NCBI GenBank assembly: GCA_016840165.1 | Contig: JAEOSU010000032.1 | Coordinates: 74,680 to 138,679, forward strand | Reading direction: 5' to 3' | From: Promethearchaeota archaeon | GTDB taxonomy: Archaea > Asgardarchaeota > Lokiarchaeia > Sigyniarchaeales > SOKP01 | Length of the DNA stretch: 64,000 nt | Part shown: piece after piece, positions 1 to 64,000 of the stretch | Layout: the number at the start of each line of letters is the position of its first letter | Position numbering within the stretch: position 1 is the stretch's first letter | Program-made: the position numbers and the translations under genes | Notes under the pieces: generated by a model | Databases searched by the model: none | What the model was told of the DNA's origin: nothing | What the model saw: only the letters and a program-made list of their open reading frames with translations

Positions 1-2
1 TA

Positions 3-194
3 AGGGCTCTAATGAACAAAGATAATGCTATGATTAATCTTGTGGAAAAAGGAGGAGAACAAGGTAATCTTATGGACATGAAAAACTTAGATACACAGCT
101 AGAAGACGCAATTAATGATTTGAGGATAAAAAAAATACTTGGAAAAAAAGAGGCAGCGAAAGCAAAGGATATAATTCATAATCTTGTATGGTAG
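3..194 (+). CDS. 3' end of a gene starting before the window (hypothetical, helical C-terminus)
   Basis: Frame of ORF 12..194 is open to the window edge (AGG GCT CTA ATG...). It ends at TAG 192-194 and is followed by T-rich tracts. Confidence 0.55.
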   Translation, partial: RALMNKDNAMINLVEKGGEQGNLMDMKNLDTQLEDAINDLRIKKILGKKEAAKAKDIIHNLVW

Positions 195-306
195 CCATAA
201 ACCTAAATCTAAATTTTTTAATATTCTTTTTAATCTCTTAAATTTAAAATATTTGTATAATTATATTTCTTACCTAATTTTGAAAATTTAGAAATGGAGA
301 GCTATA

Positions 307-1560
307 ATGGCTAATAAATTAAATTTAACGAAAAGCTTTGAATTGTATGAAGAAGCTTTGAATCTTATACCTGGAGCTATATTAGGAATTCGAAGACCAT
401 ATAATTTTGTTGAAGGAGAATATCCTATATTTTTTAAAGAAGCAAAGGGCGGGAAGGTTATTGATGTAGATGGGAATTCTTACATTGATATGCTTTGTGC
501 TTATGGACCAATAATAATAGGTCATCAAGAGCCAGAAATTGATAATGCTGTTATTGAACAGATTAAAACTAAAGGATTTTGTATGTCTCTTACTCAACCA
601 ATTCAAAATGAATTAGGGAAGTTATTGAGAAAGCATATCCCTTGCTGTGAAAAATTAGTATTAATGAAGATGGGGACAGACGCAACAACTGCAGCAATCC
701 GCGTTGCTCGAGCATATACTAAAAAAGTAAAAATCTTAACATGTGGATATCATGGATGGTACGATGCTTTCAGCGAGGTTCATGGTATAGAAGCTGGTAT
801 TCCCGAGAAATTATATGAAGACTTCTATGAATTCCAATTTAATAATATAGTTGAAGTCGATCAATTGTTTAAGGAACATAAAAATGAAGTTGCTGCCGTT
901 ATTGTGAATCCAATTCATACTCCTGGAGGGAGAGAGGTTCAAGAACCAGAAAATGATTTCCTTAAAACTTTAAGAAATCTATGTTCTGAAAATGACGCTT
1001 TATTGGTCTATGATGAAATACGTACTGGATTCAGGGTAGATATGGGAGGCGCTCAGAAAAAATATGATGCTATCCCTGATTTAGCAGCCTTTGGAAAAGC
1101 GATGGGGAATGGCTATCCTATCAGCACGTTAGTTGGAAAGAAAGAATATATGGATGTGTTAGTCGAAAAAGTATTTTTAAGTTCAACTTTCTTTCCAAAC
1201 AGTTTGGCACAAATAGCAGCAATTAAAACCATCCAAATGTTAGAACGAGAAAAGGTTTTAGAAACTATCGCAGAAAATGGAGATCTTTTTGCTAATCAAG
1301 TTAAGGACTATATTACAGATAGCAGAATTCCTTGCAAATTTAGTGGAGCACCTTGGATGCCTTATATAACCTTCGATCCTGATCCTAATTATTTGTATCG
1401 TAAACTTAGGGAAGAATTTTATCGACAATTAATACGCCAGAAAGTATTTTTGCAACCTTTTCATCATGGTTACATCGCATACCGGCACACAAAAGAAGAT
1501 TTAGATTATGCTGCTCAAGCAATTGATAATGCTTTGAAATCATGTAAATCATTAATTTAA
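307..1560 (+). CDS. kat: 3-aminobutyryl-CoA aminotransferase (class III PLP, GSA-aminomutase-like)
   Basis: PLP lysine in AAFGKAM; DEIRTGFR. The strings GIRRPYNFVxGEYPIFF, KVFLSSTFFPNS and QPFHHGYIxYRHT match my recall of Kat from Ca. Cloacimonas acidaminovorans. Lysine fermentation genes are adjacent. Confidence 0.85.
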   Translation: MANKLNLTKSFELYEEALNLIPGAILGIRRPYNFVEGEYPIFFKEAKGGKVIDVDGNSYIDMLCAYGPIIIGHQEPEIDNAVIEQIKTKGFCMSLTQPIQNELGKLLRKHIPCCEKLVLMKMGTDATTAAIRVARAYTKKVKILTCGYHGWYDAFSEVHGIEAGIPEKLYEDFYEFQFNNIVEVDQLFKEHKNEVAAVIVNPIHTPGGREVQEPENDFLKTLRNLCSENDALLVYDEIRTGFRVDMGGAQKKYDAIPDLAAFGKAMGNGYPISTLVGKKEYMDVLVEKVFLSSTFFPNSLAQIAAIKTIQMLEREKVLETIAENGDLFANQVKDYITDSRIPCKFSGAPWMPYITFDPDPNYLYRKLREEFYRQLIRQKVFLQPFHHGYIAYRHTKEDLDYAAQAIDNALKSCKSLI

Positions 1561-1693
1561 TAATAAAATCTGGTAAATTTGAATATTTTTTTATAACTTA
1601 AATTATTTTATAATATTTCATACATTAAAAATGAAAATTTGTTAATTATTTATAATTAGAAGAATTAAATAATAGATTTGTTTTTTATTCAAT

Positions 1694-2236
1694 ATGAATC
1701 TATCTTCAGAATCTGAACCTAAACAGAGTTTACTTAAAAATAAATTTTTTATTGTAGAAACAATCTATCTCATTATCATCGTTATCATTACGATAACAAT
1801 TTTTCTTGATTTCATAGACACGGGATTTTTCCTCGGTCCATTACGCTTCTCTCATTGGATGGGAATAATTGGAGCTTTTTTTATCATTTTTTTCGCACCA
1901 TTATTTTATTATCTGAAACGTCGTTATCCCAAACGATATAAAATTTTGATGAACATCCATGTATTTGGTTTTACTACTTCTTTCTTACTTGTGTCTATAC
2001 ATTTTGCTGGACAACTTAGTCGTCCATTACAATTTTATCCAGATTTAGGAGCAGGATTAGCTCTCTACATTATCGTAGCTCTCCTCGTTGGCACAGGGTA
2101 TTTGTTCAGATATAATCCCTTCAAATGGAAACGTAAAAAAGTTTCCCCTCATTTTAACAGGACATTACACGTGGGTCTTATAAGTGGATTATATATCGTA
2201 ATGATCGTTCATGTCACATTAAACTTTTTAATCTAA
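1694..2236 (+). CDS. Small polytopic membrane protein with several transmembrane His (cytochrome b/ferric-reductase-like TM domain)
   Basis: About 5 hydrophobic helices, with His at SHWMG, NIHVF, SIHFA, TLHVG and IVHVT. Confidence 0.5.
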   Translation: MNLSSESEPKQSLLKNKFFIVETIYLIIIVIITITIFLDFIDTGFFLGPLRFSHWMGIIGAFFIIFFAPLFYYLKRRYPKRYKILMNIHVFGFTTSFLLVSIHFAGQLSRPLQFYPDLGAGLALYIIVALLVGTGYLFRYNPFKWKRKKVSPHFNRTLHVGLISGLYIVMIVHVTLNFLI

Positions 2237-2273
2237 TTAAATCTAACAAAATTTCCTTTTTTAATTTCTCCTC

Positions 2274-2641
2274 TTAATCTTTTCGTATATCTGATAATTC
2301 TGAAAGGAAATTAACTCTTAAAGTGTTTAGTTCTTTAGCTTGTTTATCATGCCTTTCCTTTAAATCTGCTAATTTATCTTCTAGTTCTTTATTTGTTTCC
2401 TCTAATATCTCAACCTTTTTATCAACCTTAGATAATTTTTCATTACCATTTCCTAATAAAGTTATGTGTTCAATATTCTCTACATAGTGATTCATAAATT
2501 CTTCTGGATCACTTAACATTGTTTCATATCTCGCTGAAACACCAACTGATGTCCCCTCATTCTTTCCACAATCTCATAATCTATACGGTTTCTTTTTAAT
2601 TCTGTGTTGAACCATCTTCGAAAACTTTTAGGTGTAACATT
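2274..2641 (-). pseudogene. Frameshifted C-terminal remnant of a tyrosine recombinase/integrase
   Basis: Minus strand reads NVTPKSFRRWFNTELKRNRIDYEIVERMRGHQ (box II H/KxxR and MGH-like motifs). After a 1-nt frameshift near 2546 it continues VGVSARYETMLSDPEEFMNHY (catalytic Tyr position) into the coiled-coil tail of ORF 2274..2519. Confidence 0.7.
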
Positions 2642-3794
2642 TTCTAAAAAGAAATTTTAATCCTTTCTTTTCAATGTACCACCAAAGAACTCCAACCGAA
2701 ATACAAATTATCCAATTTATAATTAATAAGCCAATATTTACAAAAAGATCCCCAGATGCGATGCCAAGGGGATTAACTATTCCCGCAAATCCTAAAGTGT
2801 TCCACACGTCCTCATAAGCGATATATAAACAGACATAATATAGATCTTGAACTAAATAAATATGAAACGTTGCTCTACCGACTGGAGAGATAACTTTTGC
2901 TATTGGATTTTTAGGATTTTTCGGCAATAAACGTAGGACTATTAAAAAGATTAGAGCGGAATACACAAAAGTAAGATAATTATAATCTCCCCTTATAATT
3001 TCAGAGCCATTAATTACCAATCGAAAATCAAAGAAGTCCCAAGCAATCATGTATATTAAATTGACTGGAAATAATATCCACACAAATAAGTTCCTTTTAC
3101 TAAACAAATTATGATTCTGTGAAAACCAGATCCCCATACCCACAGCTGATAGATATAGGAAAATAACCTGTCGAAAAGGTAACTCTCGTAAAATATCATC
3201 AATTCCAGTTATTGGCCCAATATAAAAAAACAAGAATAAATGCATACAGATTTCAATAAGAAAACAAAGAATAAGAGTCAAAATAGGCTTTTTACTAAAC
3301 AAATAATATAACAGAGGAAGTAATAGTATTGATTGGATTAATACTGGAATGAACCAATTACCAGGGCCCTCTAAAAGTGATTTTTGAAATACAATATATT
3401 CTAAAAACCAGTTTTCATTAAGCGTTTCCGGGAAATATGCTCCATAAATGATAAATCCAATTATAGTTGATATAATATAAAAGATAATATAAGGAAATAT
3501 AAAACGCCAGAATTTCTTTTTAAAGTATGAGAGTGAATATAACTTTTTTAAAGATGCATCTCCTTCTCGGGCAAAAGATTTTCCCATATTAAAACCTAAT
3601 ATAACCAAGAATACGGGGATAGACATTCTTTCCCATAATTGATAACCAATTCCAAATATTTGACTATAAGCCAAAGAATGATCTAAAACGACGAAAGCAA
3701 TCATAATTGCTTTCAATAAATCAATCTGGAAAAGATTTTTTGATTTATTTTCCTGTTCAATAACTACATCATCATTCAATAAATTATCTTGCAT
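2628..3794 (-). CDS. Acyltransferase-3 (OafA/AT3) family membrane O-acyltransferase
   Basis: QIDLLKAIMIAFVVLDH (the usual R-x10-H with K for R), IPVFLVILGF, FWRFIFPY, GNWFI, TFHIYLVQ; about 10 TM helices. Confidence 0.8.
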   Translation of the reverse strand: MQDNLLNDDVVIEQENKSKNLFQIDLLKAIMIAFVVLDHSLAYSQIFGIGYQLWERMSIPVFLVILGFNMGKSFAREGDASLKKLYSLSYFKKKFWRFIFPYIIFYIISTIIGFIIYGAYFPETLNENWFLEYIVFQKSLLEGPGNWFIPVLIQSILLLPLLYYLFSKKPILTLILCFLIEICMHLFLFFYIGPITGIDDILRELPFRQVIFLYLSAVGMGIWFSQNHNLFSKRNLFVWILFPVNLIYMIAWDFFDFRLVINGSEIIRGDYNYLTFVYSALIFLIVLRLLPKNPKNPIAKVISPVGRATFHIYLVQDLYYVCLYIAYEDVWNTLGFAGIVNPLGIASGDLFVNIGLLIINWIICISVGVLWWYIEKKGLKFLFRKCYT

Positions 3795-3865
3795 TCTTTT
3801 ATTCTCTTAAAGAATATTAATTGAATTCAAATGTCTTTGTAAACTAATAAATGTTATATATCATT

Positions 3866-3885
3866 ACTTCTAAAATCTTAGAAGT
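3866..3885. promoter_or_regulatory. 8-bp inverted repeat in the divergent AT3/kce intergenic region, candidate operator
   Basis: ACTTCTAA-AATC-TTAGAAGT. Confidence 0.3.
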
Positions 3886-3995
3886 TAGATACACCCGTAT
3901 AAAATATGACCGAAACAATCATAAAATTTTATTAGTTAAACAATTTTTTATCCTCACTAAAGTTATATTATTTCAAACGTATAATTGAAATAACT

Positions 3996-4817
3996 ATGGA
4001 GAAATTGATAATCACTGCTGCTATATGTGGTGCTGAAGCCTTTAAAGAGAATAATCCAGCTATTCCATATACAGTAAAAGAAATTGGTATAGAAGCAGAA
4101 AGAGCGTTTTTAGCTGGAGCTAGCATTATTCATCTTCATGTTCGTGAAGATGATGGAACTCCTACTCAAAATAAAGAACGGTTTAAAGCATGCATGGAAG
4201 AGATAAAAAGTAGGATAGAAGAGGTTATTATTATGCCGTCTACGGGAGGAGCTGTTGGTATGACAGATCAGGAGAGGCTTCAACCCATATTTCTTGAAAA
4301 TATTGAAATGGCTAGCTTAGATATGGGAACAATGAATTTTGGAGGTCAAGAAATTTTTGTAAATACCGAGAAAACCATAAAACACTTTGCCGAAGAGATG
4401 TATAAGCGAGGAATTAAACCTGAACTAGAATGTTTTGACAAAGGGATGATTGATACCACTTTACGATTGAACGCTCAAGGTTTAATTAAATCCCCAATGC
4501 ATTTTAATTTAGTGTTTGGGGTTAAAGGTGGAATAAACGCAACTATCAGAGATTTGGCATACCTTATTGATAATCTTCCTCATAATTCTACCTACACAGT
4601 AACTGGTATTGGTCAATATGAAATGCCAATGGCGGCCTTAAGTATAGCTTTAGGTGGACATGTTCGCGTAGGCCTTGAAGATAATATTTATATATCTAAA
4701 GGAGTGTTAGCTGAGTCGAATGCTCAATTAGTAGATAAAATAGTTCGTATCGCAAATGAGATGGGCAGAGAAATTGCCTCTCCATACGACGCGAGAAAGA
4801 TTTTAAAAATTAAATAA
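3996..4817 (+). CDS. kce: 3-keto-5-aminohexanoate cleavage enzyme (BKACE/DUF849)
   Basis: LIITAAICGAE, IIHLHVR (Zn HxH), PSTGGA, MNFG, ELECFD, GGHVRVGLEDN. Confidence 0.93.
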   Translation: MEKLIITAAICGAEAFKENNPAIPYTVKEIGIEAERAFLAGASIIHLHVREDDGTPTQNKERFKACMEEIKSRIEEVIIMPSTGGAVGMTDQERLQPIFLENIEMASLDMGTMNFGGQEIFVNTEKTIKHFAEEMYKRGIKPELECFDKGMIDTTLRLNAQGLIKSPMHFNLVFGVKGGINATIRDLAYLIDNLPHNSTYTVTGIGQYEMPMAALSIALGGHVRVGLEDNIYISKGVLAESNAQLVDKIVRIANEMGREIASPYDARKILKIK

Positions 4818-4847
4818 AAAATATGAAAAGATAAGATTGGGAATAAA

Positions 4848-5555
4848 ATGTATAAAGATTTCGCAGATGTTTATGATTTAATTTATTCTTTTATTGATTA
4901 TAAAAAAGCTTGTAAAAAGCTCTCTAAGTTAATTAAGAAATACAAGAAATCTTCTGGAATAGAGTTACTTGATGTTGCTTGTGGGACGGGTTCCCACTTA
5001 TTTTATTTACAAAATGAATTTATTTGCTCAGGTACAGATATAAATACAGAAATGTTAAACATTGCCGGAGAAAAAGTAGAAAATGCGACTTTTATTCACT
5101 CCGACATGATAAATATGGATCTTAAAAAGAAATTTGATATCATTACCTGCCTATTTAGTTCAATTGGTTATGTAAAAACATATGAAAACTTAAAAAAAAC
5201 GATTGAAAATTTTTCTAATCATTTAAACCCTGGAGGTGTGGTAATCATTGAACCATGGATATCAAAATCAGATTATCAACCCGGAAGGCCTTCAATGAAT
5301 ACTTATGATAACGATAATATAAAAATCGCCCGGTTAAACACAGCAAAACTCAATGATAATTTGTCTATCATGGAAATGCATTATTTAATGGTCAAAAAAG
5401 ATGAGGATGTACAATATTTTAAGGATTGCCATGAGTTAGGCTTATTTGATCATGAAGAGACAATCCAGATAATGAAAGATTCAGATTTGGAAGTAATATC
5501 ATTTCAAAAGGGAGTAATGGTTGATAGGGGTCTTTTTTTAGGGATCAAGAAATAA
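4848..5555 (+). CDS. Class I SAM-dependent methyltransferase (TylM1/DesVI-like)
   Basis: LLDVACGTG, FDIITCLFSSIGY, HLNPGGVVIIEPW. Confidence 0.8.
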   Translation: MYKDFADVYDLIYSFIDYKKACKKLSKLIKKYKKSSGIELLDVACGTGSHLFYLQNEFICSGTDINTEMLNIAGEKVENATFIHSDMINMDLKKKFDIITCLFSSIGYVKTYENLKKTIENFSNHLNPGGVVIIEPWISKSDYQPGRPSMNTYDNDNIKIARLNTAKLNDNLSIMEMHYLMVKKDEDVQYFKDCHELGLFDHEETIQIMKDSDLEVISFQKGVMVDRGLFLGIKK

Positions 5556-5576
5556 TATATCAAAACTAAGATGTGA

Positions 5577-6620
5577 ATGAATATGAAAAAAGGAAACAAA
5601 TATGGAACCCATAGGGTGATCAAGCCTATAGGGGCTCTTCCACAACCAGCTCAGAAAATATCCAATGATGAAAACTTATTTGATAATGAGATATTAGTTG
5701 ATGTTGATTACTTGAATATTGATTCAGCAAGTTTTACTCAATTAAAAGAAGAAGCACGCGGCGATTTAAATAAAATAGAAAAAAGGATTATACAAATAGT
5801 AAGTGAAAAAGGAAAAATGCAAAATCCAATTACAGGTTCAGGGGGAATGCTAATTGGTACAGTGGAGAAAATTGGGGATGCGATTTTAGGAAAAATAGAT
5901 CTCAAAAGTGGGGACAAAATAGCGACATTGGTCTCTCTTTCTTTAACTCCTCTTAAAATCAATAGGATCAAGAAAATTTATCCAGAAATTGATCGTGTAG
6001 AAATTGATGGTAAAGCAATTCTGTTTGAAAGTGGAATTTTTGCAAAATTACCTAAAGACATGGAAGATACTTTGGCACTAGCAGCACTCGATGTTGCAGG
6101 AGCTCCCGCTCAAGTGCAAAAGCTTGTGAAACAAGGAGACACAGTACTGATTCTAGGTGCAACAGGCAAATCAGGTCTGATGTGTTCATATATGGCTAAA
6201 AGAATGGTTGGAAAAGAGGGGAAAGTTATTGGTCAGGCAAGAAATGGATCGCGAGCTAGTTTTCTCAAAGAAACACAATTTTGTCATGAGGTTATAATTG
6301 CTGATGTGCTAAAACCCATTGAAGTATTGGAAGAAACATTAAAAGTGAATAATGGAAGAGAAGTAGACATCTCGATAAATTGCTTAAGTATTCCGAATAC
6401 AGAAATGTCGAGTATTTTACCGGTTCGAGATGGTGGCATAGTATATTTCTTTTCGATGGCAACTAGTTTTACAAAGGCCGCATTAGGAGCAGAAGGTGTA
6501 GGAAAAGATGTTACCATGATTATTGGGAATGGTTATACCAAAAATCATGTGGAAATAACGTTAAATCTTTTGAGAGAATCTGAAAAGTTAAGAAGAATAT
6601 TTGAAGAAAAATATTGTTAG
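5577..6620 (+). CDS. kdd: L-erythro-3,5-diaminohexanoate dehydrogenase
   Basis: KYGTHRVI, LNIDSASFTQ, NPITGSGGMLIG, ALDVAGAPAQ, FFSMATSFTKAALGAEG. Start may be ATG 5583. Confidence 0.92.
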   Translation: MNMKKGNKYGTHRVIKPIGALPQPAQKISNDENLFDNEILVDVDYLNIDSASFTQLKEEARGDLNKIEKRIIQIVSEKGKMQNPITGSGGMLIGTVEKIGDAILGKIDLKSGDKIATLVSLSLTPLKINRIKKIYPEIDRVEIDGKAILFESGIFAKLPKDMEDTLALAALDVAGAPAQVQKLVKQGDTVLILGATGKSGLMCSYMAKRMVGKEGKVIGQARNGSRASFLKETQFCHEVIIADVLKPIEVLEETLKVNNGREVDISINCLSIPNTEMSSILPVRDGGIVYFFSMATSFTKAALGAEGVGKDVTMIIGNGYTKNHVEITLNLLRESEKLRRIFEEKYC

Positions 6621-7063
6621 CTAGAATTTTTATAATCCTCTCCACAATAACAAGTTTCGGAATTAGGAATTTCATTTCCACAGGGACAAAAATTTGGATG
6701 GTTATATTTCTCACAAATTCTATTGATAGTCTCACAAGAGAACATTAAATTAAGTTTTTCACTTTCTTCGTGTGCCTGATCTATAGTTAACTCCAACTCA
6801 TTATAGAGGAGAAGTTCTAGTAGTTGGGCATGACGCAATAATTCCTTGGCAAGATTTACTCCTTTTTGAGTAAGCTCGACATGAGAATAACGTATCCATT
6901 TAATTAACTCAGCTTTTTCAAGTCTTTCAAGACAACTATTTATAGTTGATAAAGCTATTTTAATAGCTCTAGTAGATTTGATTTCTGATTGAATTTTCTT
7001 CAATCTTACCTTTTCATCGTTCCGGAAAATAATTTTTAATATTTGGTAATCGATATCCAACAT
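6617..7063 (-). CDS. DtxR/MntR-family metal-dependent regulator with Cys-rich C-terminus
   Basis: wHTH followed by VELTQKG, LLRHAQLLELLL, HPNFCPCGNEIP. Last gene of the ZIP cassette; its stop codon overlaps the kdd stop. Confidence 0.8.
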   Translation of the reverse strand: MLDIDYQILKIIFRNDEKVRLKKIQSEIKSTRAIKIALSTINSCLERLEKAELIKWIRYSHVELTQKGVNLAKELLRHAQLLELLLYNELELTIDQAHEESEKLNLMFSCETINRICEKYNHPNFCPCGNEIPNSETCYCGEDYKNSS

Positions 7064-7080
7064 ATTTTATCAATCCTTAT

Positions 7081-7836
7081 TTAATGATTGTGTCCTCCTA
7101 AAAAGAGAAGCAGTGTCATTAGGACTATACCAAGAACAATTAGGAATAATTGTTTAACAATTTCTTTCGTTTCTGTACGTTCATGAAGTTGAGGAGTTAA
7201 GTCAGATAATGCAATATATATAAAACTGGCAGCGGAGAAAGCCAAAAAGATCGGAACGACTGTCTCAAAAACATCTAAAATGAAATAACTTATAATTGCT
7301 GAAGGTATGGTAGTAGAACTAGATAGAATATTATATAAAAATGCTTTTTTGTTTGACATTCCACTATGGATCAATATTGCAAAATCACCCGTCTCTTGTG
7401 GGATTTCATGCATAATAATTGTGAAACTCGCTGCTAAACCAATATTAAAATCAGTTAGAAATGCTGCAGCAATTACAATGCCATCAGTAAAATTGTGAAA
7501 TGCATCCCCAATTAAAACTAATGGTCCAGGTGCATGAGCATGAACCTCACATGCATTATTTTGACAATTTCTCCAAATAAGGAATTTTTCTAGAAAGAAA
7601 AAAAATAAGATCCCTCCTAATATTATGGTAGTTATAAGATGTGGCTCCGTTACAGCCTCTATTGACTCTGGAATTAAACCCAAGAATGCAGCGGTTAATA
7701 ATGTTCCCGTAGCAAAGGATAGTAATGCGGGAATTAACTTTTTTTGAATTTTTTCTCCTAATACAACAAATATTGAAGCGGCTGCGATAGCCCCGACACT
7801 CCCCAAAATACTAAAGAGTATAACCCATATTAACAT
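7081..7836 (-). CDS. ZIP family divalent metal transporter (paralog 2)
   Basis: SFATGTLL, GDAFHNFTDG, HEIPQE, FIYIALSDLTP. Confidence 0.9.
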   Translation of the reverse strand: MLIWVILFSILGSVGAIAAASIFVVLGEKIQKKLIPALLSFATGTLLTAAFLGLIPESIEAVTEPHLITTIILGGILFFFFLEKFLIWRNCQNNACEVHAHAPGPLVLIGDAFHNFTDGIVIAAAFLTDFNIGLAASFTIIMHEIPQETGDFAILIHSGMSNKKAFLYNILSSSTTIPSAIISYFILDVFETVVPIFLAFSAASFIYIALSDLTPQLHERTETKEIVKQLFLIVLGIVLMTLLLFLGGHNH

Positions 7837-7875
7837 ATTTTTCCTTACTTTTAGATTAATAATTTATAATTCTAT

Positions 7876-8631
7876 TTAAATCAAAGATTTCCAAAGAAAG
7901 ATTAAGATCATTATACCTATTCCAGCTAAAATTAGTGTTATTTGCCTCAATGAATATTTAAATCCCACTTTTTTATGCAGTTCTGGTGTTAAATCAGATA
8001 GTGCGATATAAATGAAACTAGATGCGGAAATCGCCAGTACGTATGGTATCGCTAGGCTGAGTATATCTAAGATAAAGTATCCGATAATTGCTGCGGGGAT
8101 AGTCGAAAGACCAGAAAGAGTATTGTATATGAATGCTTTTTTCTTAGTGTAATCTTTATCAATTAAAATAGCTAGATCTCCAATTTCTTGTGGGATCTCA
8201 TGAGCTATTACTGAAATACTTACTACAATTCCAACAAATGGATCTAATAAGAAGGAGGCAGCAATTACTATACCATCAACGAAATTGTGAAAAGCATCAC
8301 CAATTAGAATAATCGGTCCTGCTGCACTTTCGGTGACTTCGCAGGAATCCTCATGACAATGTCTCCATATGACTAATTTTTCTAAAATGAAAAAAAACAA
8401 AATTCCTCCTAAGAAAAATGACATTACAAGCTGAATTTGATTCCCTGAATTTATAATGGCCGTAGGAATCATTCCTAGGGATGCGGCTGCGAGAAGTGTT
8501 CCGATAGCAAATGAAACCAAACAACTTACAAGTCCTTTTTGGGATCGTTTTTTAATTGACAAAAAACCAAAGGCAATTATAATTGCCCCAACACTCCCTA
8601 AAATGCTAAATAATATAACCCAAAATATCAT
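7876..8631 (-). CDS. ZIP family divalent metal transporter (paralog 1)
   Basis: SFAIGTLL, GDAFHNFVDG, HEIPQE. Same length (251 aa) as its neighbour. Confidence 0.9.
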   Translation of the reverse strand: MIFWVILFSILGSVGAIIIAFGFLSIKKRSQKGLVSCLVSFAIGTLLAAASLGMIPTAIINSGNQIQLVMSFFLGGILFFFILEKLVIWRHCHEDSCEVTESAAGPIILIGDAFHNFVDGIVIAASFLLDPFVGIVVSISVIAHEIPQEIGDLAILIDKDYTKKKAFIYNTLSGLSTIPAAIIGYFILDILSLAIPYVLAISASSFIYIALSDLTPELHKKVGFKYSLRQITLILAGIGIMILIFLWKSLI

Positions 8632-8679
8632 CTTTTTATAAAATTCTTAATTTATTGTATATTTTTTCTTATATATTAA

Positions 8680-8695
8680 TTACGATAGATCGTAA
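8680..8695. promoter_or_regulatory. Perfect 7-bp inverted repeat upstream of the ZIP operon, candidate operator for the DtxR-like regulator
   Basis: TTACGAT-AG-ATCGTAA, about 50 nt upstream of the ZIP start, in the divergent ZIP/kamA intergenic region. Confidence 0.5.
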
Positions 8696-8840
8696 ATCTT
8701 CATTTTTAAACATTTCGCTCCCAAATACAATATAATATGATTTTCAATAAAAGAGCGATATTTATTAAACAAATAACTATTTGAACAAAAAATCTTTAAC
8801 TAACTTGATATATCGGGATTTAATAAAATATTGAATCATT

Positions 8841-10079
8841 ATGAAAGTAAATAGACGAAAGGAATTATTTGGAGATGTCAGTGACGATGATTGGAATAAT
8901 TGGCGATGGCAATTTAAGTCCAGAATTACAACCTTAGAAGAGTTAAAAGAGTATATTCCATTGACTAAGGAAGAAGATGACCCTCGAATTCAGGAGAAAA
9001 TGCGGATGGCTATTACTCCATACTATCTCTCATTAATTGACCCACACGATCCATGGGATCCTATCAGAAAACAAGCTATACCGACAATACACGAACTTGC
9101 CCGAGCATCAGAAGATCTTGAAGACCCTCTCCATGAAGATGTGGACTCTCCTACTCCTGGTTTAACACATAGGTATCCTGATCGTGTATTATTTCTCGTA
9201 ACTGAAAATTGTTCAATGTATTGTAGACATTGTACCAGAAGGAGATTCGCTGGTCATCATGATAAAGCACCGCCTCAGATACAAATCGATAAGTGCATTG
9301 ACTATATTAAGGAGACTCCAGCTATTCGGGATGTGCTTTTATCTGGGGGAGATGCACTTCTCATATCTGATAACACTTTAGAAAGTATTTTAAAAGAGCT
9401 AATTGAAATTCCTCATGTGGAGATTATTAGGATAGGTTCAAGAACGCCAGTAGTCATGCCCCAAAGAATTACTCCCCAACTTTGTGAAATGCTGAAAAAT
9501 TACCATCCGATTTGGTTTAATACCCATTTTAATCATCCTAATGAAATCACTTCAGATTCTAAACGTGCTTGTGAGATGTTAGCAGATGTTGGGATTCCTA
9601 TGGGCAACCAATCAGTCCTATTAAGGGGAGTAAATGATTGTATTCACGTTATGAAAAAACTGGTCCATGAATTAGTAAAAATCCGCGTTCGCCCTTATTA
9701 TATATATCAATGTGACTTATCAATAGGCTTAGGTCATTTTCGGACAACTGTATCTCAAGGTATCGAAATTATCGAAGGCCTCCGTGGTCATACATCGGGA
9801 TTATGCGTTCCTACCTTTGTTGTTGATGCCCCTGGAGGCGGGGGAAAAATTCCTGTAATGCCCGATTATACAATATCTCAAGGTCATAAACGAGTGGTAT
9901 TAAGAAATTTTGAAGGGGTTATTACAACTTACGAGGAACCTGAAGATTATGTGCCAGGATGCAGATGTGAGGAGCAAGAGAAACAAATTGGAGTTTCAGC
10001 GCTATTAAGTGGACAAAAAATAACGATAGAACCTAGTGATTTAGAACGAAATTTAAGACGGCGACGATTAACCAAATAA
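8841..10079 (+). CDS. kamA: Lysine 2,3-aminomutase (radical SAM, PLP)
   Basis: GLTHRYPDRVL, CSMYCRHCTRRR (CxxxCxxC), VLLSGGD, PGGGGKIP (PLP Lys), RNFEG. Confidence 0.95.
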   Translation: MKVNRRKELFGDVSDDDWNNWRWQFKSRITTLEELKEYIPLTKEEDDPRIQEKMRMAITPYYLSLIDPHDPWDPIRKQAIPTIHELARASEDLEDPLHEDVDSPTPGLTHRYPDRVLFLVTENCSMYCRHCTRRRFAGHHDKAPPQIQIDKCIDYIKETPAIRDVLLSGGDALLISDNTLESILKELIEIPHVEIIRIGSRTPVVMPQRITPQLCEMLKNYHPIWFNTHFNHPNEITSDSKRACEMLADVGIPMGNQSVLLRGVNDCIHVMKKLVHELVKIRVRPYYIYQCDLSIGLGHFRTTVSQGIEIIEGLRGHTSGLCVPTFVVDAPGGGGKIPVMPDYTISQGHKRVVLRNFEGVITTYEEPEDYVPGCRCEEQEKQIGVSALLSGQKITIEPSDLERNLRRRRLTK

Positions 10080-10097
10080 TATTAAAAATTTTATTTT

Positions 10098-11138
10098 TTG
10101 CCAAATATGGAGTTTATAGAATTTATACAAAAGATATTATTGGACCATAAAATCATATCAATTATTGGTTTGGCTAAAAACGTAAGTAAAACAACGACAT
10201 TAAATCATATTTTAAATCAATTATCATCCACTCATCAATTAGGATTAACTTCAATAGGAAGAGATGGTGAGAGGTATGATATTATTTCAGAATTCCCTAA
10301 ACCACGGATTAAAATAAAAAAGGGTACTTTTGTTGCCACAGCTGAGGAGAGTATAAAAAATAGTGAAATAGATGTAAAGGAAATATTAAATACGAACATC
10401 TCAACACCAATGGGAAAGGTACTGATTTTAATGGCAATGAGCGAAGGCTTTATTGAATTAGCAGGTCCATCGAATAACTCTGGTCTTAAGAAAGTATGTA
10501 AACAATTGATAGATCTTAAATGCGATTTGATTTTAATAGACGGTGCTTTTGATCGAAAATCTTTCGCATCTCCCTTAATATCCGATGCTACCATTCTAAG
10601 CACTGGTGCTTCAGTTTCAAAAGATTTTAACAAAGTTGTGGATGAAACTACTCATATAATTAAGTTATTATCCATTGAAATTGAGGAGGATCCAAGCGTA
10701 CGTAGCCTCATCAATGAATTATTAAGTCATGAGAAAGTAGGATTCATATTTGAAGATAAATCAACTAAGAGTCTGGATTTGGCAACAGCATTAACTTCAG
10801 GAAGTAAAATTGGAAAAATGCTAACCGATAACTTGCGATACGTAATCATTAATGGAGCTATTACGGATAGACTTCTGGAAGATATTATGAAATCAACAAA
10901 AAAGTATGTTGGTATTACTTTTATTGTTGAAAATGCCACAAAGCTGTTTATAAGTAAGAATATATTTAATAAATTTCTAAAGAAAGGTGGAAAAATTAAA
11001 ACTTTGCATCCAATTAATATTATTGCGATCACCATAAACCCCACCTCTCCATATGGATATAATTTCGATAAAAATGTTTTTTTTAAAACTTTACAAGATA
11101 AAATTAAGATCCCAATCTTTGATCTCGGACCAAATTAA
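10098..11138 (+). CDS. kamB: KamB-like P-loop protein (putative aminomutase reactivation factor component)
   Basis: SIIGLAKNVSKTTTLN, LTSIGRDGE, ELAGP, IDGAFDRKS, NPTSPYG; canonical position between kamA and kamD. Start is TTG 10098 or ATG 10107. Confidence 0.75.
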   Translation: MPNMEFIEFIQKILLDHKIISIIGLAKNVSKTTTLNHILNQLSSTHQLGLTSIGRDGERYDIISEFPKPRIKIKKGTFVATAEESIKNSEIDVKEILNTNISTPMGKVLILMAMSEGFIELAGPSNNSGLKKVCKQLIDLKCDLILIDGAFDRKSFASPLISDATILSTGASVSKDFNKVVDETTHIIKLLSIEIEEDPSVRSLINELLSHEKVGFIFEDKSTKSLDLATALTSGSKIGKMLTDNLRYVIINGAITDRLLEDIMKSTKKYVGITFIVENATKLFISKNIFNKFLKKGGKIKTLHPINIIAITINPTSPYGYNFDKNVFFKTLQDKIKIPIFDLGPN

Positions 11139-11163
11139 ATAATAAATAAAGGAATTAGGAATC

Positions 11164-12750
11164 ATGAAAAAAAATAGAGAGCTTAAAAATAAAAAGCTAA
11201 AACTTAACCAATCTTTAATAAGAGAAGCCAGAGAAATGGCAAAAAAAACAGCATTGGAAGTTCAAAATTTTATTGATCAGCATACTACCACCACCATCGA
11301 AAGAACAATATGTCGATTATTAGGAATCGATGGAGTGAATGAATTTGATATACCCCTCCCAAATGTAGTTGTAGATACACTATGGAAAGAGAACCATCTC
11401 GGTAAGGGTGTTGCTTTTTTTATGGGGAATGCGATTCTTCACTGGGGTTTAAATCCTCAAGCGATCGCTGAAAAAATGATAGAAGACGACTTTGATTTCC
11501 ATGAAATTCCAACTCACGATATTTCTGCTATAAAAGATGCGATTAATCCAATTGTAGAAACTACACTAAATAGGATACTTCATAATAAGCAAGAAAGAGA
11601 AGATTTTTTGAAGAAATATGGAGATAAAACAGAGCCTTTAATCTATGTAATCGTAGCTACAGGTAATATTTATGAAGATATAATCCAAGCTCAAGCAGCA
11701 GCAAAGCAAGGAGCTGACGTTATAGCCGTAATACGATCTACAGGGCAGAGTCTATTGGATTATGTCCCTTATGGTCCTACAACAGAGGGTTTTGGAGGAA
11801 CTTTTGCTACTCAAGAAAATTTTAAACTAATGAGAAAGGCTTTAGATGAGGTAGGAGAGGAACTTGGAAGGTATATTAGGTTAACCAATTATTGTTCAGG
11901 GTTGTGCATGCCAGAGATTGCTGCGATGGGAGCATTTGAACGATTAGATATGATGTTAAATGATGCACTCTATGGAATTTTATTTCGAGATATAAATATG
12001 AAGAGAACTATGATAGATCAGTATTTCTCTCGTGTGATTAATGCATTTGCGGGAGTAATCATTAATACAGGAGAGGATAACTACCTAACTACCGATGACG
12101 CTTATGAAGCCGCCCACACAGTTCTCGCATCGCAGTTTATTAATGAGCAATTCGCATTATTAGCCGGGTTAAAGGAAGAACAGATGGGATTAGGCCATGC
12201 GTTTGAAATGAATCCCGATCTAAAAAATGGCTTTTTATATGAGTTAGCTCAAGCGCAAATGGCTCGTGAGATCTTCCCAAATGCGCCATTAAAGTACATG
12301 CCGCCTACTAAATATATGACTGGAAATATTTTCAGAGGCCACGTTCAAGATGCACTATTCAATATCATTACGATAATGACGGATCAAAGAATCCATCTCT
12401 TAGGAATGCTTACAGAGGCTATCCATACACCGTTTATGAGCGATAGAGCTTTATCAATTGAAAATGCTAAATATATTTATAATAATCTAGCTGCCTTTGG
12501 AGAAGAAGTTTATTTTAAAGAGAATGGCATCATCCAAAATAGAGCAAATAAAGTATTAGAAAAGTCATTAGATTTACTTAAGGAAATCCAGCATCATGGC
12601 TTATTTAAAACTATTGAATTAGGAAAATTTGCAGGGATCAAAAGACCCATTGATGGCGGTAAAGGTTTAGAAGGGGTTTTAAAAAAGGAAAAGGAATATT
12701 TTAACCCCTTTCTGGAAGAAATGTTAAAAAAACTGGGAGGTGATGCTTAA
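11164..12750 (+). CDS. kamD: Lysine 5,6-aminomutase alpha subunit
   Basis: IYVIVATGNIYED, RSTGQSLLDYVPYG, NYCSGLCMPEIA, KYMPPTK. Confidence 0.95.
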   Translation: MKKNRELKNKKLKLNQSLIREAREMAKKTALEVQNFIDQHTTTTIERTICRLLGIDGVNEFDIPLPNVVVDTLWKENHLGKGVAFFMGNAILHWGLNPQAIAEKMIEDDFDFHEIPTHDISAIKDAINPIVETTLNRILHNKQEREDFLKKYGDKTEPLIYVIVATGNIYEDIIQAQAAAKQGADVIAVIRSTGQSLLDYVPYGPTTEGFGGTFATQENFKLMRKALDEVGEELGRYIRLTNYCSGLCMPEIAAMGAFERLDMMLNDALYGILFRDINMKRTMIDQYFSRVINAFAGVIINTGEDNYLTTDDAYEAAHTVLASQFINEQFALLAGLKEEQMGLGHAFEMNPDLKNGFLYELAQAQMAREIFPNAPLKYMPPTKYMTGNIFRGHVQDALFNIITIMTDQRIHLLGMLTEAIHTPFMSDRALSIENAKYIYNNLAAFGEEVYFKENGIIQNRANKVLEKSLDLLKEIQHHGLFKTIELGKFAGIKRPIDGGKGLEGVLKKEKEYFNPFLEEMLKKLGGDA

Positions 12751-12751
12751 A

Positions 12752-13546
12752 GTGGGAGGTGGATTATACTCTACTGATTCAAAAAAATATGATAAAAACC
12801 TTGATTTAACTCAAATCATACCATATGGCGACACGATGAATGATGGGAAGGTTCAGATTAGCTTTACGCTCCCCATCAAGAATGATGCAAAAGCAACTAA
12901 AGTAGCCATGTTATTTTCAAAAAAAATGGGCTTAAAAGATCCGTCAATAGTGCATCAAGAAGAATTATTCGAGAATTTTACTTTCTTCATCATTTATGGA
13001 AGTCTTATCCACACTATTGATTATACAGCCATAAAGTCAGATCAAATTGAAACTGAAGAAATGTCTATGGATGAGATAAATGATTATATAAAAGAAAATC
13101 TAAAACGTAAAGTTATCGTTTTGGGAGCTACTACTGGGACCGATGCTCATACGGTCGGTATTGATGCGATTATGAATATGAAAGGATTTGCTGGGCATTA
13201 TGGATTAGAACGTTATGAGATGCTTGAGGTCTATAACTTGGGTTCTCAAGTATTAAATGAGGATTTCGTACAAAAAGCAATTGAATTAAAAGCAGATGTA
13301 TTGCTTGTATCTCAGACTGTCACTCAAAAAAAGATTCACGTTTTAAATTTAACAAATCTAGTTGAGTTATTAGAGGCAGAAGGAATAAGAGATGATGTGA
13401 TTTTAATCTGTGGAGGTCCACGAATAAGTAATGAACTTGCTAAAGAATTAGGATATGACGCTGGGTTCGGTCCTGGAACATTTGCTGAAAATGTAGCAAG
13501 TTTTTTCATAAAAGAATTAGTAAAAAGGAAAAAAAGAAATTATTAA
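12752..13546 (+). CDS. kamE: Lysine 5,6-aminomutase beta subunit (B12-binding)
   Basis: PYGDTMNDGKVQ, DAHTVG (DxHxxG), MNMKGFAG (PLP Lys), LLVSQTVT. GTG 12752 follows GGAGGTGA (12736-12743); the ORF track start is 12740. Confidence 0.93.
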   Translation: MGGGLYSTDSKKYDKNLDLTQIIPYGDTMNDGKVQISFTLPIKNDAKATKVAMLFSKKMGLKDPSIVHQEELFENFTFFIIYGSLIHTIDYTAIKSDQIETEEMSMDEINDYIKENLKRKVIVLGATTGTDAHTVGIDAIMNMKGFAGHYGLERYEMLEVYNLGSQVLNEDFVQKAIELKADVLLVSQTVTQKKIHVLNLTNLVELLEAEGIRDDVILICGGPRISNELAKELGYDAGFGPGTFAENVASFFIKELVKRKKRNY

Positions 13547-13552
13547 AATATT

Positions 13553-14368
13553 TTACACTGGAATATCCCTTTTATTAAATATAATAATAGATACTATTAC
13601 TAATCCAATCGAATATCCTATTAAGATTATATTATTTATTAAAACATTATCCCATACTTGATTAACCATTAGATTGGATGTTTCGAAGTAATTAAAAATA
13701 CTTAGATATTTAAGAAATTCTAAATTCTCTCCAAAACTTTGCCAATAGACTCCTATGATATAAAAAAATATTACCAGTCCAAGCGTTAATCCTAAAGATT
13801 TACGTGGGGTCAAAAATGTTGAGAAAAATAGTCCAGTACTTATTAAAGCAACCAGAAATACAAATAACCAGACAAAGGCAATAATGAGTTCATTAAAATA
13901 TACGATATTTGGATCAACATTTGGAAATGCAAATATTCCTGCGATTACAGCAATTCCCGCCCAGAAAGTTAAAAATGCTGCTGATGTAACATGCCTTAGA
14001 AACTTTCCAATAACAAATTTCCATCTTTTAATTGGTTTTGATAACATTATATCAATGGTTTTATCGTCAATTTCCTTCGGAATATCTTGTGAAACTTTCA
14101 TCATAAAATAAATTCCAAAGTAGAACCATGAAAGAGAGAAAAGATATACATTTATAAATCCTGTAAATATTGTTAAAGATATAGATTCGCCAATCATTCG
14201 TTGTATTGCTTCAGGATAACCCGCTACTAACTCTTCCAAATCTCCAAAGAGTTCTGGGTCAAACATAGTCGTAAACCATAAGAAAAACAAAGCCATTAAA
14301 ATACTAAAGATCAAAAATCCTTTGAGATTTTGCCTTAAATCATTCCAAGTTATTCTTAGAAATTTCAT
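13553..14368 (-). CDS. ABC-2 type exporter permease
   Basis: About 6 TM helices; EIDDKTIDIMLSKPIKR and FNKRDI motifs; ATGA overlap with the ATPase gene. Confidence 0.85.
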   Translation of the reverse strand: MKFLRITWNDLRQNLKGFLIFSILMALFFLWFTTMFDPELFGDLEELVAGYPEAIQRMIGESISLTIFTGFINVYLFSLSWFYFGIYFMMKVSQDIPKEIDDKTIDIMLSKPIKRWKFVIGKFLRHVTSAAFLTFWAGIAVIAGIFAFPNVDPNIVYFNELIIAFVWLFVFLVALISTGLFFSTFLTPRKSLGLTLGLVIFFYIIGVYWQSFGENLEFLKYLSIFNYFETSNLMVNQVWDNVLINNIILIGYSIGLVIVSIIIFNKRDIPV

Positions 14369-15321
14369 ATCAATCCCTCCTTTACATCAGTCTTTCCTTG
14401 ATAATATTGGAGGAAAATATTCTCTAATGTAGAATGTCTGATAGAAAAATCTTTTATAGCTGTTCCATCCCACTCTTTTTCAAATATTTCATGTAATATT
14501 TCCCTTGATTCTCGAGGAGGAAGTAAGAATTCAATTTGAACATCAAAATTGTATTTCACTATAGCTTGAGGATATTCGCTTGATAAGAAAGAATAAAATG
14601 ATTCCATACTTCTTGGGGATTCAAAAATCAGCTCAATATGTTTGAGATTTTTAGCTTTTAGATCTTGTACATTAGCAATTTCAACTATTTTTCCTTCTTT
14701 TATTATAGCAATGGTATCGCAGAATTTTTCAACTTCTGGTAAAACATGACTTGAAACAAAAACAGTTATATTTGACTCTTTCTGGCGTTCTGATACTATT
14801 CTATAGAATTCTGACTGCATTAATGGATCCAAACCAGATGTAGGCTCATCCATAATAAGAAGATCAAAATCTCCCATCAAAGCAGTCAAAACTCCCACTT
14901 TTTGTTTATTTCCTTTACTTAAAACTTTAGTTTTCCTTCCCATGTCTATTTGAAGGCGTTCTGAAACATCCTGAACAAAATCCCAATCGATCTCAATATC
15001 GTACAGTGTCGCAAAATACTTAATTAAACTTTCGGCAGTCATTTGTTTATATAAACCTAATTCACCGGGTAAATATCCTACTTTATTGCGATACTTTACA
15101 TCCTTCTTAGGATTTATGTTCTCACCGAAAATAGAAATTTGACCTCCATCAAGATTAAGGAATCCAAGAATACAACGTATAGTAGTGGTCTTTCCTGCCC
15201 CATTCGGTCCTAAAAATCCAAATCGTGCTCCTTTTTCTACATTAAACGAAATATCATCAACAGCCTTTACTTTTCCTTTATTATAATATTTTTTAAGATT
15301 TTCAACTTCAATAACATTCAT
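14365..15321 (-). CDS. ABC-2 type exporter ATP-binding protein
   Basis: GPNGAGKT, LSKGNKQK signature, LIMDEPTSGLD, SSH. Confidence 0.92.
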   Translation of the reverse strand: MNVIEVENLKKYYNKGKVKAVDDISFNVEKGARFGFLGPNGAGKTTTIRCILGFLNLDGGQISIFGENINPKKDVKYRNKVGYLPGELGLYKQMTAESLIKYFATLYDIEIDWDFVQDVSERLQIDMGRKTKVLSKGNKQKVGVLTALMGDFDLLIMDEPTSGLDPLMQSEFYRIVSERQKESNITVFVSSHVLPEVEKFCDTIAIIKEGKIVEIANVQDLKAKNLKHIELIFESPRSMESFYSFLSSEYPQAIVKYNFDVQIEFLLPPRESREILHEIFEKEWDGTAIKDFSIRHSTLENIFLQYYQGKTDVKEGLI

Positions 15322-15334
15322 AGTAAAAATTCCT

Positions 15335-15428
15335 TATTTTCATAAATTTTAAAATTTAAAAAGATTCTATGAATTATATATTCAAGTATCTATTTAAATA
15401 TTTTCACAATCTTTAAAATTTGAAAATA
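15335..15428. promoter_or_regulatory. Two copies of a 26-bp quasi-palindromic box between the divergent ABC and regulator genes
   Basis: TTTTCATAAATTTTAAAATTTAAAAA (15337-15362) and TTTTCACAATCTTTAAAATTTGAAAA (15401-15426) match at 22/26. Copy 2 is bounded by TATTTTCA...TGAAAATA. Confidence 0.45.
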
Positions 15429-15466
15429 AAATATAAATATATTAAAACTCTTAATACTTAATAGAG

Positions 15467-16012
15467 ATGCCTAAAGATGAGAAATTATCAAAAGAATATG
15501 TTTATCAAAAAAGAATTCGTGAAATTGAAAAAGAGATTATTGATTTCTTTGTTAAAATTGGAGAACAACGCTATTTAACTCCTAAGTTTTCAATAATTTT
15601 CGGATATTTAATTATTCATCGAGTTCTTTCTCAATCAGAATTAAGTGACCTAACAGGTTATTCAATAGCAACGGTTTCAAATACGCTACGATTAATGCTC
15701 AGCTTAAATTTAGCTAGTAAGCGTCTAAGGCCTAATTCACATGAATATGAGTATTATATCTTCGGGGAAAATACAAGCTTAACTCCACAATCGAGTAAAT
15801 TTAAATTGGAATCCGTACAGCAGGGTTTAGATTTTTTTTCTAATAAAAAGCAGCAGCTTGAAAAGAGCAATCTAAAAGAAAGGAAAGGGTATAATTTATT
15901 ACTCCAAAGAATAGAAGAATTACTTAACTTCTTAATTGTTTGGAAATCAATGATTGAATTCCAGACAACATTATTTATTGAATTTATGAAAAAAAACCAG
16001 CTATCCATTTAA
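15467..16012 (+). CDS. Winged-helix transcriptional regulator (GbsR/MarR-like)
   Basis: LSQSELSDLTGYSIATVSNTLRLM HTH; helical C-terminus. Confidence 0.75.
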   Translation: MPKDEKLSKEYVYQKRIREIEKEIIDFFVKIGEQRYLTPKFSIIFGYLIIHRVLSQSELSDLTGYSIATVSNTLRLMLSLNLASKRLRPNSHEYEYYIFGENTSLTPQSSKFKLESVQQGLDFFSNKKQQLEKSNLKERKGYNLLLQRIEELLNFLIVWKSMIEFQTTLFIEFMKKNQLSI

Positions 16013-16016
16013 TCCT

Positions 16017-16520
16017 ATGAGGAATATCAACCCTATAGATAAAGATGTAGCCAAATTTGAAAAGGAACTTATCGAATTCATGATAAGATCTCCGCTCTTT
16101 TTCGACCAAAATCAAATTTTTTCGATGATTAAATCATATTTTGTAACTCGTAAATACCTTGATCAAGCATCTCTTAGAAAAATTACCGGGCTTTCTGCTG
16201 GAAAAGTATCCCAGGAACTACATAATCTCATTGAAATGGGATTAATAGAAGAAAATAAAATAGAAAATTCTCGAAAGATTATCTACTCAATGAAATCAAT
16301 ACAAAAATCATTTCTTGCATCTGCAATTAATGCAGTAAAAGAGATTGCTGAATGGCAGTCTAATTTAAGAAAAATAAAAGAGGAGCTAGATAGAGATAAA
16401 GAAGAATTGCAAAAACTTAGAGGTTATTCTGACATTTATAAAATTGTCAACCTCTTTTCGATTTCTTTACCTTTGAATGAAAAAATGCTAGAAAAACTAC
16501 AAGAATATTATAATAAATGA
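16017..16520 (+). CDS. Winged-helix transcriptional regulator (GbsR/MarR-like), tandem paralog
   Basis: LDQASLRKITGLSAGKVSQELHNLIEMGLI; starts 4 nt after the previous gene. Confidence 0.75.
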   Translation: MRNINPIDKDVAKFEKELIEFMIRSPLFFDQNQIFSMIKSYFVTRKYLDQASLRKITGLSAGKVSQELHNLIEMGLIEENKIENSRKIIYSMKSIQKSFLASAINAVKEIAEWQSNLRKIKEELDRDKEELQKLRGYSDIYKIVNLFSISLPLNEKMLEKLQEYYNK

Positions 16521-16554
16521 ATTATCGATTCAAAACAATTTTCAAATATTTTAA

Positions 16555-16800
16555 TTATTTCTCCCACGATTTCATTATAACATGAGTATTGCTTTGTACT
16601 ATTCCCTCTATTAAGTCAATCTGATTGGCAAAAATGTCAAATAATTCTTCTGAACTTTCAACTTCAATTTCTGCAAGCAGATCATAGTCTCCAGTTAGCG
16701 ACATTATCTTTTTAATCTGTTGTATCTTTTTTAATTCTTCAATTACCTTATTAATAACACTTAATCCTAGCTTGCAAAACATAACAGCTTTGATTGTCAA
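16555..16800 (-). CDS. Stand-alone Lrp/AsnC ligand-binding (RAM) domain protein, no HTH
   Basis: 81 aa; SLTGDYDLLAEIEV and IEGIVQSNTHVI. TTG start with AAGGGATGA upstream. Confidence 0.85.
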   Translation of the reverse strand: MTIKAVMFCKLGLSVINKVIEELKKIQQIKKIMSLTGDYDLLAEIEVESSEELFDIFANQIDLIEGIVQSNTHVIMKSWEK

Positions 16801-16819
16801 TCTAAATCATCCCTTTTCT

Positions 16820-18136
16820 TTAAGTTATTTTTTCAATCTTATTGATAAAATAAATATCTACTTTTTTAATATCACTTATGCTTTTAAGTTTTTTATCTAC
16901 AAGGTAGTAGAAATCTTTAATCGAGCTAATTTTTATATTTATTAATAAATCATGATAACCAATTAAAGCATGTATAGCAACAATCCCATAATTTTTTAAT
17001 ATTTTAACGGGTAATAACCCCATCGAACCTTTTCTTAAGGTAATTAATAAATAAGCATTTACCATATTTTTAACTTCATGGGCATAACGTAAAATTATGG
17101 AGATCACTATCAGAAAGATGAATATTATCAGAAGCTCAAAAGGAAAGAATTCACTAACTAGAATTACTGACAAGATGATTGAACCCATCGGATCTATCAG
17201 ATTTAAGATACTACTCCACTGGCTATAAGTTAGATTCAATGATTTCCAATTTACATTCGCAAGGTATATGAGTAAATAAGGAATGATGGTCGAGAAAATA
17301 ATGAGATAAATGATTTCCCATCGTTCAAGATATAAGAAGATATTTGTAAATTCATTAAAAAATAAGATAATTTCAAGCTTTAAATCACTAAAAATCGGTA
17401 AGAAATTTAAGACCATTAAAAAGGGTATCATTAGTAAAGTTCCAATAAGAAATGATAAAGACATTTTAATTAAGAATCGTGGAATTTTGTAATATTTATT
17501 TTCATTAATGCTGGTTAACTCCAATTTGGAATATGAATCCTTATTAATGCCTACATAAAGAAATGATATCGAAACACTAAATAAGATAAGATAAACAAAT
17601 CCATTAAGAGAAATTGGTTCACCATGAAGTTGAGCACTTTGATATGAGACAAATAAAATTATTAAAATTGCAAAAAACATCAAAGCAATATATAAGGCTT
17701 TAAAAACATCGAATTTTTCAAAATTTCGACCTGCTTCATATATAGCAATGATAATTACGCTTAATAAGAAACCAATCATCGTAAATGAAATTGACGTGAC
17801 CTTTAATGTGAGAAAAAAGAAGACAAGATTGAGAATAACTCCGCAAAATCCAATTAAAATATAATAGTGATAATTTCGTATATTGTTGAATCTTCTATTC
17901 TTATGCCTAATATTTTCAAACAGGAGTTTGATAGAAATTTTTGCATTATTGGTTAAATGATTATTTATTAGAGTAAACAAAATCGCAATAAATAATAGAA
18001 ATGAGCCCGAGACAGTAAATCGAATAAAAATTATCATAAATACGGAAATCTCGGAGACCAAATCAGAAACTAAAACAGGAATAAAACTCCATAATAGATT
18101 TGCAACAACTATGTTGATTACATACTTGTTCTGCAT
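16820..18136 (-). CDS. DMT/EamA-like transporter fused to a C-terminal Lrp/AsnC RAM domain
   Basis: ANLLWS...IFIRF and STIIPY...NLIDPMGSIILSVILVSE (EamA repeats, about 10 TM). The last 81 aa (MVNAYLLI...ALIGYHDLLINI...) follow the RAM pattern. Confidence 0.75.
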   Translation of the reverse strand: MQNKYVINIVVANLLWSFIPVLVSDLVSEISVFMIIFIRFTVSGSFLLFIAILFTLINNHLTNNAKISIKLLFENIRHKNRRFNNIRNYHYYILIGFCGVILNLVFFFLTLKVTSISFTMIGFLLSVIIIAIYEAGRNFEKFDVFKALYIALMFFAILIILFVSYQSAQLHGEPISLNGFVYLILFSVSISFLYVGINKDSYSKLELTSINENKYYKIPRFLIKMSLSFLIGTLLMIPFLMVLNFLPIFSDLKLEIILFFNEFTNIFLYLERWEIIYLIIFSTIIPYLLIYLANVNWKSLNLTYSQWSSILNLIDPMGSIILSVILVSEFFPFELLIIFIFLIVISIILRYAHEVKNMVNAYLLITLRKGSMGLLPVKILKNYGIVAIHALIGYHDLLINIKISSIKDFYYLVDKKLKSISDIKKVDIYFINKIEKIT

Positions 18137-18371
18137 TAGAATTTCACTTCTATTGATTCTTTAATTTTTTCCCATAAGCTTGGCGAGAGTATATGTAGAA
18201 TTATTTGAATACTTTACGATCTTCATAATAATTTACTCTAGTTTGATTTATAAAACCATCTGTGCCCATTTCATTCCCAACATTAAAATTGATATTGATG
18301 GTCTAATGTTATAGATAAAAATATAAATTATCGGCAATAATCTTACAAAAGAATTACAATAAGAAGATATT

Positions 18372-19631
18372 ATGCCAAGTTCAAAAGATTTTATTGATAT
18401 GGATCATGAGTATTGTGCTCATAATTATCATCCCATACCCGTTGTTATTAGTAAAGCTGAAGGGGTTTGGGTATATGATCCAGAAGGTAATAAATATTTA
18501 GACTGCTTATCAGCATACTCAAGTCAGAATACGGGACATTGTCATCCCGAAATTATTAATGCATTGAAAGAACAAGCTGATAAGGTCACACTTACATCTC
18601 GTGCATTTCATAATGATATGATGGGCCCGTTTTTGAAAAAGCTCTGTGATATTGTTGGACCACATGTTAATGATCCAAATAATTCAGGAATCATGAGTAT
18701 TCCAATGAATACGGGAACAGAAGCAGTAGAAACTGGATTAAAAGTCTGCCGTGCATGGGGATATATAAAGAAGAAAATTCCTAAAGACGAAGCAAAAATA
18801 ATCATCTGTAGAAATAACTTTCATGGAAGAACGATAACTATAGTAGGTTTTAGTACAGATATTTCTGCAGTACGCTATTATGGAAATTTTGGTCCTTATA
18901 CCCCTGGGTTCGTAATAATACCCTATGGAGATGCTGATATCTTAGAAAATACTATTTTAGAATTGGGTCCTGAAAAAGTTGCGGGATTCTTATTCGAGCC
19001 TATTCAAGGAGAGGCGGGAGTAAATGTTCCTCCAGAAGGATATGTAAAAAAAATCCGAGAAATTTGTACCAAATATAATGTCTTAATGTTAGCTGACGAG
19101 ATTCAAACTGGTTTTGGCAGAACTGGTGAGTTATTTGCTTGCGATCATGAAAATGTGAAACCTGATATGTTACTTTTAGGCAAAGCTCTTGGTGGAGGTG
19201 TTTATCCTGTCTCGGCAATTGTGACAACTAAAGATATTGTTGGACCAGACGTAATCAAACCTGGAACACACGGATCCACTTTTGGGGGAAACCCACTTGC
19301 ATCAGCAGTTGCTATGAAATCACTTGATATTCATATTGATGATCACCTTGCCGAAAGAGCGAAAAGAAGAGGGGGATACTTCATTGAAGGGCTTAGAAAG
19401 ATCGCATCGAAAAATACTATCCTCCCTATCAAAGAAATACGTGGTAAAGGATTATTAATGGCAATTGAATTTACAACAGATGCGAGGCATATTGTAGAGA
19501 TGTTGAAAGATAAAGGAATTTTAGCTAAGGATACCCATTCCACCACTATACGTTTTGCTCCACCTTTAATAATTACAAAAGAACAAGTGGATTGGGCTCT
19601 ACAAATTATTGAAGCAGTACTTGTAAAATAA
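18372..19631 (+). CDS. rocD: Ornithine--oxo-acid aminotransferase
   Basis: AHNYHPIPVV, LSAYS, MNTGTEAVET, FHGRT, EPIQGEAG, LGKALGGG, HGSTFGGNP. Confidence 0.92.
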   Translation: MPSSKDFIDMDHEYCAHNYHPIPVVISKAEGVWVYDPEGNKYLDCLSAYSSQNTGHCHPEIINALKEQADKVTLTSRAFHNDMMGPFLKKLCDIVGPHVNDPNNSGIMSIPMNTGTEAVETGLKVCRAWGYIKKKIPKDEAKIIICRNNFHGRTITIVGFSTDISAVRYYGNFGPYTPGFVIIPYGDADILENTILELGPEKVAGFLFEPIQGEAGVNVPPEGYVKKIREICTKYNVLMLADEIQTGFGRTGELFACDHENVKPDMLLLGKALGGGVYPVSAIVTTKDIVGPDVIKPGTHGSTFGGNPLASAVAMKSLDIHIDDHLAERAKRRGGYFIEGLRKIASKNTILPIKEIRGKGLLMAIEFTTDARHIVEMLKDKGILAKDTHSTTIRFAPPLIITKEQVDWALQIIEAVLVK

Positions 19632-19664
19632 TAAAACTTCAATTTTTATTATAAAAAAAAAAGG

Positions 19665-19685
19665 AAAAATCGATTACCGATTTTT
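19665..19685. terminator. Bidirectional hairpin/oligo-T terminator between convergent rocD and the acylase gene
   Basis: AAAAATCG-ATTAC-CGATTTTT, with an A-run upstream and a T-run downstream. Confidence 0.55.
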
Positions 19686-19703
19686 TTATTTTTAAGATCT
19701 AAA

Positions 19704-22235
19704 TTACATATAAAGATTTAATACTGATTCAGCAACTTTCATAACATCCCAATAATTGTAAAGCATGGGTTTGTATGTCCAAGTTTCATATAAAGCAAGT
19801 TGATCGTATGCATGGTTATATTCTCCTAAATAATTAAGAAATCCGCTTTGACCTGGTGGAATAACATTCACTGCATGAGGTAACGCGAAAAGGTTTCTCC
19901 AATCATAATAGTTCCATACAATCATTTCTGCTATTTGATTGTAAGTACCACGGTTCATATAATGCATTACCGGCCTAGGTAGGGCTCCAATTTGGTCAGG
20001 AATCCATTTAATGACAGGAGTAAGCCAGGTAGACATATCTGGCCCAAGATTTTCCGTTAAATTACCAATAGTCCATTTGAGCACTCGGCAAATGACCTCA
20101 TCTCGGTCTTCTCCATTAAGATAATCATAATTCAATGGTAACTTAGAAGCTGAGCCGTCAAAGACGTGAATTATCGTACTTGGCCACACTCTTGCATATT
20201 CTCGGTGTATAGGTCCAACTTCAGCATATGTCGGAAGATCATCTTCAAACACTTCTTCAAATATTCTATCGTACCAATCGTCAAAGATTGTTAAACCTGT
20301 GTCGTCATAAGTAGCATCGACAGCAGGCCACATAGGATCTATATAGTCATTATAATGGTGATCCCAAGCCTCCAAATAGTCAATTACTTCACTTGGAATA
20401 GTTGGATCTGTTTTAGCGGCATCCACTACGAAATCTAAGAGATTCATTCCGGGAATGTGATTATATCCGGCGTCTCTGACAATTCTATTCATATCTTCGA
20501 AAGTAATATCATTATCTGCAGCTAAAAGTTCCATTATTATTCCAACTCGATGACCTTGACCCCAACCAGCATCAGATTCTCCAAAAGGCCAATTTGTAAC
20601 AGGCTTATTATTCCAATTAGCAAGATAACCCTGTGAAGGATTGTAGCATTTTGGCATTTCTTTAACGCCAGTAACACCAAGCCACTCTTCTTCTCCAGTA
20701 CCCCATAATGGTAACCTGTCATCAATCATTCTACCATTCTTTCCAGTAGTAGGTTTTATTGGCCATTTACCTGAATGAAAATATGCAATATTTCCGTCCC
20801 TATCAATCCAATAGAAATTATGGGCAGCATGTACTTTTCCAGCTGCAACATACATGTCCCATGCATCTGTACTTTGTTGGAAAAGAGACCATCCTTCTTC
20901 AGCTGCAAGTTCATCCTTGTAATAAGGAGTTTTCATCGTAAAACAAAGATTGTTATCAAGATCCCATCCAATTATCGGGCCATGAATAGTTCGATAAATA
21001 TCTCTATCTTCATAGGTTAATTTTAAAGGACCATAAAATCTTTCTGTTCTTTTTTCCATGTCAACCCATTCACCATTATACCTATATTGATATTGATTAT
21101 CTGGATTGAGAACCTCTATGTAGGTATCCATGTTATCTGAGACTCCAGTAGTTGAGGTCCATGCGCCCCATTTACTTACACCAATTAGAATACTTGGAGC
21201 ATGAGGCATCATCATCCCAACAGCATCGATTCCTGCACCATGTAAACCAACTTCAAGAACAATCTGGGGGATAGATTGACCCATTTGTGGACCACCTTGT
21301 AGAAGAGGATTTCCATTTGTGGCTTTAAATGGACTTACCATAAACGCATTACTACCAAATTTAGTAGGTAAACCCAACGATTCAAACAAATGAGTCTGTC
21401 CCATCTTCATTTCTTCATACTCACTAGATACTGTTCCTAAGCTTGGAAGATCAGAGCCACAAACAAAATCCATCGAATAAGAACTAGAAAATTCAGGCCA
21501 ACTGTCGTATTCAGGAGGAATAGTCACTTCTGCTCCAGGATCATTCTGTGGGAAATGATCATTGAACATTGCCCATCCAAATTCATCTCCATACTTATCT
21601 TGTAAAGCTTCTAGGGCAGCAGCATATGAGAGTTCGTCACCCCCACAACCACCGAATCTCCAAGCCATCATTACCACTATTGCAACACAATCTTCAATCG
21701 TAAAAGGCTCAAGAGGTAGCCCAAATGCTAGATATTCGACTGGCATCATAGAGGGATCCCCTGAAGCAAGTTTCGTTAACGCTTGTGAGATGTAAAGATT
21801 TATACCATCAACATATGCAAGCATCATTTCTTTTAGTTTTGCACTGGCTCTATGAGGTACCCAATTATCAAAAATTTCCCTTAATTCTTCTTTACTATAC
21901 GCCATACTTCTAATATTATAATCAACATCTATGCTAGCAAGGCCAAATTCAGCAAGACTTCCATATCCTTGCCTGCGATATAAATCTGCTTGCCATAACC
22001 TATCCTGAGCCATCGCATACCCACATCCATAGGCTAAACCCTCTTTGGTTCCTGCGTAAATATGTGGAACACCATAATTATCTCGGACAATAGTGATTTT
22101 ATTACCGTAAAACCAAAAACTACTCTCAGCTTCATTATTACTAGAGTCAATACTAAATGGAATCGTTATAACTGCAGGGAGTGTGGTTATTAAAAATACT
22201 AGTGATATTAACACTACCAATAGTTTTTTCTTCAT
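19704..22235 (-). CDS. Secreted penicillin acylase family (S45) Ntn-hydrolase
   Basis: Signal peptide MKKKLLVVL..., IVRDNYGVPHI, AQDRLWQ, G|SNAF autocleavage Ser, NWNNKP, PPGQSG. Confidence 0.88.
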   Translation of the reverse strand: MKKKLLVVLISLVFLITTLPAVITIPFSIDSSNNEAESSFWFYGNKITIVRDNYGVPHIYAGTKEGLAYGCGYAMAQDRLWQADLYRRQGYGSLAEFGLASIDVDYNIRSMAYSKEELREIFDNWVPHRASAKLKEMMLAYVDGINLYISQALTKLASGDPSMMPVEYLAFGLPLEPFTIEDCVAIVVMMAWRFGGCGGDELSYAAALEALQDKYGDEFGWAMFNDHFPQNDPGAEVTIPPEYDSWPEFSSSYSMDFVCGSDLPSLGTVSSEYEEMKMGQTHLFESLGLPTKFGSNAFMVSPFKATNGNPLLQGGPQMGQSIPQIVLEVGLHGAGIDAVGMMMPHAPSILIGVSKWGAWTSTTGVSDNMDTYIEVLNPDNQYQYRYNGEWVDMEKRTERFYGPLKLTYEDRDIYRTIHGPIIGWDLDNNLCFTMKTPYYKDELAAEEGWSLFQQSTDAWDMYVAAGKVHAAHNFYWIDRDGNIAYFHSGKWPIKPTTGKNGRMIDDRLPLWGTGEEEWLGVTGVKEMPKCYNPSQGYLANWNNKPVTNWPFGESDAGWGQGHRVGIIMELLAADNDITFEDMNRIVRDAGYNHIPGMNLLDFVVDAAKTDPTIPSEVIDYLEAWDHHYNDYIDPMWPAVDATYDDTGLTIFDDWYDRIFEEVFEDDLPTYAEVGPIHREYARVWPSTIIHVFDGSASKLPLNYDYLNGEDRDEVICRVLKWTIGNLTENLGPDMSTWLTPVIKWIPDQIGALPRPVMHYMNRGTYNQIAEMIVWNYYDWRNLFALPHAVNVIPPGQSGFLNYLGEYNHAYDQLALYETWTYKPMLYNYWDVMKVAESVLNLYM

Positions 22236-22474
22236 TATTTTTCTCCATTTTTTTGTTACTTTTTTTAGTTAGATTTCATAAACAATTTTGTAAAACCAAT
22301 ATTTAAGTCTTATTATTATAGGTTTTGTGGAAAAAAAGGTGAAGTTTACTTAGGTTTTATCACACTAAATTAACTTTTTGATCATTTTCGTTAAAATTTT
22401 ACTTCAAAAAATAAAAAAAATAAAAAAAAAATTAAGTCGCTTTCTTGATCTCAAATTTACATTCAAAATATATT

Positions 22475-23386
22475 CTATTTAACATAGAAGTGGGTTCCTG
22501 CTTTCTCTTCTAAAGCATCCTTAATTTTTTCAATAGAAGTTATAATAGCTCTTTTCCCTCCCTTTTCTAAGAAGTTAATTACAGCTTCCACTTTAGGTCC
22601 CATACTTCCTGGTGGGAAATGTCCTTCATTTAAATATTTTTTAGCTTCAGATATAGAAACTCTTTCTAAAAATCTCTGATTTGGCTTTCCATAATGAAGT
22701 GCAACCTTTTCTACATCTGTTGCGATTAATAAAATATCTGCTCCAACTTGCTCCCCTAACTTTGAACTCGCAAGATCTTTATCAATAACTGCTTCTACAC
22801 CAGATAAGCGTTTTCCTTCTTTTATAACTGGTATACCCCCTCCACCACAAGCAATAACAATCCATCCTCCTAGCTCCATCAACCGCTTTATTTCTCGCCA
22901 TTGATAAATTTTTTTTGGTTTTGGAGAGGGAACAACTCTACGCCATCCTTTCGCTGTTTGAACATATCCTGGTTTAGGCTCATCATATGCAGGTCCTATA
23001 GGTTTTGTTGGATTATGGAACGCGGGATCTTGAGGATCAACTTTCACATAGGTGAGAACAGTAATAAAAAGTCTTTCTTCATCTAATCCTATTCTCATTA
23101 ACTCTTCATCTAGCGTTGACTCAATCATGTATCCAATTTGACCTTGAGTTTCTGCAACCAAAACTTGTAATGGTCTTTTAGAAACCTCAGAAGTAGCCTC
23201 TTGTTGCATTAAAAGCATCCCAACTTGAGGCCCATTCCCATGTGTAATAATAAGTGAGAAATCTTTAGAAAGCTCCGCTAATTGACTAATTGGGACTCTT
23301 AGATTCCTGAATTGCTCTTCTGTAGTACCTTCTTCTCCAAATCTAATTAATGCATTTCCACCTAGCGCAACAATTAAGATCGTCAT
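22475..23386 (-). CDS. arcC: Carbamate kinase
   Basis: VALGGNAL, THGNGPQVG, PTKPIG, WRRVVPSP, GGGGIPV, AVIDKD, GSMGPK. Confidence 0.95.
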   Translation of the reverse strand: MTILIVALGGNALIRFGEEGTTEEQFRNLRVPISQLAELSKDFSLIITHGNGPQVGMLLMQQEATSEVSKRPLQVLVAETQGQIGYMIESTLDEELMRIGLDEERLFITVLTYVKVDPQDPAFHNPTKPIGPAYDEPKPGYVQTAKGWRRVVPSPKPKKIYQWREIKRLMELGGWIVIACGGGGIPVIKEGKRLSGVEAVIDKDLASSKLGEQVGADILLIATDVEKVALHYGKPNQRFLERVSISEAKKYLNEGHFPPGSMGPKVEAVINFLEKGGKRAIITSIEKIKDALEEKAGTHFYVK

Positions 23387-23509
23387 TCAATTAGTCCTTT
23401 ATGTTTCAAAATGATTATGCGTTAAAATAAAAAATAATAATATTTTACTTATTATTTAAAATTTTTCTCTAAACTCAATTCTTTTTGCTTAATCAGTATA
23501 ATTTTGCTA

Positions 23510-25012
23510 CTATTTTGTGGTTGGTTCTTTTACTACCAAGCTAGAAGCAATATTTTTAAAATTTTCGGCTATTTCTTCATAATCAGCATCATATTCAAAC
23601 CACCAGAGGTCCTTTTCCTTATATTGATCGATATTGATATGTAATGGGCGTGTCGCTTCAATAAATCCAAATTTACCATGAGTTCTACCAATACCCGAAT
23701 TTTTAACTCCGCCCCAAGGAGTTGCAGCAAGCGCAAAGGTATATACAACCTCATTTATCATTACTGTACCCGTTTCTAATTCTTTAGCAATTTTTTTACC
23801 AAATTCAATATTATTTGTCCACACACTTGACACTAATCCATATTGATTATCATTTACCATTTCAATGACATTATCTTTGCTTTTAAATTTTAGAACAACA
23901 AGTACAGGACCAAAAATTTCTTCTTGAACAATGTGCATATTGGTGTCCTGTGCTTCTATTATCGTTGGCTCGTAAAAATATCCCTTCAAATTAGGATTTC
24001 TTCTCCCCCCGATTAAAACCTTGCCTCCTTCTTTAATTCCTACTTGAACCATTTTATCTACCCAGTTTAGTTGTTCTTCATTGATCATCGCACCTACATC
24101 TACGTTAGACTTTGTCGGGATATCTTGCTTTAATTTGCTAGTTAAATTTACGAGATTTTCAAGAAAATCATCGTAGATATCCTCATGAAGAAAGAGTCTC
24201 TTAACCGCAGCACATACTTGTCCGGAGTTCGTAAAAGCGCCCCAACGAGCAGCTAATACAGTGCGCTCAAGATTTGCATCGGGAAATACAACCATCGCTG
24301 CCTTTCCTCCGAGTTCAAGAGCAACCTCAGTAAGCGTATCCGCTCCTCGTTGCATTATTTTTTTTCCAGTTGCGGTGCTTCCAGTAAATATAATTTTATC
24401 TGCATTATCTATTAAAGGATTACCAATCTTTGAACCATTTCCATATACAGTTTGTACTAATCCTTTTGGTAAATCAATCGCATTAAATATTTCTTGGATT
24501 TTTTCACCTACAAGCGCGGTTTCTGATGAAGGTTTAAATACGACACTATTCCCTGCCATCAGACTCTGAACTATCTGTTGGAAAGGTATTGTAAAAGGAT
24601 AATTATAAGGTCCAATCACACATATTACTCCAATTGGTTTCCTTAAAATAAGGCTTCGTTTATCTAACGATTCATAGAATCCTAAAGAAATTTCCTCCTC
24701 TGATCCTAAGAAGTCAACTACATTAGTATAATAGTAAAATGTGGAATCTACCACACCATAAACTTCATTAACGAATGCTTCTGAGGGAGGCTTGCCTACC
24801 TCTTTAGAAATCAATAACGCAATTTCATCAAATTGTTTAGAAATTACTTCATTAACCTTCACTACGCGTTTTGCCCTTTCTTCCAGTGGAACTTTCGCCC
24901 AATTCTTTTGAGCCACTCGAGCATCTTTAAAAATCTGATCCAGCTTTTCTATTGGAGTTTCTTCCACTTCTCCGATTAACTCAAGAGTTGCTGGATTTAT
25001 ACTTTTAATCAT
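23510..25012 (-). CDS. NAD(P)-dependent aldehyde dehydrogenase
   Basis: PYNYP, FKPSS, FTGSTATG, LELGGK, NSGQVC (catalytic Cys), EEIFGP. Confidence 0.9.
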   Translation of the reverse strand: MIKSINPATLELIGEVEETPIEKLDQIFKDARVAQKNWAKVPLEERAKRVVKVNEVISKQFDEIALLISKEVGKPPSEAFVNEVYGVVDSTFYYYTNVVDFLGSEEEISLGFYESLDKRSLILRKPIGVICVIGPYNYPFTIPFQQIVQSLMAGNSVVFKPSSETALVGEKIQEIFNAIDLPKGLVQTVYGNGSKIGNPLIDNADKIIFTGSTATGKKIMQRGADTLTEVALELGGKAAMVVFPDANLERTVLAARWGAFTNSGQVCAAVKRLFLHEDIYDDFLENLVNLTSKLKQDIPTKSNVDVGAMINEEQLNWVDKMVQVGIKEGGKVLIGGRRNPNLKGYFYEPTIIEAQDTNMHIVQEEIFGPVLVVLKFKSKDNVIEMVNDNQYGLVSSVWTNNIEFGKKIAKELETGTVMINEVVYTFALAATPWGGVKNSGIGRTHGKFGFIEATRPLHINIDQYKEKDLWWFEYDADYEEIAENFKNIASSLVVKEPTTK

Positions 25013-25135
25013 TATAATTTAAACACGACTAAAATGTTATTTAAACATTTTTTACATGTTTTATAATTGGGTTTTAACTTAGATGAGATAACCCTTAAGT
25101 TTATGATTAAAAAAATTATAATTAATAAGTAGAAT

Positions 25136-26068
25136 TCAAAACTTTCCCCGTAAAAACAACATGATTGCTTTTTGGATGTGTAAACGGTTTTCCGCTTGGT
25201 CAAAGACTATTGATTGGGGTCCATCAATTACTTCTGCTGTTTGTTCAAACCCTCGCATTGCGGGTAAACAGTTCATGAAAATTGCATCCGTGTTTGCTGC
25301 CTCCATAACTGAGGAAGTAACTTGATATGGCATAAATGCTTTTTTCCGCGCGTCTTCTTGTTCCTTGGGAATGCCATAGCTCATCCAACTGTCTGTATAT
25401 ATAATATCCGCTCCCTTTGCAGCATCTAGTGTATCATGTATAACTTCTACTTCAGCATCGGTTTTTTTTGATAGCTCTGCAACCTCACTTAGCACTTCTA
25501 GTTCTGGCGTATATTCTGGAGCCTCAGGGCAAGCTACATATATTTTCCACCCAAATAAGGCGCACATTCGCATTAAATCATAAGTGACATTATTATGAGC
25601 ATCACCGAAATATGCCAATTTTTTTCGTTCGAGATTTCCTTTCTTTTCCTTAATCGTTTGGAAATCTCCTAAAATTTGACAGGGATGGGCGTAATCATCT
25701 AGCATATTAATTACTGGTACACTTGAATATTTGGCAAGATCCCAAATATCTTGCCGCTTATATACCCGAGCTGCAATAATATTTACGAACCGTGAAGCAA
25801 CTTTTGCGGTGTCTGAAATATTCTCTTTTACTCCTAAAGGTGAATCTTTAATTGAGTAAAAGATGGCATGACCTCCTAATTGTTGCATACCTGTTTCAAA
25901 TGAAATGCGTGTTCGAAGGGAAGGCTTTTCAAAAAGCATAAGAAGGGTTTCATGCTTAAGTGATTTATAATATTTCCCTGGATATTTTTTTATCTCCATT
26001 GCTTTGTTTATAATAAGTTCGCATTCCGCTCTTGAAAGATCTGAAATCTTATGTAAATGTCTAACCAT
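25136..26068 (-). CDS. arcB: Ornithine carbamoyltransferase (catabolic context)
   Basis: KPSLRTR, HPCQ, TDSWMSYG, FMNCLP, QAENR. Confidence 0.9.
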   Translation of the reverse strand: MVRHLHKISDLSRAECELIINKAMEIKKYPGKYYKSLKHETLLMLFEKPSLRTRISFETGMQQLGGHAIFYSIKDSPLGVKENISDTAKVASRFVNIIAARVYKRQDIWDLAKYSSVPVINMLDDYAHPCQILGDFQTIKEKKGNLERKKLAYFGDAHNNVTYDLMRMCALFGWKIYVACPEAPEYTPELEVLSEVAELSKKTDAEVEVIHDTLDAAKGADIIYTDSWMSYGIPKEQEDARKKAFMPYQVTSSVMEAANTDAIFMNCLPAMRGFEQTAEVIDGPQSIVFDQAENRLHIQKAIMLFLRGKF

Positions 26069-26176
26069 ATTTTATCAATTTTTTATTATTTCTAATTACT
26101 ATAAAATAGAAGATCCCTTAAAATTTACTCTGAAACTTCTAGTTTAGGTCATATAATATACAAAAGAAAGTTTCTA

Positions 26177-27931
26177 TTATGACTTATTTGGATTCATATT
26201 TGATTTTTCATAATCTTCTAATTTTTCATTCTTAAGCTGCCTTAAACTATCGAAGTCATAGGTTTCCTCGAAAAATAAATCAAACGGATCTTTAATATCT
26301 TCTAGTATTGGCTTAGAATAAAAATTTTCATACAAAAACGAGCCTTTATCAGTTATATCTATATTGTCTTCTCTGTCTAGTGTTAAAATTCCATTAGCAA
26401 TCATATCTTGGACAACAGCGCTGATCCCACGCTCTTTATAAATATAAAGACCAAAATAAGAAAAGCTTGTATAAACTTCTTCGCTTTTCCTTAAAGAATC
26501 CTGAAACCTTTCGTTTAATTCATTTACAGTAATTTTTGTTGTTAAATTATCATAATAAACTAATAAGATCCATTTAATTATGTATTCTTTAATATTTTCT
26601 TCATATGACATTTGAAACTTTTCAAATTCAAGTTCTTCACCTTGTCCTTTTATAAATTCAACGAATATTTCAATCACTTCTCTGAATATGAAGTAACTGA
26701 TGATTATTGCAATGATTGGGTCAAAATAATACATAAATGGTATTCCCTGGGATCTACCAAATTCAGAGAGTAATGCTCCCAATATTATACCTATAGAAAG
26801 CAAAATATTAACCCTAGAATCAATTGCACTAGCAACTAACGAAGAATTTCTATTCTTTTTTCCAACGAAATTTTTCAACACCCGTAAATAAGTGTTCAAA
26901 AATATAGATACAATGGAAATGATTATTGCTATATATGGGACTTCAATCGGTTCGGGCCCAGTGATTAATGAAATTATTGACTCATAAATGATTGATGAAC
27001 CCGCAAAAATCATTAATAATATTAGAAGAATATTCACAAGCTTTTCTTTTTTAAATCGAATTCCCAAACCTATTAATATTACGGCTAAACAATCGAGGAA
27101 GTTCTCGATCCCTTCTGCTCTTAGTGATTCTGAACTAAATGTACCAATTGATATCTTGAGTATACTAAGTAGAAATAATCCAATGAAAGATCTGATTAAA
27201 ACTCCCTTGCTATTTAAAACTGCGAGATATTTCTTAATTTGAGAATTTAGAGTATCTTTCCATAATTTATATTGCTCTCTACCCTCCTTGCTTAAGTTGA
27301 CTATAAATTTTTCATCTATATCCGCCATTCTAATACCACATAATTGATATATTGAAGATGCGGAAGTTTCTTCATTAAAATAGATTTCTGGTATGAAAAC
27401 ATTAGTAATTCCCCTAATTCGATTTTTTAAACGGATGAATTTCATATTCCCCTCTTTATATAAGTAATGTAAAGCGGCATATTCAACTCTATTAATAGGA
27501 AATAAACTTGATTTTCTTCTATGAAAAGAGACTGCGATGATTCTAATCAAGTGATTAATTGATATAAGCGTGAGAACTATAATTCCTAATAAAAAAATAA
27601 AATTAGTTATAGGACCAAAACCAATATAACTATTGTATCTTAGGTAATAAAAAAGGAAATAAATTTGTACATAGAGAAAGATTATTCCAAATAATATCCA
27701 AGGAATTAATAAATTTCTAACAACTTTCTTAATGTGGAATTGCTTGAAAAAATTATTAATTGCTCTTCTTAAAAACGGGGCAATGAAAAAAACACCAACA
27801 TAAGTAAATATAAAGCTAAACTGAAATGTACCAGTCAGTATTATTTCTATGATCGATGAAATTAAAGAAATTAAAAAATAAGAAACTAATACTATTTTAT
27901 AGTTAAATTTCCATACCCTATTGAGTTTCAT
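26177..27931 (-). CDS. CDF (cation efflux)-like transporter with an extra N-terminal membrane domain and two winged-helix-like domains
   Basis: SESLRAEGIENFLD, SSLVASAIDSRVN, YFDPIIAIIIS. wHTH-like segments end in VNLSKEG and IDITDKG. Confidence 0.7.
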   Translation of the reverse strand: MKLNRVWKFNYKIVLVSYFLISLISSIIEIILTGTFQFSFIFTYVGVFFIAPFLRRAINNFFKQFHIKKVVRNLLIPWILFGIIFLYVQIYFLFYYLRYNSYIGFGPITNFIFLLGIIVLTLISINHLIRIIAVSFHRRKSSLFPINRVEYAALHYLYKEGNMKFIRLKNRIRGITNVFIPEIYFNEETSASSIYQLCGIRMADIDEKFIVNLSKEGREQYKLWKDTLNSQIKKYLAVLNSKGVLIRSFIGLFLLSILKISIGTFSSESLRAEGIENFLDCLAVILIGLGIRFKKEKLVNILLILLMIFAGSSIIYESIISLITGPEPIEVPYIAIIISIVSIFLNTYLRVLKNFVGKKNRNSSLVASAIDSRVNILLSIGIILGALLSEFGRSQGIPFMYYFDPIIAIIISYFIFREVIEIFVEFIKGQGEELEFEKFQMSYEENIKEYIIKWILLVYYDNLTTKITVNELNERFQDSLRKSEEVYTSFSYFGLYIYKERGISAVVQDMIANGILTLDREDNIDITDKGSFLYENFYSKPILEDIKDPFDLFFEETYDFDSLRQLKNEKLEDYEKSNMNPNKS

Positions 27932-28025
27932 AAGTCATTCATTATTTTGGATTTGCTAATTAAAAATTAATTAAGAGATTCTTAAAAATTATTTCAAATA
28001 CTTTAAAATTGTAAACTTTTGCTGT

Positions 28026-29189
28026 TTACTTCAAAACTTCCTCTCGAGAATAATCTCGATTAAATGAAAGATCTTCTAAAATCTCTTTATCTTGAGTTCT
28101 TAATTTTTCCCTTACAAGACGACTAAGCAACTCTCCCACTGCTGGACCAAGCATGAAACCCTGACCACACATCCCGACTGCGAGAAGAAAGCCTTTTATA
28201 TTATCTATTTCACCAAGAATAGGATTTCCATCAGGAGTCATTGGGTATAATCCTCTCCACGTCCTTCTTACTTTTATATTTTTTAATCGTGGAATCAAGT
28301 TGATCATTCTCTTAGTTATTTGTGGTAAGAATGAACTAGTTTCTCTTCTGTCTACTCCTATAATACTAGGTTCAGGGGTAAGACAGAAAATGATTTTTCC
28401 TTCATTGTTTTGATAAAAGTAGTAGTTTTTAGAATTTCCAAATTTAGGATCTTGTGCCGGGCGTATATCTACTATCATTGGATTAAAAAATTTTTTAACT
28501 GGTTCTGTTATTCCAGCTTCATGAGATTCTGATTGCACATCAACATCTAAATCAACCATTTTTGCTATTGACCTAGCATTTGCACCTGCAGCGTTAATAA
28601 CAAATCGACTACTATAGGTTGCTTTATTTGTTTTTACTCCAACTATCTGATTATTTTTTGTTAGGATATCAATTACGGTCTCATTAAATTTATACTCTGC
28701 CCCATGTTCCCTCGATTTGCGATAAAAGGCGTGTAAAGCTAACAATGGAGAGGCATTTCCATCTTCAGGACTATAGGTTCCGCCCAGTAATCCATTAGAA
28801 TTTATACCAGGAATAATTTCTTCGATCTTTTCTGAATTTACATAATTGATGTTTAAACCATAAGTTTTTTGAGCTTGGACAGTCCTTTTTAGTACATCTT
28901 CATCTTTTTTTGTATATACGACGAAACAATAGCCTCCTTGGCTCCACCAGATATCATCACCATGTTTTTCTTGCCAACTTGAAAAGATTTTTATAGAACG
29001 TTGACATATTTTAATTTTAGCTTTATGAGTATGTGTTGCCCGAATGCCGCCAATTGCATGTTTATTATCACCTTGCGATACAGAAGGAAAGGAATCAATC
29101 ACTAATGTCTTTAATTCTCCTTGTGAGAGCGCTAAGGCAGTGGGTACACCTACACTACCTGCACCGATAATAATTGCGTCATACTCCAC
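28026..29189 (-). CDS. FAD-dependent amino-acid dehydrogenase (sarcosine oxidase beta / dye-linked proline dehydrogenase beta-like)
   Basis: IIGAGSVG, INAAG, RTWRGLYPMTPDGNPILG, GMCGQGFMLGP. Confidence 0.85.
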   Translation of the reverse strand: MEYDAIIIGAGSVGVPTALALSQGELKTLVIDSFPSVSQGDNKHAIGGIRATHTHKAKIKICQRSIKIFSSWQEKHGDDIWWSQGGYCFVVYTKKDEDVLKRTVQAQKTYGLNINYVNSEKIEEIIPGINSNGLLGGTYSPEDGNASPLLALHAFYRKSREHGAEYKFNETVIDILTKNNQIVGVKTNKATYSSRFVINAAGANARSIAKMVDLDVDVQSESHEAGITEPVKKFFNPMIVDIRPAQDPKFGNSKNYYFYQNNEGKIIFCLTPEPSIIGVDRRETSSFLPQITKRMINLIPRLKNIKVRRTWRGLYPMTPDGNPILGEIDNIKGFLLAVGMCGQGFMLGPAVGELLSRLVREKLRTQDKEILEDLSFNRDYSREEVLK

Positions 29190-29191
29190 TC

Positions 29192-31276
29192 TTAAGGCTC
29201 CTCCTTGTTTTTATTCACTTTTGTAAAGATACCCATCGGAACTTCAATAAAAAGGGGACGTTTCGTACCTTCATTAATTTGATCAACAGAAACACCCTCC
29301 TCTCTAAATATACGATTTATTAAAGGTGTACACGTTTTTCCTCCACATGCCCCCATACCTACTTTAGTTAAAGCCTTGAGTTCATTAAAATCTCTAACTC
29401 CGTATCGTATCCATTTCCTAATCTCTCCAACACTTACTCGTTCACAACGGCACACAATAATATCATCATCCGTTCTTTGAGATTGGTAAAGATCGATCGA
29501 TTCGTCATAGGTTGCTTTATCGAGCTTAATAGCAGTCGCTATCTTTGCAATATTTTTTGGCAATTTTACCGAAATAAGTTGAGTTTTTGGGAACTCTTTT
29601 AAAATTCGAGAACGAGAAACAGGGAACTTGCCAAGATCACCATCTTCACTCAACACATACAAATTCTGCCCAACTTCTAACTTTTCATCACTTAATTCTA
29701 AGGGAAAGGTGACAGATGGATTATCTTTGTCCTTTCGATAATCTACTAATGTGACTGCTAAACCCGGACAGACAGCTACACATTTTCCACAACCGATACA
29801 TTCTTTATCCCCCATAAAATAAGGCAATTGGGTTATTTGATCGTCAATAGTCTTTATTTGTTCTTGAGGACATACTGTAGTGCAAGGATTGCATGGAATT
29901 TCTTGAGTACAATGAAAGATCGGCATTACTCCTTCTTCTTGTTTAGGTAGTTCGATCATCTTAGGTGAGGGAGGTTTAGCTTTCATTATCTCTGCTTTTC
30001 TCTCTAAATCGGTTAAATTGAAACCATGTGAATATCCCATCTCATTAAGCATTTTTATTGCCTCAATCTTTCCGGTATATATCGCAGCTGAGGCTTCTGC
30101 GATTTCTTGGGCGTCGCCTGCAACCCATACTTTAAATCCAAATTGTATTGCTTTGGAATAAAATTCATCTACGGGATTTAAACCCACGGCTATTAAAATA
30201 GTATCACAAGAAAATGTTTTTTCTGAACCTGAAATTAAATTTCCCTTATCATCTAACTGACTGATAGTAATAGATTCAACCTTATTCTTTCCATTTGCCG
30301 AAATAATTGTATGTTTTGTTAAGATAGGAACCCCTAAATTTCGCAGTTTATCCTCGTGGACTTTATATCCCCCACATTGGGGTAGTGCTTCAATTAAGCC
30401 TACAACGTGAATTCCTGCCTGAATAGCATGGTAACCGGCAATTAGTCCTACGTTACCTCCTCCTACGATGAAGATTTTTTTAGCACATCTAACAAAATCA
30501 CGATTTACGAGGGTTTGAAAGGCGCCTGCACCATAAACTCCTGGTAAGGTATTTCCTGGAAATACCAACATTTTTTCCCGTGCTCCCGTTGCAACTAAAA
30601 GATACTCGGGCTTAATTAGCATATATTCCATGTTTTCCTTTAAAACTCCTACAATTCCATCGCTAAAAACCGCTATTGCCGTTGATTTTAACCATACCTT
30701 CACAGAAGCCAAATTTCTTACTTCTTCACCGAGTATTTGACCTATTTCTATTCCTCGTTTCCCCGCATAAACATCTTCTTGAGATCCGAAAAATTTATGG
30801 GTTTGAAGAACTAATTTTCCTCCTAAATGATTCTTATCATCAATTAAGAGAGTATCAATATTAAATTCCCCTAATATTTTTGCAGCAGATAATCCAGCTG
30901 GGCCCGCTCCAATAATTAAGACCTTATGTTCAACTAATCGAGGATTTCCCGTTTGTGGATTATTATCAACGTCAGGTAACTCCGGTAAACCATTACAAGG
31001 CTCTATTTTCATTTCCTCTTCAAGGAAAGTCATACAGGCTTTAACTGGGATGCCATTTGCTATCACATTACATTGAGAACATTGTCCGTTAGCACAAAAA
31101 ATTCCTTGATCTGCATTATCCTTAGGATGATGTCCAAAAATTTTTATGTTATTGAGAAATAAGGCAGATGATATAACCATTCCCTCAAAAGCAGTTAACT
31201 TCTCACCATTAAATGTGAATGAAATCTTCTTTCTTTTCGGTATCTCTAAAATTGGGTGCTGGCTTATAGTGTCCAT
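29192..31276 (-). CDS. Fused 2Fe-2S / FAD-NAD oxidoreductase / 2x4Fe-4S ferredoxin / BFD-like protein (proline dehydrogenase or sarcosine oxidase alpha-like)
   Basis: FCANGQCSQC; GAGPAG and GGGNVG; CTQEIPCNPCTTVCP and CIGCGKCVAVCP; VCRCERV...GACGGKTC. Confidence 0.85.
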   Translation of the reverse strand: MDTISQHPILEIPKRKKISFTFNGEKLTAFEGMVISSALFLNNIKIFGHHPKDNADQGIFCANGQCSQCNVIANGIPVKACMTFLEEEMKIEPCNGLPELPDVDNNPQTGNPRLVEHKVLIIGAGPAGLSAAKILGEFNIDTLLIDDKNHLGGKLVLQTHKFFGSQEDVYAGKRGIEIGQILGEEVRNLASVKVWLKSTAIAVFSDGIVGVLKENMEYMLIKPEYLLVATGAREKMLVFPGNTLPGVYGAGAFQTLVNRDFVRCAKKIFIVGGGNVGLIAGYHAIQAGIHVVGLIEALPQCGGYKVHEDKLRNLGVPILTKHTIISANGKNKVESITISQLDDKGNLISGSEKTFSCDTILIAVGLNPVDEFYSKAIQFGFKVWVAGDAQEIAEASAAIYTGKIEAIKMLNEMGYSHGFNLTDLERKAEIMKAKPPSPKMIELPKQEEGVMPIFHCTQEIPCNPCTTVCPQEQIKTIDDQITQLPYFMGDKECIGCGKCVAVCPGLAVTLVDYRKDKDNPSVTFPLELSDEKLEVGQNLYVLSEDGDLGKFPVSRSRILKEFPKTQLISVKLPKNIAKIATAIKLDKATYDESIDLYQSQRTDDDIIVCRCERVSVGEIRKWIRYGVRDFNELKALTKVGMGACGGKTCTPLINRIFREEGVSVDQINEGTKRPLFIEVPMGIFTKVNKNKEEP

Positions 31277-31306
31277 TTACAATCGTTTTATTTTCTTATT
31301 TGAAAA

Positions 31307-33487
31307 TTATTGATATGGAGCGATTATATCAATCATATCATCATAACCCAAATCTAATTCCTTTAATTTTTGAATAGTTGGACAACCATTTTTATTCCAA
31401 CCTCTCTCAAAATACACTGCATCCTGTAATTTTGTATATTGTTTTTCCCGATGTTTTCTTAAAATTTTGATCTTTTCTTCTACGTTTTTATTTGAAATAT
31501 CAAATCCAAGTTCTTTTAATTGGCTATCATATCTTTCAATCCGACTATTATATTCTAAAGGGGTCACTGGTCCCATTGCTCGATAGGGAAAGTTGGAATC
31601 GTGTTCTCTTAACCCCTTCCCTTGTCGGATGTTAAAAATCCTTTGAAGGTTATATACCCGTTCAGACATTTTAATTAAATCATCGGGTGCGGATTGACGA
31701 CCAGTTACCGCCGAAAAATATTTTGCGTACCACTTAACGTGATCGGGTACTTTCGCTCGGACTAACTCACCAGTTTCGGGATCTTTTATTGGATAATCTG
31801 CTTGGCTTTCAGGTTGAATGTCATTCCAAGGTAATTTACAAAGTCCACATAAACTAAACCATGTTCGCCAATACGGAAACCACCGCAATGCTCTTGCCTT
31901 ATCCTCAAATGTAGGTATCGATTGACGGATAACATCCTCAAAAATAAGCCAAGCTTCGTCATGTTGGGGCCCTTTATTTGTAAATCCATAACCACCTTGT
32001 TGAGAAAGAGATTCTTTGGTAACATACTCGGAAAACTCTAATCCTTTATGTTCCATTCCAATGTCTTGCAGAAATTGAGGATCAGCATTGTATTTCTCTA
32101 CGAATAGTTTTTTCATTTCTCTTATTCCTTGACCTGCAATAGCTCCAAAATTCTCGTCTCTCGCCATCTGGTGGATTAATTCTACGGCATCTCGTGCATT
32201 TCCGAAATTTAAATCCAAACCTCCTGTGATATCTTTATTTAAAATTCCCGCTTCAAAACATTCCATGACAAACGCGATCCCCGTCCCTACGGATATGGTA
32301 TCAAGACCGTAAGTATCACAATAAAAATTGACCTCTAATACCCATTTAGGATCCCACACTCCCCAATTAGAGCCTACTCCAGCAATTGTCTCATATTCTG
32401 GACCATCAACAATAATTGATTGCCCTTTAAATGGTCCTGTCATTACTTCATACCCTTCTGAATAATGAGAACAACTAACCGTACAGCCTATCCAACAACC
32501 ATCTGCTCCTTCCTTCCCAGAATATATCTCTTTCCATACATCACGTGCATAAGGTATATCTTTACCGGGAATCTCTTTATGTGCTCCATATCGAAAATTT
32601 TCAGTTGGAAGCAGATCTGCTGCATTCATGATATCTGGCAAATGTCCTGTGCCAACCCTTCTCATTTCGTTCTGTTTGGGATCCAACCTAATTACTTCTT
32701 GCGTATGGATTATACCTACTTTTCGAGCCTCTTCTAAATCTGCTGGATTATTTGAACCAATTGTTGCTTTTGGAGAATGGCACACCAAAGCTTTAATATT
32801 TTTATCTGCAAATACAGTACCAATACCTCCGCGTCCTGCTTGTTTACAAGATGCCCAATCTCTTCCCTTTACAAACCAAGAGAAGTTTAATATCCCCCAT
32901 TTTGTATGTTTCGCAGCTGGACCAGTGCTCACCACTGAAACCCGTTGCTTTTCATTTGGATCCTCAGCATATTTATCAGTTAACTGCTGTGTGAGTTCAT
33001 GGGAATATTGAGAATAATTATCGTCCTGCTCCACGGACTCAATCTGAACTACATGGTTGAGGCCATCTATAAAAATGATAACTTCTTCTTCAGATTTCCC
33101 TTGGATCTCTAAGGCATCAAATCCCGAAAATTTCAGATAGGGACCAAAATATCCTCCTACATTAGAATCAATAATAATCCCTGTTAAAGGAGAAATAGTG
33201 GTCACAATTGACTTTCCAGAACCAGGATAGAAAATACTACCACCTAATGGTCCAGAAGAAATACAGATTTCATTCTCAGGATCATCCCATTTAACTATTC
33301 TATCCTTGGGTAAATTATTCCACATTAACCATAAGTCAAACCCTTTGCCACCGATGAATTTATCTTTCATTTTATCCGATACGGTTTTTATTTGGATGTC
33401 TTTCGTGGTTAAGTTAATATATAAGGTTTGATTAGTATATCCTTTTTGAACTTCATCAAATTGATATTCTTTTCTCGCTAAAATCAT
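31307..33487 (-). CDS. Tungsten aldehyde:ferredoxin oxidoreductase family protein
   Basis: FIGGKG, DSNVGG, AGRGGIG, GCWIGCTVSC, DGPEYET, DTYGLDTIS, GLCKLPW, YFERGW. Confidence 0.88.
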   Translation of the reverse strand: MILARKEYQFDEVQKGYTNQTLYINLTTKDIQIKTVSDKMKDKFIGGKGFDLWLMWNNLPKDRIVKWDDPENEICISSGPLGGSIFYPGSGKSIVTTISPLTGIIIDSNVGGYFGPYLKFSGFDALEIQGKSEEEVIIFIDGLNHVVQIESVEQDDNYSQYSHELTQQLTDKYAEDPNEKQRVSVVSTGPAAKHTKWGILNFSWFVKGRDWASCKQAGRGGIGTVFADKNIKALVCHSPKATIGSNNPADLEEARKVGIIHTQEVIRLDPKQNEMRRVGTGHLPDIMNAADLLPTENFRYGAHKEIPGKDIPYARDVWKEIYSGKEGADGCWIGCTVSCSHYSEGYEVMTGPFKGQSIIVDGPEYETIAGVGSNWGVWDPKWVLEVNFYCDTYGLDTISVGTGIAFVMECFEAGILNKDITGGLDLNFGNARDAVELIHQMARDENFGAIAGQGIREMKKLFVEKYNADPQFLQDIGMEHKGLEFSEYVTKESLSQQGGYGFTNKGPQHDEAWLIFEDVIRQSIPTFEDKARALRWFPYWRTWFSLCGLCKLPWNDIQPESQADYPIKDPETGELVRAKVPDHVKWYAKYFSAVTGRQSAPDDLIKMSERVYNLQRIFNIRQGKGLREHDSNFPYRAMGPVTPLEYNSRIERYDSQLKELGFDISNKNVEEKIKILRKHREKQYTKLQDAVYFERGWNKNGCPTIQKLKELDLGYDDMIDIIAPYQ

Positions 33488-33570
33488 GAAAACACACCAT
33501 TGGTGAGGTATCTTATCCTCACGTTTAATAAAAGGGTTAATAGTATTGAAACCCTCATAAATATAAAAAA

Positions 33571-34914
33571 TTACTTATTAAGGAATTTTTGAATAAAATC
33601 ATCTAATACCTTTTCAATAGTCGGTTCTTTTACCGGCTCAATATCATAAGATACTTTAACAATTGGTTTATTCACATTTACTAACTTTTTCAAATCGATA
33701 GGACTTCCATTTAAAATTATATCCGCTTTTACCTTGTTAAGGGTTTTTTCTAAATCTTCGATCTGCTGATCAGTGTAACCCATTGCTGGCACGATTTCGG
33801 TAATTTGAGGAAATTCCTCATAAACATCTTTCATAGAACCTGCTAAATATGGTCGCGGATCTACAATTTTAGCTCCGGCATTCTTTGCAGCTACATAAGC
33901 GGCGCCTATTGCCATCCCTCCGTGTGTGAGCGTTGGACCATCCTCCACCACGACCACCTTCTTTCCTTTCAGCTTGAGTGGGTCTTCAGCTTTCACCACG
34001 GAATTTGTATATATGCGAATTGCATCCGGATTCAACTCTTGGAGATTCTTTTCGACAATCGCAACATCTTCTGGTTTCGCACTATTCATTTTATTGATAA
34101 CAAAGGCATCTGCATATCGTGTATTGACCTCTCCGGGATGATATTTATTTTCGTGTCCTGGTCTTAAGGGATCAACGACAATAAACAAAAGATCGGTAAT
34201 ATAGAATGAAATTTCATTATTTCCTCCATCAAATATTATGACATCCGCTTCTTTTTCTGCTTCTCTGACAATCTTCTCATAATCTACCCCTGAATAAATA
34301 ACAAGTCCTTGTCGGATATAAGGCTCATACTCCTCACGCTCCTCTATAGTACAATCATATTTATCTAAATCCTCATATTTCTCAAATCGCATAACGTTTT
34401 GCTGAACTAAATCTCCATAGGGCATAGGTTCTCTTATAGCAACTACTTTATATCCCTTCGATTTTAGATATCTGTATACTGCTCTTGATACCTGACTTTT
34501 GCCGCATCCTGTCCGTACCGCACATACTGCAATAACTGGTTTATTTGCTTTTAGTTGCGTAAATCGACCGGAAATGAGACGATAATCAGCACCTGCACTC
34601 AACGCACGAGATGCTTTATGCATAACCTCCTCATGTGAAACATCAGAATAAGCAAAAACAACTTGGTCAACATTATGTAATTTTATTGCTTGTTCTAATG
34701 CTTCCTCTGGTATCATGGGAATTCCTTTTGGGTATAATTTTCCAGCTAATTCAGCAGGAAATTTTCTTTCAACGTCCTCTGTGGTACCAACGTTCTGTTC
34801 ACCTGCGATTGTGAAGGCGACAACCTCGTATTCTTCATTATCTTTAAAGACTGTGTTAAAAACATGGAAATCCATCCCTAAAGCTCCTATAATTATAACC
34901 TTTTTCTTCATCAT
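33571..34914 (-). CDS. arcE: cDPG-synthetase-like P-loop protein, probable arginine synthetase
   Basis: MDFHVFN, AYSDV, AVRTGCGKSQ (P-loop), EPMPYGDL, TIEEREEYEP, DGGNN, VEDGPTLTHGGM, PAMGY. arcB, arcC and rocD are nearby and there is no arcA in the window. Confidence 0.78.
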   Translation of the reverse strand: MMKKKVIIIGALGMDFHVFNTVFKDNEEYEVVAFTIAGEQNVGTTEDVERKFPAELAGKLYPKGIPMIPEEALEQAIKLHNVDQVVFAYSDVSHEEVMHKASRALSAGADYRLISGRFTQLKANKPVIAVCAVRTGCGKSQVSRAVYRYLKSKGYKVVAIREPMPYGDLVQQNVMRFEKYEDLDKYDCTIEEREEYEPYIRQGLVIYSGVDYEKIVREAEKEADVIIFDGGNNEISFYITDLLFIVVDPLRPGHENKYHPGEVNTRYADAFVINKMNSAKPEDVAIVEKNLQELNPDAIRIYTNSVVKAEDPLKLKGKKVVVVEDGPTLTHGGMAIGAAYVAAKNAGAKIVDPRPYLAGSMKDVYEEFPQITEIVPAMGYTDQQIEDLEKTLNKVKADIILNGSPIDLKKLVNVNKPIVKVSYDIEPVKEPTIEKVLDDFIQKFLNK

Positions 34915-35217
34915 ATAAAACCTTTAAAATACTAACTGTAATCGATCAAAATATTTAATTTGGGAATTGTTATTAAGCTTATTGATTCGAATTTGGGGAA
35001 TTATAACCCATCTTAGAATTTTCTAATAATAATTACCTCAATGTGATTTGAGTCAATCAACCCAAGCCTACACATGTCTTTGGTAAATTAATTGCGGTAT
35101 TAAAATCGCACTTAAAATAAAAAGTAATTTAAACGACAATATATTCGCAAAATATAGGGAGGTAAAAATCACTAGAATCATTTTTAGTGATAAATATATA
35201 TATTAAGAGGAAATATT

Positions 35218-35739
35218 ATGAAAGAAGTACCTGATTATGAAAAGTATCCGATTAGCGAGGAAGAAATGGGAAAGCGCTATAAGAATTGGACAAAAGCCTT
35301 AGCTCAGATGGCAGTGTTGCTTTATACAGTAGGTAAGGAAGTCGGAGGCGAAAAATTCGTCGAAAGACTTAAGGAAGAAAATCGAGAAAGAGGTAAGAGA
35401 GATGCGGCAACAATAATGAAAATAGTGGGTTGTAAACCAGAAGATTTCAAGGATTGCATGAAGATTCCCAAGATGGTTGATTTCATAGATGATAGATATG
35501 CGAATTTCTGGGATGGGTATATTGAAAACACGCCTAAAGCTTTTGAAAAAGCACTCTTTACTTGTCCGGTTACCGAACCATGGTCGATGGAACCTGATCT
35601 TTGTGAAGTATTAATTGGTGAGTCTCTTAAAAGCTTTGCCAAAGCATTAAACCCGAAGTTTAAAACTGAAGGATTTACAAAATTACTCACTAAGGGTGAT
35701 AAGTGCTGCCGATACAGAATTGAATTGCAGGAGGACTAA
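35218..35739 (+). CDS. ATC-hydrolase/V4R-like small Cys protein
   Basis: TCP...DLCEV...LNP.....TKLLTKGDKCCRY pattern. Confidence 0.6.
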   Translation: MKEVPDYEKYPISEEEMGKRYKNWTKALAQMAVLLYTVGKEVGGEKFVERLKEENRERGKRDAATIMKIVGCKPEDFKDCMKIPKMVDFIDDRYANFWDGYIENTPKAFEKALFTCPVTEPWSMEPDLCEVLIGESLKSFAKALNPKFKTEGFTKLLTKGDKCCRYRIELQED

Positions 35740-35784
35740 ATTTTTAACTAAATTAGTAAAAAAAGAGAATGATCTGGAAGAAGA

Positions 35785-38184
35785 TCATTCATTTAAAATT
35801 TTATTAAGTGTTTCTATCGCATTTTCTTTAATCGATTTTGAGGTCATTTTCTTTATGGTTTTTGCCATCATTTTATAGGCTCCCGAGACTTCAATCTCTA
35901 TTTCAACGATAAGACCAATACCTGACTCAATCTCTTCAAAACTTAGAGTATAAAAAGTTGTACCGGCAGAAGGAACGACTTCAAATTTCGTGGAATGTTC
36001 GGTTCTTGGGCCAATCTCATTAGTTGATATCTCTACTCCCCGAACCACTGTAGTATGTTTTCCAATTGCATCAAAGAACATATCTACTACCTCTTGAAAA
36101 TTGACCGGTATTTCTTTTATTTCAAAGATTAATTCTTTTTCTCCGGCTTCTTCCTTTTTCCTTTCTTTTCCTGTCACTACTACCCTCACACGATCAATAT
36201 TCTGGACCCGTGCATGAGGAATATTTGGATTGCCTTCTCTATGCGAGCTTACACGAATCGTTGGGAAGTAGGTACCAGGTTCCGAAAAAGTATAAGTAGT
36301 TTTTACTTCTACATCAGTACTCTTAGTGTCTTTGAGGTTCTCATGTATTGGATAGTCCCCAGTACCTTCGAAGTCCCATTCTGCATCAACTATTGAACCT
36401 GCATCTGGTGGTGTTTCAATCACTGCAGAAAACTTAAATTTTTTTCCGACCTTGGCTTCTGCCCGCTTACCTCCATTTACTTTAAGATTAACCACTGGTT
36501 GGATCCCCTTACGTTCCGAAGCAGTCGAAGGCACTTCTACTTGGGCATCCACTACTTTATATTCAGTACTTGCTGGAGGTGCCACGCCTTTTTCGACCCA
36601 TGCGCTCAAATCGCGTAGGGCTTGTTGCAAAACACCACCGTAATTGATCACTCGTGTAGTTATTACTGGAGGAGTATCAAACTGCGTAACCACAGGTGGT
36701 ACATGCATTGCATGATCAATGTACCAGAGCCGGTAGGTATCGTCAAACTTATCTCCTAGTGTCTTTTTTATTCTCGAGCGATACCATTCGGCACCCCATG
36801 GATAGGCGATTTCATCCATCAGCATATTTACTACAATCATCTTACCATCAAATTGACCGCTTAAGCGTGCAACAGTACTTTTCGAATAACGAGTACATAA
36901 TAACTCGTCGCGTTGTGGGTATATTGGTTTACCATCATGATCTCGAAATTGTTCATAACCATAATAATCAGGTGAGGGAATTTGGTGACGATGGTAAGTT
37001 TGAGCAGCAAGGTACACAGAGTTGTCTATCTCTACTTTATCACCTGCTTTAACTTTTGCCAATTCTTTAAAATGTTCCTCTCCGAAAGCAATCATGATGA
37101 ATTTTTCAAACGCTCCAGCAATATAGACTACACAGCCCTCAGCCTCACCACTCTTCAAGATTAATGAAGCTCCTTGAAAATCTTTATCCGGTAAATCCTC
37201 CATCACAAACCCTGCTGGTACTTTTATCTCACTCTTACTCCCCGCAGATAAAGTTAGACTAAATCCCATTTCCTTCAAATCTTCGGGGAAGATTAATTTG
37301 TTGATCTTTGTTTCGTGCTGAACTCTGGCATTTAGGAGGGACTCGGGTGCCTTTGCACCAAGATATCCCGGTTTATTCCAAAAATCCTCAAAGTAGGTAG
37401 GATCCCATTTGACCATTTGATCAAAAAACATGGTTAAAACTCCCGTATACCCAAATGCGATCCTTCTGTAATTAAACCAAGCACGTGGTGGAAATCCCAT
37501 TTTAGTCACTTCAGTGAGCGCTTCTTGTTCTTCGGCATTTAAGCCAGCATAAATATCACCACTACCACCTGGTTCCATTGCATCGATAATACCAGACATT
37601 TTATCTTTTAATATACGCATCGCATGAGCTTGCACCGTAAAATTATTGGGTATAGCTATCGGTGTTGCGTGAATAAAAGGCACAGCACCATCCCAAACAC
37701 CTTTCGTGTTTTCCACACAAGCAATCGTTTTAAACGCCCCACCACTTCCACCATAAACATAACCAAAAGGGCGATGGGGGCCATACATTTCAGAAGCTAA
37801 AACACGCGAATACTTCGCTACTGCCGCACTAGCCCGATAAGCGGTGATGGTCGGATCATCCCCTACAAACATGTTTAGTCTCCCTAAATTTGATTCTACA
37901 AGATATGCGCCACTCTCGATAGCGAATCCTAATGAATAGCTGGGATCAGGATACTCTGGGTTCTGAACAGCATTCTCGTTTCCCGATATCGCCATAAGAT
38001 ATTGGAAAAACCGACCGTCATATTGTTCCGTTGGGGGGAAGTAGATTGAGAATCGAGTATCGGTACCCTTAAAACCACCATGGATATATCGATGACGTAC
38101 TGGATTGTCACGCCACTCATCAATATCTATGTACGGCTCAGTGAAAAGAGGATCATCTAAATCAATAGGTTTATTTGATTCTAT
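35785..38184 (-). CDS. Tannase-like alpha/beta hydrolase with PKD-like domain and C-terminal extension; probable non-AUG start
   Basis: YGGSGG nucleophile elbow; WDFEGTGDY...TYTFSEPGTYF (PKD-like). The frame is open for 63-65 more codons upstream of ATG 37995, up to an in-frame TGA at 38191-38193. Confidence 0.7.
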   Translation of the reverse strand: MESNKPIDLDDPLFTEPYIDIDEWRDNPVRHRYIHGGFKGTDTRFSIYFPPTEQYDGRFFQYLMAISGNENAVQNPEYPDPSYSLGFAIESGAYLVESNLGRLNMFVGDDPTITAYRASAAVAKYSRVLASEMYGPHRPFGYVYGGSGGAFKTIACVENTKGVWDGAVPFIHATPIAIPNNFTVQAHAMRILKDKMSGIIDAMEPGGSGDIYAGLNAEEQEALTEVTKMGFPPRAWFNYRRIAFGYTGVLTMFFDQMVKWDPTYFEDFWNKPGYLGAKAPESLLNARVQHETKINKLIFPEDLKEMGFSLTLSAGSKSEIKVPAGFVMEDLPDKDFQGASLILKSGEAEGCVVYIAGAFEKFIMIAFGEEHFKELAKVKAGDKVEIDNSVYLAAQTYHRHQIPSPDYYGYEQFRDHDGKPIYPQRDELLCTRYSKSTVARLSGQFDGKMIVVNMLMDEIAYPWGAEWYRSRIKKTLGDKFDDTYRLWYIDHAMHVPPVVTQFDTPPVITTRVINYGGVLQQALRDLSAWVEKGVAPPASTEYKVVDAQVEVPSTASERKGIQPVVNLKVNGGKRAEAKVGKKFKFSAVIETPPDAGSIVDAEWDFEGTGDYPIHENLKDTKSTDVEVKTTYTFSEPGTYFPTIRVSSHREGNPNIPHARVQNIDRVRVVVTGKERKKEEAGEKELIFEIKEIPVNFQEVVDMFFDAIGKHTTVVRGVEISTNEIGPRTEHSTKFEVVPSAGTTFYTLSFEEIESGIGLIVEIEIEVSGAYKMMAKTIKKMTSKSIKENAIETLNKILNE

Positions 38185-38276
38185 TTTAATTCACCTTCTT
38201 AAATATTTATTTTAAAATTTTTAATTCATTTTTATCTCAACTTTAGTAATTTGGTTTTTTATAAGTCTAAATCTAG

Positions 38277-39086
38277 TTAATTCTTGTTTACATAATCCAA
38301 AAAAGCTTTTACTATAAAGTGAAATCTGGGATCACTGACAACACTAATATGGTCTTTTCCTTCGATTTGGATATGACAAGAACCTGGTACTAATTGAGCT
38401 AAAACGGATTTATCTTTTGCTAAGCGATCCTTAGATCCAAAAACAGTCAGAACTGGCACATTGATATTTTTAAGAGCTTCTTTCCTTTTGGAATCAGTTG
38501 GGATTATACCGTCGGGACGTTGAATATCCCCCTCTAAAACATATATTAATGCTTCAAGATCTTGGGAGTTAGAATCTGTATAAGTTGATATTACTTTTCG
38601 GAATCTTAATGCACTTTTATTTTTTACATCATTAATATCTGCTTTTTTTAAACCCTTTATCCATTTTTTCATCATTATTTTACCAATAAATTTTGTTCTT
38701 TTTTTGGAATAATGGAGTGGGAATCCTCCAATAATCGCACTAATAAAAAGTTCTTGATTTTCAATTAAAATATCTGTGGTAATTCTTGCCCCCATAGAAT
38801 ATCCAAAAAAATTAGCCTTCTTGATAGATAAATGATCAAGTAATTTAACAATATCATCATTTATCTTTTCTCCATACTGATCAGCATCTTTAGGCTTATC
38901 ACTTTTTCCATGTCCACGACAATCCACAAGTATTAATTGATAATCTTCCTTTAGAACATCTACCCAATTGCTATCTTTCCAATTACCTTGGATGTTTGCG
39001 GCAAATCCATGAATCATTATCACAGGTGGCCCTTCCCCTTCAATTTCATAATATATTTTAATTCCTTCATTATCAAAATATGGCAT
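38277..39086 (-). CDS. Alpha/beta hydrolase
   Basis: IHGF, DCRGHGKS, GYSMG, GSKD, DH. Confidence 0.88.
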   Translation of the reverse strand: MPYFDNEGIKIYYEIEGEGPPVIMIHGFAANIQGNWKDSNWVDVLKEDYQLILVDCRGHGKSDKPKDADQYGEKINDDIVKLLDHLSIKKANFFGYSMGARITTDILIENQELFISAIIGGFPLHYSKKRTKFIGKIMMKKWIKGLKKADINDVKNKSALRFRKVISTYTDSNSQDLEALIYVLEGDIQRPDGIIPTDSKRKEALKNINVPVLTVFGSKDRLAKDKSVLAQLVPGSCHIQIEGKDHISVVSDPRFHFIVKAFLDYVNKN

Positions 39087-39289
39087 TTTTAATGACTCTT
39101 TTAAATTATGTAAAATTTTTTTCTATACTATTTCATGATTAAATTAACCAAGATTTTAGTTTTCAATCACATCTTTAATTAGCTAATTGTAAAAAACCAT
39201 AAAGTTAAAAAAAAAATTATTTTTTTTTATTTAATAAACTTAAGCTTGAATATTCAAGTTTTTAAAATTACTTAATACTTCACTATCAA

Positions 39290-39937
39290 ATGAAGAATTT
39301 AAAAAAAATCGTTCTGAAAGTACCTTTAGATCCAAAATCTAAGGTTTTCTTTGATCTATTAGAGAAATATGAATTACTTCAAATCCACCGACAAGATGAT
39401 GATCAAATCTTTGTAACCCAAAAGGTAAAATTTAAGGATTCTCAAATGCATCCGAAAATGTTAGAAAGCGATCGTTATGGGATGTCATATATAGAAGTAA
39501 TAGAAGAGGATAAGGCGAAAAACGAATACATCTTTTTTTCTAAACATAATTGGGTTAAGGAAACAAAAAAACTCCTCGATAAACATGACCTAATTATCGA
39601 TCCTCCTATTATTCTAGATAAAAATCGACTTTTAACAAGTATTATTACAGAAAGTAAAAATATTGATCAATTCGTTAATTCTCTAACTAACTTTTATAAA
39701 GGCAGATTGGAGATTCTAAGTATATCTCATATACCTCTGAACTATGAAAATCTGTTCTTAAAATTAACAGATCGTCAGAAAGAAATAGTATATTATGCTG
39801 TTCAACATGGATATTTTGAGATACCTCGCAAAATAAAATCAGAGAAAATCGCTGATCATTTTCAAATTACTCAAAGTGCTTTATATGACCATTTAAGGAA
39901 AATAGAAAGGACCATTTATCACTCAATATTTAATTAA
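39290..39937 (+). CDS. HTH_10 (bacterio-opsin activator-type) transcriptional regulator
   Basis: LTDRQKEIVYYAVQHGYFEIPRK...HLRKIE at the C-terminus. Confidence 0.85.
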   Translation: MKNLKKIVLKVPLDPKSKVFFDLLEKYELLQIHRQDDDQIFVTQKVKFKDSQMHPKMLESDRYGMSYIEVIEEDKAKNEYIFFSKHNWVKETKKLLDKHDLIIDPPIILDKNRLLTSIITESKNIDQFVNSLTNFYKGRLEILSISHIPLNYENLFLKLTDRQKEIVYYAVQHGYFEIPRKIKSEKIADHFQITQSALYDHLRKIERTIYHSIFN

Positions 39938-40116
39938 TTATTCTTGAATATGAATCAGATAATTTACAATCAAAAAGTAAACTATTTGGATATATTCATA
40001 CTTAATTCTTAAACACTTTTGTTAAAAATATGGTTATGAGATTTTTGATAAATAACTTTTAAATAAAATATAGATTTTTGAAATTATAATAGAATATGAT
40101 ATAAATAGAAATCATT

Positions 40117-41013
40117 ATGATGTTTGAAATTTTAAAGAGATATAAGTTATGGCTGATTATATGGATTATATTTATTGTTTTGTTTAATATATTGCTCCTT
40201 TTAAATGGGCAGCTTCTAGGATCTTTTACTATATATGCTGTCTTAACTCAAAATTTCTGGTTTGATATTGTCTTAATTTTTTCATTCATTCCAATTCTTT
40301 CAATACTTGCTTATTTCTTGGGAGGATATCTTTTTACACCACTCTTGATATTTCTTCATAAAAAGACAATTGGAAGGTCTTTTATTTATGGAATAGAAGA
40401 ACGTGAGCAACCAAAGTTGTTTAAGGGAGCCCTTCGTAAATCAGTTTTTCCAGCATTAATGGGTTTTAATATAGCAATTTTATTAAGTGACGAAACTGTG
40501 ATTCATAATTTCATTTTTACTCCAACATTCTTATCAGGAGTTCCTCCTGCTGTCTTACAAATTCTTACGATAACGATATTTCTTCCCCTTGTTTCTGCTA
40601 TTGGAATTGCAGCTTTTTCAGCTACTTTTTTCTTAATTGATTCCGGTATTAAATATACCAACAAAGAACAAAAGAAAGTAAGAAATGGTTCTTATCCAAT
40701 TGAGGTTAGATCGATTGGAACTTATTACTTATATTTTCTTAAAGGTTATGCCGGTATTTCTGTAATCATTAGTATCATTCAATTAATATCAAATTATATT
40801 GCTTCAATTCAAGATGTTGGCTCCATTATATACATTATCAATCTCATTCTTTGGCCATTAATGCCCTTAGTAATTGCGCTCTTTATGATTCCAGCTGTTA
40901 TTATTCAGGATGCCACTTTTAATAGTCGTAATAAGTTTGTAAGAAAATGGGCAGGAAAAATGAGTATTAGCGGAAAATTGGTAGATCCTCTAGGAAATAA
41001 AGAACAAATCTAA
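40117..41013 (+). CDS. Hypothetical polytopic membrane protein
   Basis: About 6 hydrophobic segments; no family recognised. Confidence 0.65.
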   Translation: MMFEILKRYKLWLIIWIIFIVLFNILLLLNGQLLGSFTIYAVLTQNFWFDIVLIFSFIPILSILAYFLGGYLFTPLLIFLHKKTIGRSFIYGIEEREQPKLFKGALRKSVFPALMGFNIAILLSDETVIHNFIFTPTFLSGVPPAVLQILTITIFLPLVSAIGIAAFSATFFLIDSGIKYTNKEQKKVRNGSYPIEVRSIGTYYLYFLKGYAGISVIISIIQLISNYIASIQDVGSIIYIINLILWPLMPLVIALFMIPAVIIQDATFNSRNKFVRKWAGKMSISGKLVDPLGNKEQI

Positions 41014-41077
41014 TATTAATTATAAAATATTCTTAGACATATTATTACAACAATAAATACGTAAGTAGGATGAAAAA

Positions 41078-41395
41078 ATGATAGCACGGATCTGGCATGG
41101 TTGGACTTCATTTGACAATGCTGATACCTATGAAGCTTTACTTAAAAAAGAGATTTTTCCATCAATTCAAAACCGAAATATAAAAGGATATCGAAAAATA
41201 AGTCTTTTAAAACGCCCTTTAGAAAATGAGGTGGAGTTTATCACAATAATGTTGTTTGATAATCTAAGTGCTATCAAGGAATTTGCAGGAAAGGATTATG
41301 AAAAATCTTATGTCCCAGATAAAGCGCAAAAAATTCTTTTAAGACATGACAAGTTTTCACAACATTATGAAATTATTAATGAATTTAATTACTAA
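41078..41395 (+). CDS. Dimeric alpha-beta barrel (ABM-like) protein
   Basis: MIARIWHGW...EVEFITIMLFD...AIKEFAG...HYE. Confidence 0.75.
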   Translation: MIARIWHGWTSFDNADTYEALLKKEIFPSIQNRNIKGYRKISLLKRPLENEVEFITIMLFDNLSAIKEFAGKDYEKSYVPDKAQKILLRHDKFSQHYEIINEFNY

Positions 41396-41399
41396 TTTA

Positions 41400-41765
41400 T
41401 TATTTTTTTTTCAAATTTTCTTTAACTCTAAACTCCACTATATTTCTTATAAGATCATAGGGTATAGGTTTGTTTAAAGGAAATTTAACCGAACCTTTCG
41501 CGACTTCATAAGCTGATAATTCATCTTTGAAGTGTTCAATACCTGAAGGTGTAGGATAAAATCCAATGTGGTTCTTATAAGCCGCAAAATGGACTAAATT
41601 TCCATTTAGTCTAAATGTTGGGATTTGATAGTTAATTGTCTCTTCAGCTTGTGGTGCCGCCTTCTTTATCACATCCCTCAGATTTTCTAAAATTTTTTGG
41701 ACATTTTCGGGAAATGTGCTGATATATTCATCAATAGTTTTAAATTGATTCTTTGTAGATGGCAT
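41400..41765 (-). CDS. DUF1801/YdhG-like protein
   Basis: TIDEYI, EETINYQIPTF, FAAYKNHIGFYP, KGSVKFP. Confidence 0.85.
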   Translation of the reverse strand: MPSTKNQFKTIDEYISTFPENVQKILENLRDVIKKAAPQAEETINYQIPTFRLNGNLVHFAAYKNHIGFYPTPSGIEHFKDELSAYEVAKGSVKFPLNKPIPYDLIRNIVEFRVKENLKKK

Positions 41766-41866
41766 GATGAATCATTACCTTTTTAATAATATAATGCTGA
41801 TTCCTATACTATATAAAATTAAAAAAGATCGAGAACTTAACTTTAAAAAAAGATTAATTAAAAAAA

Positions 41867-42382
41867 ATGAATTATATAGGCATTATTCTCGGTATTACAG
41901 TAATTATTATTGCGTATTTTACTCTTTGGCCTCTTATTAAAGGGGCACCCTGGGTTCCAACTCGAATGAAAAAGGTACGTCAAATGCTATCTGTGATTGA
42001 TATTCAGTCTGATGAAATTATTTACGATTTAGGTTGTGGAGATGGACGATTTATAGTAAGTGCAGTACGCAAGTTTAATGCAAAAGCTATAGGTATTGAA
42101 ATTAATCTTTTGCTTTATCTATGGTGTCAGTTATTAATAACATTCTTAGGTTTGCGAAGGAGAGTTAAAATTCGTTATGGCAATTTTTTTAAACTTGATC
42201 TGAGTGATGCGGATGTAGTAATATGCTATTTATTGCAAGAGACGAATGATAAATTGGAAGATAAACTTTTAAAAGAATTAAAGCCGACTGCCCGTGTAAT
42301 TTCAAATTCCTTTCTGTTTAATAAACTTCCAGTTGTTAATGAAGATGAAGATACTGGAATTTATATTTATAGGGTTAGATGA
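41867..42382 (+). CDS. Membrane-anchored SAM methyltransferase (FAM173/aKMT-like, possibly a protein-lysine methyltransferase)
   Basis: N-terminal TM, GAPWVPT, YDLGCGDGR, GIEIN, CYL, VISNSF. Confidence 0.72.
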   Translation: MNYIGIILGITVIIIAYFTLWPLIKGAPWVPTRMKKVRQMLSVIDIQSDEIIYDLGCGDGRFIVSAVRKFNAKAIGIEINLLLYLWCQLLITFLGLRRRVKIRYGNFFKLDLSDADVVICYLLQETNDKLEDKLLKELKPTARVISNSFLFNKLPVVNEDEDTGIYIYRVR

Positions 42383-42407
42383 GAAAATCAAATAAAATGA
42401 ATTTTCA

Positions 42408-43820
42408 TTAATGATATTCAATTGACACAGTATCAAGACGCTTAACCGCCACTTTCTTTTTTCCCCAAAGAATCTCTGCTTCTTTTACCCAATTCTCAAA
42501 ATTACTAGGCTTGTCAGGGTACTCTTCATAATGCTTTTTTATTTTTCCAGCAAGACCATTTGCCTGTAATAATCGTTTTATATGCTTAAAAGATAATTGT
42601 CTGCGGATTAAACCTCCTAAGATTTTAAATAGGAATTTTATCATCTCTCCAAATGTCATTTCCTCTTCATATTCTTTATTTGGTTCAGGAATATCCTCCC
42701 CTTCACCAGTTTGATAAATCAAATCTTTCTTTAAAAAGTAATTCCATTCCTTTTCATTAAAGTTTAACACACCTGATAATTGAGTGAAGAGACTTGCGAA
42801 TTTTGCTCCTTGATTTCTAAAGTATTTTGTATTTATCTCCCAGAGTACATCTCGACTCAACTCCTTTCCCATGTTTAAATTATCCGAGATTATATCTGAA
42901 GCAATCATACATAAAACCCAAGTTGCAGTTACTCCATGACCTGAAAAGGGATAAGTTATTGCGGCCGCATCTCCGATGCATAAAAGCTTATCTGCTACTA
43001 AAGAATAGGGTGGCCTCCGATAAGGAGTAGAACCTTGTTCCTTTTTTACCACTTCGTAAGGTGGAAGATCCATTCTATTCAAAAAGTCCTCACGTGCTAA
43101 TCGAGCATTTTCAAATGAGCCTGGTTGGCCAACCCCGAGAATGGCACCATTAGGGTCATAGGATGGACCAAACCACAATAACCACCATTGATAGCCTGTA
43201 TCTGGGGTTGGATGAGGCTCATCTGGATTCTCCCATTTAACATATTGTAACAGTACATACATGACGTCATTAGGACCTAACTCAAATGTTTCTATTCCAT
43301 AGCTTTCGGGAATAGAAGTTCGAATGACTGCTTTTTTTCCTGAAGCATCTATAATGAGTTTTGCTCGAATTTCGATAGATTCTTCGTCCTTTTCCGTAAT
43401 TACACCAGAAATTTGTCCATTATCAAATATCAACTTTTTAAATTCGCATGAAAACCATAATTCAGCTCCCTCTGATTCAAGAAGCTTATACATACGATAT
43501 AAGAATGGAGTTAACCTTACAATCGTTTGAAGTGCTCTAATTTTAATATTTGTTTTAAGATCAGGTGTAACTACTGTAGAATGCTCTCTAATTTCGATAC
43601 AATCGGGACTACCTACTTGAAAAGGTGGAATACCCGCTTTTTCAACTCTATCGGATTCAAAGTGAATAACATCTAATCTCTTTCCTACTTGTTCTCTTTT
43701 ATCTTTTTCAATAATGATGACGGACAATCCTTTTTTTGCAAGAAGCCATCCCATGTAAGAACCAGCAGTTCCAGCGCCTACAATGAGTATATCACACTTT
43801 TCTGTCACTTTTTCTTTCAC
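42408..43820 (-). CDS. FAD-dependent oxidoreductase, geranylgeranyl reductase-like
   Basis: IVGAGTAG, IDASG, IGDAA..TYPFSGHG. Confidence 0.75.
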   Translation of the reverse strand: MKEKVTEKCDILIVGAGTAGSYMGWLLAKKGLSVIIIEKDKREQVGKRLDVIHFESDRVEKAGIPPFQVGSPDCIEIREHSTVVTPDLKTNIKIRALQTIVRLTPFLYRMYKLLESEGAELWFSCEFKKLIFDNGQISGVITEKDEESIEIRAKLIIDASGKKAVIRTSIPESYGIETFELGPNDVMYVLLQYVKWENPDEPHPTPDTGYQWWLLWFGPSYDPNGAILGVGQPGSFENARLAREDFLNRMDLPPYEVVKKEQGSTPYRRPPYSLVADKLLCIGDAAAITYPFSGHGVTATWVLCMIASDIISDNLNMGKELSRDVLWEINTKYFRNQGAKFASLFTQLSGVLNFNEKEWNYFLKKDLIYQTGEGEDIPEPNKEYEEEMTFGEMIKFLFKILGGLIRRQLSFKHIKRLLQANGLAGKIKKHYEEYPDKPSNFENWVKEAEILWGKKKVAVKRLDTVSIEYH

Positions 43821-43978
43821 TCCTAACTTTTTTTCATTCTATTTTTAATTATATATAAGTGTTAATACAACTTATAGTTAAAGACTTCTCATCCATTCAA
43901 ATTATTAAAAATCACTTTGTAATTTATGGAATGAGCTAACAAGTATTTCTCTTCAGATAATTAAAAGATTTATGCTTG

Positions 43979-44176
43979 TTATCTTAGATCTAAAATGCCA
44001 AAATGATATTCACGTGAGTATTGGTTGCATCTTAAACAATAATATATAGGAGGTTTATTCTTAGGGGTATGTAAGACTCTTTCCATTTTTCCACCGCATA
44101 TCGGACAGAATTTTTCGTGTTCTTTCTTTTCTGAAGTAATAAACCAATTTGGTTTTATTCTGGTTTTAGCTTCCAT
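43979..44176 (-). CDS. Small zinc-ribbon protein
   Basis: CPICGG...YYCLRC in 65 aa; fills an otherwise empty intergenic space. Confidence 0.55.
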   Translation of the reverse strand: MEAKTRIKPNWFITSEKKEHEKFCPICGGKMERVLHTPKNKPPIYYCLRCNQYSREYHFGILDLR

Positions 44177-44299
44177 AATTATGAATTATGAAAAATGATA
44201 AAAGAATGTTTGCATTTGATCAGAAGAATGATCAGGATCAGTAATATAGATTTATAAATAATAATTAGAGTCCTTGTAAACAGTTTTTATAATTAATCT

Positions 44300-45553
44300 T
44301 TATTTTATGATTTGATTAATGATTGCCACCGCTTGATCAACCCCATTTTCTTCTTGGATTTTTTTTCCAAGAACACTTGCTTGTTCTTGCATTTCTTGAT
44401 CCGTGCTCACTTTTTCGATCGCTTTCACAAGTCGATTAATGGTTAAATTTTTACGTGGAATTGGAGCAGGTCCAACATTCAATTTATTTACAAGATGCCC
44501 CCAGAAAGGTTGATCCCCATGGTATGGAATAATAATAGATGGAATTCCTGCCCTAAGACCAGCAGCTGTAGTTCCCGCACCACCATGGTGAATTACAGCC
44601 TTAACTTTTGAGAATAACCAAGCGTGGGGAACTAAATCCACTATTATGATGGAATCTGGTAAGTTTTGCCCCGATAATCCTCCCCAACCCGAATATATTA
44701 CTGCACGTTCATTAGTTTTTTCCAAGGTTTTAATGATTAAATCAGTAAATTCTTCTGGTTTTTGGCTACTCATACTCCCAAATCCAATGTATAATGGGGA
44801 AGGTTCCGTTTGAAGAAATTTTTCTAAATCCTGAGGAGGAGTCCAATTTTCTGGGGGATCTACAAACCAAAAACCAGTGAGATGAATATTATCAGACCAA
44901 TCCTCTGGTCGAGTAAAAACTGATGGACTTATGCCGTAGATAATAGGATCGTTTTTCAGTGATTCAGATTTAAATGGCCCAAAAAAGGGAGATTTTTTTA
45001 ATTTAAGTATATCTTCTCTCACTATTTTATCTGTTGGTCTATAAGCCTGCCATACCATTTGCTGAGTAAGACGATGTGAAAACCGATATCCAAGCCAAGA
45101 GGGAAATTTAGGAAAAAGAGCTCCAGAAAATAATTTGGTTGGAGTAAAAGGGATATTATAGGCTTGAACAAAGGGAATATTTAACTTTTCTGAGACTGAA
45201 TGAGCTGTGAATAGACCGCTTATTCCTGCCATTATCATATCCACTCCTTGGCAAGCATCTAAACTTCTTTCTACTAATAACGCCGCGTTTTTTTTGAGTT
45301 CCTCTCCCATTCGAGCCATAGATCTTAGAAGCTTACCGCTCTCTAACGCTTCGCGCATTTTCTCAGTTCTAATAATATCTTCCATACTAACTTCAATTGG
45401 CCAAAATTCTAACCCGTGCAATTTAACTTGTTCTTCATAATTTTGGTTAGATACTAATCGTACTTTTTTTCCATCATTTAATAAGCCTTTTCCAAGGGCG
45501 AGGAAAGGTTGAACATCTCCTTGGCTTCCCGGAGCAATTATCGTTATTTGCAT
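44300..45553 (-). CDS. GT1 glycosyltransferase, sterol 3-beta-glucosyltransferase-like
   Basis: GSQGDVQP, YIGFGSM, VPHAWLF, HHGGAGTTAAGLRAG, DQPFWG. Confidence 0.88.
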   Translation of the reverse strand: MQITIIAPGSQGDVQPFLALGKGLLNDGKKVRLVSNQNYEEQVKLHGLEFWPIEVSMEDIIRTEKMREALESGKLLRSMARMGEELKKNAALLVERSLDACQGVDMIMAGISGLFTAHSVSEKLNIPFVQAYNIPFTPTKLFSGALFPKFPSWLGYRFSHRLTQQMVWQAYRPTDKIVREDILKLKKSPFFGPFKSESLKNDPIIYGISPSVFTRPEDWSDNIHLTGFWFVDPPENWTPPQDLEKFLQTEPSPLYIGFGSMSSQKPEEFTDLIIKTLEKTNERAVIYSGWGGLSGQNLPDSIIIVDLVPHAWLFSKVKAVIHHGGAGTTAAGLRAGIPSIIIPYHGDQPFWGHLVNKLNVGPAPIPRKNLTINRLVKAIEKVSTDQEMQEQASVLGKKIQEENGVDQAVAIINQIIK

Positions 45554-45744
45554 AATAATACCATATTAATAATTGTATACTTAAAAATTAATCTCGCTTG
45601 CTTATTAAAATAATTCAGCTGGATGCGAAATTACTTCATAGAATATCAAAAACCATTAGATTTAATTACTTTTTCATCTTAAATCTAGATTTGTACAAAA
45701 TTGTATATTCAATTAATTCGAAATCCTACAAGGTGAAGAAAAAT

Positions 45745-46068
45745 ATGCCATATATAGTTGTGACAACCTGGTCTCCCCTCACTAAAGGGAAAGAAATTAT
45801 AGATATCTATGCTCAGATTAGAAAAAAATTCCCTGTGGATAAAAATTTAACTAAGGAACTTATTCAAGGAATACTCAAGGTGGAAGGAGATAAATCAAAA
45901 AGTATATCCATAAGCAAGGTGAAAGAAGGAATGATGGATAAAGCACTACTCCGACAGCAAGAAGCGATGGCCCCATTTCATGATGTCGAGGGATTTAAAT
46001 ATTCTATTGATGTGTATTTTGATTTTCCTGAAACATTTACCATGATTGGAAAGCAAGCACCCGATTAA
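45745..46068 (+). CDS. Hypothetical protein (107 aa)
   Basis: ATG 45745 is preceded by AGGTGA (45731-45736). The longer TTG-started 45598 version is probably an over-extension. Confidence 0.7.
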   Translation: MPYIVVTTWSPLTKGKEIIDIYAQIRKKFPVDKNLTKELIQGILKVEGDKSKSISISKVKEGMMDKALLRQQEAMAPFHDVEGFKYSIDVYFDFPETFTMIGKQAPD

Positions 46069-46103
46069 ATCAAGAAAATATGTTACCAACTATTTAATTT
46101 TAA

Positions 46104-46119
46104 TTTTTTTTTTTTTTTT
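46104..46119 (+). terminator. Oligo-T (T16) archaeal-type terminator
   Basis: Run of 16 T between convergent genes. Confidence 0.5.
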
Positions 46120-46150
46120 ATTATGCTATTCTACAAACATATTCCTAAAT

Positions 46151-46972
46151 TTACTTACCAATAAAAATTGGTTCTCTTTTTTCTTTTAATGCTTTTAAAG
46201 ATTCATTGAAGTCCTTACTACGTATTGCTTTACTCCAAACTTTATTTTCCAAATCTAATTGAGTTTCAATAATCTCCCGAAAGTATGAGTGCATCGTCTT
46301 TTTCATTAACTTAATCGATAGGGCTGGTCCTTGAGGAGGAATAAGTCTTAGCGCTTGCTTTCGAGCATAGGACATTAATTCACCTTCGGGAAGTACTTTA
46401 TTTACAAGACCTAGTTTTTCTGCATCTTGAGCTGTCATTCGATCTCCAAAATAGAAGAGTTCTTTAGCTTTATTGATACCAATCATGTATGGTAAAAGAA
46501 TAGTAGTCGCGAAATCGGGCATAACTGCTCTTTTTACAAAGTACAATGCCCACCATGCATCTTCTGCCATATAAACTAAATCTGAACAGATTACTGGAAG
46601 GGTAAAGCCCCCTCCTACAGCAAAACCATTGATTACGGAGATTACAGGTTTGGGAAAATCCCAAAACTTTAGACATAATCTTTTTGATGCCATATCTCTT
46701 AAATTAATTTCTACGCGAAAATTCTTTGGTATATTTTTTACCATATCTTCCAAGAAATAACCTCCCGAAGAAAATGCTCCTGCTTCTTTTGAACCAGTAA
46801 GAATCACAACGCCGATTGTGTTATCTTTTTCTGCATGATCTATGGCATACCAAAGTTCTAATAATCCTAATGGGGAAAGTGCATTTTTTTTTTCAGGCCA
46901 GTTGAGAGTAATGGTTAATATTCCATTTTCCTCTTTTTCATATTTAATTTGCCTAAAATCTTTTATCAACAT
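46151..46972 (-). CDS. Crotonase superfamily enoyl-CoA hydratase/isomerase (PaaG/ECI-like)
   Basis: PEKKNAL, FSSGG, PKPVISVINGFAVGGG, MPD, AEKLGLVN, EKREPIFIG. Confidence 0.85.
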   Translation of the reverse strand: MLIKDFRQIKYEKEENGILTITLNWPEKKNALSPLGLLELWYAIDHAEKDNTIGVVILTGSKEAGAFSSGGYFLEDMVKNIPKNFRVEINLRDMASKRLCLKFWDFPKPVISVINGFAVGGGFTLPVICSDLVYMAEDAWWALYFVKRAVMPDFATTILLPYMIGINKAKELFYFGDRMTAQDAEKLGLVNKVLPEGELMSYARKQALRLIPPQGPALSIKLMKKTMHSYFREIIETQLDLENKVWSKAIRSKDFNESLKALKEKREPIFIGK

Positions 46973-47060
46973 TAATTCAAGAAATCAGTGAAAAAATAAT
47001 TATTTTTTTAATTCTTTTTAATGAGATATAAGAAAAAATAGGAGTATAAAAAAGTTAAAG

Positions 47061-48254
47061 CTACTTTTGGTAGGCATTCCACTTTTCTTCTAAATTAGGG
47101 TCGATAAGTGTGTCCATAATATACTTTGCGTATTTTTCTCCTGTAGCACCCGTATCTCTTCCCGTCATCTTTAACTTCCTTTCATAAGTAGCACAGATAT
47201 CTAATGCCATTTCAAGCTTCTTAGCTTTTTTCACGAAACCAATATGATTGATAAGAAGAGCGGCGGCTTTTATGATGCTTGAAGGGTCTGCATATTGAAT
47301 TCGTCCCGTTTCTACCATTCTGGGGGCTGTTCCATGGATTGCCTCGAACATTGAATATCGCTTGCCAATGTTTGCACTACCGGCAGTCCCAACACCTCCC
47401 TGTATCTGAGCGGCTTCATCGGTGACAATATCTCCATATAAGTTCGGTGCAACGATTACCTTAAAGTCTCTTTGACGCGCAGGGTCAACTAGCTTAGCTG
47501 TCATGATGTCGATGTACCAATCATCCCAATTAACTTCAGGATACTCTTTCGCAATTTTCTCCGCCATTGCAAGGAATTTCCCGTCAGTTCTCTTTACAAC
47601 ATTTGCTTTAGTTACCACTGATACTCGATTGATATCATTTTTCTTAGCATAATCAAACGCAAGCCGAATAATTCTATCCGAACCTTGAGTAGTAATTACT
47701 TTAAAGTCAATGGCCAAGTCATCGGTTACATCAATTCCTTTAGATCCTAAGACGTATGCTCCTTCTGTATTCTCCCTAAAAAACATCCAGTCAATGCCTA
47801 ATTCTGGAACTTTTACTGGTCGAACATTTGCAAAAAGATCTAACTCCCTTCGCATCGTAACATTCGCACTTTCGATATTAGGCCAACCATCACCCTTTCT
47901 GGGCGTATGTGTGGGTCCCTTCAAAATGACATGACATTCTTTTAGTTGTTTTAAAACGTCATCTGGGATTGCTTTCATTTCCTTTGCTCTATTCTCAATT
48001 GTTAAACCTTCAATATCCCGTATTTCTACTTTTGCACTATCAATCTCTTCTTTCAACAGAAACTCCATGATGTGACGAGCATGTCTAGTTATTTCAGGAC
48101 CAATTCCATCTCCACCAGCAACACCTACAATTATTTTATCTATTTTAGAATAGTCTATCCAATCTCCAGCACTTTTTAGTGCCTCCACTCGTTCTAACTG
48201 TTCTTTTACAAGTTGTTCAAAATGGGTTTTTGCTTTTTCAATAATATCATTCAT
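47061..48254 (-). CDS. icd: Isocitrate dehydrogenase (IDH/IPMDH family)
   Basis: GDGIGPEI, LKGPTHTP, SANVTMRRELDLFANVRP, RENTEG.Y, TKANVVK, NLYGDIVTD, FEAIHGTAP; directly downstream of aclBA. Confidence 0.8.
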   Translation of the reverse strand: MNDIIEKAKTHFEQLVKEQLERVEALKSAGDWIDYSKIDKIIVGVAGGDGIGPEITRHARHIMEFLLKEEIDSAKVEIRDIEGLTIENRAKEMKAIPDDVLKQLKECHVILKGPTHTPRKGDGWPNIESANVTMRRELDLFANVRPVKVPELGIDWMFFRENTEGAYVLGSKGIDVTDDLAIDFKVITTQGSDRIIRLAFDYAKKNDINRVSVVTKANVVKRTDGKFLAMAEKIAKEYPEVNWDDWYIDIMTAKLVDPARQRDFKVIVAPNLYGDIVTDEAAQIQGGVGTAGSANIGKRYSMFEAIHGTAPRMVETGRIQYADPSSIIKAAALLINHIGFVKKAKKLEMALDICATYERKLKMTGRDTGATGEKYAKYIMDTLIDPNLEEKWNAYQK

Positions 48255-48335
48255 TCTAAATTGCCTTTTTATTTTGATATATTTTTTTTCTAATTTTGTA
48301 TAGTATATTATTTTTGACTTTATAAAAAAAAGATT

Positions 48336-50180
48336 TTACTTTGTAAATAAAATCTCATCATATGGTTGCCTATACAACCTTGATCGTTGGCGCTTTTGGT
48401 CAAAAATATGTCCCATCATTCCAATGGAACGACCAAGGACAAAAAGACCATTTAAAGCTTCACTTTCTATAACATCTTCAATTTCTTCTCGTGAAAAATC
48501 TAAGTTTTCCAGTAAATCCAAAAATGTAATTCCTATGCACCCATCTACGTTTAGAATTAGATTATTACGTTTCGCAGTCGTGATCTCTTCAACTTTTAAA
48601 GCATAATCTAAATAAGGATGCTTTGGAAAGTTATTAAGTACAAATTCCTTGAGCAGTTGTACCCGCATGTCAGGATTTTGGACAGATTTAATTCTATGCC
48701 CTATTCCAGGAATATTGATCTGAACCACATTTTTCATATAATTAACAAACTCTAAAGGTGTCAATTCTTTTTGTAATGCTTCTCTAATATATTTAGCTGC
48801 GTCTGAAATCGCGCCCCCAAATCTCGGGCCAATTGTTAGAATCCCACTGGCTAATGCTGACATAAGATCCTTTCCTGCACGTGCGGTGATAATTGCATTA
48901 TGTGCACCAGAGACTGCTGGACCGTGGTCTGCAGTAAGTTTAATGACCATTTCTATATATTTTTGGGCAAATTCTGGTAATTCCTTTTTGAACCAGAGTA
49001 GTCCAATAACATATCCAATTGATTTTTCCTGTTTTATTATTTCATCGAGAGGAACTTGATTGAAGGTTACTATTTCCCCTCTATCATCTGAAATTGTGGT
49101 CACTACATCGGAAGATCTTCGAACTAATCCTAATCTTTGAGCATCCTTGTAATCTAATGGTACCTTAGGGGGTTCAAATTCATCCACTGGACTTATTTTA
49201 CCCTCTGCTTTCAGTTTTTCAAAAGTTTCTCTTATGGCTTTATCCAGATTTTCATAGGAGTCAGGAACTATGGCCCCTGCTTTTCTTAAAGCATTATTTT
49301 TCGCTTCTGCGGTTTCAATATCACTGCCTGCCATCGCTCCTGCATGGCCAAACTGCAAACCCGAAGGTAATATTTTGGCTGCAGTACCTGCGACCCAGAT
49401 CACGATCGGTTTTGTAATTTTTCCCTCTTTCAGCGCATCGACAATTGCATATTCATCTTTCCCCCCGATCTCTCCTAATGCAACGATGATTTTTATGTGA
49501 GGATTCGCTTGATATCTCATCACATGATCAATTAATCGAGAACCAGGGTATCTATCTCCACCAATAGCAATTCCTTCATAGATACCATCAGAAGTTTGAG
49601 AGATCATGAAATTCATCTCATTTGACAATCCTCCTGACTTCGATACAAATCCAACTGATCCCGGTCGATATAATTTTGATAAGATAATATTTTCAATCGT
49701 ACCTGCTGTATTTGCAATCTTAAATGCACCCGCTTTTATACCTCCCACAGTTGCTGGGCCGATAATTTTTTTTCCCCTTTCATTTGCTAGTTTAATTAAT
49801 TCTCGACTTTGTCTTTCTGGTACTCCTTCCGCTATTATAACGATAGTTTTTAACGTGTCTGATTCTATGGCTTCTTTGCTTGTAGGAAAGGCTGATCGAA
49901 ATGAGGAGAAATTGATTAGTACAGTAGCATTAGAATGCTTTTTTATCGCTAATTCGAGTGTTTTATAAATTGGAATTACAATTTCCTCCGCACCCCAAAA
50001 TACTTTATGATAAGCAATTGCTGCATCTTGGGTAGGTCGAATCACTGCGGCAACAGATGGGGTTTCTCTTCGACATACATAATCAAAATCTAGCATTCGT
50101 TGGATTGCATTGGTTTGAAACCCATAAATTATTGCTTGTGTATTTCTATCAAATAAATCATACTCTTCCATCATATTCAC
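48336..50180 (-). CDS. aclA: ATP-citrate lyase alpha subunit
   Basis: IQRMLDFDYVC, IGPATVGG, QFGHAGA (phospho-His), ADHGPAVSGAHN, GIGHRIKS, ILNVDG. Confidence 0.93.
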   Translation of the reverse strand: MNMMEEYDLFDRNTQAIIYGFQTNAIQRMLDFDYVCRRETPSVAAVIRPTQDAAIAYHKVFWGAEEIVIPIYKTLELAIKKHSNATVLINFSSFRSAFPTSKEAIESDTLKTIVIIAEGVPERQSRELIKLANERGKKIIGPATVGGIKAGAFKIANTAGTIENIILSKLYRPGSVGFVSKSGGLSNEMNFMISQTSDGIYEGIAIGGDRYPGSRLIDHVMRYQANPHIKIIVALGEIGGKDEYAIVDALKEGKITKPIVIWVAGTAAKILPSGLQFGHAGAMAGSDIETAEAKNNALRKAGAIVPDSYENLDKAIRETFEKLKAEGKISPVDEFEPPKVPLDYKDAQRLGLVRRSSDVVTTISDDRGEIVTFNQVPLDEIIKQEKSIGYVIGLLWFKKELPEFAQKYIEMVIKLTADHGPAVSGAHNAIITARAGKDLMSALASGILTIGPRFGGAISDAAKYIREALQKELTPLEFVNYMKNVVQINIPGIGHRIKSVQNPDMRVQLLKEFVLNNFPKHPYLDYALKVEEITTAKRNNLILNVDGCIGITFLDLLENLDFSREEIEDVIESEALNGLFVLGRSIGMMGHIFDQKRQRSRLYRQPYDEILFTK

Positions 50181-50189
50181 CTCTTCTAA

Positions 50190-51479
50190 TTATACTTGCT
50201 CCTCTGTTTTTTTAATTAAGTCGACCACCCTTGTCATATGAGTGTATCGATCGTAAACTTCTATAGGAATTCCAGTTTCTTCTCCTACTTTTTTCATAAG
50301 TTCTAAACCCTGTTTTTCATTAGGTCCTCCACGTCGTACAAAAATCTTTACGTTTGCCTTTTTTAATTTTTCAACTGAATTTCGAATAGCATTAACGATA
50401 CCCGTAAAGGTTGCCTTCACATCAGTAAAATTGGCAATCCCTCCACCAATTATTAAATATTTGGGATGGCCTTTCGGATCAGGATGTTCTGTAATAAGAT
50501 CAATTATAGTTTGAGCATAAATCTCAGTGTGCTCCCTTGATGGATTACCTGAATACTCTCCATAATTCCCTAATTCTGATCCAAGTCCTAAATCAACTAT
50601 AGTATCCGTGTAAATAACCGAAGCTCCACCTCCTGCAACCATTGTCCAGACTCTTCCTTCAGGATTTAATATCTTAAGTTTCAGCGATGCTCCCGTCTTC
50701 TCGTCAAGTTCACTGATTTTAGCTTCTTCTTTTGACATTACTTGACCAAATCCAGCGGGGAACTCAATGGGGTTCTTTGGATTTCCCCATGTGTCTGGAT
50801 GAAGAAATTGGGCAGTATCATCTAATCTTGCTTTCACATCTAAAGGAACAATTCTCTTATCCTCTGTAATAGCAAAAGGATTAATTTCTAAAAATGCAAA
50901 ATCTTGATCTTGATATACTTGAAATAATCCCTTAATAAATGGGATTAAAACCTCCTCATATTCACCCAAATCTGGAAGGTTACTTTTTAAATCGAAATTA
51001 TTAATATCAACCCCTATAGGTACGGGAATGTGATGCACCTTATCCCAATTCTCTTCAATAAAGATACCCCCTTCAAAACTAAAATGAATAATGTCGGATT
51101 CCCGATCGGATGTAATTGAGACGTAATATTCCTTTTCATGAGGTATAAATGGCTCTACAAGTAATCTCTTCAATTCCCCACGAACACTACCAATCTCAAA
51201 AACTCTACCGAGATTGTTATGACAAAAATTTTTCATATCATCAGAATCAGCATCAAGTAAGAGGAGGTTTGCCTTCCCTCGTTTCCCAAAGAGTTGATCT
51301 GGTTTAACAACAACTTTTTCAGTTTTTATCCATGGATTTTCTATGATAGTTCTATCTAAATCTGTAGCAGAATCAATAACAGCCAACTTATTATGATATT
51401 TAAAATCAGGAATATACTTGGGTAATTGACTTGCTAAGAGTTTTTTTGCGTCATATTCAAAAATACTTTTTTGCGCCAA
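50190..51479 (-). CDS. aclB: ATP-citrate lyase beta subunit
   Basis: VKPDQLFGKRGK, LEINP, MVAGGGASV, NYGEYSG, GGIANFTDV, RRGGPN. Probable TTG start at 51479 (MAQKSIFEYDAK); the ORF track start is 51494. Confidence 0.92.
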   Translation of the reverse strand: MAQKSIFEYDAKKLLASQLPKYIPDFKYHNKLAVIDSATDLDRTIIENPWIKTEKVVVKPDQLFGKRGKANLLLLDADSDDMKNFCHNNLGRVFEIGSVRGELKRLLVEPFIPHEKEYYVSITSDRESDIIHFSFEGGIFIEENWDKVHHIPVPIGVDINNFDLKSNLPDLGEYEEVLIPFIKGLFQVYQDQDFAFLEINPFAITEDKRIVPLDVKARLDDTAQFLHPDTWGNPKNPIEFPAGFGQVMSKEEAKISELDEKTGASLKLKILNPEGRVWTMVAGGGASVIYTDTIVDLGLGSELGNYGEYSGNPSREHTEIYAQTIIDLITEHPDPKGHPKYLIIGGGIANFTDVKATFTGIVNAIRNSVEKLKKANVKIFVRRGGPNEKQGLELMKKVGEETGIPIEVYDRYTHMTRVVDLIKKTEEQV

Positions 51480-51762
51480 TTCTCTCGTTCTCACTTACTA
51501 TTATTCTAAATTATATATATGAAATTAATAATAAGTAGAGAGTCCTTTTTAATATAAATTTTTCCCACAGAATTAATATGGGAATAGTTTCCCTTGTTTT
51601 AATGAAGAGCGCTTAGATTTTTGAATGAATTATGATTTGTAAATATCAGATTACTGATAATCGTAAAATCATTGTAAGGATCTGATGATTTACTGATCAT
51701 TATTAATGATATATCATTTTCTTTATAGATTCAAGACTTATAAAAAAAGAAAAAATTAATAT

Positions 51763-52494
51763 TTATTCTTTAATAAAAAGCTCTTTTATGAATCGGGGTA
51801 AAATAAATCCAATATAGAACTCTATAGCACTTGAAATTAAAATTATTCTCGCTATCGTTAGAGTGACGATATTTAGAGGGAGAGCTGCATCCATCATTGC
51901 CCCAATACTCCATGATATAAAAGCAACGATTAAGAACTTACCTTTTAAATTTACCGTAACATCTTTAGATCGAAGTGATTCAAGTCCAAATAGTACTCCT
52001 GTTATTAATACAGTAATTACAATGAATAAAGCAAAAATCAGAACAATACCTCTATACGTCACATCAAAAATTCCCGTAATTTCTCCGATTACATTTGGAT
52101 CAACGATAAGGAAGTATACAAGATATATCTCATAAACAATTCCAATTATTGCATAAATCGCTACTATTAATTTTTGTTTACTTTTAAATTTCAGATCGGT
52201 AAATGCAAGAATCCAAATCACTAGAATTAATGGAGAGGCGATATTACCAATAGTGAAATAAATCGCTGGGCTTATGCCTGAATTTGTAATTAAATATGTC
52301 AGAAATGCCACAGTACTCGGTAACCAAGGAGTAGTAAGTCCAATCCATGTTATACCCACCAGTAATAGTGTTCTATTTTTGAATTGAAAGTATTTAGAAG
52401 CAATAATAATGCCCACAATCAATGACACTATAACAAAAATCAAACTGAAAGTTCCATTTAAAATGTCAAGTGGTTCTAAAGTCATTTCTATCAT
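51763..52494 (-). CDS. Stand-alone 7-TM membrane protein, function unknown
   Basis: Seven hydrophobic segments in 243 aa with no soluble output domain. Confidence 0.65.
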   Translation of the reverse strand: MIEMTLEPLDILNGTFSLIFVIVSLIVGIIIASKYFQFKNRTLLLVGITWIGLTTPWLPSTVAFLTYLITNSGISPAIYFTIGNIASPLILVIWILAFTDLKFKSKQKLIVAIYAIIGIVYEIYLVYFLIVDPNVIGEITGIFDVTYRGIVLIFALFIVITVLITGVLFGLESLRSKDVTVNLKGKFLIVAFISWSIGAMMDAALPLNIVTLTIARIILISSAIEFYIGFILPRFIKELFIKE

Positions 52495-52629
52495 CTATTA
52501 AAATAATTATAGAGAAATAGTCTTAGAACTTCTTTATTAATTTATCTTAATTTCATATTTCTAGCGCTTATTTGACAAAAAAGTAAGGATATAAAAATAT
52601 ATCTTGAAAAACGATTAAATTAATGATAT

Positions 52630-54105
52630 TTACTCATCTTTCGTTAATTTTGTGGTTACTGGGGTACAACCCAGTACTTCTTTAAACTGTAACATATAAT
52701 TCATATCAATAGGATCATGAGCATCTTCCCAAGATAGCTTTAAAAGCTCTTTAGCTTTTTCTGGTTTTTCTGAGATGATATTATGGTTTAATTGTGGATC
52801 GTTATTGACATCATATAAGCTTCCCTCTTCAGTGTCCCATATAAAACCGTTATACCAATAGTCTCCATCGAAGACAGCAACAGATCCACCCCACGCAACT
52901 GTGACATGATCATAATATATTAAATCATCATCTTCAACTAATCTTAGTAGGTCTTTTCCTTCCATTTTATTCGCAGATACACTACAAGCATTACATATAG
53001 TCGTTGCAATATCATGATGATAACAAAATTTTTCACAAGTTTTTCCACTATGTTTTCCTCCTGGAAAACGTATCATAGCTACAAGATCAGCAACTTCACG
53101 CCCTAATGGATTAGCTGCTTTCGCTATAAGACCGTGTTCTCCAAGCATATGGCCGTGATCTGAAACAACAACTATAATTGACTCATCCCATATTCCTATT
53201 CGTTTAATATAATCGATGAAATAACCGAACCATGTATCTACAAGTGAAACTTCTGCCGCATATCTTGTTTTGATATTCTTTAATTCCTGTGTTGTAAGGA
53301 TTCTTGCGGGTCCATAAAGGGAGTGAGTGATCTTTCGACAGCCCTCTTCCCAGTTAGGATCATTTTCATACATCCTTATATAGTGTGTGGGAGGATTCCA
53401 CGGCTCGTGTGGGTCAAAAGATTCTACTGTTAAAAACCCCTTACCTTTTGACAATGCTTCATAGTTCATGTCAAGCCATTCTCCTGCAGAACGAAAAACC
53501 CTTGCTGGAAAAGTATCGCTTTCTGAACGCCACCATCGTGTATTTTGTAGAAATTGACGCATCATAACCTGCGCAAATACAGTACCCGCTGTTATCCCTT
53601 TCTTTTTAGCTGTTAAATATTGATTGAGAATATCCTCGGAAATCTCAGGTCCAGAGAGATATGCATCTTCCTCTTGTCCACGTATCCATTTCCATTGATC
53701 AAAACCACGTTGAAAGTTATATCCTGGTTTAAACTGATGATAAACATCTGAGAACAAAGCAGAAACATACTTCTTTCTACCAAAACGCTCCGCTAGGGTA
53801 TCATGGGCATCGGAGATAGTACTCCAACCGGGAGCCCCAAGAGCATCTCCAATAAAATCCCCCCGTACCATCCTTGACTCACCGGTTTTATCCTCCGTAA
53901 AGGGAAATACCCGTCTGCCCGTATATATTGCTTTTCTCGCAGGTAGAGTAGGTAATGAATCAGGATACATTCTTGTAAATTTTACTGATTCTTTCGCAAA
54001 TGCATCCAAGTTTGGAGTTTTTATCCAATTATTACCATAACATCCAACATGGTCTTGTCTTAAAGTATCTATAATAATTAATATTGCATTTACTATAATA
54101 ACCAC
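52630..54105 (-). CDS. Alkaline-phosphatase superfamily sulfatase-like hydrolase
   Basis: IIIDTLRQDH, TLPARKAIYTGR, FDPHEPW, SDHG, LYD...DP. Confidence 0.85.
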   Translation of the reverse strand: MVIIVNAILIIIDTLRQDHVGCYGNNWIKTPNLDAFAKESVKFTRMYPDSLPTLPARKAIYTGRRVFPFTEDKTGESRMVRGDFIGDALGAPGWSTISDAHDTLAERFGRKKYVSALFSDVYHQFKPGYNFQRGFDQWKWIRGQEEDAYLSGPEISEDILNQYLTAKKKGITAGTVFAQVMMRQFLQNTRWWRSESDTFPARVFRSAGEWLDMNYEALSKGKGFLTVESFDPHEPWNPPTHYIRMYENDPNWEEGCRKITHSLYGPARILTTQELKNIKTRYAAEVSLVDTWFGYFIDYIKRIGIWDESIIVVVSDHGHMLGEHGLIAKAANPLGREVADLVAMIRFPGGKHSGKTCEKFCYHHDIATTICNACSVSANKMEGKDLLRLVEDDDLIYYDHVTVAWGGSVAVFDGDYWYNGFIWDTEEGSLYDVNNDPQLNHNIISEKPEKAKELLKLSWEDAHDPIDMNYMLQFKEVLGCTPVTTKLTKDE

Positions 54106-54203
54106 CTAGATATTTAATTAAAAAACTATATAGAAAAAAAATTTTACTTAATTTAATTTTATTAATTTTAGATAATTATATATCAAAATAGGAGTAGATA
54201 AAA

Positions 54204-55607
54204 ATGGATTTTCGGATTGAGAAAGATGTTTTAGGTGAGTTGGAAGTTCCTAAAGATATTTATTGGGGTATAAATACTCAAAGGGCTCTTCAAAACTTTA
54301 AGATTAGTGGAAAAAGAATGCCTAAAAGTTTTATCATAGCTCTAGCAATATTGAAAAAAGCTTGCCTATTAGCAAATACAGAATTAAAGTTAATAGAACA
54401 AGATCTTTCCGATGCAATTTTAAAAGCAGTCAATGAGATAATCAATGAAAATAAACATTTAGAACAATTTCCTATAGATATTTATCAAACTGGTTCGGGA
54501 ACACAAACCAATATGAATATGAACGAAGTCTTAGCAAATAGAGCAAACCAAATACTTGGGCATCCAATAGGCCAAAAGAAACCAGCGCATCCAAATGATC
54601 ATATCAATAGATGCCAATCTTCTAATGATGTCATTCCAACAGCTATGCATATTTCTATATTACAAATGATAAATCAGAAACTCCTTCCTTCCTTGGAAAA
54701 TTTATTAAAAGTTTTAACTAACAAGATTGAAGAATTCCACGAGGTTGTAAAAGTGGGTAGAACCCATCTTCAAGATGCCGTTCCTATCCCTCTCTCTTTA
54801 GAATTCAGCGTTTATAAGCAACAAATAGAATTAAACGTTAACAGAATCTCAGACGCATGCAAAGAATTATACCAACTCCCAATAGGAGGCACAGCAGTAG
54901 GAACAGGATTGAATGCAAGCGAGGAATTTGCTGTTAAAACTATAAAACACCTTTCAATACTAACAGATATACCATTTAAGCTTAATCCAGTTAAAGCAGA
55001 GAGTATCTCCTCTCATAATCGAATAGTGAATATAAGTAGTATAATTAAATCTTTGGCACTCTCACTCTTAAAGATGGCAAATGATATTCGTTGGATGGGA
55101 AGTGGACCAAGAGCCGGACTTTCTGAACTCATCTTGCCTCAAAATGAATCGGGATCCTCAATTATGCCTGGAAAAGTAAATCCAACTCAATCAGAGGCTC
55201 TTATCCAAGTATGTCTGCAAGTTATAGGCAATCATACTACGATTACCGCAGGTGAATTCTATGGAAGTATTTTAGATTTAAATGTGTGCAAACCACTTAT
55301 GATTGCCAATCTTCTCGATTCTATAGAATTCCTTAGTAATGCTGTCGATTCTTTCGCCCAAAATTGTTTAATGGGCATAAAACCGAATGAAAAAGCAATG
55401 AGTATCCAATTAGAAAATTTGCTGATGGTGGTAACTAACCTTACTCCAATAATAGGGTATGATAAATGTTCTGAAATAGCTTTAAAAGCTTACCATAGTG
55501 GAAAGACAATTAAGGAAACAATCATGGAAATGGGAATAAAAATTCAACAAGATTTAGATGAACTCCTTAATGGACGTTCAATGGCTTATCCTAATAAAAA
55601 AAAGTGA
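54204..55607 (+). CDS. fumC: Class II fumarate hydratase
   Basis: QTGSGTQTNMN, HPNDH, SSND, GRTHLQDA, GSSIMPGKVNPTQSE. Confidence 0.88.
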   Translation: MDFRIEKDVLGELEVPKDIYWGINTQRALQNFKISGKRMPKSFIIALAILKKACLLANTELKLIEQDLSDAILKAVNEIINENKHLEQFPIDIYQTGSGTQTNMNMNEVLANRANQILGHPIGQKKPAHPNDHINRCQSSNDVIPTAMHISILQMINQKLLPSLENLLKVLTNKIEEFHEVVKVGRTHLQDAVPIPLSLEFSVYKQQIELNVNRISDACKELYQLPIGGTAVGTGLNASEEFAVKTIKHLSILTDIPFKLNPVKAESISSHNRIVNISSIIKSLALSLLKMANDIRWMGSGPRAGLSELILPQNESGSSIMPGKVNPTQSEALIQVCLQVIGNHTTITAGEFYGSILDLNVCKPLMIANLLDSIEFLSNAVDSFAQNCLMGIKPNEKAMSIQLENLLMVVTNLTPIIGYDKCSEIALKAYHSGKTIKETIMEMGIKIQQDLDELLNGRSMAYPNKKK

Positions 55608-56019
55608 TATATTCCACAATTTAAAAAATATTTGAAGTTTTTAGCGAACTTTTTATATATAATTAGAAAATTAAAAATCTGGTTTAACAACTTTCTTTTC
55701 CCAACGATTTTCATAGTCTTCTTTAGTCGCATCACGAACAGTGTCTTTTTCGCCACAAAATTCACAATATTCTCGAAAAGTGTGTAAAAATTCTCCACAA
55801 TTTGAACATATATATTTATAGGTTTTTTTAAATAATTTCTTATCCATAATTATTGAAACCTCCTTGAAAATAGAAATATATTGACCTTTTAATATTTTTC
55901 CATTCCTTTCTTATTTCCCTCAAGTTCCAACAAGTTGAAAATTTGATTTTTATAATTTATTGGTGTAATGCTTAAAGTCTAATTTTCTAATATCATAAAT
56001 AAAAGCTATAGGTGTAATT

Positions 56020-57081
56020 ATGTCAGAAAAAAAAACTTTAGAAGAAATCCGGGGAATCGCTCAAAAGAAACTGATGGGGATATGTGGTGTGTATAAAATC
56101 TGCGATGGAGATTCCATGCGAATATGTCAAGGTCAGAGTTATGGGAAACCCTTAAGATTCGGTGGAATTGGTACCGGAACATCGTTTTATAATAATGTAG
56201 ATGCTTTAAAGAGATATAAGCTTAAAATGAGATTAATAGGAGAACATTTCGAAGCTGATACTACTTATAACTTCTTTGGAAATAAACTCAGCATGCCTAT
56301 CATGGGGGCTAGTGTAGCAGGAGTTAATAGTTTTGGGGGGAATGAGGTAATTACCGAGAAAGAATTTTGTAGGGCAGTAGTACTTGGCTGTAAAGAAGCA
56401 GGAACTGTTGGCTGGAGAGGAGATACCTATACTTATTCATTAGATAATACATACGGAATAGATGCCATCTCTGAAGCGAATGGATGGGGTGTAAAAATAG
56501 TAAAGCCGAGAGAACAAGATACAATAATAAAATTTTATCAGAAAGCAGAAAAAATTGGCTGTATTGCTGTTGGTATAGATATTGATGGTTGTGGCTCTTT
56601 TGCAATGAGTAGCCATGGCAAACCTGTATTTAGAAAGAGTTTTAATGATATAAAGCAATTGGTTGCTTCTACCAACTTACCCGTCATCATAAAGGGAGTG
56701 ATGTGTCTAGAGGATGCTTTAGCGGCGGTAAAAGCAGGTGCTTCGGCGATCGTGATCTCAAATCATGGAGGGAGGGTTCTTGATCATACACCCGGGACAG
56801 CAAGCGTTTTAATGGATATTGCATCAAAAGTAAAGGATAAAGTGAGGGTCTTTGTTGATGGAGGAATAAGAACCGGTTATGATGTTTTAAAAGTGTTAGC
56901 GTTAGGTGCTGAAGCAGTTTTAATTGGACGTGATATTGTAAGAGCAGCAGTTGGTGGAGGAATCGAGGGTGTGTGTATTCACATGCAATATTTGCAGAAA
57001 ACATTAGCTAAAGCGATGAAAATGACAAACTGTAGAAATCTAAATGAAATCTCCTCAGAAATTTTGCTTTATAACATCTAA
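56020..57081 (+). CDS. FMN-dependent alpha-hydroxy-acid oxidizing enzyme
   Basis: PVIIKGV, VISNHGGRVLD, DGGIRTGYDVLKVLALGA..V.IGR. Confidence 0.85.
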   Translation: MSEKKTLEEIRGIAQKKLMGICGVYKICDGDSMRICQGQSYGKPLRFGGIGTGTSFYNNVDALKRYKLKMRLIGEHFEADTTYNFFGNKLSMPIMGASVAGVNSFGGNEVITEKEFCRAVVLGCKEAGTVGWRGDTYTYSLDNTYGIDAISEANGWGVKIVKPREQDTIIKFYQKAEKIGCIAVGIDIDGCGSFAMSSHGKPVFRKSFNDIKQLVASTNLPVIIKGVMCLEDALAAVKAGASAIVISNHGGRVLDHTPGTASVLMDIASKVKDKVRVFVDGGIRTGYDVLKVLALGAEAVLIGRDIVRAAVGGGIEGVCIHMQYLQKTLAKAMKMTNCRNLNEISSEILLYNI

Positions 57082-58902
57082 TCGTTGGATTCCTCTTTTA
57101 TATGTTATCTTATCTACAAAAATGGTAATTACTAAAGTAACAATATGAGTAAGAATTAGATACATAAAGGGAAAAAAAAGAATCCATAAAACTAGTCCAA
57201 GCAATTTTGTATTAATTGCCTTCCTTTTTTTATTTAAGATGTTTGGTATATGATTATAGATTAGTTTCCTCTGAGTTGATTTCTCACTTACAATTCCTTT
57301 TCTGTTATAACCTTGCTGGTATTCATTGCTTCTATGATTAGATTTAAAATCCCTAAAGATCCAGATAAACCACCCACTAAAATATTCTTTAGAATTTATG
57401 GTTCGAATGGTGTAATCCAATAGCTTAAGCTGATATTCCTCACTATACTTAGGAGGATTTTCACTTTTATCTCTAAATCCATATTTAGCACCAGCACCAA
57501 ATTCTGTAAAAATCCAAGGCTTATTCGATATTGGTGGGTGGATCCAATCTAAAATTAAACTCAACATCTTCATACTTCCAAAATACCAACCAAAATAAGT
57601 ATTTAAAGCAGCCACGTCCGCGTTCCTACGTAAAATATCTGAATTTAATTTTCGGGACACAAAAGTAACTATTCTTGTTGAATCATGCATTCGTGCGAAA
57701 TCCATCAATCTCTTAATAAAACGAGAACAATTTCGCCTATGAGTTGGAATCTCATTGCCTACACTCCACCAAATCACTGATGGATGGTTATAATCCCTTT
57801 TTATTAAATCTCTTAGCATTTTTGCGGCTAATTTGAAGGTTTTTCTGCTTTTATAGTTACAATCCCAATAAACAGGTATCTCTTCAAGAATTAAAATTCC
57901 TATTTTATCAGCAATTTTAATTAAACTTTCATCATGAGAATAATGGGCAGTTCTCACTGAATTAAATCCCAATGCTTTAATCCTTTCAAGATCTTCCTTT
58001 CTTTTCTCATAAGGAATTGTCCGACCATAAGGCATATACTCTTCATGTAAACTAATTCCCTTAAGTTTAATTCTCTTTTTATTGAGAAATAGATGTCCAA
58101 ATTTAACTTCAATTTGACGCATCCCGAAATCACATTGATATAATAGTTCAGTTGAATTTTCAGAAGAAATTTCAAACATTTGAATTTGGTACAAAAAAGG
58201 AGTATCGGGAGACCATAATTTAGGGTTATTTACAAATACGGTAATTTTTTCCTCAGTAGAGTTTAAGGATATTTGGCCATTTTGGATTATTAAATCATCA
58301 GAAATATCAATAATCTGCCATTTAAGATTTAAATTTCCAATAGTTTTATATCTTATATCAATCTCAGCTTTTTCTAGAGTAAGTATTTCTGTGCTGATTT
58401 TGACTTCTTTAACTCGACTTTTATTTAGTATTAATAAATTCACGTCTCGATATATTCCACCCCAATTAAACCAATCAAAAAATAAAGCTGGTATCCCATT
58501 TTTACGGCGTATGTTATCTACTCTTACAGCTAGAAAATTATTGTCCTTTTTGATGGAATCATTAACTACGAATTTAAACGGAGTAAATCCTCCATCATGT
58601 TCACCAATAAATATACCATTTAACCAAACTTTTGTGCTATAATTAACCCCATTAAATTTTAATTGAAAATCGTAATTAATAAAATCGATTTCACTGTCTA
58701 AATTAAATTCTAAATAATGCCAAAAAACTCCTTCAAATAGGTGAAATTCTTCAATTAAATTAAAGCTACTAGGAATTTTCGTTGGAATTAAATTCTTTCC
58801 CATACTTTTTAAAGTCTCATGGCGAAACCATTGATTTTTTATTCCTATGTTTTCTAAGTCGGGTAAGCAGTTCCATTGACCATTTAATGAACGTTTCTGC
58901 AT
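57055..58902 (-). CDS. GH2 beta-glucuronidase-like glycosidase with C-terminal TM segment
   Basis: DWFNWGGIYR, VRTAHY, WSVGNE (acid/base), TEFGA (nucleophile), YNRKG (N-K motif of GUS); hydrophobic tail. Confidence 0.85.
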   Translation of the reverse strand: MQKRSLNGQWNCLPDLENIGIKNQWFRHETLKSMGKNLIPTKIPSSFNLIEEFHLFEGVFWHYLEFNLDSEIDFINYDFQLKFNGVNYSTKVWLNGIFIGEHDGGFTPFKFVVNDSIKKDNNFLAVRVDNIRRKNGIPALFFDWFNWGGIYRDVNLLILNKSRVKEVKISTEILTLEKAEIDIRYKTIGNLNLKWQIIDISDDLIIQNGQISLNSTEEKITVFVNNPKLWSPDTPFLYQIQMFEISSENSTELLYQCDFGMRQIEVKFGHLFLNKKRIKLKGISLHEEYMPYGRTIPYEKRKEDLERIKALGFNSVRTAHYSHDESLIKIADKIGILILEEIPVYWDCNYKSRKTFKLAAKMLRDLIKRDYNHPSVIWWSVGNEIPTHRRNCSRFIKRLMDFARMHDSTRIVTFVSRKLNSDILRRNADVAALNTYFGWYFGSMKMLSLILDWIHPPISNKPWIFTEFGAGAKYGFRDKSENPPKYSEEYQLKLLDYTIRTINSKEYFSGWFIWIFRDFKSNHRSNEYQQGYNRKGIVSEKSTQRKLIYNHIPNILNKKRKAINTKLLGLVLWILFFPFMYLILTHIVTLVITIFVDKITYKRGIQRLDVIKQNF

Positions 58903-59011
58903 TATTAAGTTCTATTATATTACTTTAATCTAGATAGTATCCCTGATTGGAAAAATAATTGAACTCTTAAAAACTTATAAGAAAGACTTTAGGTTAAAAT
59001 ATAGAAAAATT

Positions 59012-59752
59012 TTACGATATTTGCCCATAGCATACTACTGTGTCATATTCTAATTTAATCAAACCTTCTTCTTGATACCTTTCAAACAATTCTTTAACCT
59101 CTTCCATCATTTCATCGAAATTAGGTTCATGAGCTAGTGGAATATAAGAGGAGGAGAGTACTCTTCCCAAAAATGAATCAAAATCCACTAACTGGGAATT
59201 GTAAAATACTTTTCTTTTATATTTGAAAAAAAGGTCTATATTCTTCTCTTGTTTCATAATTTCTTTATAATCTTTACCATATTTTAAGACAAACTGCTCA
59301 TAATCCATTTGCAAACCAGGGTTTGTTTTTTTTCTTAAATTCCATATTAAAATTGCATAACCCGAAGATTTGAGAATTCTTATAAATTCCTTTTTAGCTT
59401 TACTGACATCAAACCAATGAAATGCTTGACCAGCAGTTATTAAATCTACACTATTATCCTTAAGCCTTGTATTTTCAGCACTTCCATCAATACTTATGAA
59501 CTTTTTATAACTTTTAAGTATAGCTTCAGCAGCTTCTCTCATTTCATTATTAGGTTCTATCCCATATACTTTGTTTCCATTTTCTAAGAAAAGTTGACTT
59601 AAAATACCCGTTCCTGAACCTATGTCTGCGATGATCGAATCTTTTGACAAAATACTCTTACTCGTTAAAAATTCAATAATAGCTGAAGGGTATCTCGGTC
59701 GATATTTTACATAATTCTCTACTCTAGAAGAAAAACGTATCTTTGGGTCCAT
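59012..59752 (-). CDS. Class I SAM-dependent methyltransferase
   Basis: RFSSRVENYVKYRPRYP, ADIGSGTG, AGQAFHWF. Likely start is ATG 59752; the 59857 start would overlap the aconitase gene. Confidence 0.85.
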   Translation of the reverse strand: MDPKIRFSSRVENYVKYRPRYPSAIIEFLTSKSILSKDSIIADIGSGTGILSQLFLENGNKVYGIEPNNEMREAAEAILKSYKKFISIDGSAENTRLKDNSVDLITAGQAFHWFDVSKAKKEFIRILKSSGYAILIWNLRKKTNPGLQMDYEQFVLKYGKDYKEIMKQEKNIDLFFKYKRKVFYNSQLVDFDSFLGRVLSSSYIPLAHEPNFDEMMEEVKELFERYQEEGLIKLEYDTVVCYGQIS

Positions 59753-59846
59753 AAAAAAATTTTTATTATTCATTTTTAATATCATAACGAAGAGCTTTAT
59801 AGAAAATATAAAAAAGAAAAGTAAAAAGTGATTTGCTTTTGAATTC

Positions 59847-61775
59847 CTACTTTGCATATTTTTGTTTAATAAGAGTAAGTTTTCCGCCTGCTTTTAGTTC
59901 TTTTAGATCGGTTTCGCTCAAGGAATGAGTGAGTTCAAATTCTTTATTTTTAGTCAGATTTTTCAGAACGGCTTTACCCGAATCCAACATAGATAGATCG
60001 ATTTCGAACTTATCTCCTTGATCAATCTTATCATAGTCCTCTTTATTAACAAAAGTTAAAGGCACAATTCCAAAGTTTACAAGATTAGCAAGATGAATTC
60101 GAGCGAAAGATTTAACGATCACAGCTTTAATTCCAAGATATTTTGGTGCGATTGCCGCATGTTCCCTACTAGATCCTTGTCCATAATTCTCTCCACCTAC
60201 GATAAAACCTCCTCCAAGTTCCAAGGATCGATCATGGAATTGCTCATCAATTACATTAAATACAAACTTGCTAATTTCTGGAATATTTGATCGTAGTGGG
60301 AGAATTTTTGCTCCGGCAGGCATGATGTGATCAGTGGTAATATCATCCTCAACCTTCAGTAAAACTTCTCCTTCTAATTTATCGGGAATCGGATTAAACT
60401 CAGGAAGCGGTTTAATATTTGGACCTCTTATGATTTCAACTTTCTTAGCCTCTTCTGGAAGTAAAGGTGGAATAATCATATTATCATTTACCATAAATTT
60501 CTTTGGCATATCGAATTTTGGTAATTTCCCAAATTTACGTGGATCAGTGATTTTTCCTTCAATTGCTGCCATTGCTGCTGTCTCAGGACTAACTAAATAT
60601 GCGTTTGCACTTTTAGTCCCTGAACGACCTAAAAAGTTTCTGTTGAAAGTCCTCAAAGATATAGCGTTAGACTTTGGAGCTAGGCCCTGTCCAAGGCATG
60701 GACCACATGCATTCTCTAAGATTCTTGCTCCAGCTTCCACTAGATATGCCATCTCACCAGAACGAATCATATGGTCAACTACTTGACGTGAACCCGGAGA
60801 AATTGTTAATACTGTATGTTCATTGATTGTTTTACCTTTTAACATATGAGCTGCTATTTTAAGATCACGTAGAGAAGAGTTTGTGCAACTACCAATGCAT
60901 ACTTGATCTACATTGAGCCCTTCTAACTCTTTAACAGTCTTTACATTTCCAGGGCTATGTGGTTCGGCAATAAGCGGTTCTAATTCGCTTAAATTGATTT
61001 TAATGGTTTCATCATAAACTGCATCCTCATCGGGCATGATTTCTTCCCATTCACCTTCTCTTTCTTGAGCTATCAAGAATTCTCTTGTGATTTCATCCGA
61101 TGGAAATATACTTGTTGTGGCTCCTGTCTCTGTCCCCATATTAGTTATGGTCCCTCTCTCTGGAACGGTGAGCGTTTTTATACCTGGGCCCACATATTCT
61201 AATACTTTATTTACTGCACCCTTGACTCCAATTCGCCTTAAAACTTCTAATATTACATCCTTCGCTGAGACAAAATCAGGCAATTCTCCTTTTAAATAAA
61301 CCTCTACGATTTTTGGCATTTTTAGACGAAAAAACTCTCCAGACATGGCTGCAGCAACGTCTAAGCCACCTGCTCCTATCGCAATCATCCCAACGCCACC
61401 ACCTGTAGGTGTATGTGAATCGCTTCCTAAGAGCGTCTTTCCTGGACGAGCAAATCGTTCAAGATGAACTTGATGACAAATACCATTTCCAGGGCGAGAA
61501 AAATAAAGGCCATACTTAGCCGCGATACTTTGAAGGTAACGATGATCATCTGGGTTTTTAAAATCCGTTTGAAGAGTGTTATGATCAACATAACTCACTG
61601 AAAGTTCTGTTTGTACACGTGGAACCCCCATCGCTTCAAATTGTAAATATGCCATCGTTCCTGTCGCATCTTGGGTAAGAGTCTGGTCAATCTTGATTGC
61701 TATATCAGTTCCTCGTTCCAAAGTTCCCTGAACTAGATGCCTTTCAATAATTTTTTCAGTTAGTGTTTTTCCCAT
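59847..61775 (-). CDS. acn: Aconitate hydratase (short single-chain type)
   Basis: QDATG, VDHN, GICHQVH, SDSHT, IGSCTN, CGPCLG, TFNRNF.GR, TTDHI.PAG, GSSREHAA. Confidence 0.9.
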   Translation of the reverse strand: MGKTLTEKIIERHLVQGTLERGTDIAIKIDQTLTQDATGTMAYLQFEAMGVPRVQTELSVSYVDHNTLQTDFKNPDDHRYLQSIAAKYGLYFSRPGNGICHQVHLERFARPGKTLLGSDSHTPTGGGVGMIAIGAGGLDVAAAMSGEFFRLKMPKIVEVYLKGELPDFVSAKDVILEVLRRIGVKGAVNKVLEYVGPGIKTLTVPERGTITNMGTETGATTSIFPSDEITREFLIAQEREGEWEEIMPDEDAVYDETIKINLSELEPLIAEPHSPGNVKTVKELEGLNVDQVCIGSCTNSSLRDLKIAAHMLKGKTINEHTVLTISPGSRQVVDHMIRSGEMAYLVEAGARILENACGPCLGQGLAPKSNAISLRTFNRNFLGRSGTKSANAYLVSPETAAMAAIEGKITDPRKFGKLPKFDMPKKFMVNDNMIIPPLLPEEAKKVEIIRGPNIKPLPEFNPIPDKLEGEVLLKVEDDITTDHIMPAGAKILPLRSNIPEISKFVFNVIDEQFHDRSLELGGGFIVGGENYGQGSSREHAAIAPKYLGIKAVIVKSFARIHLANLVNFGIVPLTFVNKEDYDKIDQGDKFEIDLSMLDSGKAVLKNLTKNKEFELTHSLSETDLKELKAGGKLTLIKQKYAK

Positions 61776-61950
61776 TTTTTTCCAACAATTTGAATAATTT
61801 ATCTCTTTTCTTACTAAGTAAGGTATAAAATTAATTAAAAAGTAAATGTTATTAAAGTTTACTTTTGGATTTTCTAAATTTTCCGCCGATATTTTTATCC
61901 TAAATTAGTAGTAGAGCTTCATAATTCTTTAGGAATATTAAAATCCATAT

Positions 61951-63165
61951 TCAATAACATCTATTCACACACTTATACGATATTATAACTGATAATATCA
62001 TTAATGCGATTATTAGATAAAATGGAGCCAGTATATTAATTTCACCTATGACACTGAAGATCATCGGAGCCAAAGCACCAAAGAAAAAACCAATTGCATT
62101 ATTGAATCCTATTCCTGAACCTTTTAATTCAGGGTTAATATCTTCAATTATTTCTAATAGTAATGTATTTCCTGCAGGATCGAATAAGGCTATTCCTATA
62201 CCGATAATTGCGCAAAGAACCACAAATATTATTATATTATAAATTAAAATGTCAATAAAAAACGGGATTCCAAAAATAATGACGATAGATTGACCAATTA
62301 TCATCATTTTTCTAGACCCTTGCTTATCAATTACTCTACTAGAAAAAAATACAAAAAAAACATATAAAGCAACAATCCCAATCAAAATATAACTAGTTTG
62401 GATTTCATCCAAAAGAAATTGTACTTGAAGAACCCAAATTAAATAAACAACAATTCCACCAAACAAAAACCATCTTACACAGTTTAATGTAACAGAAAAT
62501 TTAAATTGATTATTCTTAAATAAGATTTTGATATTATTGAGATTAAATGACATATTACTTCTTTCATGATTGCTACTCATTACGTTTGGGTTATTTTTAT
62601 CTTTTAATGCGATAATTAAGAAAATAGCAATTAAGGATATTAAAAAACCTGAAATAGAAAATATATTTCTAAAACCTAAATAACTTGAAATATATCCTCC
62701 GATAAAAATGCCTCCAAAATAGCCTATATTCATTGCTAATGAATAATATCCCATTCCCTTACCATGTTGTTCCTTTTCGAAAATATCGCCAATAATTGCT
62801 TGTAAGATTGATGTAAATGCCCCTATTCCTTGAATCGCTCGATAAATTATTAATTGAAATATATCTTGTGCGAAAAAACACAAGAAGGTACCAATAATAT
62901 AGATAGTTATTCCAATAATTACAATTTTTCGCCTTCCAAATCTATCTGTAGCAAATGCATAAGGAAATTGAAAGATGGATTGAGTTATTGAAAAGATACC
63001 GATAATTATTCCATAAGAAGTAAGTGAACCAGCTAAACTTAAAACAAAAGAAGGTAAGCCCATATCAATGATACTAATTCCAAGACTTCTAAAAGCTACA
63101 GCCATTAAAACTGCAATAAGAAGAATTTTCACTTGCTTATGGTATGGCTTAACTAGAGAAGTCAT
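61951..63165 (-). CDS. MFS transporter
   Basis: ATDRFGRRK (motif A), YRAIQGIG; about 12 TM helices. Confidence 0.88.
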   Translation of the reverse strand: MTSLVKPYHKQVKILLIAVLMAVAFRSLGISIIDMGLPSFVLSLAGSLTSYGIIIGIFSITQSIFQFPYAFATDRFGRRKIVIIGITIYIIGTFLCFFAQDIFQLIIYRAIQGIGAFTSILQAIIGDIFEKEQHGKGMGYYSLAMNIGYFGGIFIGGYISSYLGFRNIFSISGFLISLIAIFLIIALKDKNNPNVMSSNHERSNMSFNLNNIKILFKNNQFKFSVTLNCVRWFLFGGIVVYLIWVLQVQFLLDEIQTSYILIGIVALYVFFVFFSSRVIDKQGSRKMMIIGQSIVIIFGIPFFIDILIYNIIIFVVLCAIIGIGIALFDPAGNTLLLEIIEDINPELKGSGIGFNNAIGFFFGALAPMIFSVIGEINILAPFYLIIALMILSVIISYKCVNRCY

Positions 63166-63443
63166 ATAATACCCCTAAATAGAGCTTGTTTATTTTGGAA
63201 ATTAAAAAAGAAATATAAAATTATTTAGCAGAAGCTAAATAAGCTAAAATTTAAATAGCTGTGTTGTCTCTGGAGCCAGTGAGGTAGAACAAAAATGGAA
63301 AATTCTCAGTATGATATTCTTTTTATAATGGATAATATATGTGCCTTCAATATTTTAGATGCTTATTTTAGACTCAAACACTTATCAGAAAAAAACTCAT
63401 CGAATTTTGTAAAGAAAGGAATTATTAAAAAGAGAGTAAAGAA

Positions 63444-63890
63444 ATGAATGGGATTGATTTAAAGAAAATAAAAAAACCAAAAGATTTTACTGAAGAGGAA
63501 TTTGATACTTTTAAAGAAAAATTGAGTGCATTTAAACCTCTAAACGATAAAGAATGGGAATTATTCATCAAATTAAAAGATGAAATTGATAAGGACTCTC
63601 ACATTATCGGAGTGAATTTCTATAGCAAGACAATAAATTTTGTTAAGACTGAAGATGGTTGGAAAGGAATCTCGGAGGCTCGATTTGAACGAATGAGAAC
63701 TAACTATAATAAATTACATCGAATTGAACCAACAAAAGAGATTCGAGTAGAACCTTTTGGCAAAACAGAAGTGATTTGGTGTTGTCTCATTTTTATATTT
63801 ATAATAGCTCTTATTCTCTTATTCATATTTATCATAAATGTAATTGAATGGGAACGGTTTTGGGATATTGTTTTTAGAAATGTTTACTAA
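63444..63890 (+). CDS. Hypothetical protein with a single C-terminal TM helix
   Basis: Charged N-terminal part followed by WCCLIFIFIIALILLFIFII near the C-terminus. Confidence 0.6.
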   Translation: MNGIDLKKIKKPKDFTEEEFDTFKEKLSAFKPLNDKEWELFIKLKDEIDKDSHIIGVNFYSKTINFVKTEDGWKGISEARFERMRTNYNKLHRIEPTKEIRVEPFGKTEVIWCCLIFIFIIALILLFIFIINVIEWERFWDIVFRNVY

Positions 63891-63954
63891 AAAATCTAGA
63901 AGTAAGAAAAAAGAATAAAAATAAGATTCTTTATTAAATAATTGATGAAAGAAA

Positions 63955-64000
63955 ATGAGTGAGAAAAAGAATTATGATGTTCTTCTCGTAAATGATGAGC
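63955..64000 (+). CDS. Start of a probable response-regulator receiver domain, truncated by the window end
   Basis: MSEKKNYDVLLVNDE resembles the receiver beta-1 motif (ILLVDDE); only 15 codons are visible. Confidence 0.4.
   Translation, partial: MSEKKNYDVLLVNDE

Follow-up and report, generated by a model that had tools for sequence, protein, structure and literature searches.

Our results suggest that two adjacent genes of an Asgard archaeon form a predicted operon encoding a secondary transporter together with its own amino-acid sensor. The sensor domain, RAM, is the one with which Lrp/AsnC gene regulators bind their effectors. The 438-residue product of the first gene is a predicted DMT/EamA-type ten-helix transporter ending in a cytoplasmic RAM fold (the tethered RAM), and the second gene encodes an 81-residue RAM protein (the free RAM). 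We rate as somewhat better than even the chance that the two RAMs form a heterodimer which detects an amino acid in the cytoplasm and gates the transporter by allostery. About 40% of Asgard genomes carry the module, which has reached Bacteria by transfer on at least one occasion.

Organization of the locus

In the window (the whole stretch of 64,000 nucleotides analysed), the putative transporter gene occupies positions 16,820 to 18,136 of the minus strand, with its stop codon at 16,820–16,822. The membrane domain (residues 1–356) corresponds to positions 17,069–18,136 and the tethered RAM (residues 357–438) to 16,823–17,068. The free RAM gene, with a TTG start, follows on the same strand (16,555–16,800) after a spacer of 19 nt (16,801–16,819). 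Both reading frames, and the exact spacing described in the initial annotation, are present in the sequence. Since the spacer measures just 19 nt, there is no room in it for a separate free-RAM promoter. Relatives carry a ribosome-binding site of GGAGG type in this spacer: GGAGG or GAGGTGA motifs lie upstream of the free-RAM start, and the spacers measure approximately 4–33 nt (38 loci).

On its other side, the transporter gene shares a divergent intergenic region (18,137–18,371) with rocD, encoded on the plus strand (18,372–19,631). The rocD product is an ornithine–oxo-acid transaminase, matching Aminotran_3 (E 9e-121) and the TIGR01885 equivalog model (523.4 bits, cut-off 378.4). The proposed divergence of the pair from rocD is confirmed. 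Genes for OTC and carbamate kinase also adjoin the operon in the window lineage. No RNA family was matched in an Rfam search of positions 16,400–18,450.

A predicted DMT transporter with a cytoplasmic RAM tail

The EamA profile (PF00892) matches residues 5–161 of the transporter with 34.4 bits (cut-off 28.2); Pfam thus detects the first repeat only, the second being without a match, and NCBIfam has no model for the protein. More than 220 homologues of 434–457 residues were found. The sequence is highly divergent: plain DMT-length proteins account for just 2 among the 100 matches listed from a search of 1.84 billion representatives. The AF2 model contains ten transmembrane helices followed by a beta-alpha-beta-beta-alpha-beta tail. 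In Foldseek, the DMT matches were LicB (7paf, TMt 0.70), YddG (5i20, TMt 0.64) and CST (6i1z), with probability 1.00 and E of about 1e-3. The whole model gave no matches at E ≤ 0.001, the DMT and RAM matches having probability 1.00 and E of 1e-3 to 1e-1; these weak E-values reflect a query made of two domains. The loops carry 11 K+R residues inside and 2 outside, which places the RAM tail in the cytoplasm. Model, Foldseek matches and positive-inside count thus agree on the two-repeat, ten-helix DMT fold with both termini cytoplasmic. The same ten-helix inverted-repeat fold is seen in the bacterial DMT/DME carriers (YddG, LicB and the exporters EamA and RhtA), from which this protein differs in its divergent sequence, in its RAM tail and in extra conserved loops, namely inserts in the cytoplasmic TM2–TM3 loop (HKNRRF) and in the TM7–TM8 loop, with invariant alignment columns.

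The tethered RAM is basic (net charge +7), and its identification draws on the AF2 model, Foldseek, phmmer and alignments. The AsnC_trans_reg profile (PF01037, cut-off 25) gives 20.7 bits on residues 382–431 of the transporter and 24.7 bits on the tail alone, both slightly short of that value; most homologues carry a precomputed PF01037 match, and some relatives score above the cut-off (for example P0127, 29.9 bits). The beta-alpha-beta-beta-alpha-beta order is modelled at residues 359–431. The stand-alone RAM 2cvi_A matches this domain with TMt 0.78 and an rmsd of 3.0 over 77 columns, in support of the RAM fold expected for the tail. The RAM domains of AsnC, Lrp and FL11 were also matched by Foldseek, and DM1 (2e1a) by phmmer.

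The free RAM, which is acidic (net charge −4), matches PF01037 well above the same cut-off, with 48.8 bits, and its closest solved relatives are FL11, 2djw and the LrpA RAM domain. BLASTP found no significant pairwise alignment between the tethered and the free RAM, so their likeness is visible only by profiles and structure. As anticipated, the profile searches matched no HTH family in either protein; free partners in other lineages likewise have none. Judged by sequence, with the N-terminal winged HTH absent, the transporter and the free RAM are not members of the Lrp/AsnC transcription factors. The label "Lrp family transcriptional regulator" given to homologues by NCBI and JGI is a misnomer.

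The two genes are conserved as a pair

Lack of conserved adjacency had been named beforehand as a result that would count against the functional link. The opposite was found. The free RAM gene lies directly downstream of the transporter-RAM gene at all 39 close loci and at 13 of 17 distant ones, seven of which have two free RAMs. Three of the remaining four distant genomes carry a same-strand free-type RAM gene 2–5 kb downstream; displacements of 2–5 kb, or of 1.6 Mb, are seen in one family. A second, Heimdall-type subfamily, related to the first by hhalign (96.4%), has the pair in 26/26 sampled loci and in both gene orders. Outside GTDB family f1, the free-type RAM adjoins the transporter-RAM fusion at 26 of the 26 loci sampled. 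A free-type RAM match was obtained in 173 of 400 Asgard genomes searched. One exception to the pairing is an orphan free RAM in genome G165, which adjoins methylmalonyl-CoA mutase.

The two genes are also absent together. In genus g1, 23 genomes carry both, 13 carry neither and none carries the free RAM alone, and in genus g12 both genes occur in the same 17 of 54 genomes; this co-absence is weaker evidence than it appears, because adjacent genes are easily lost together. As regards taxonomy, apparently similar PF01037 clusters of about 415 residues are labelled Thermoplasmatota in the ESM Atlas, and the NCBI phylum labels for the transporter-RAM family are unreliable.

A proposed contact between the tethered and the free RAM

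The initial annotation had proposed that the tethered and free RAMs assemble with each other, in a manner resembling the MthK gating ring. The pairing itself fits both a natural fusion and a heterodimer model; the MthK-like internal start that went with it is not conserved (see below). The fusion is found in a Spirochaetota MAG, where a single 541-residue protein consists of the transmembrane domain, a fused-type RAM, a linker and a free-type RAM, the last matching the free-RAM alignment profile with E 6e-16. This fusion is present on two independent contigs and is followed by another free RAM gene.

A 1:1 model of the tethered and free RAMs scored 0.76, the best of three controls scoring 0.00; the mark applied to such scores is attained by 58 of 80 solved complexes and by 2 of 110 mismatched pairs. 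The runs agree on their contacts (at least 100%), and the partner pLDDT is at least 91. The modelled interface is that of the canonical RAM dimer, in which beta2 of each subunit packs against the C-terminal strand of the other. Since solved RAM dimers exist, this result could reflect memory of the RAM-dimer fold and not of the specific pair. The charges of the two domains, counted as 13 K/R and 6 D/E in the tethered RAM and 9 K/R and 13 D/E in the free RAM, agree exactly with those first given, and the net charges are opposite in 32/32 orthologous pairs (+1 to +10 for the fused, −2 to −6 for the free RAM). Together these observations suggest that the free RAM would bind the tethered RAM 1:1 through the canonical dimer interface. 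We consider it possible, but doubtful, that ligand-dependent higher assemblies, ranging from two paired heterodimers to an octamer-like ring, join several DMT protomers; in that case the DMT superfamily would have its first secondary transporter gated allosterically by an amino acid.

Genomic neighbourhood and a possible link to transcription

The divergent rocD lies within 6 kb at 32 of 42 close loci and is directly adjacent in about half of those. Distant loci have no rocD neighbour, the link being limited to the GTDB family of the window. Elsewhere the non-RAM neighbours vary by lineage and include an FGGY kinase, a CLC-CBS channel, an amidohydrolase, an Asp/Glu racemase and an AstE-like gene. 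This heterogeneity defeated an attempt to read the substrate from the neighbours outside GTDB family f1. For the window lineage, the divergent rocD and the adjacent OTC and carbamate kinase genes point to ornithine or a related amino acid as effector or substrate, plausibly, although this is only a guess.

The intergenic region between the transporter gene and rocD holds a direct repeat, TGGGAA-N4-RTGGG, at 18,265–18,279 on the minus strand. When 20 orthologous spacers were aligned, GGGAA was invariant and TGGG nearly so. The window contains one such site against 0.05 expected, and the genome seven, every one of them between genes, whereas the reversed control has one. The repeat does not mark out a clear amino-acid regulon: the other six sites lie beside genes for a beta-eliminating lyase, UDP-glucose dehydrogenase, POR/amine oxidase, nitroreductase/TFB and PGM/MFS.

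This operator-like repeat bears on another reading, in which the transporter serves as a membrane sensor, or transceptor. The tethered RAM would hold the free RAM at the membrane according to the transport or ligand state, and the free RAM, on release, would join full-length Lrp regulators and alter transcription, so that genes would be regulated and the transporter would not be gated. The genome of the window offers candidate partners, with about ten further PF01037 matches, several of them in full-length ORFs of Lrp size. In vitro, DM1, a stand-alone RAM, assembles with the regulator FL11 into hetero-octamers (PMC2995911). The free RAM is also the better conserved of the two domains (mean column identity in the ortholog alignment 80%, against 68% for the tethered RAM), which would fit a protein that has several partners. 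However, the close and distant neighbourhoods share no conserved Lrp-type HTH gene, and in the Spirochaetota protein the free-type RAM is covalently fused, which makes release impossible. Moreover, the g1 and g12 genomes without the transporter also lack the free-type RAM, though Lrp regulators are general. We therefore regard this transcriptional role as unlikely.

Only the free RAM keeps a complete ligand site

In the Grp–Gln complex, the contacts that hold the ligand are made by G99 and D102 and, from the neighbouring dimer, by T132 and T134 (PMC2504300). The free RAM carries the complete ligand motif (SLTGDYD ... SNTH). By alignment to FL11, its G37, D40, S70 and T72 correspond to the backbone-contact set of Lrp-type RAMs; all four are present, as had been claimed for its amino-acid-binding residues. 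G37, D40 and T72 do not vary among 32 orthologues, which have S or T at position 70; nor do these three residues vary in any of the subfamilies or in the bacterial copy. In the tethered RAM, the set equivalent to the Grp contacts is incomplete. G393 and D396 are the only ligand residues present, and the Thr-x-Thr clamp is replaced by V-D-I, so that both Thr positions are V and I. The motif differences first noted by eye were thus borne out (ALIGYHDLL in the fused against SLTGDYDLL in the free RAM, and VDIY against NTH). Because the full set of amino- and carboxyl-contact residues is kept there only, the free subunit is probably the ligand-competent half of the pair.

The same asymmetry could be read in another way, namely that the RAM heterodimer is a constitutive structural module which only stabilises, assembles or oligomerises the transporter, with no ligand control. 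The lost Thr clamp of the tethered RAM fits this reading, as does the prediction that certain Lrp-like proteins of archaea do not bind amino acids (PMC2995911); besides, a lone RAM would expose its dimer face and need a cap. Yet the invariance of G37, D40 and T72 in the free RAM is hard to explain without ligand binding, and the tethered RAM of the second subfamily retains TGxYD and one Thr. A purely structural role thus seems to us quite unlikely.

An MthK-like design, in which a soluble copy of the tethered RAM made from the in-frame ATG at 17,065 forms the ring and the downstream RAM gene is accessory or unrelated, is extremely improbable: that ATG is indeed the codon of M358 (17,065–17,063) and opens an 81-residue, RAM-sized product, but Met occupies this column in just 3 of 28 aligned homologues (L in 14, I in 6, V in 4, S in 1), no ribosome-binding site is obvious by eye upstream of it, and a dedicated free RAM gene is conserved instead.

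Proposed mechanism and comparison with known systems

In the reading that we favour, sensing by the tethered–free heterodimer, an amino acid would bind where RAM dimers meet and shift the conformation or the assembly state of the RAM module. This change would reach the transport domain by way of the invariant RYAHEVKN junction, with the conserved cytoplasmic loops probably taking part, and flux would be adjusted post-translationally. The dependence on a ligand, the effect on transport and its direction, like the identity of the substrate, are what we infer from the residues and the architecture. No allosteric regulation is known for any DMT transporter.

The module shares the RAM fold, the modelled dimer interface and the ligand-contact residues of its free RAM with the Lrp/AsnC regulators and with stand-alone RAMs (FL11 and DM1 of P. 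horikoshii, Grp and STS042 of S. tokodaii). In those RAMs, too, ligands bind between dimers and alter the assembly state, and in FL11–DM1 a stand-alone RAM joins a RAM on a larger protein, as proposed here. Unlike them, the present module has no HTH, carries one RAM on a ten-helix transporter with the partner gene fixed alongside, and has lost the Thr clamp in the tethered copy.

Trans-inhibition is known from the C2 (ACT/NIL-like) domains of the methionine ABC importer MetNI and from the TOBE domains of ModBC. In MetNI, a small ferredoxin-like ligand domain on the cytoplasmic end of the transporter forms a dimer and, on binding the amino acid that is transported, closes the transporter allosterically, much as the RAM tail might; MetNI, however, belongs to the primary ABC transporters and has two identical NIL domains, both tethered, whereas here a secondary DMT carrier has one tethered and one free RAM. 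The RCK gating rings of MthK and Ktr/Trk likewise combine tethered and soluble copies of one ligand-binding domain under a membrane protein. Those RCK domains sit on ion channels, and MthK obtains its soluble copy from an internal start; in the present module a separate gene encodes the soluble copy, the internal Met is unconserved and a 1:1 pair is modelled. The free RAM also resembles GlnK (PII), a small co-transcribed soluble metabolite sensor that docks on AmtB and regulates it, but GlnK has another fold, acts as a trimeric plug and has no copy tethered on the transporter.

Lrp-type transcriptional control of an amino-acid exporter is known from Lrp-brnFE. Such circuits follow the same logic, in that an amino-acid transporter is coupled to a RAM that senses an amino acid in the cytoplasm; they couple the two by DNA binding and transcription, whereas the present module carries its sensor on the transporter. 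Control of leuE/yeaS by Lrp is a further case, as cited in PMC7997004 (its ref. 102).

A literature search for fusions of RAM to a transporter (EamA, DMT or permease) found no paper describing this architecture, and the Asgard transporter census (PMC7997004) makes no mention of it. The physiological role of stand-alone archaeal RAMs was called unclear in a 2010 review (PMC2995911). If our reading is true, they would gain such a role, as the ligand-competent half of a transporter-bound sensor, and, among DMT carriers, this one would be the first with a described regulatory domain. The module would also be a direct, post-translational version of the common circuit in which Lrp senses an amino acid and an exporter gene is switched. 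As a small system, with domains of about 80 residues and one carrier, it would suit biochemistry and cryo-EM. As amino-acid catabolism largely sustains the lineage, the module is likely to be important for its balance of amino-acid uptake, overflow and fermentation, and it would represent an undescribed way to switch a transporter directly by cellular amino-acid levels.

A transporter with a cytoplasmic RAM domain is encoded beside a free RAM protein

Two minus-strand genes separated by a 19-nt spacer encode, from the reading of the ORFs, a 438-aa transporter (16820-18136) and an 81-aa free RAM protein with a TTG start (16555-16800). The spacer, charge and motif counts of the initial annotation all proved correct when the sequence was rechecked. 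Using Pfam, EamA was detected on transporter residues 5-161 (34.4 bits, cut-off 28.2), and AsnC_trans_reg on residues 382-431 with 20.7 bits, or 24.7 bits when the last 81 residues were searched alone, each narrowly short of the cut-off of 25; the free protein scored 48.8 bits with this profile. No HTH was found in either protein with Pfam, and NCBIfam agrees. Both domains are already precomputed on these proteins in databases; in some sources the proteins are wrongly labelled Lrp transcription regulators.

In the AF2 model of the transporter, built from 28 homologues (mean pLDDT 76, pTM 0.70), ten helices span the membrane, the TM2-3 and TM7-8 loops contain short additional helices, and a beta-alpha-beta-beta-alpha-beta unit follows at residues 359-431. 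With Foldseek, the membrane part matched the solved DMT carriers LicB (7paf, TMt 0.70) and YddG (5i20, 0.64), as well as CST and nucleotide-sugar transporters, while the tail matched the stand-alone RAM 2cvi_A (TMt 0.78), AsnC, Lrp and FL11. Since the loop charges obey the positive-inside rule (11 K+R inside versus 2 outside), both termini, and hence the tethered RAM, are predicted to be cytoplasmic. By sequence, the tethered RAM is nearest to the stand-alone RAM DM1 (2e1a), whereas the free protein is nearest to the RAM of FL11. An internal start at 17065, suggested previously, did not hold up: the M358 column contains L in 14 homologues, I in 6, V in 4, M in 3 and S in 1.

The pair is conserved across lineages

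The more than 220 close transporter homologues (434-457 aa) all come from Asgard MAGs. Searching 1.84 billion cluster representatives with the family profile recovered just 100 proteins, of which 36 had E <= 1e-30, and the family is therefore a small, sharply separate DMT subfamily. The transporter was present in 96 of the 400 searched genomes of the phylum; by GTDB family, it occurred in 77/134 genomes of f1 (the family of the window), 9/14 of f3, 4/4 of f4 and 3/3 of f9.

The adjacency seen in the window is kept in relatives. The free RAM gene directly follows the transporter in 39/39 close loci with enough sequence (3 of the 42 loci, at contig edges, were left out of this count), with spacers of about 4-33 nt and often a GGAGG upstream of the free RAM. 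In the distant loci it lies directly downstream in 13 of the 17 fetched, seven of these 13 having two tandem free RAMs (six of the seven assigned to f3). No free RAM adjoins the transporter in the four f4 genomes; three of them encode a free-type RAM on the same strand, 2-5 kb downstream. Note that the two-free-RAM loci (L043, L044, L045, L052, L056, L057 and L058) include the closed genome that NCBI names Ca. Harpocratesius repetitus. Because their tandem free RAMs have distinct C-terminal signatures (EWEK versus HW/RW...), the stoichiometry in these lineages may be one tethered RAM to two different free RAMs. One Lokiarchaeial locus, L045, also encodes near the module a 605-aa protein of the Ras/Roc small GTPase family (1170-2984), an Asgard eukaryote-like signature.

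The free-RAM profile gave weaker matches in 173/400 genomes. In 26/26 loci sampled from other families, among them f13, whose proteins NCBI labels Heimdallarchaeota, a polytopic membrane protein of 406-485 aa with a C-terminal RAM adjoins a free RAM. Several of these membrane proteins match EamA, and the profile of this second subfamily aligned with that of the first from TM3 to the RAM domain (hhalign probability 96.4%). The partner genes overlap or stand within about 40 nt, in either order (free-then-fused, n=11; fused-then-free, n=9). Since the pair persists through this change of gene order, selection on co-expression is favoured over inherited synteny as the explanation for its retention.

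The two genes are inherited together and are fused in a bacterial copy

In the window's genus, 23 genomes carry both genes, 13 carry neither, none carries a free-type RAM alone, and six have only a transporter fragment, at a contig end. In genus g12, 17 of 54 genomes carry the transporter, and it is these 17 that carry the free RAM. An exception was observed in G165, an f1 genome, where an orphan free-type RAM (L068, 1350-1604; A3 free-RAM profile, E 1e-41) lies beside methylmalonyl-CoA mutase with no adjoining transporter-RAM gene; this genome is 78% complete, and the transporter may be elsewhere. In G241, from the window's genus, a second, partial free RAM with an in-frame TGA (C15, 33858-34043) lies about 150 nt past the intact copy and is a decaying tandem duplicate.

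A 541-aa representative labelled Spirochaetota occurs among bacterial genes on contigs of 112 kb and 35 kb, which are independent of each other. It contains in order the membrane domain, a fused-type RAM (about 345-430), a linker of about 30 residues and a free-type RAM (461-541; A3 profile, E 6e-16) with the same EWEK end as the first free RAM of f3. Another free RAM of 86 aa begins 10 nt later; at its C-terminus it is similar to the second f3 free RAM. This arrangement is the f3 gene order with its first two genes joined, apparently following inter-domain transfer of a three-gene f3-type module. The copy lies at 6001-7897 of L060/L061 (MAG JAFLEE010000006 and a JGI contig), in a context of SBP_bac, GH3, sulfatase and IclR genes.

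Joining in one protein is a classical sign that transporter and free RAM work as one unit. Another possibility is that the transporter acts as a sensor from which the free RAM departs to join other RAM proteins, of which the genome holds about ten; the higher conservation of the free RAM relative to its partner would also suit this. However, a covalent fusion ill suits a subunit that must leave, and the strict co-absence of the two genes also speaks against such switching, which we consider unlikely.

The free RAM retains the ligand residues and is predicted to pair with the tethered RAM

In the Grp-glutamine structure, D102 and backbone oxygens of the beta2-beta3 loop hold the ligand amino group, while the G99 backbone N and the neighbouring dimer's T132 and T134 hold the carboxylate (PMC2504300). 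The equivalents in the free RAM, via the FL11 alignment, are G37, D40, S70 and T72; all 32 orthologues have G37, D40 and T72, with either S or T at position 70 (mean column identity of the alignment, 80%). The tethered RAM retains G393 and D396, with V-D-I in place of Thr-x-Thr. In the distant lineages and the bacterial copy, a late (S/T)-H accompanies (S/T)G-x-YD in free-type RAMs; tethered-type RAMs lack the late Thr. Free RAMs of the second subfamily carry a textbook TGEYD ... T-x-T; their tethered counterparts retain TG-x-YD and a single Thr. The intact motifs of the free RAMs across subfamilies indicate that the free subunit is the ligand-competent half everywhere, the tethered RAM having degenerated to varying degrees.

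The tethered RAM was then folded with the free RAM, using their respective alignments. The complex scored 0.76 and the best of three controls 0.00; the mark was reached by 58/80 solved complexes and 2/110 mismatched pairs, a rough calibration since own alignments were used. The runs shared at least 100% of contacts, with partner pLDDT of at least 91, and the two chains meet as in the canonical RAM dimer, each beta2 packing against the partner's C-terminal strand. The model supports, but does not show, binding: the hetero-oligomer of the initial annotation passes as a heterodimer, but the pass may reflect the general fold of the RAM dimers already solved. Net charge is opposite in 32/32 pairs (tethered, +1 to +10; free, -2 to -6), which fits a heterodimer and would also be expected for a membrane-proximal versus a cytosolic domain.

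Genomic context of the module

Divergent from the transporter lies rocD, for ornithine--oxo-acid transaminase (18372-19631, plus strand; TIGR01885, 523 bits, cut-off 378), and 3-6 kb beyond it are carbamate-kinase-like, aldehyde dehydrogenase and ornithine carbamoyltransferase genes. A divergent rocD occurs within 6 kb of the module in 32/42 loci of the window's GTDB family, about half directly adjacent; in other lineages the neighbours differ. In f9 (L048, L049 and L055; three genomes) the module adjoins a CLC chloride-channel homologue with CBS domains, another transporter with a fused cytoplasmic sensor.

The spacer between rocD and the transporter (18137-18371) contains a G-rich direct repeat, TGGGAA-N4-RTGGG (18265-18279, minus strand), with half-sites spaced 11 bp, which is kept in 18/20 orthologous AT-rich spacers and is a candidate operator or promoter element. 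Its seven genome copies are all intergenic (reversed control, one), and diverse genes flank them: beta-eliminating lyase, UDP-glucose dehydrogenase, POR/amine oxidase, nitroreductase/TFB and PGM/MFS.

Adjoining rocD is an 843-aa penicillin-amidase-family (Ntn hydrolase) protein with a hydrophobic N-terminal segment (19704-22235, minus strand; Pfam E 7e-122). Convergent with the free RAM gene are tandem paralogues of 181 and 167 aa (15467-16012 and 16017-16520, plus strand) that give weak winged-helix matches (MarR/TrmB/ArsR-like); a few relatives (L001, L018, L032 and L041) also have this pair, at a distance of 2-5 kb from the module.

A proposed RAM-gated carrier

RAM ligands sit between dimers, usually driving dimers into octamers, and the stand-alone DM1 can join hetero-octamers with FL11 (PMC2995911). 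On these precedents, we consider it most likely that a RAM heterodimer senses an amino acid and signals to the carrier. The lone tethered RAM would be completed to a heterodimer by the free RAM; an amino acid at RAM-RAM contacts would alter its conformation or assembly, and the invariant RYAHEVKN junction, together with the conserved basic TM2-3 loop, would relay this change to the carrier, with the effect of either opening an exporter (overflow valve) or shutting an importer (trans-inhibition). Because divergent rocD is frequent in the family and the window has ornithine carbamoyltransferase and carbamate-kinase genes, a reasonable, though weak, guess for the effector or substrate is ornithine or an amino acid related to it.

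A literature search found no paper on a RAM-DMT transporter architecture. The regulation of transporters by attached ligand-binding domains is an established principle (CBS, RCK, the NIL/C2 domain of MetN, TOBE, PII-Amt), and the module is thus a variant of it; the novelty lies in the combination of a RAM sensor, a DMT carrier and an obligatory free partner.

Follow-up and report, generated by a model that had tools for sequence, protein, structure and literature searches.

A gene cluster of an Asgard (Loki-type) archaeon, represented by a 3.6-Mb assembly that is 99.7% complete, probably encodes an arginine synthetase pathway in which each arginine would yield 2 ATP and the ornithine formed would be converted via RocD to glutamate semialdehyde and glutamate. 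Judged from the sequence, this is most likely a known pathway that has some features peculiar to the lineage, in which ArcE is used instead of arginine deiminase. The window analysed is a stretch of 64,000 nucleotides, and all positions are counted from its first letter. The genes of the cluster and those beside it are as follows:

33571-34914, minus strand: arcE, predicted arginine synthetase (ATP-forming arginine deiminase) ortholog of an Asgard sub-clade, 447 aa, assigned by homology and tree
31307-33487, minus strand: AOR-family tungsten/molybdopterin aldehyde:ferredoxin oxidoreductase (PF01314 and PF02730)
29192-31276, minus strand: fused Fe-S flavoprotein, alpha subunit of a proline-dehydrogenase-like enzyme (Fer2_4, Pyr_redox_2, Fer4, Fer2_BFD)
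28026-29189, minus strand: DAO-family beta (catalytic) subunit of the proline-dehydrogenase-like enzyme (PF01266)
26177-27931, minus strand: CDF-like membrane protein, 584 aa (PF01545, residues 245-425 only)
25136-26068, minus strand: arcB, ornithine carbamoyltransferase (OTC; TIGR00658)
23510-25012, minus strand: ALDH, predicted NAD(P)-dependent aldehyde dehydrogenase (PF00171, 468 bits)
22475-23386, minus strand: arcC, carbamate kinase (CK; TIGR00746)
19704-22235: penicillin-amidase-family gene, between rocD and the carbamate kinase gene
18372-19631, plus strand: rocD, ornithine--oxo-acid aminotransferase (TIGR01885)

The open reading frames and family assignments bear out the order of eight minus-strand genes from arcE to carbamate kinase claimed in an earlier note on this DNA, and also its placing of rocD about 3 kb beyond the cluster; the measured distance is 2.8 kb, and rocD is encoded on the plus strand, facing the arcE cluster in convergent orientation. 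The beta-subunit gene starts 2 bp past the end of the alpha-subunit gene.

Sequence comparison identifies the product of 33571-34914 as a genuine ortholog of ArcE. It aligns over its full length (57% identity, 522 bits, 440 aligned residues, 3-440) with its sole strong match in genome G062, which we take, partly from the arcE-CK spacing, to be that of T. kodakarensis, with the homolog as TK2200. In that genome the arcE match is at 1.984 Mb and the carbamate kinase at 1.936 Mb, a distance consistent with that between TK2200 and TK2158. Across the class Thermococci an ArcE homolog was found in 126 of 133 genomes, and in 89 of those 126 the best match was full-length with 56-59% identity and 551-573 bits. 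The Walker A motif RTGCGKS is present at residues 134-140, and 28 of the 29 family-conserved residues (columns at least 85% conserved) are kept. Searches of Pfam and NCBIfam gave no family for the protein, returning one chance-level match to a uridine kinase P-loop. The biochemistry of ArcE was first described in 2024, for T. kodakarensis TK2200, which catalyses the reversible reaction Arg + ADP + Pi = citrulline + ATP + NH3 (PMC11032458).

The same protein might instead be taken for a cyclic 2,3-diphosphoglycerate synthetase (cDPGS), since several homologs with 81-88% identity are named 'cyclic 2,3-diphosphoglycerate synthase' by NCBI, and since cDPGS was the top fold match of its AlphaFold model (pLDDT 91), followed by LpxK. 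It does share the two-domain P-loop fold of cDPGS (M. fervidus 8ORK/8ORU; 9SXB), with weak sequence similarity, but identity to genuine cDPGS is only 24% (27-41 bits). The match to cDPGS structure 9SXB had an E-value of 1.5e-5 and 27 bits, and M. fervidus cDPGS 8ORK was not recovered with the ArcE-like query at E-values up to 1; the cDPGS reference sequence itself scored 949 bits to 9SXB over all 434 residues and 419 bits to 8ORK. The N-terminal motif is LIDGEHYP in cDPGS as opposed to GALGMDFH in the query. The two proteins occur together as distinct paralogs in Thermococcales genomes (approximately 560 versus 20 bits to the query), and the neighbouring genes here are those of arginine metabolism. 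The earlier note had set a phylogeny of ArcE against true cDPG synthetases as the test of its proposal. In the resulting tree the two families are split with 100% SH-aLRT and branch lengths of approximately 2.5 on either side, and the query groups with the T. kodakarensis-type ArcE in one well-supported family clade. On this phylogeny the cDPGS identity was rejected, and we regard it as scarcely conceivable. The labels 'GTPase' and 'cyclic 2,3-diphosphoglycerate synthase' carried by ArcE-type proteins in databases are wrong.

The Asgard proteins have a residue signature of their own. Where the family motif is GAAGRDFH, the query has GALGMDFH, so that the family-invariant Arg is replaced (R14 to M). 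This Arg is kept in all 104 of the non-Asgard family members aligned, TK2200 included. Wherever the motif was located in the Asgard clade (115 of the 120 best matches, and 11 of the loci of 14 relatives), M, Y or F takes the place of the Arg. The loss of an otherwise invariant Arg throughout this clade is a new observation. Four near-invariant positions besides R14 are also changed in the clade, in which H162 is replaced by E and Q38 by G. Such replacements could mean that the function of the Asgard sub-clade has diverged, the changes at R14, Q38 and H162 having altered its substrate or regulation so that it is no plain arginine synthetase. We consider this very improbable, given the 57% identity to TK2200 and the 28 conserved residues left intact, and given that the partner enzymes (OTC, carbamate kinase and ornithine aminotransferase) are precisely the enzymes one would expect for citrulline and ornithine, with a carbamoyltransferase that fits the OTC model rather than the putrescine carbamoyltransferase model.

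These partners were assigned with curated family models. The carbamoyltransferase scored 350.8 with TIGR00658 (cut-off 280.85) and 282 with the putrescine carbamoyltransferase model, well under its cut-off of 500; its best PDB match was 3GRF (E 7e-89), and it is the single OTC over the cut-off in the whole genome. The carbamate kinase scored 374.4 with TIGR00746 (cut-off 358.25) and is likewise the single match in the genome. With a score of 523.4 for TIGR01885 (cut-off 378.4), the product of 18372-19631 is, as judged by its family model, a true ornithine aminotransferase. A pathway of the agmatine deiminase type was considered and rejected, as the carbamoyltransferase is not of the putrescine type and an ornithine aminotransferase gene is linked to the cluster.

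The earlier note also stated that the window holds no arginine deiminase or arginase. This is true, and a search for arcA and arginase extended it to the whole 3.6-Mb assembly. TIGR01078, the model for arginine deiminase, gave no match there and none that reached the cut-off among 41 genomes from the order. The only PF02274 match in the genome is a 254-aa DDAH-like protein, a hydrolase encoded elsewhere through which citrulline might in principle arise by hydrolysis, and the arginase family is represented solely by an agmatinase, encoded beside argS. No ArgG, ArgH, ArgC or ProA was found over the cut-off in this genome, and carbamoyl phosphate synthetase (CPS) is present.

In the pathway that we propose, ArcE would convert arginine, ADP and Pi to citrulline, ATP and NH3, OTC would convert citrulline and phosphate to ornithine and carbamoyl phosphate, and carbamate kinase would use the carbamoyl phosphate to form a second ATP. 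Ornithine would then be transaminated by RocD to glutamate-5-semialdehyde, which would be in equilibrium with P5C. The semialdehyde may be converted to glutamate by the conserved AOR-family enzyme with ferredoxin as acceptor, a step in which the extra ALDH may also act in this archaeon, and the proline-dehydrogenase-like alpha/beta pair would tie proline to the P5C node. We infer what reactions the enzymes catalyse, that the pathway runs catabolically, and which substrates the AOR-family enzyme, the ALDH and the alpha/beta pair use. The double-ATP arginine pathway suggested earlier is supported by the ArcE orthology and by the absence of arcA and arginase, and the suggestion that ornithine is passed on via RocD by the compact arcE-OTC-CK-rocD operons of other Asgard genera.

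Since every step as far as the semialdehyde can also run backwards, these genes could produce arginine from proline, ornithine or citrulline as well. The cluster might then serve mainly to make arginine in place of the missing ArgG and ArgH, running from proline to P5C (alpha/beta pair), ornithine (RocD), citrulline (OTC, CPS or carbamate kinase supplying the carbamoyl phosphate) and finally arginine (ArcE with ATP and NH3). Such a role fits the lack of ArgG, ArgH and ArgC alongside the presence of CPS, and it fits the distribution of ArcE and ArgG, which we find to be nearly complementary across the order: 25 of the 41 genomes have ArcE only, nine have ArgG only, one has both and six have neither. 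ArcE is reversible and supports growth of T. kodakarensis on citrulline, and a biosynthetic role in organisms without ArgG and ArgH was raised by the ArcE authors themselves (PMC11032458). However, the ArcE-positive genomes of the order were found to have neither ArgC nor ProA, and there is therefore no de novo ornithine pathway for ArcE to complete. The gene found most often near arcE is that for carbamate kinase, the hallmark of the catabolic route; a P5C dehydrogenase adjoins arcE in other phyla, ALDH and AOR genes lie within the cluster, and the published equilibrium constant favours citrulline and ATP. We therefore think it unlikely that the cluster works mainly in the anabolic direction. 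A role in salvage or interconversion would also fit, because ArcE is reversible and the genome is without ArgG, ArgH, ArgC and ProA.

Conserved synteny agrees with the arginine synthetase pathway. A comparison of 14 loci from Asgard relatives showed either the order arcE-AOR-ProDH(alpha,beta)-OTC-CK/rocD or a compact arcE-OTC-CK-rocD arrangement, with AOR as the gene immediately following arcE in 12 loci. OTC was present in all 13 loci that extend far enough past arcE, carbamate kinase lies beside OTC in these relatives, and rocD adjoins carbamate kinase in nine of the loci; at L118 and L119 rocD is on the same strand as arcE-OTC-CK. More widely, a contig scan with an 8-sequence ArcE alignment gave 80 arcE loci from many phyla, with no Thermococcales among them, and within 6 kb of arcE these hold carbamate kinase in 34 cases, OTC in 16 and ornithine aminotransferase in eight. 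At L036 and L045 a bona fide P5C dehydrogenase adjoins arcE-CK (TIGR01236 scores of 677 and 674, cut-off 614), and L063 holds a 337-aa P5C dehydrogenase piece that, at 548, is under the same cut-off. That Lokiarchaeota have arcE, and that it is clustered with arcB and arcC in some genomes, has already been reported (PMC11032458). The linkage of rocD, AOR and ProDH-like genes to arcE is new.

As in the T. kodakarensis pathway (ArcE TK2200, ArcB TK0871, ArcC TK2158; PMC11032458, PMC13260591), the same three enzymes are found without arcA, 2 ATP would be expected per arginine, and ornithine would continue towards proline and glutamate. The two differ in that the genes are clustered here, whereas arcE and arcC are 47 kb apart in the genome taken as T. 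kodakarensis, and in that the Asgard cluster is linked with rocD, the AOR-family enzyme and the fused proline-dehydrogenase-like pair; in the Asgard ArcE, moreover, the GAAGRDFH motif of the family has lost its invariant Arg. Because CPS is present, and in this it differs from T. kodakarensis, the archaeon would not need the pathway to supply carbamoyl phosphate. The classical arginine deiminase (arcABC) pathway likewise has clustered genes and shares the two downstream steps catalysed by OTC and carbamate kinase, but the Asgard first step would be non-hydrolytic, there being no arginine deiminase, and the P-loop enzyme ArcE would conserve the energy of deimination as ATP.

To our knowledge, the T. 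kodakarensis ArcE enzyme is the only one characterised so far. Asgard archaea are the closest prokaryotic relatives of eukaryotes, and a well-conserved arcE-arcB-arcC-rocD module is present in them. The organisms concerned live by syntrophic amino-acid fermentation, under which one extra ATP per arginine would be a large gain. The lineages bearing ArcE are also those without the known routes to arginine and glutamate semialdehyde (ArgG, ArgH, ArgC, ProA).

Neither the ALDH gene nor the CDF-like gene is a conserved part of the cluster. No NCBIfam equivalog reached its cut-off for the ALDH (SSADH 420, cut-off 521; GSALDH NF002852 304, cut-off 648; TIGR01237 289, cut-off 660), which by these models is not of the P5C-dehydrogenase type; it is possibly a glutamate-semialdehyde dehydrogenase. 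Neither the ALDH gene in the arcE clusters nor the amidase gene beside arcE was found in the 14 Asgard relatives. The CDF-like gene was found at none of the 14 Asgard or 80 diverse arcE loci, and because it is absent beside arcE in all relatives compared its product is probably outside the pathway.

The AOR-family enzyme is about as close to P. furiosus AOR (1AOR, 174 bits) as to FOR (1B25, 159 bits) and is a candidate for the oxidation of glutamate-5-semialdehyde. A role of this family in oxidising semialdehydes derived from amino acids has long been suspected, and the linked AOR and ProDH-like genes offer a concrete candidate for it. The arginine synthetase pathway might then have a ferredoxin-linked extension, in which the AOR-family enzyme would oxidise glutamate-5-semialdehyde and the Fe-S-rich alpha/beta enzyme would couple proline/P5C to the same electron pool, so that no NAD-dependent P5C dehydrogenase would be required for the fermentation or dismutation of arginine, ornithine and proline, and the Asgard ArcE would be kinetically or allosterically distinct. 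We put this extension forward tentatively, as a possibility that is rather doubtful as a whole. Both subunits of the alpha/beta pair are kept in Asgard relatives, the alpha subunit with 66-74% identity; an opine oxidase was considered as another possible identity of the pair. Clear homology links the beta subunit to that of the P. horikoshii dye-linked L-proline dehydrogenase (PH1363/PH1364), with 1Y56_B as its best solved relative (E 1.2e-54). The alpha subunit, which matches SoxA too, has the N-terminal flavoprotein part in common with 1Y56_A (PH1363; E 4e-17, N-terminal 270 residues only) but differs from it in its length of 694 aa and its added 2Fe-2S, 4Fe-4S dicluster and BFD-type domains.

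The window's genes were called by ORF listing and by Pfam and NCBIfam scans, which bore out the eight minus-strand genes and the order that an earlier note had given them. From arcE to rocD the region reads as follows:

33571-34914, minus: ArcE-like protein, matching no Pfam family
31307-33487, minus: aldehyde:ferredoxin oxidoreductase (AOR) family (PF01314, PF02730)
29192-31276, minus: 694-aa flavoprotein (alpha) with 2Fe-2S, Pyr_redox_2, 4Fe-4S and BFD domains
28026-29189, minus: DAO-family subunit (beta; PF01266)
26177-27931, minus: CDF-like membrane protein of 584 aa (PF01545, residues 245-425)
25136-26068, minus: OTC (TIGR00658 score 351, cut-off 281)
23510-25012, minus: aldehyde dehydrogenase (ALDH), no NCBIfam equivalog over cut-off
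22475-23386, minus: carbamate kinase (CK; TIGR00746 score 374, cut-off 358)
19704-22235: penicillin-amidase-family gene, between rocD and carbamate kinase
18372-19631, plus: rocD, ornithine aminotransferase (OAT; TIGR01885 score 523, cut-off 378)

The profile match identifies rocD as a true ornithine aminotransferase. The label 'pdhA/pdhB-like' previously attached to the flavoprotein pair is fair, since its closest solved relatives are both chains of 1Y56, which we take to be the L-proline dehydrogenase of P. horikoshii. The OTC carries the canonical motifs in unusual form (PSLRTR, SWMSYG and MNCLPA), and all three are found in its best solved relative, 3GRF (E 7e-89; presumably the catabolic OTC of Giardia lamblia), which outscores P. 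furiosus OTC (1A1S/1PVV) as a match. Just past rocD, at 16820-18136, lies an EamA-type transporter gene with a C-terminal Lrp/AsnC ligand-binding (RAM) domain.

Earlier publications cover the ArcE pathway, its occurrence in Lokiarchaeota and the grouping of arcE with arcB (OTC) and arcC (CK): TK2200 of T. kodakarensis is ArcE, which reversibly catalyses Arg + ADP + Pi = Cit + ATP + NH3, and its authors noted a weak likeness to cyclic 2,3-diphosphoglycerate synthetase (cDPGS), the existence of Lokiarchaeota homologs, and the position of some homologs beside arcB/arcC (PMC11032458). A literature search found no paper joining 'arginine synthetase' with Asgard. New here are the conserved link of arcE with rocD, AOR and proline dehydrogenase-like genes, the lack of alternatives anywhere in the genome, the complementary distribution of ArcE and ArgG, and a signature of the Asgard ArcE clade.

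The closest protein homologs of the 447-aa window ArcE bear the names Promethearchaeota or Lokiarchaeota, and it matches solved cDPGS at E 1.5e-5 only. Among 133 searched genomes of the class Thermococci, reached via a Methanofastidiosia locus, 126 have an ArcE homolog, and in 89 of these the best match is full-length (56-59% identity, 551-573 bits). A second open frame scoring about 20 bits, mostly of 430-460 aa, was found in 12 of the 133. This cDPGS-like gene is present in addition to ArcE (L097-L105, e.g. on contigs of 2,010,078 and 1,845,800 bp); the paralog at locus L099 aligns to PDB 9sxb along its full 434 residues (949 bits), and against M. fervidus cDPGS (8ORK/8ORU) it reaches 419 bits. 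Genome G062 we take to be T. kodakarensis, and its ArcE homolog to be TK2200; the 47 kb between this gene (1.984 Mb) and that for carbamate kinase (1.936 Mb) is the spacing expected for TK2200 and TK2158. In pairwise comparison, window ArcE is 57% identical to the G062 homolog (522 bits, residues 3-440), whereas it is 24% identical to the cDPGS-like paralog. A maximum-likelihood tree of 43 sequences split cDPGS from the ArcE family at 100% SH-aLRT, on long branches, with the Asgard sequences inside the TK2200 sub-clade. Tree and pairwise identities thus place the window protein with TK2200 and apart from cDPGS, and by sequence it is an ArcE ortholog, as had been proposed; its identification as a cDPGS was rejected on the low identity, the E value and the separate clade. 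The AlphaFold model (pLDDT 91) has cDPGS as its best fold match and LpxK (4EHY) as the next, the same relation as reported for TK2200.

The window lies on contig 9 of a 3.6 Mb assembly (completeness 99.7%, contamination 6.3%). The absence of arginine deiminase and arginase, noted earlier for the window, holds genome-wide: the single PF02274 match is a 254-aa DDAH-like protein, and the arginase family is represented by one protein, an agmatinase adjoining argS. The DDAH-like gene, of the amidinotransferase superfamily (within locus L002, G000:C36:11590-14901), lies between genes for a 3-hydroxyacyl-CoA dehydrogenase and a glycyl-radical enzyme resembling trans-4-hydroxy-L-proline dehydratase and related enzymes. 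None of ArgG, ArgH, ArgC and ProA reaches cut-off in a profile search of the genome. The fumarate-lyase-superfamily gene at 54204-55607 matches ArgH weakly (72 bits, cut-off 280) and probably encodes adenylosuccinate lyase, or an enzyme like it, rather than ArgH. CPS is present, an OCD-like gene is truncated by a contig end, and OTC and CK are each single-copy, both inside the arcE cluster.

Across 41 genomes of the order, arcE is found in 26 (among them 17 of the 24 other genomes of the window's genus). ArcE and ArgG are nearly complementary, with ArcE only in 25/41, ArgG only in 9/41, both in 1/41 and neither in 6/41, although these counts are not phylogenetically independent; ArgC and ProA mostly accompany ArgG. 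It could be supposed that ArcE simply replaces ArgG and ArgH across the order, but the ArcE-bearing genomes also lack the entire de novo route to ornithine, and because of this we read the pattern as one of prototrophs versus amino-acid scavengers. Several near-complete genomes of the window's genus (G140, G142 and G155) have neither ArcE nor ArgG.

The cluster most likely encodes a route from arginine through citrulline, ornithine and glutamate semialdehyde/P5C to glutamate. ArcE would convert arginine to citrulline with a first ATP, OTC would yield ornithine and carbamoyl phosphate, CK would gain a second ATP from the latter, and RocD would convert ornithine to glutamate semialdehyde/P5C. 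Gene position suggests AOR, and in this genome also ALDH, for the final step to glutamate; that enzymes of the AOR family use C4-C6 semialdehydes as substrates was suggested long ago for P. furiosus FOR (review PMC12096430). The probable role of the alpha/beta pair is to connect proline with P5C. All steps as far as the semialdehyde are reversible, and in an organism lacking the known ways of making arginine or glutamate semialdehyde the same genes may also serve to convert arginine and proline into one another.

Within 6 kb of arcE at 80 loci drawn from numerous phyla of Bacteria and Archaea, carbamate kinase was found at 34, OTC at 16 and OAT at 8, mostly directly downstream. Directly upstream of arcE-CK in two Neomarinimicrobiota loci (L036:4473-5771 and L045:4457-5785) is a gene that TIGR01236 marks as a bona fide L-glutamate gamma-semialdehyde dehydrogenase (677 and 674, cut-off 614), so that the link between ArcE and conversion of the semialdehyde to glutamate is found in unrelated lineages too; a 337-aa piece in the same position in a Fidelibacterota MAG (L063:3819-4829) scores 548, under the cut-off. 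Among 14 loci from Asgard relatives (L106-L119), arcE-AOR-alpha-beta-OTC-CK with a convergent OAT is kept in the window's genus and one other, and a compact same-strand arcE-OTC-CK-OAT occurs in two genera, including two closed genomes of 4.3-4.4 Mb. In 5/5 loci examined from genera g2, g9, g10 and g11, an AOR ortholog (54-65% identical) occurs by itself, with no alpha/beta pair. Comparison with the 14 loci found no CDF-like, ALDH or amidase gene within any of their arcE clusters, and on this evidence the three are inserts specific to this genome. They occupy, respectively, the DAO/OTC, OTC/CK and CK/OAT gaps; in relatives the length of these gaps ranges from 0.06 to 2.2 kb and the genes inserted in them vary (L107, L116, L117).

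Every Asgard-clade ArcE with a readable motif has GALG[M/Y/F]DFH, in contrast to GxxGRDFH in 104/104 other family members, TK2200 included; H162E, Q38G, W228F and D234E are further signatures of the clade. [quoted passage not shown] That the operon partners are unchanged speaks for conservation of the ArcE reaction in the clade. At least one Asgard genome, a Hodarchaeota MAG (L086), has an ArcE with the widespread GAAGRDFH motif; it shares 49% identity with that of the window, and there are therefore two ArcE lineages in Asgard archaea.

Follow-up and report, generated by a model that had tools for sequence, protein, structure and literature searches.

INTRODUCTION

In Bacillus subtilis, ornithine aminotransferase (RocD) and proline dehydrogenase (PutB) converge on P5C, which is then oxidized to glutamate by a P5C dehydrogenase (RocA, PutC) that is an NAD-dependent member of the aldehyde dehydrogenase (ALDH) superfamily. 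The arginine synthetase pathway of Thermococcus kodakarensis leads from arginine through ornithine to glutamate-5-semialdehyde (GSA)/P5C by way of ArcE (TK2200), ornithine carbamoyltransferase (OTC), carbamate kinase (CK), and an ornithine aminotransferase (TK2101), and its described outlet is proline synthesis (PMC11032458). Arginine synthetase ArcE is itself a distant relative of cyclic 2,3-diphosphoglycerate synthetase, with homologs in Lokiarchaeota (PMC11032458). Two types of L-proline dehydrogenase complex have been described in the Thermococcales (PMC8704557), whose dye-linked enzymes include the alpha4beta4 PDH1 of Pyrococcus horikoshii (1Y56) and the alpha-beta-gamma-delta enzyme of Thermococcus profundus. 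Enzymes of the WOR family of tungsten-pterin aldehyde oxidoreductases (AORs), finally, have been sorted into Classes I to V (Putumbaka et al. 2026, PMC13328260), and Pyrococcus furiosus has provided the structures of an AOR (1AOR) and a formaldehyde ferredoxin oxidoreductase (FOR; 1B25/1B4N).

Here we describe a locus from a Loki-type Asgard archaeon in which a gene for a tungsten-type aldehyde:ferredoxin oxidoreductase and the genes for a proline dehydrogenase-like flavoenzyme sit together in an arginine/ornithine island. None of the five WOR classes has linkage to a flavoenzyme of the proline dehydrogenase type, and the supplements to that classification mention neither Loki nor Desulfobacterales taxa (PMC13328260). 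We found no description of the AOR-alpha-beta block in the searchable literature; publications on AOR with proline dehydrogenase or on GSA with tungsten, and the Prometheoarchaeum paper, yielded nothing relevant.

RESULTS

Gene content of the island

The window is a stretch of 64,000 nucleotides from a Promethearchaeota archaeon (GCA_016840165.1, contig JAEOSU010000032.1, positions 74,680 to 138,679), and the features of its island are collected in Table 1. The AOR, alpha, and beta genes are co-directional in the open reading frame (ORF) calls, and the intergenic gaps reported in the earlier note (83 nt from the ArcE-like gene to AOR, 30 nt from AOR to alpha, and 2 nt from alpha to beta) match the ORF coordinates exactly.

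Table 1. Features of the island, in window coordinates
Feature	Position	Strand	Basis
ArcE-like protein, 447 aa	33571..34914	minus	Soluble P-loop; without Pfam match
AOR/WOR-family enzyme (WorL), 726 aa	31307..33487	minus	AFOR_N + AFOR_C
Fused Fe-S flavoprotein alpha, 694 aa, ATG start	29192..31276	minus	Pfam modules
Beta subunit, FAD-dependent DAO family, 387 aa, GTG start	28026..29189	minus	Pfam DAO
Membrane protein with cation-diffusion-facilitator core, 584 aa	26177..27931	minus	Cation_efflux, E 6e-17
Ornithine carbamoyltransferase (ArcB/OTC)	25136..26068	minus	NF001986 + TIGR00658
NAD(P)-type aldehyde dehydrogenase, 500 aa	23510..25012	minus	Aldedh, E 3e-140
Carbamate kinase (ArcC)	22475..23386	minus	TIGR00746
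Ornithine--oxo-acid aminotransferase (RocD)	18372..19631	plus	TIGR01885

The identities of the arginine and ornithine genes are established by family models: OTC scores 366 bits against NF001986 (cutoff, 306) and 351 bits against TIGR00658 (cutoff, 281), CK scores 374 bits (cutoff, 358), and RocD, which makes GSA, scores 523 bits (equivalog cutoff, 378). The 447-aa protein weakly matches cyclic 2,3-diphosphoglycerate synthetase (PDB 9sxb, E 1.5e-5). The label arcE is a fair one for this protein, which we regard as a candidate arginine synthetase (Arg + ADP + Pi -> citrulline + NH3 + ATP). A reading of that label as a mistaken reference to the membrane arginine/ornithine exchanger (Streptococcus ArcE, PMC5300872) was dropped in favor of arginine synthetase ArcE (PMC11032458). 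Like the T. kodakarensis pathway, the island combines an ArcE-like gene with genes for OTC, CK, and an ornithine aminotransferase, but its clustering with an AOR and a proline dehydrogenase-like pair suggests an outlet to glutamate, unlike that described for T. kodakarensis.

Two further genes belong to this locus rather than to the conserved set. The ALDH comes closest to models for succinic semialdehyde dehydrogenase (420 bits, below the cutoff of 521) and scores 304 bits against L-glutamate gamma-semialdehyde dehydrogenase, below the cutoff of 648; among 80 related loci it is shared with one other only (L012). It might compete for the semialdehyde step, and because it could take the semialdehyde we count its presence against a GSA role for the AOR. 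The 584-aa cation efflux gene is a variable insert of the island: none of the 80 related loci holds a match covering at least half its length, and its slot is otherwise filled in some of them, as by an amidohydrolase in eight Loki loci.

The AOR

The AOR has the two-domain fold of the P. furiosus enzymes (AFOR_N, PF02730, E 7.5e-48; AFOR_C, PF01314, E 6.6e-93) and aligns with them over nearly its full length, although its similarity to them is just 159 bits (FOR, 1B25) to 174 bits (1AOR, the best PDB match). Conservation of the catalytic residues is established by the phmmer alignment with 1AOR. Of the second-shell and cofactor residues listed for the WOR family (PMC13328260), Thr243, Glu313, Tyr427, and His448 (PfAOR numbering) are all aligned and identical. 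The cluster cysteines Cys288, Cys291, and Cys295 are also aligned, with the spacing C-x3-C-x3-C in place of the C-x2-C-x3-C of P. furiosus FOR and AOR. A GLC motif lies within residues 523 to 588, where the fourth cysteine ligand is expected, but neither of two alignments paired it with PfAOR Cys494. The protein is about 100 to 120 residues longer than its P. furiosus relatives, with inserts after the His448 region. Tungsten as the metal and aldehyde oxidation as the activity are family-based, candidate assignments. P. furiosus FOR was crystallized with glutarate, and a C5 carboxy-semialdehyde is its presumed type of substrate (PMC12096430); we count this as a precedent for a GSA role, and we found no report in the searchable literature of GSA activity for any member of the AOR family.

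The enzyme shares with the described WOR classes a WorL large subunit with conserved cofactor residues. Its immediate neighbors are the ArcE-like gene and alpha, and by published rules (PMC13328260) it would be a Class I enzyme, because neither a WorS polyferredoxin nor a WorABC module adjoins it. The hallmark of the multisubunit Classes II to V is likewise absent, in that no small Fe-S ORF fits the 83-nt or the 30-nt gap. The genome holds nine AOR paralogs. In our tree this one falls, with 100% support, in a clade split from six same-genome paralogs, and the clade is strongly conserved, more than 100 protein clusters sharing over 70% identity. A further difference from P. furiosus FOR and AOR is this separate clade, with a conserved gene context of its own.

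The alpha-beta flavoenzyme

The domain composition proposed for the 694-aa alpha chain was borne out by Pfam, which places Fer2_4 at residues 16 to 92, Pyr_redox_2 at 118 to 375, a 4Fe-4S dicluster domain at 456 to 516, and a BFD-like 2Fe-2S domain at 607 to 659; the chain can also be described as FAD plus a second dinucleotide fold with 2x[4Fe-4S]. It contains the motif C-x4-C-x2-C-x11-C (PMC4575208). The likeness to Thermococcales proline dehydrogenases that the earlier note had drawn also held. In the PDB, alpha matches sarcosine oxidase alpha as well as PH1363, the P. horikoshii proline dehydrogenase alpha (1Y56_A; 65 bits, residues 13 to 272). Beta, a single-copy gene in this genome, matches DAO over its full length (E 1e-57), and its closest solved relative is the PDH1 beta subunit of P. 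horikoshii (1Y56_B; 189 bits, E 1e-54, residues 4 to 362), followed by dimethylglycine dehydrogenase (5l46_A, 80.6 bits) and sarcosine oxidase beta (about 80 bits). Alpha has an N-terminal 2Fe-2S-like domain and a flavin/nucleotide fold in common with Thermococcales alpha subunits but adds the 2x[4Fe-4S] and BFD-like 2Fe-2S domains in a single chain, and the alpha-beta genes, unlike theirs, are placed in an arginine/ornithine island beside an AOR.

By these matches, the pair belongs to the family of archaeal dye-linked L-proline dehydrogenases, HcnABC, and opine dehydrogenases, with beta a candidate L-proline (imino acid) dehydrogenase. A close match to L-proline dehydrogenase does not settle the substrate, because the enzymes of a related opine dehydrogenase subfamily show no activity on proline (PMC4575208). 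Some relatives of alpha are naturally fused to beta, others are fused to flavodoxin or to a polyferredoxin with an MvhD/FlpD domain, and others bear a GltD-like insert. The alpha family therefore plugs into diverse electron modules.

Conserved linkage

The order ArcE-AOR-alpha-beta-OTC-(CK)-(RocD) is nearly invariant across 42 Loki-type loci, and the linkage of its genes is established by counts whose denominators are the loci with enough flank (10 kb for CK and RocD). ArcE lies upstream of AOR in 21/22 loci, alpha follows AOR in 34/35 (with a gap of about 36 nt in 26 of the 34), beta is kept in 34/34, and OTC is present in 30/31. CK falls within the flank fetched in 20/30 loci, and RocD is convergent with the island in 19/30. 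A different order, GntR-alpha-beta-AOR, recurs in another domain of life, in six Desulfobacterales loci (L071, L072, L074, L082, L084, and L087).

A proC gene lies beside or near AOR in L070, L076, L081, L082, L084, and the bathyarchaeal locus L086; both of the two proC genes tested score above the TIGR00112 cutoff, and the AOR tree puts the loci with proC at three or more separate positions. Because bacterial proC is commonly found in a synteny block with yggT and pilT, part of the Desulfobacterales proC adjacency may be inherited context. Most bathyarchaeal and Thermoplasmata AOR loci have uninformative neighbors. The expectation that the AOR clade would be linked to rocD, arcE, and proline dehydrogenase genes thus holds in Loki-type loci, and for the proline dehydrogenase pair in Desulfobacterales, but fails in family f7 and other members of the clade.

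Co-occurrence across Asgard genomes

Co-occurrence is established among 151 Asgard genomes, where AOR is found in 60/151 overall versus 27 of the 29 genomes bearing a fused alpha; it is also present in 30 of the 41 that bear RocD. Three families (f2, f5, and f22) have the genes together in one genome but unlinked, more than 1 Mb apart on complete chromosomes. Family f7 carries the AOR in 23/26 genomes, at 55 to 61% identity, and RocD, fused alpha, ProC, and ProA were not found in them. With f7 and most of the bathyarchaeal and Thermoplasmata loci devoid of P5C context, a tie to P5C genes does not hold for the entire AOR clade. We considered that the AOR might fill a pathway hole in f7 as the sole source of P5C for ProC, and this idea failed because f7 lacks ProC as well. 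Two Loki genera (g3 and g6) have AOR, ProA, and ProC without RocD or alpha, and these genera, like f7 without its P5C genes, are counted against a GSA role.

A PutA-type proline dehydrogenase is missing from the source genome (99.7% complete), which we count in favor of the GSA role, as we do the P5C dehydrogenase result below; proC is present, and proA, proB, argC, and argG were not found. No P5C dehydrogenase match reached the cutoff in the 151 Asgard genomes, nor did any in the Loki family exceed about 370 bits; as the model falls under its cutoff in every Asgard genome, a test of complementarity with this enzyme is weak.

DISCUSSION

The sole metabolite common to all neighbors of this AOR is GSA/P5C, and for that reason the best reading of the locus makes the AOR a GSA:ferredoxin oxidoreductase. 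We give about an even chance to this explanation, in which the AOR and alpha-beta are distinct enzymes connected through a single shared metabolite. We infer the substrates of AOR and beta, the electron carriers, and the direction as follows. The ArcE-like protein, OTC, CK, and RocD would convert arginine to ornithine, with a yield of ATP, and then to GSA in equilibrium with P5C. The alpha-beta enzyme would most likely oxidize proline to P5C, with the Fe-S chain of alpha passing the electrons on to NAD(P)+, ferredoxin, or flavodoxin. The earlier note had proposed NAD(H) as the partner of alpha and a possible disproportionation of P5C, both of which are conjectural. The AOR would be the common final step, oxidizing GSA to glutamate, reducing ferredoxin, and standing in for the NAD-dependent P5C dehydrogenase (RocA/PutC), a replacement for which it is a well-supported candidate. 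Since it is unrelated in fold to the ALDH superfamily, an AOR acting on GSA would be a functional analog of P5C dehydrogenase and not a family member. The proposed logic is that of the B. subtilis Roc/Put system, with a proline dehydrogenase-like enzyme from a different family and, in place of an NAD-dependent ALDH, a tungsten-pterin enzyme proposed to work at ferredoxin-level potential.

The AOR might instead be a broad-range enzyme or one specialized for other aldehydes (for example, succinate semialdehyde, aminoaldehydes, or the aldehydes formed when 2-oxoacids are decarboxylated) that belongs to a regulon for amino acid fermentation and does not act on GSA. In peptide fermenters, enzymes of the PfAOR type serve as broad-range scavengers (PMC13328260), and the wealth of AOR paralogs in the genome, the orthologs without P5C context, and the succinic semialdehyde dehydrogenase-like ALDH of the island all lend themselves to this view. 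We nevertheless find it somewhat unlikely, given that the clade is highly conserved and sharply apart from the other paralogs and that its recurrent neighbors in both domains, in differing gene orders, are RocD, the proline dehydrogenase-like pair, and ProC, which make or use P5C/GSA. The same neighbors, which indicate ornithine and P5C, weigh against the possibility that alpha-beta acts on another secondary amine or a D-amino acid (hydroxyproline, sarcosine, or an opine-like compound) while the AOR clears an aldehyde such as alpha-ketoglutarate semialdehyde, glyoxylate, or formaldehyde. Between GH127 and GH20 glycosidase genes there does lie a free-standing alpha-beta pair, 54% identical to our alpha, and GH127 enzymes are active on hydroxyproline-linked arabinosides. 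The alpha-beta family also has members that act on D-hydroxyproline, opines, and sarcosine, and in one case closeness to L-proline dehydrogenase failed to predict activity on proline (PMC4575208). Among the recurrent neighbor families of the Loki and Desulfobacterales loci, however, where part of the neighbor ORFs were scanned, there is neither a hydroxyproline epimerase nor a pyrroline-hydroxy-carboxylate deaminase, and we hold this alternative to be quite improbable.

The tight spacing of the three genes, the possible docking of the alpha 2x[4Fe-4S] domain on the AOR cluster, and the varied electron modules to which alpha relatives are fused would all suit a single complex of AOR, alpha, and beta that pools low-potential aldehyde electrons and high-potential proline electrons onto NAD+, a tungsten-dependent, PutA-like confurcation. 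An obligate complex is unlikely because alpha-beta pairs also exist without AOR: pairs of the same fused architecture had none nearby in 3/3 sampled. Conversely, many lineages have an AOR of unchanged length and inserts but no alpha-beta, the genes are far apart in f2, f5, and f22, and a search for a Rosetta-stone AOR-alpha fusion found none among the 8 longest of 150 listed alpha representatives; we place very little credence in such a complex. AOR-family enzymes can also reduce acids, and an AOR driven by reduced ferredoxin from glutamate to GSA/P5C would offer an ATP-free entry to proline (via ProC) and ornithine (via RocD) without ProB/ProA or the acetylated arginine pathway. The six proC-bearing loci, co-directional in L070 and L081, speak for this direction, as do the lack of proA, proB, argC, and argG beside proC in the source genome, the lack of proA or proB above cutoff in the L086 and L084 genomes, and the ability of ArcE to run toward arginine in vivo (PMC11032458). 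The L070 and L076 genomes, on the other hand, carry proBA as well, the island includes ATP-yielding, catabolic genes, and an alpha-beta dehydrogenase would be redundant for biosynthesis beside ProC. Ferredoxin-driven acid reduction would, moreover, be uphill unless later steps pull it, and these archaea, thought to be amino acid feeders, may simply be auxotrophs. A biosynthetic direction seems unlikely. We likewise regard as doubtful a reversible, ferredoxin-linked glutamate/GSA enzyme that is the sole bridge from glutamate to P5C/ornithine in genomes without ProA/ProB, ArgC, and ArgG, such as this one, with ArcE-OTC-CK-RocD also able to run backwards. With a reversible AOR of this kind, proline, ornithine, citrulline, and arginine could be made from glutamate on an acetyl-free path at low ATP cost.

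If the AOR is a GSA:ferredoxin oxidoreductase, it would add to the tungsten enzymes a new clade dedicated to an amino acid semialdehyde and would represent a non-orthologous replacement of P5C dehydrogenase. The same module also occurs in Desulfobacterales of sediments, which suggests that partners living in one habitat have exchanged it. Loki-type Asgard archaea, the closest prokaryotic relatives of eukaryotes, would gain both reduced ferredoxin and ATP from arginine, ornithine, and proline, and this gain would bear on their hydrogen- and formate-based syntrophy.

Gene context of the AOR-family enzyme

The gene for the tungsten-type aldehyde:ferredoxin oxidoreductase (AOR) lies within an arginine/ornithine island of a Loki-type Asgard genome (3.6 Mb, 99.7% complete), in a run of four genes separated by gaps of 83 nt (ArcE-AOR), 30 nt (AOR-alpha), and 2 nt (alpha-beta). 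The ORFs and domain matches in the window bear out the coordinates, gaps, and domain list of the earlier note. Beyond beta follow genes for a CDF-like membrane protein, ornithine carbamoyltransferase (OTC), an aldehyde dehydrogenase (ALDH), carbamate kinase, and a penicillin-amidase-like protein; the ornithine aminotransferase gene (rocD) is convergent with the island genes.

Coordinates of genes in the window and in loci of other genomes (L numbers)
Feature	Location	Strand	Context
ArcE-like gene, 447 aa	33571-34914	minus	first of four-gene run
AOR-family gene, 726 aa	31307-33487	minus	second, after ArcE-like gene
Alpha gene, 694 aa	29192-31276	minus	third, after AOR
Beta gene, 387 aa	28026-29189	minus	fourth, after alpha
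EamA-family transporter gene	16820-18136	minus	adjoins rocD
173-aa ORF	35218-35739	plus	upstream of arcE, opposite strand
Flavodoxin gene, 187 aa	L010:2256-2819		between arcE and AOR
ThiC-family gene	L022:12334-13605		between AOR and alpha
Amidohydrolase gene	L009:7378-9015		between beta and OTC
HemL-family aminotransferase gene	L068:2596-3906		directly after AOR orthologue (Bathyarchaeota)
Stand-alone alpha-beta pair	L094:3418-10112		between GH127 and GH20 glycosidase genes
Alpha-beta fusion, 1190 aa	L101:8001-11573		GCA_019828565.1, 728-kb contig

Relatives of the EamA transporter (50 to 58% identity) also adjoin rocD in five other loci (L013, L027, L029, L060, and L063), and the transporter may carry amino acids for the island. 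The 173-aa ORF encodes several cysteines and is without a Pfam match. It is kept at 94 to 97% identity in four other Loki loci, where the adjoining ArcE reaches only 86 to 88%, and is thus unusually conserved.

Scanning a single genome for each species yielded 80 loci with AOR relatives, 42 of which are Loki-type (AOR identity, 67 to 85%). Among Loki-type loci with enough flank, alpha follows AOR in 34 of 35, beta is present in all 34, OTC is present in 30 of 31, and ArcE lies upstream of AOR in 21 of 22; within the flank fetched, carbamate kinase occurs in 20 of 30 and RocD in 19 of 30. The linkage of the AOR clade to rocD, arcE, and a proline dehydrogenase-like pair that the earlier note had anticipated is therefore present in these loci. 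Insertions vary. A full-length, 423-aa ThiC-family radical-SAM gene separates AOR from alpha in four Loki loci (L022, L028, L036, and L039) and follows AOR in L023 and L032, and eight Loki loci carry an amidohydrolase gene (Amidohydro_3, 540 to 545 aa) in the slot held in the window by the CDF-like membrane protein.

Protein features

Both AFOR domains are present in the AOR, and alignment with Pyrococcus furiosus AOR and FOR shows that Thr243, Glu313, Tyr427, and His448 (residue list from PMC13328260) are conserved; its cluster cysteines have C-x3-C-x3-C spacing, and it is ~100 to 120 residues longer than the solved P. furiosus enzymes. Together with 79 relatives it forms one clade, split from six other AOR paralogues of its own genome with 100% support. 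P. furiosus FOR was crystallized with glutarate, indicating that a C5 carboxy-aldehyde can fit into enzymes of the AOR family (PMC12096430). At one locus only, L068, the AOR orthologue is directly followed by a glutamate-1-semialdehyde aminomutase-like aminotransferase of the HemL family (419 bits against a subfamily cutoff of 398).

Alpha combines Fer2_4, a flavin/nucleotide oxidoreductase fold, a 2x[4Fe-4S] domain, and a BFD-like domain. Beta is a DAO-family flavoprotein, present in a single copy in its genome, and its best solved relative by a wide margin is the beta subunit of Pyrococcus horikoshii L-proline dehydrogenase (189 bits versus 80 for the next match). The soluble 447-aa protein shows distant similarity to cyclic 2,3-diphosphoglycerate synthetase, which fits a candidate arginine synthetase ArcE, an enzyme whose occurrence in Lokiarchaeota was reported by Michimori et al. 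(PMC11032458).

Distribution beyond the Loki-type loci

Six Desulfobacterales loci carry the order GntR-alpha-beta-AOR, the same three genes in a different arrangement and in another domain of life. Desulfobacterales and Loki alphas are near relatives in our tree, with exclusive sisterhood unsupported, so that the module may have been co-transferred. Only one further gene recurs beside the AOR clade, that for pyrroline-5-carboxylate (P5C) reductase: proC lies co-directionally just after AOR in L070 and L081, is convergent with it in L076 and divergent in the bathyarchaeal L086, and in L082 and L084 precedes the GntR gene. The AORs concerned fall at three or more distinct places in the AOR tree. 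A yggT-DivIVA-pilT block lies downstream in Desulfobacterales, and because proC-yggT-pilT is a common bacterial synteny, part of the proC-AOR adjacency there may be inherited context.

Across 151 Asgard genomes, the AOR clade occurs in 60 (families f1, 20; f2, 2; f5, 10; f7, 23; f22, 5), full-length fused alpha in 29 (27 of them also with AOR), and RocD above its cutoff in 41 (30 with AOR). In f2, f5, and f22, AOR and alpha co-occur despite being separated by more than 1 Mb or placed on different contigs; the association is independent of adjacency, but few lineages stand behind it. At the family level, four families have both, two alpha only, and one AOR only. This last exception carries weight: in f7, AOR (55 to 61% identity) occurs in 23 of 26 genomes, and RocD, fused alpha, ProC, and ProA were sought there and none was found. 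Genera g3 and g6 of the Loki family have AOR, ProA, and ProC and lack RocD and alpha.

The genome containing the window encodes ProC and an ornithine cyclodeaminase-family protein; searches of it found no proA, proB, argC, or argG, no PutA-type proline dehydrogenase, and no convincing arginine deiminase. Either the organism is auxotrophic for arginine or it uses an unconventional route. In none of the 151 Asgard genomes did a protein reach the cutoff of the P5C dehydrogenase model (best in the Loki family, ~370 bits); the island ALDH scores 304 bits against that cutoff of 648 and, by sequence, looks more like succinic semialdehyde dehydrogenase.

One machine or two enzymes

AOR-alpha spacing is 18 to 44 nt in 26 of 34 Loki loci. 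That the three proteins form a single confurcating complex is nonetheless very improbable: each of the three bacterial contigs sampled carries a two-gene unit of fused alpha plus beta that lacks AOR, and Heimdall-, Hod-, and Thor-named bins, Bathyarchaeia, and Thermoplasmata have AORs of the same length that stand without alpha-beta. Of the 150 alpha representatives listed, the 8 longest were scanned, and none of these is fused to AOR; the fusion partners found are flavodoxin, a polyferredoxin plus FlpD domain, a GltD-like insert, and beta. AOR and alpha-beta are thus probably separate enzymes. The alpha-beta fusions bear out that alpha and beta work together.

From the flavodoxin, polyferredoxin, and GltD-type fusions, we infer that alpha would hand electrons to low-potential carriers. 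The metagenomic relative P0245 (867 aa) bears flavodoxin at its N terminus, and a flavodoxin gene, absent from this position in the window, separates arcE from AOR in 17 of the 42 Loki-type loci; both point to flavodoxin as a likely electron partner. Two other alpha relatives, P0247 (1310 aa) and P0252 (1179 aa), carry a polyferredoxin with an MvhD/FlpD-like domain or a GltD/NfnB-like insert, architectures typical of electron-bifurcating systems. The L101 fusion is 47% identical to the window alpha; its neighbors (WD40, LRR, VTT, and zf-C2HC5) have a eukaryotic look, and the fused dehydrogenase there may come from a eukaryote. The alpha of the L094 pair is 54% identical to that of the window. 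GH127 enzymes act on hydroxyproline-linked arabinosides, so the adjacent GH127 gene is a hint that the pair of that lineage acts on hydroxyproline.

Proposed role

RocD would supply glutamate-5-semialdehyde (GSA), and alpha-beta, as a candidate proline dehydrogenase, would supply P5C, which ProC would consume. Since GSA/P5C is the only metabolite common to the recurrent partners of the AOR clade, GSA is a candidate AOR substrate. We give about even odds to the reading, proposed in the earlier note, that this AOR is a GSA:ferredoxin oxidoreductase working in the oxidative direction. An unrelated or broad aldehyde role, for which the f7 genomes speak, is unlikely by our estimate. Somewhat less likely still is the same reaction run reductively for biosynthesis. 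A non-proline substrate for beta is improbable.

The 2026 WOR classification recognizes five classes, with a role known for only five clades; neither a proline dehydrogenase-type flavoenzyme nor an amino-acid semialdehyde figures in any of them (PMC13328260), and our literature search for GSA with a tungsten enzyme found no paper. What the present analysis adds is the Desulfobacterales alpha-beta-AOR triad, the adjacency to proC, the alpha-beta pairs that stand alone, the alpha fusion proteins, and the phylum-wide AOR co-occurrence, with f7 as the exception. With GSA as its substrate, the AOR would complete the route from arginine, ornithine, and proline to glutamate, and an NAD-dependent P5C dehydrogenase would not be needed.
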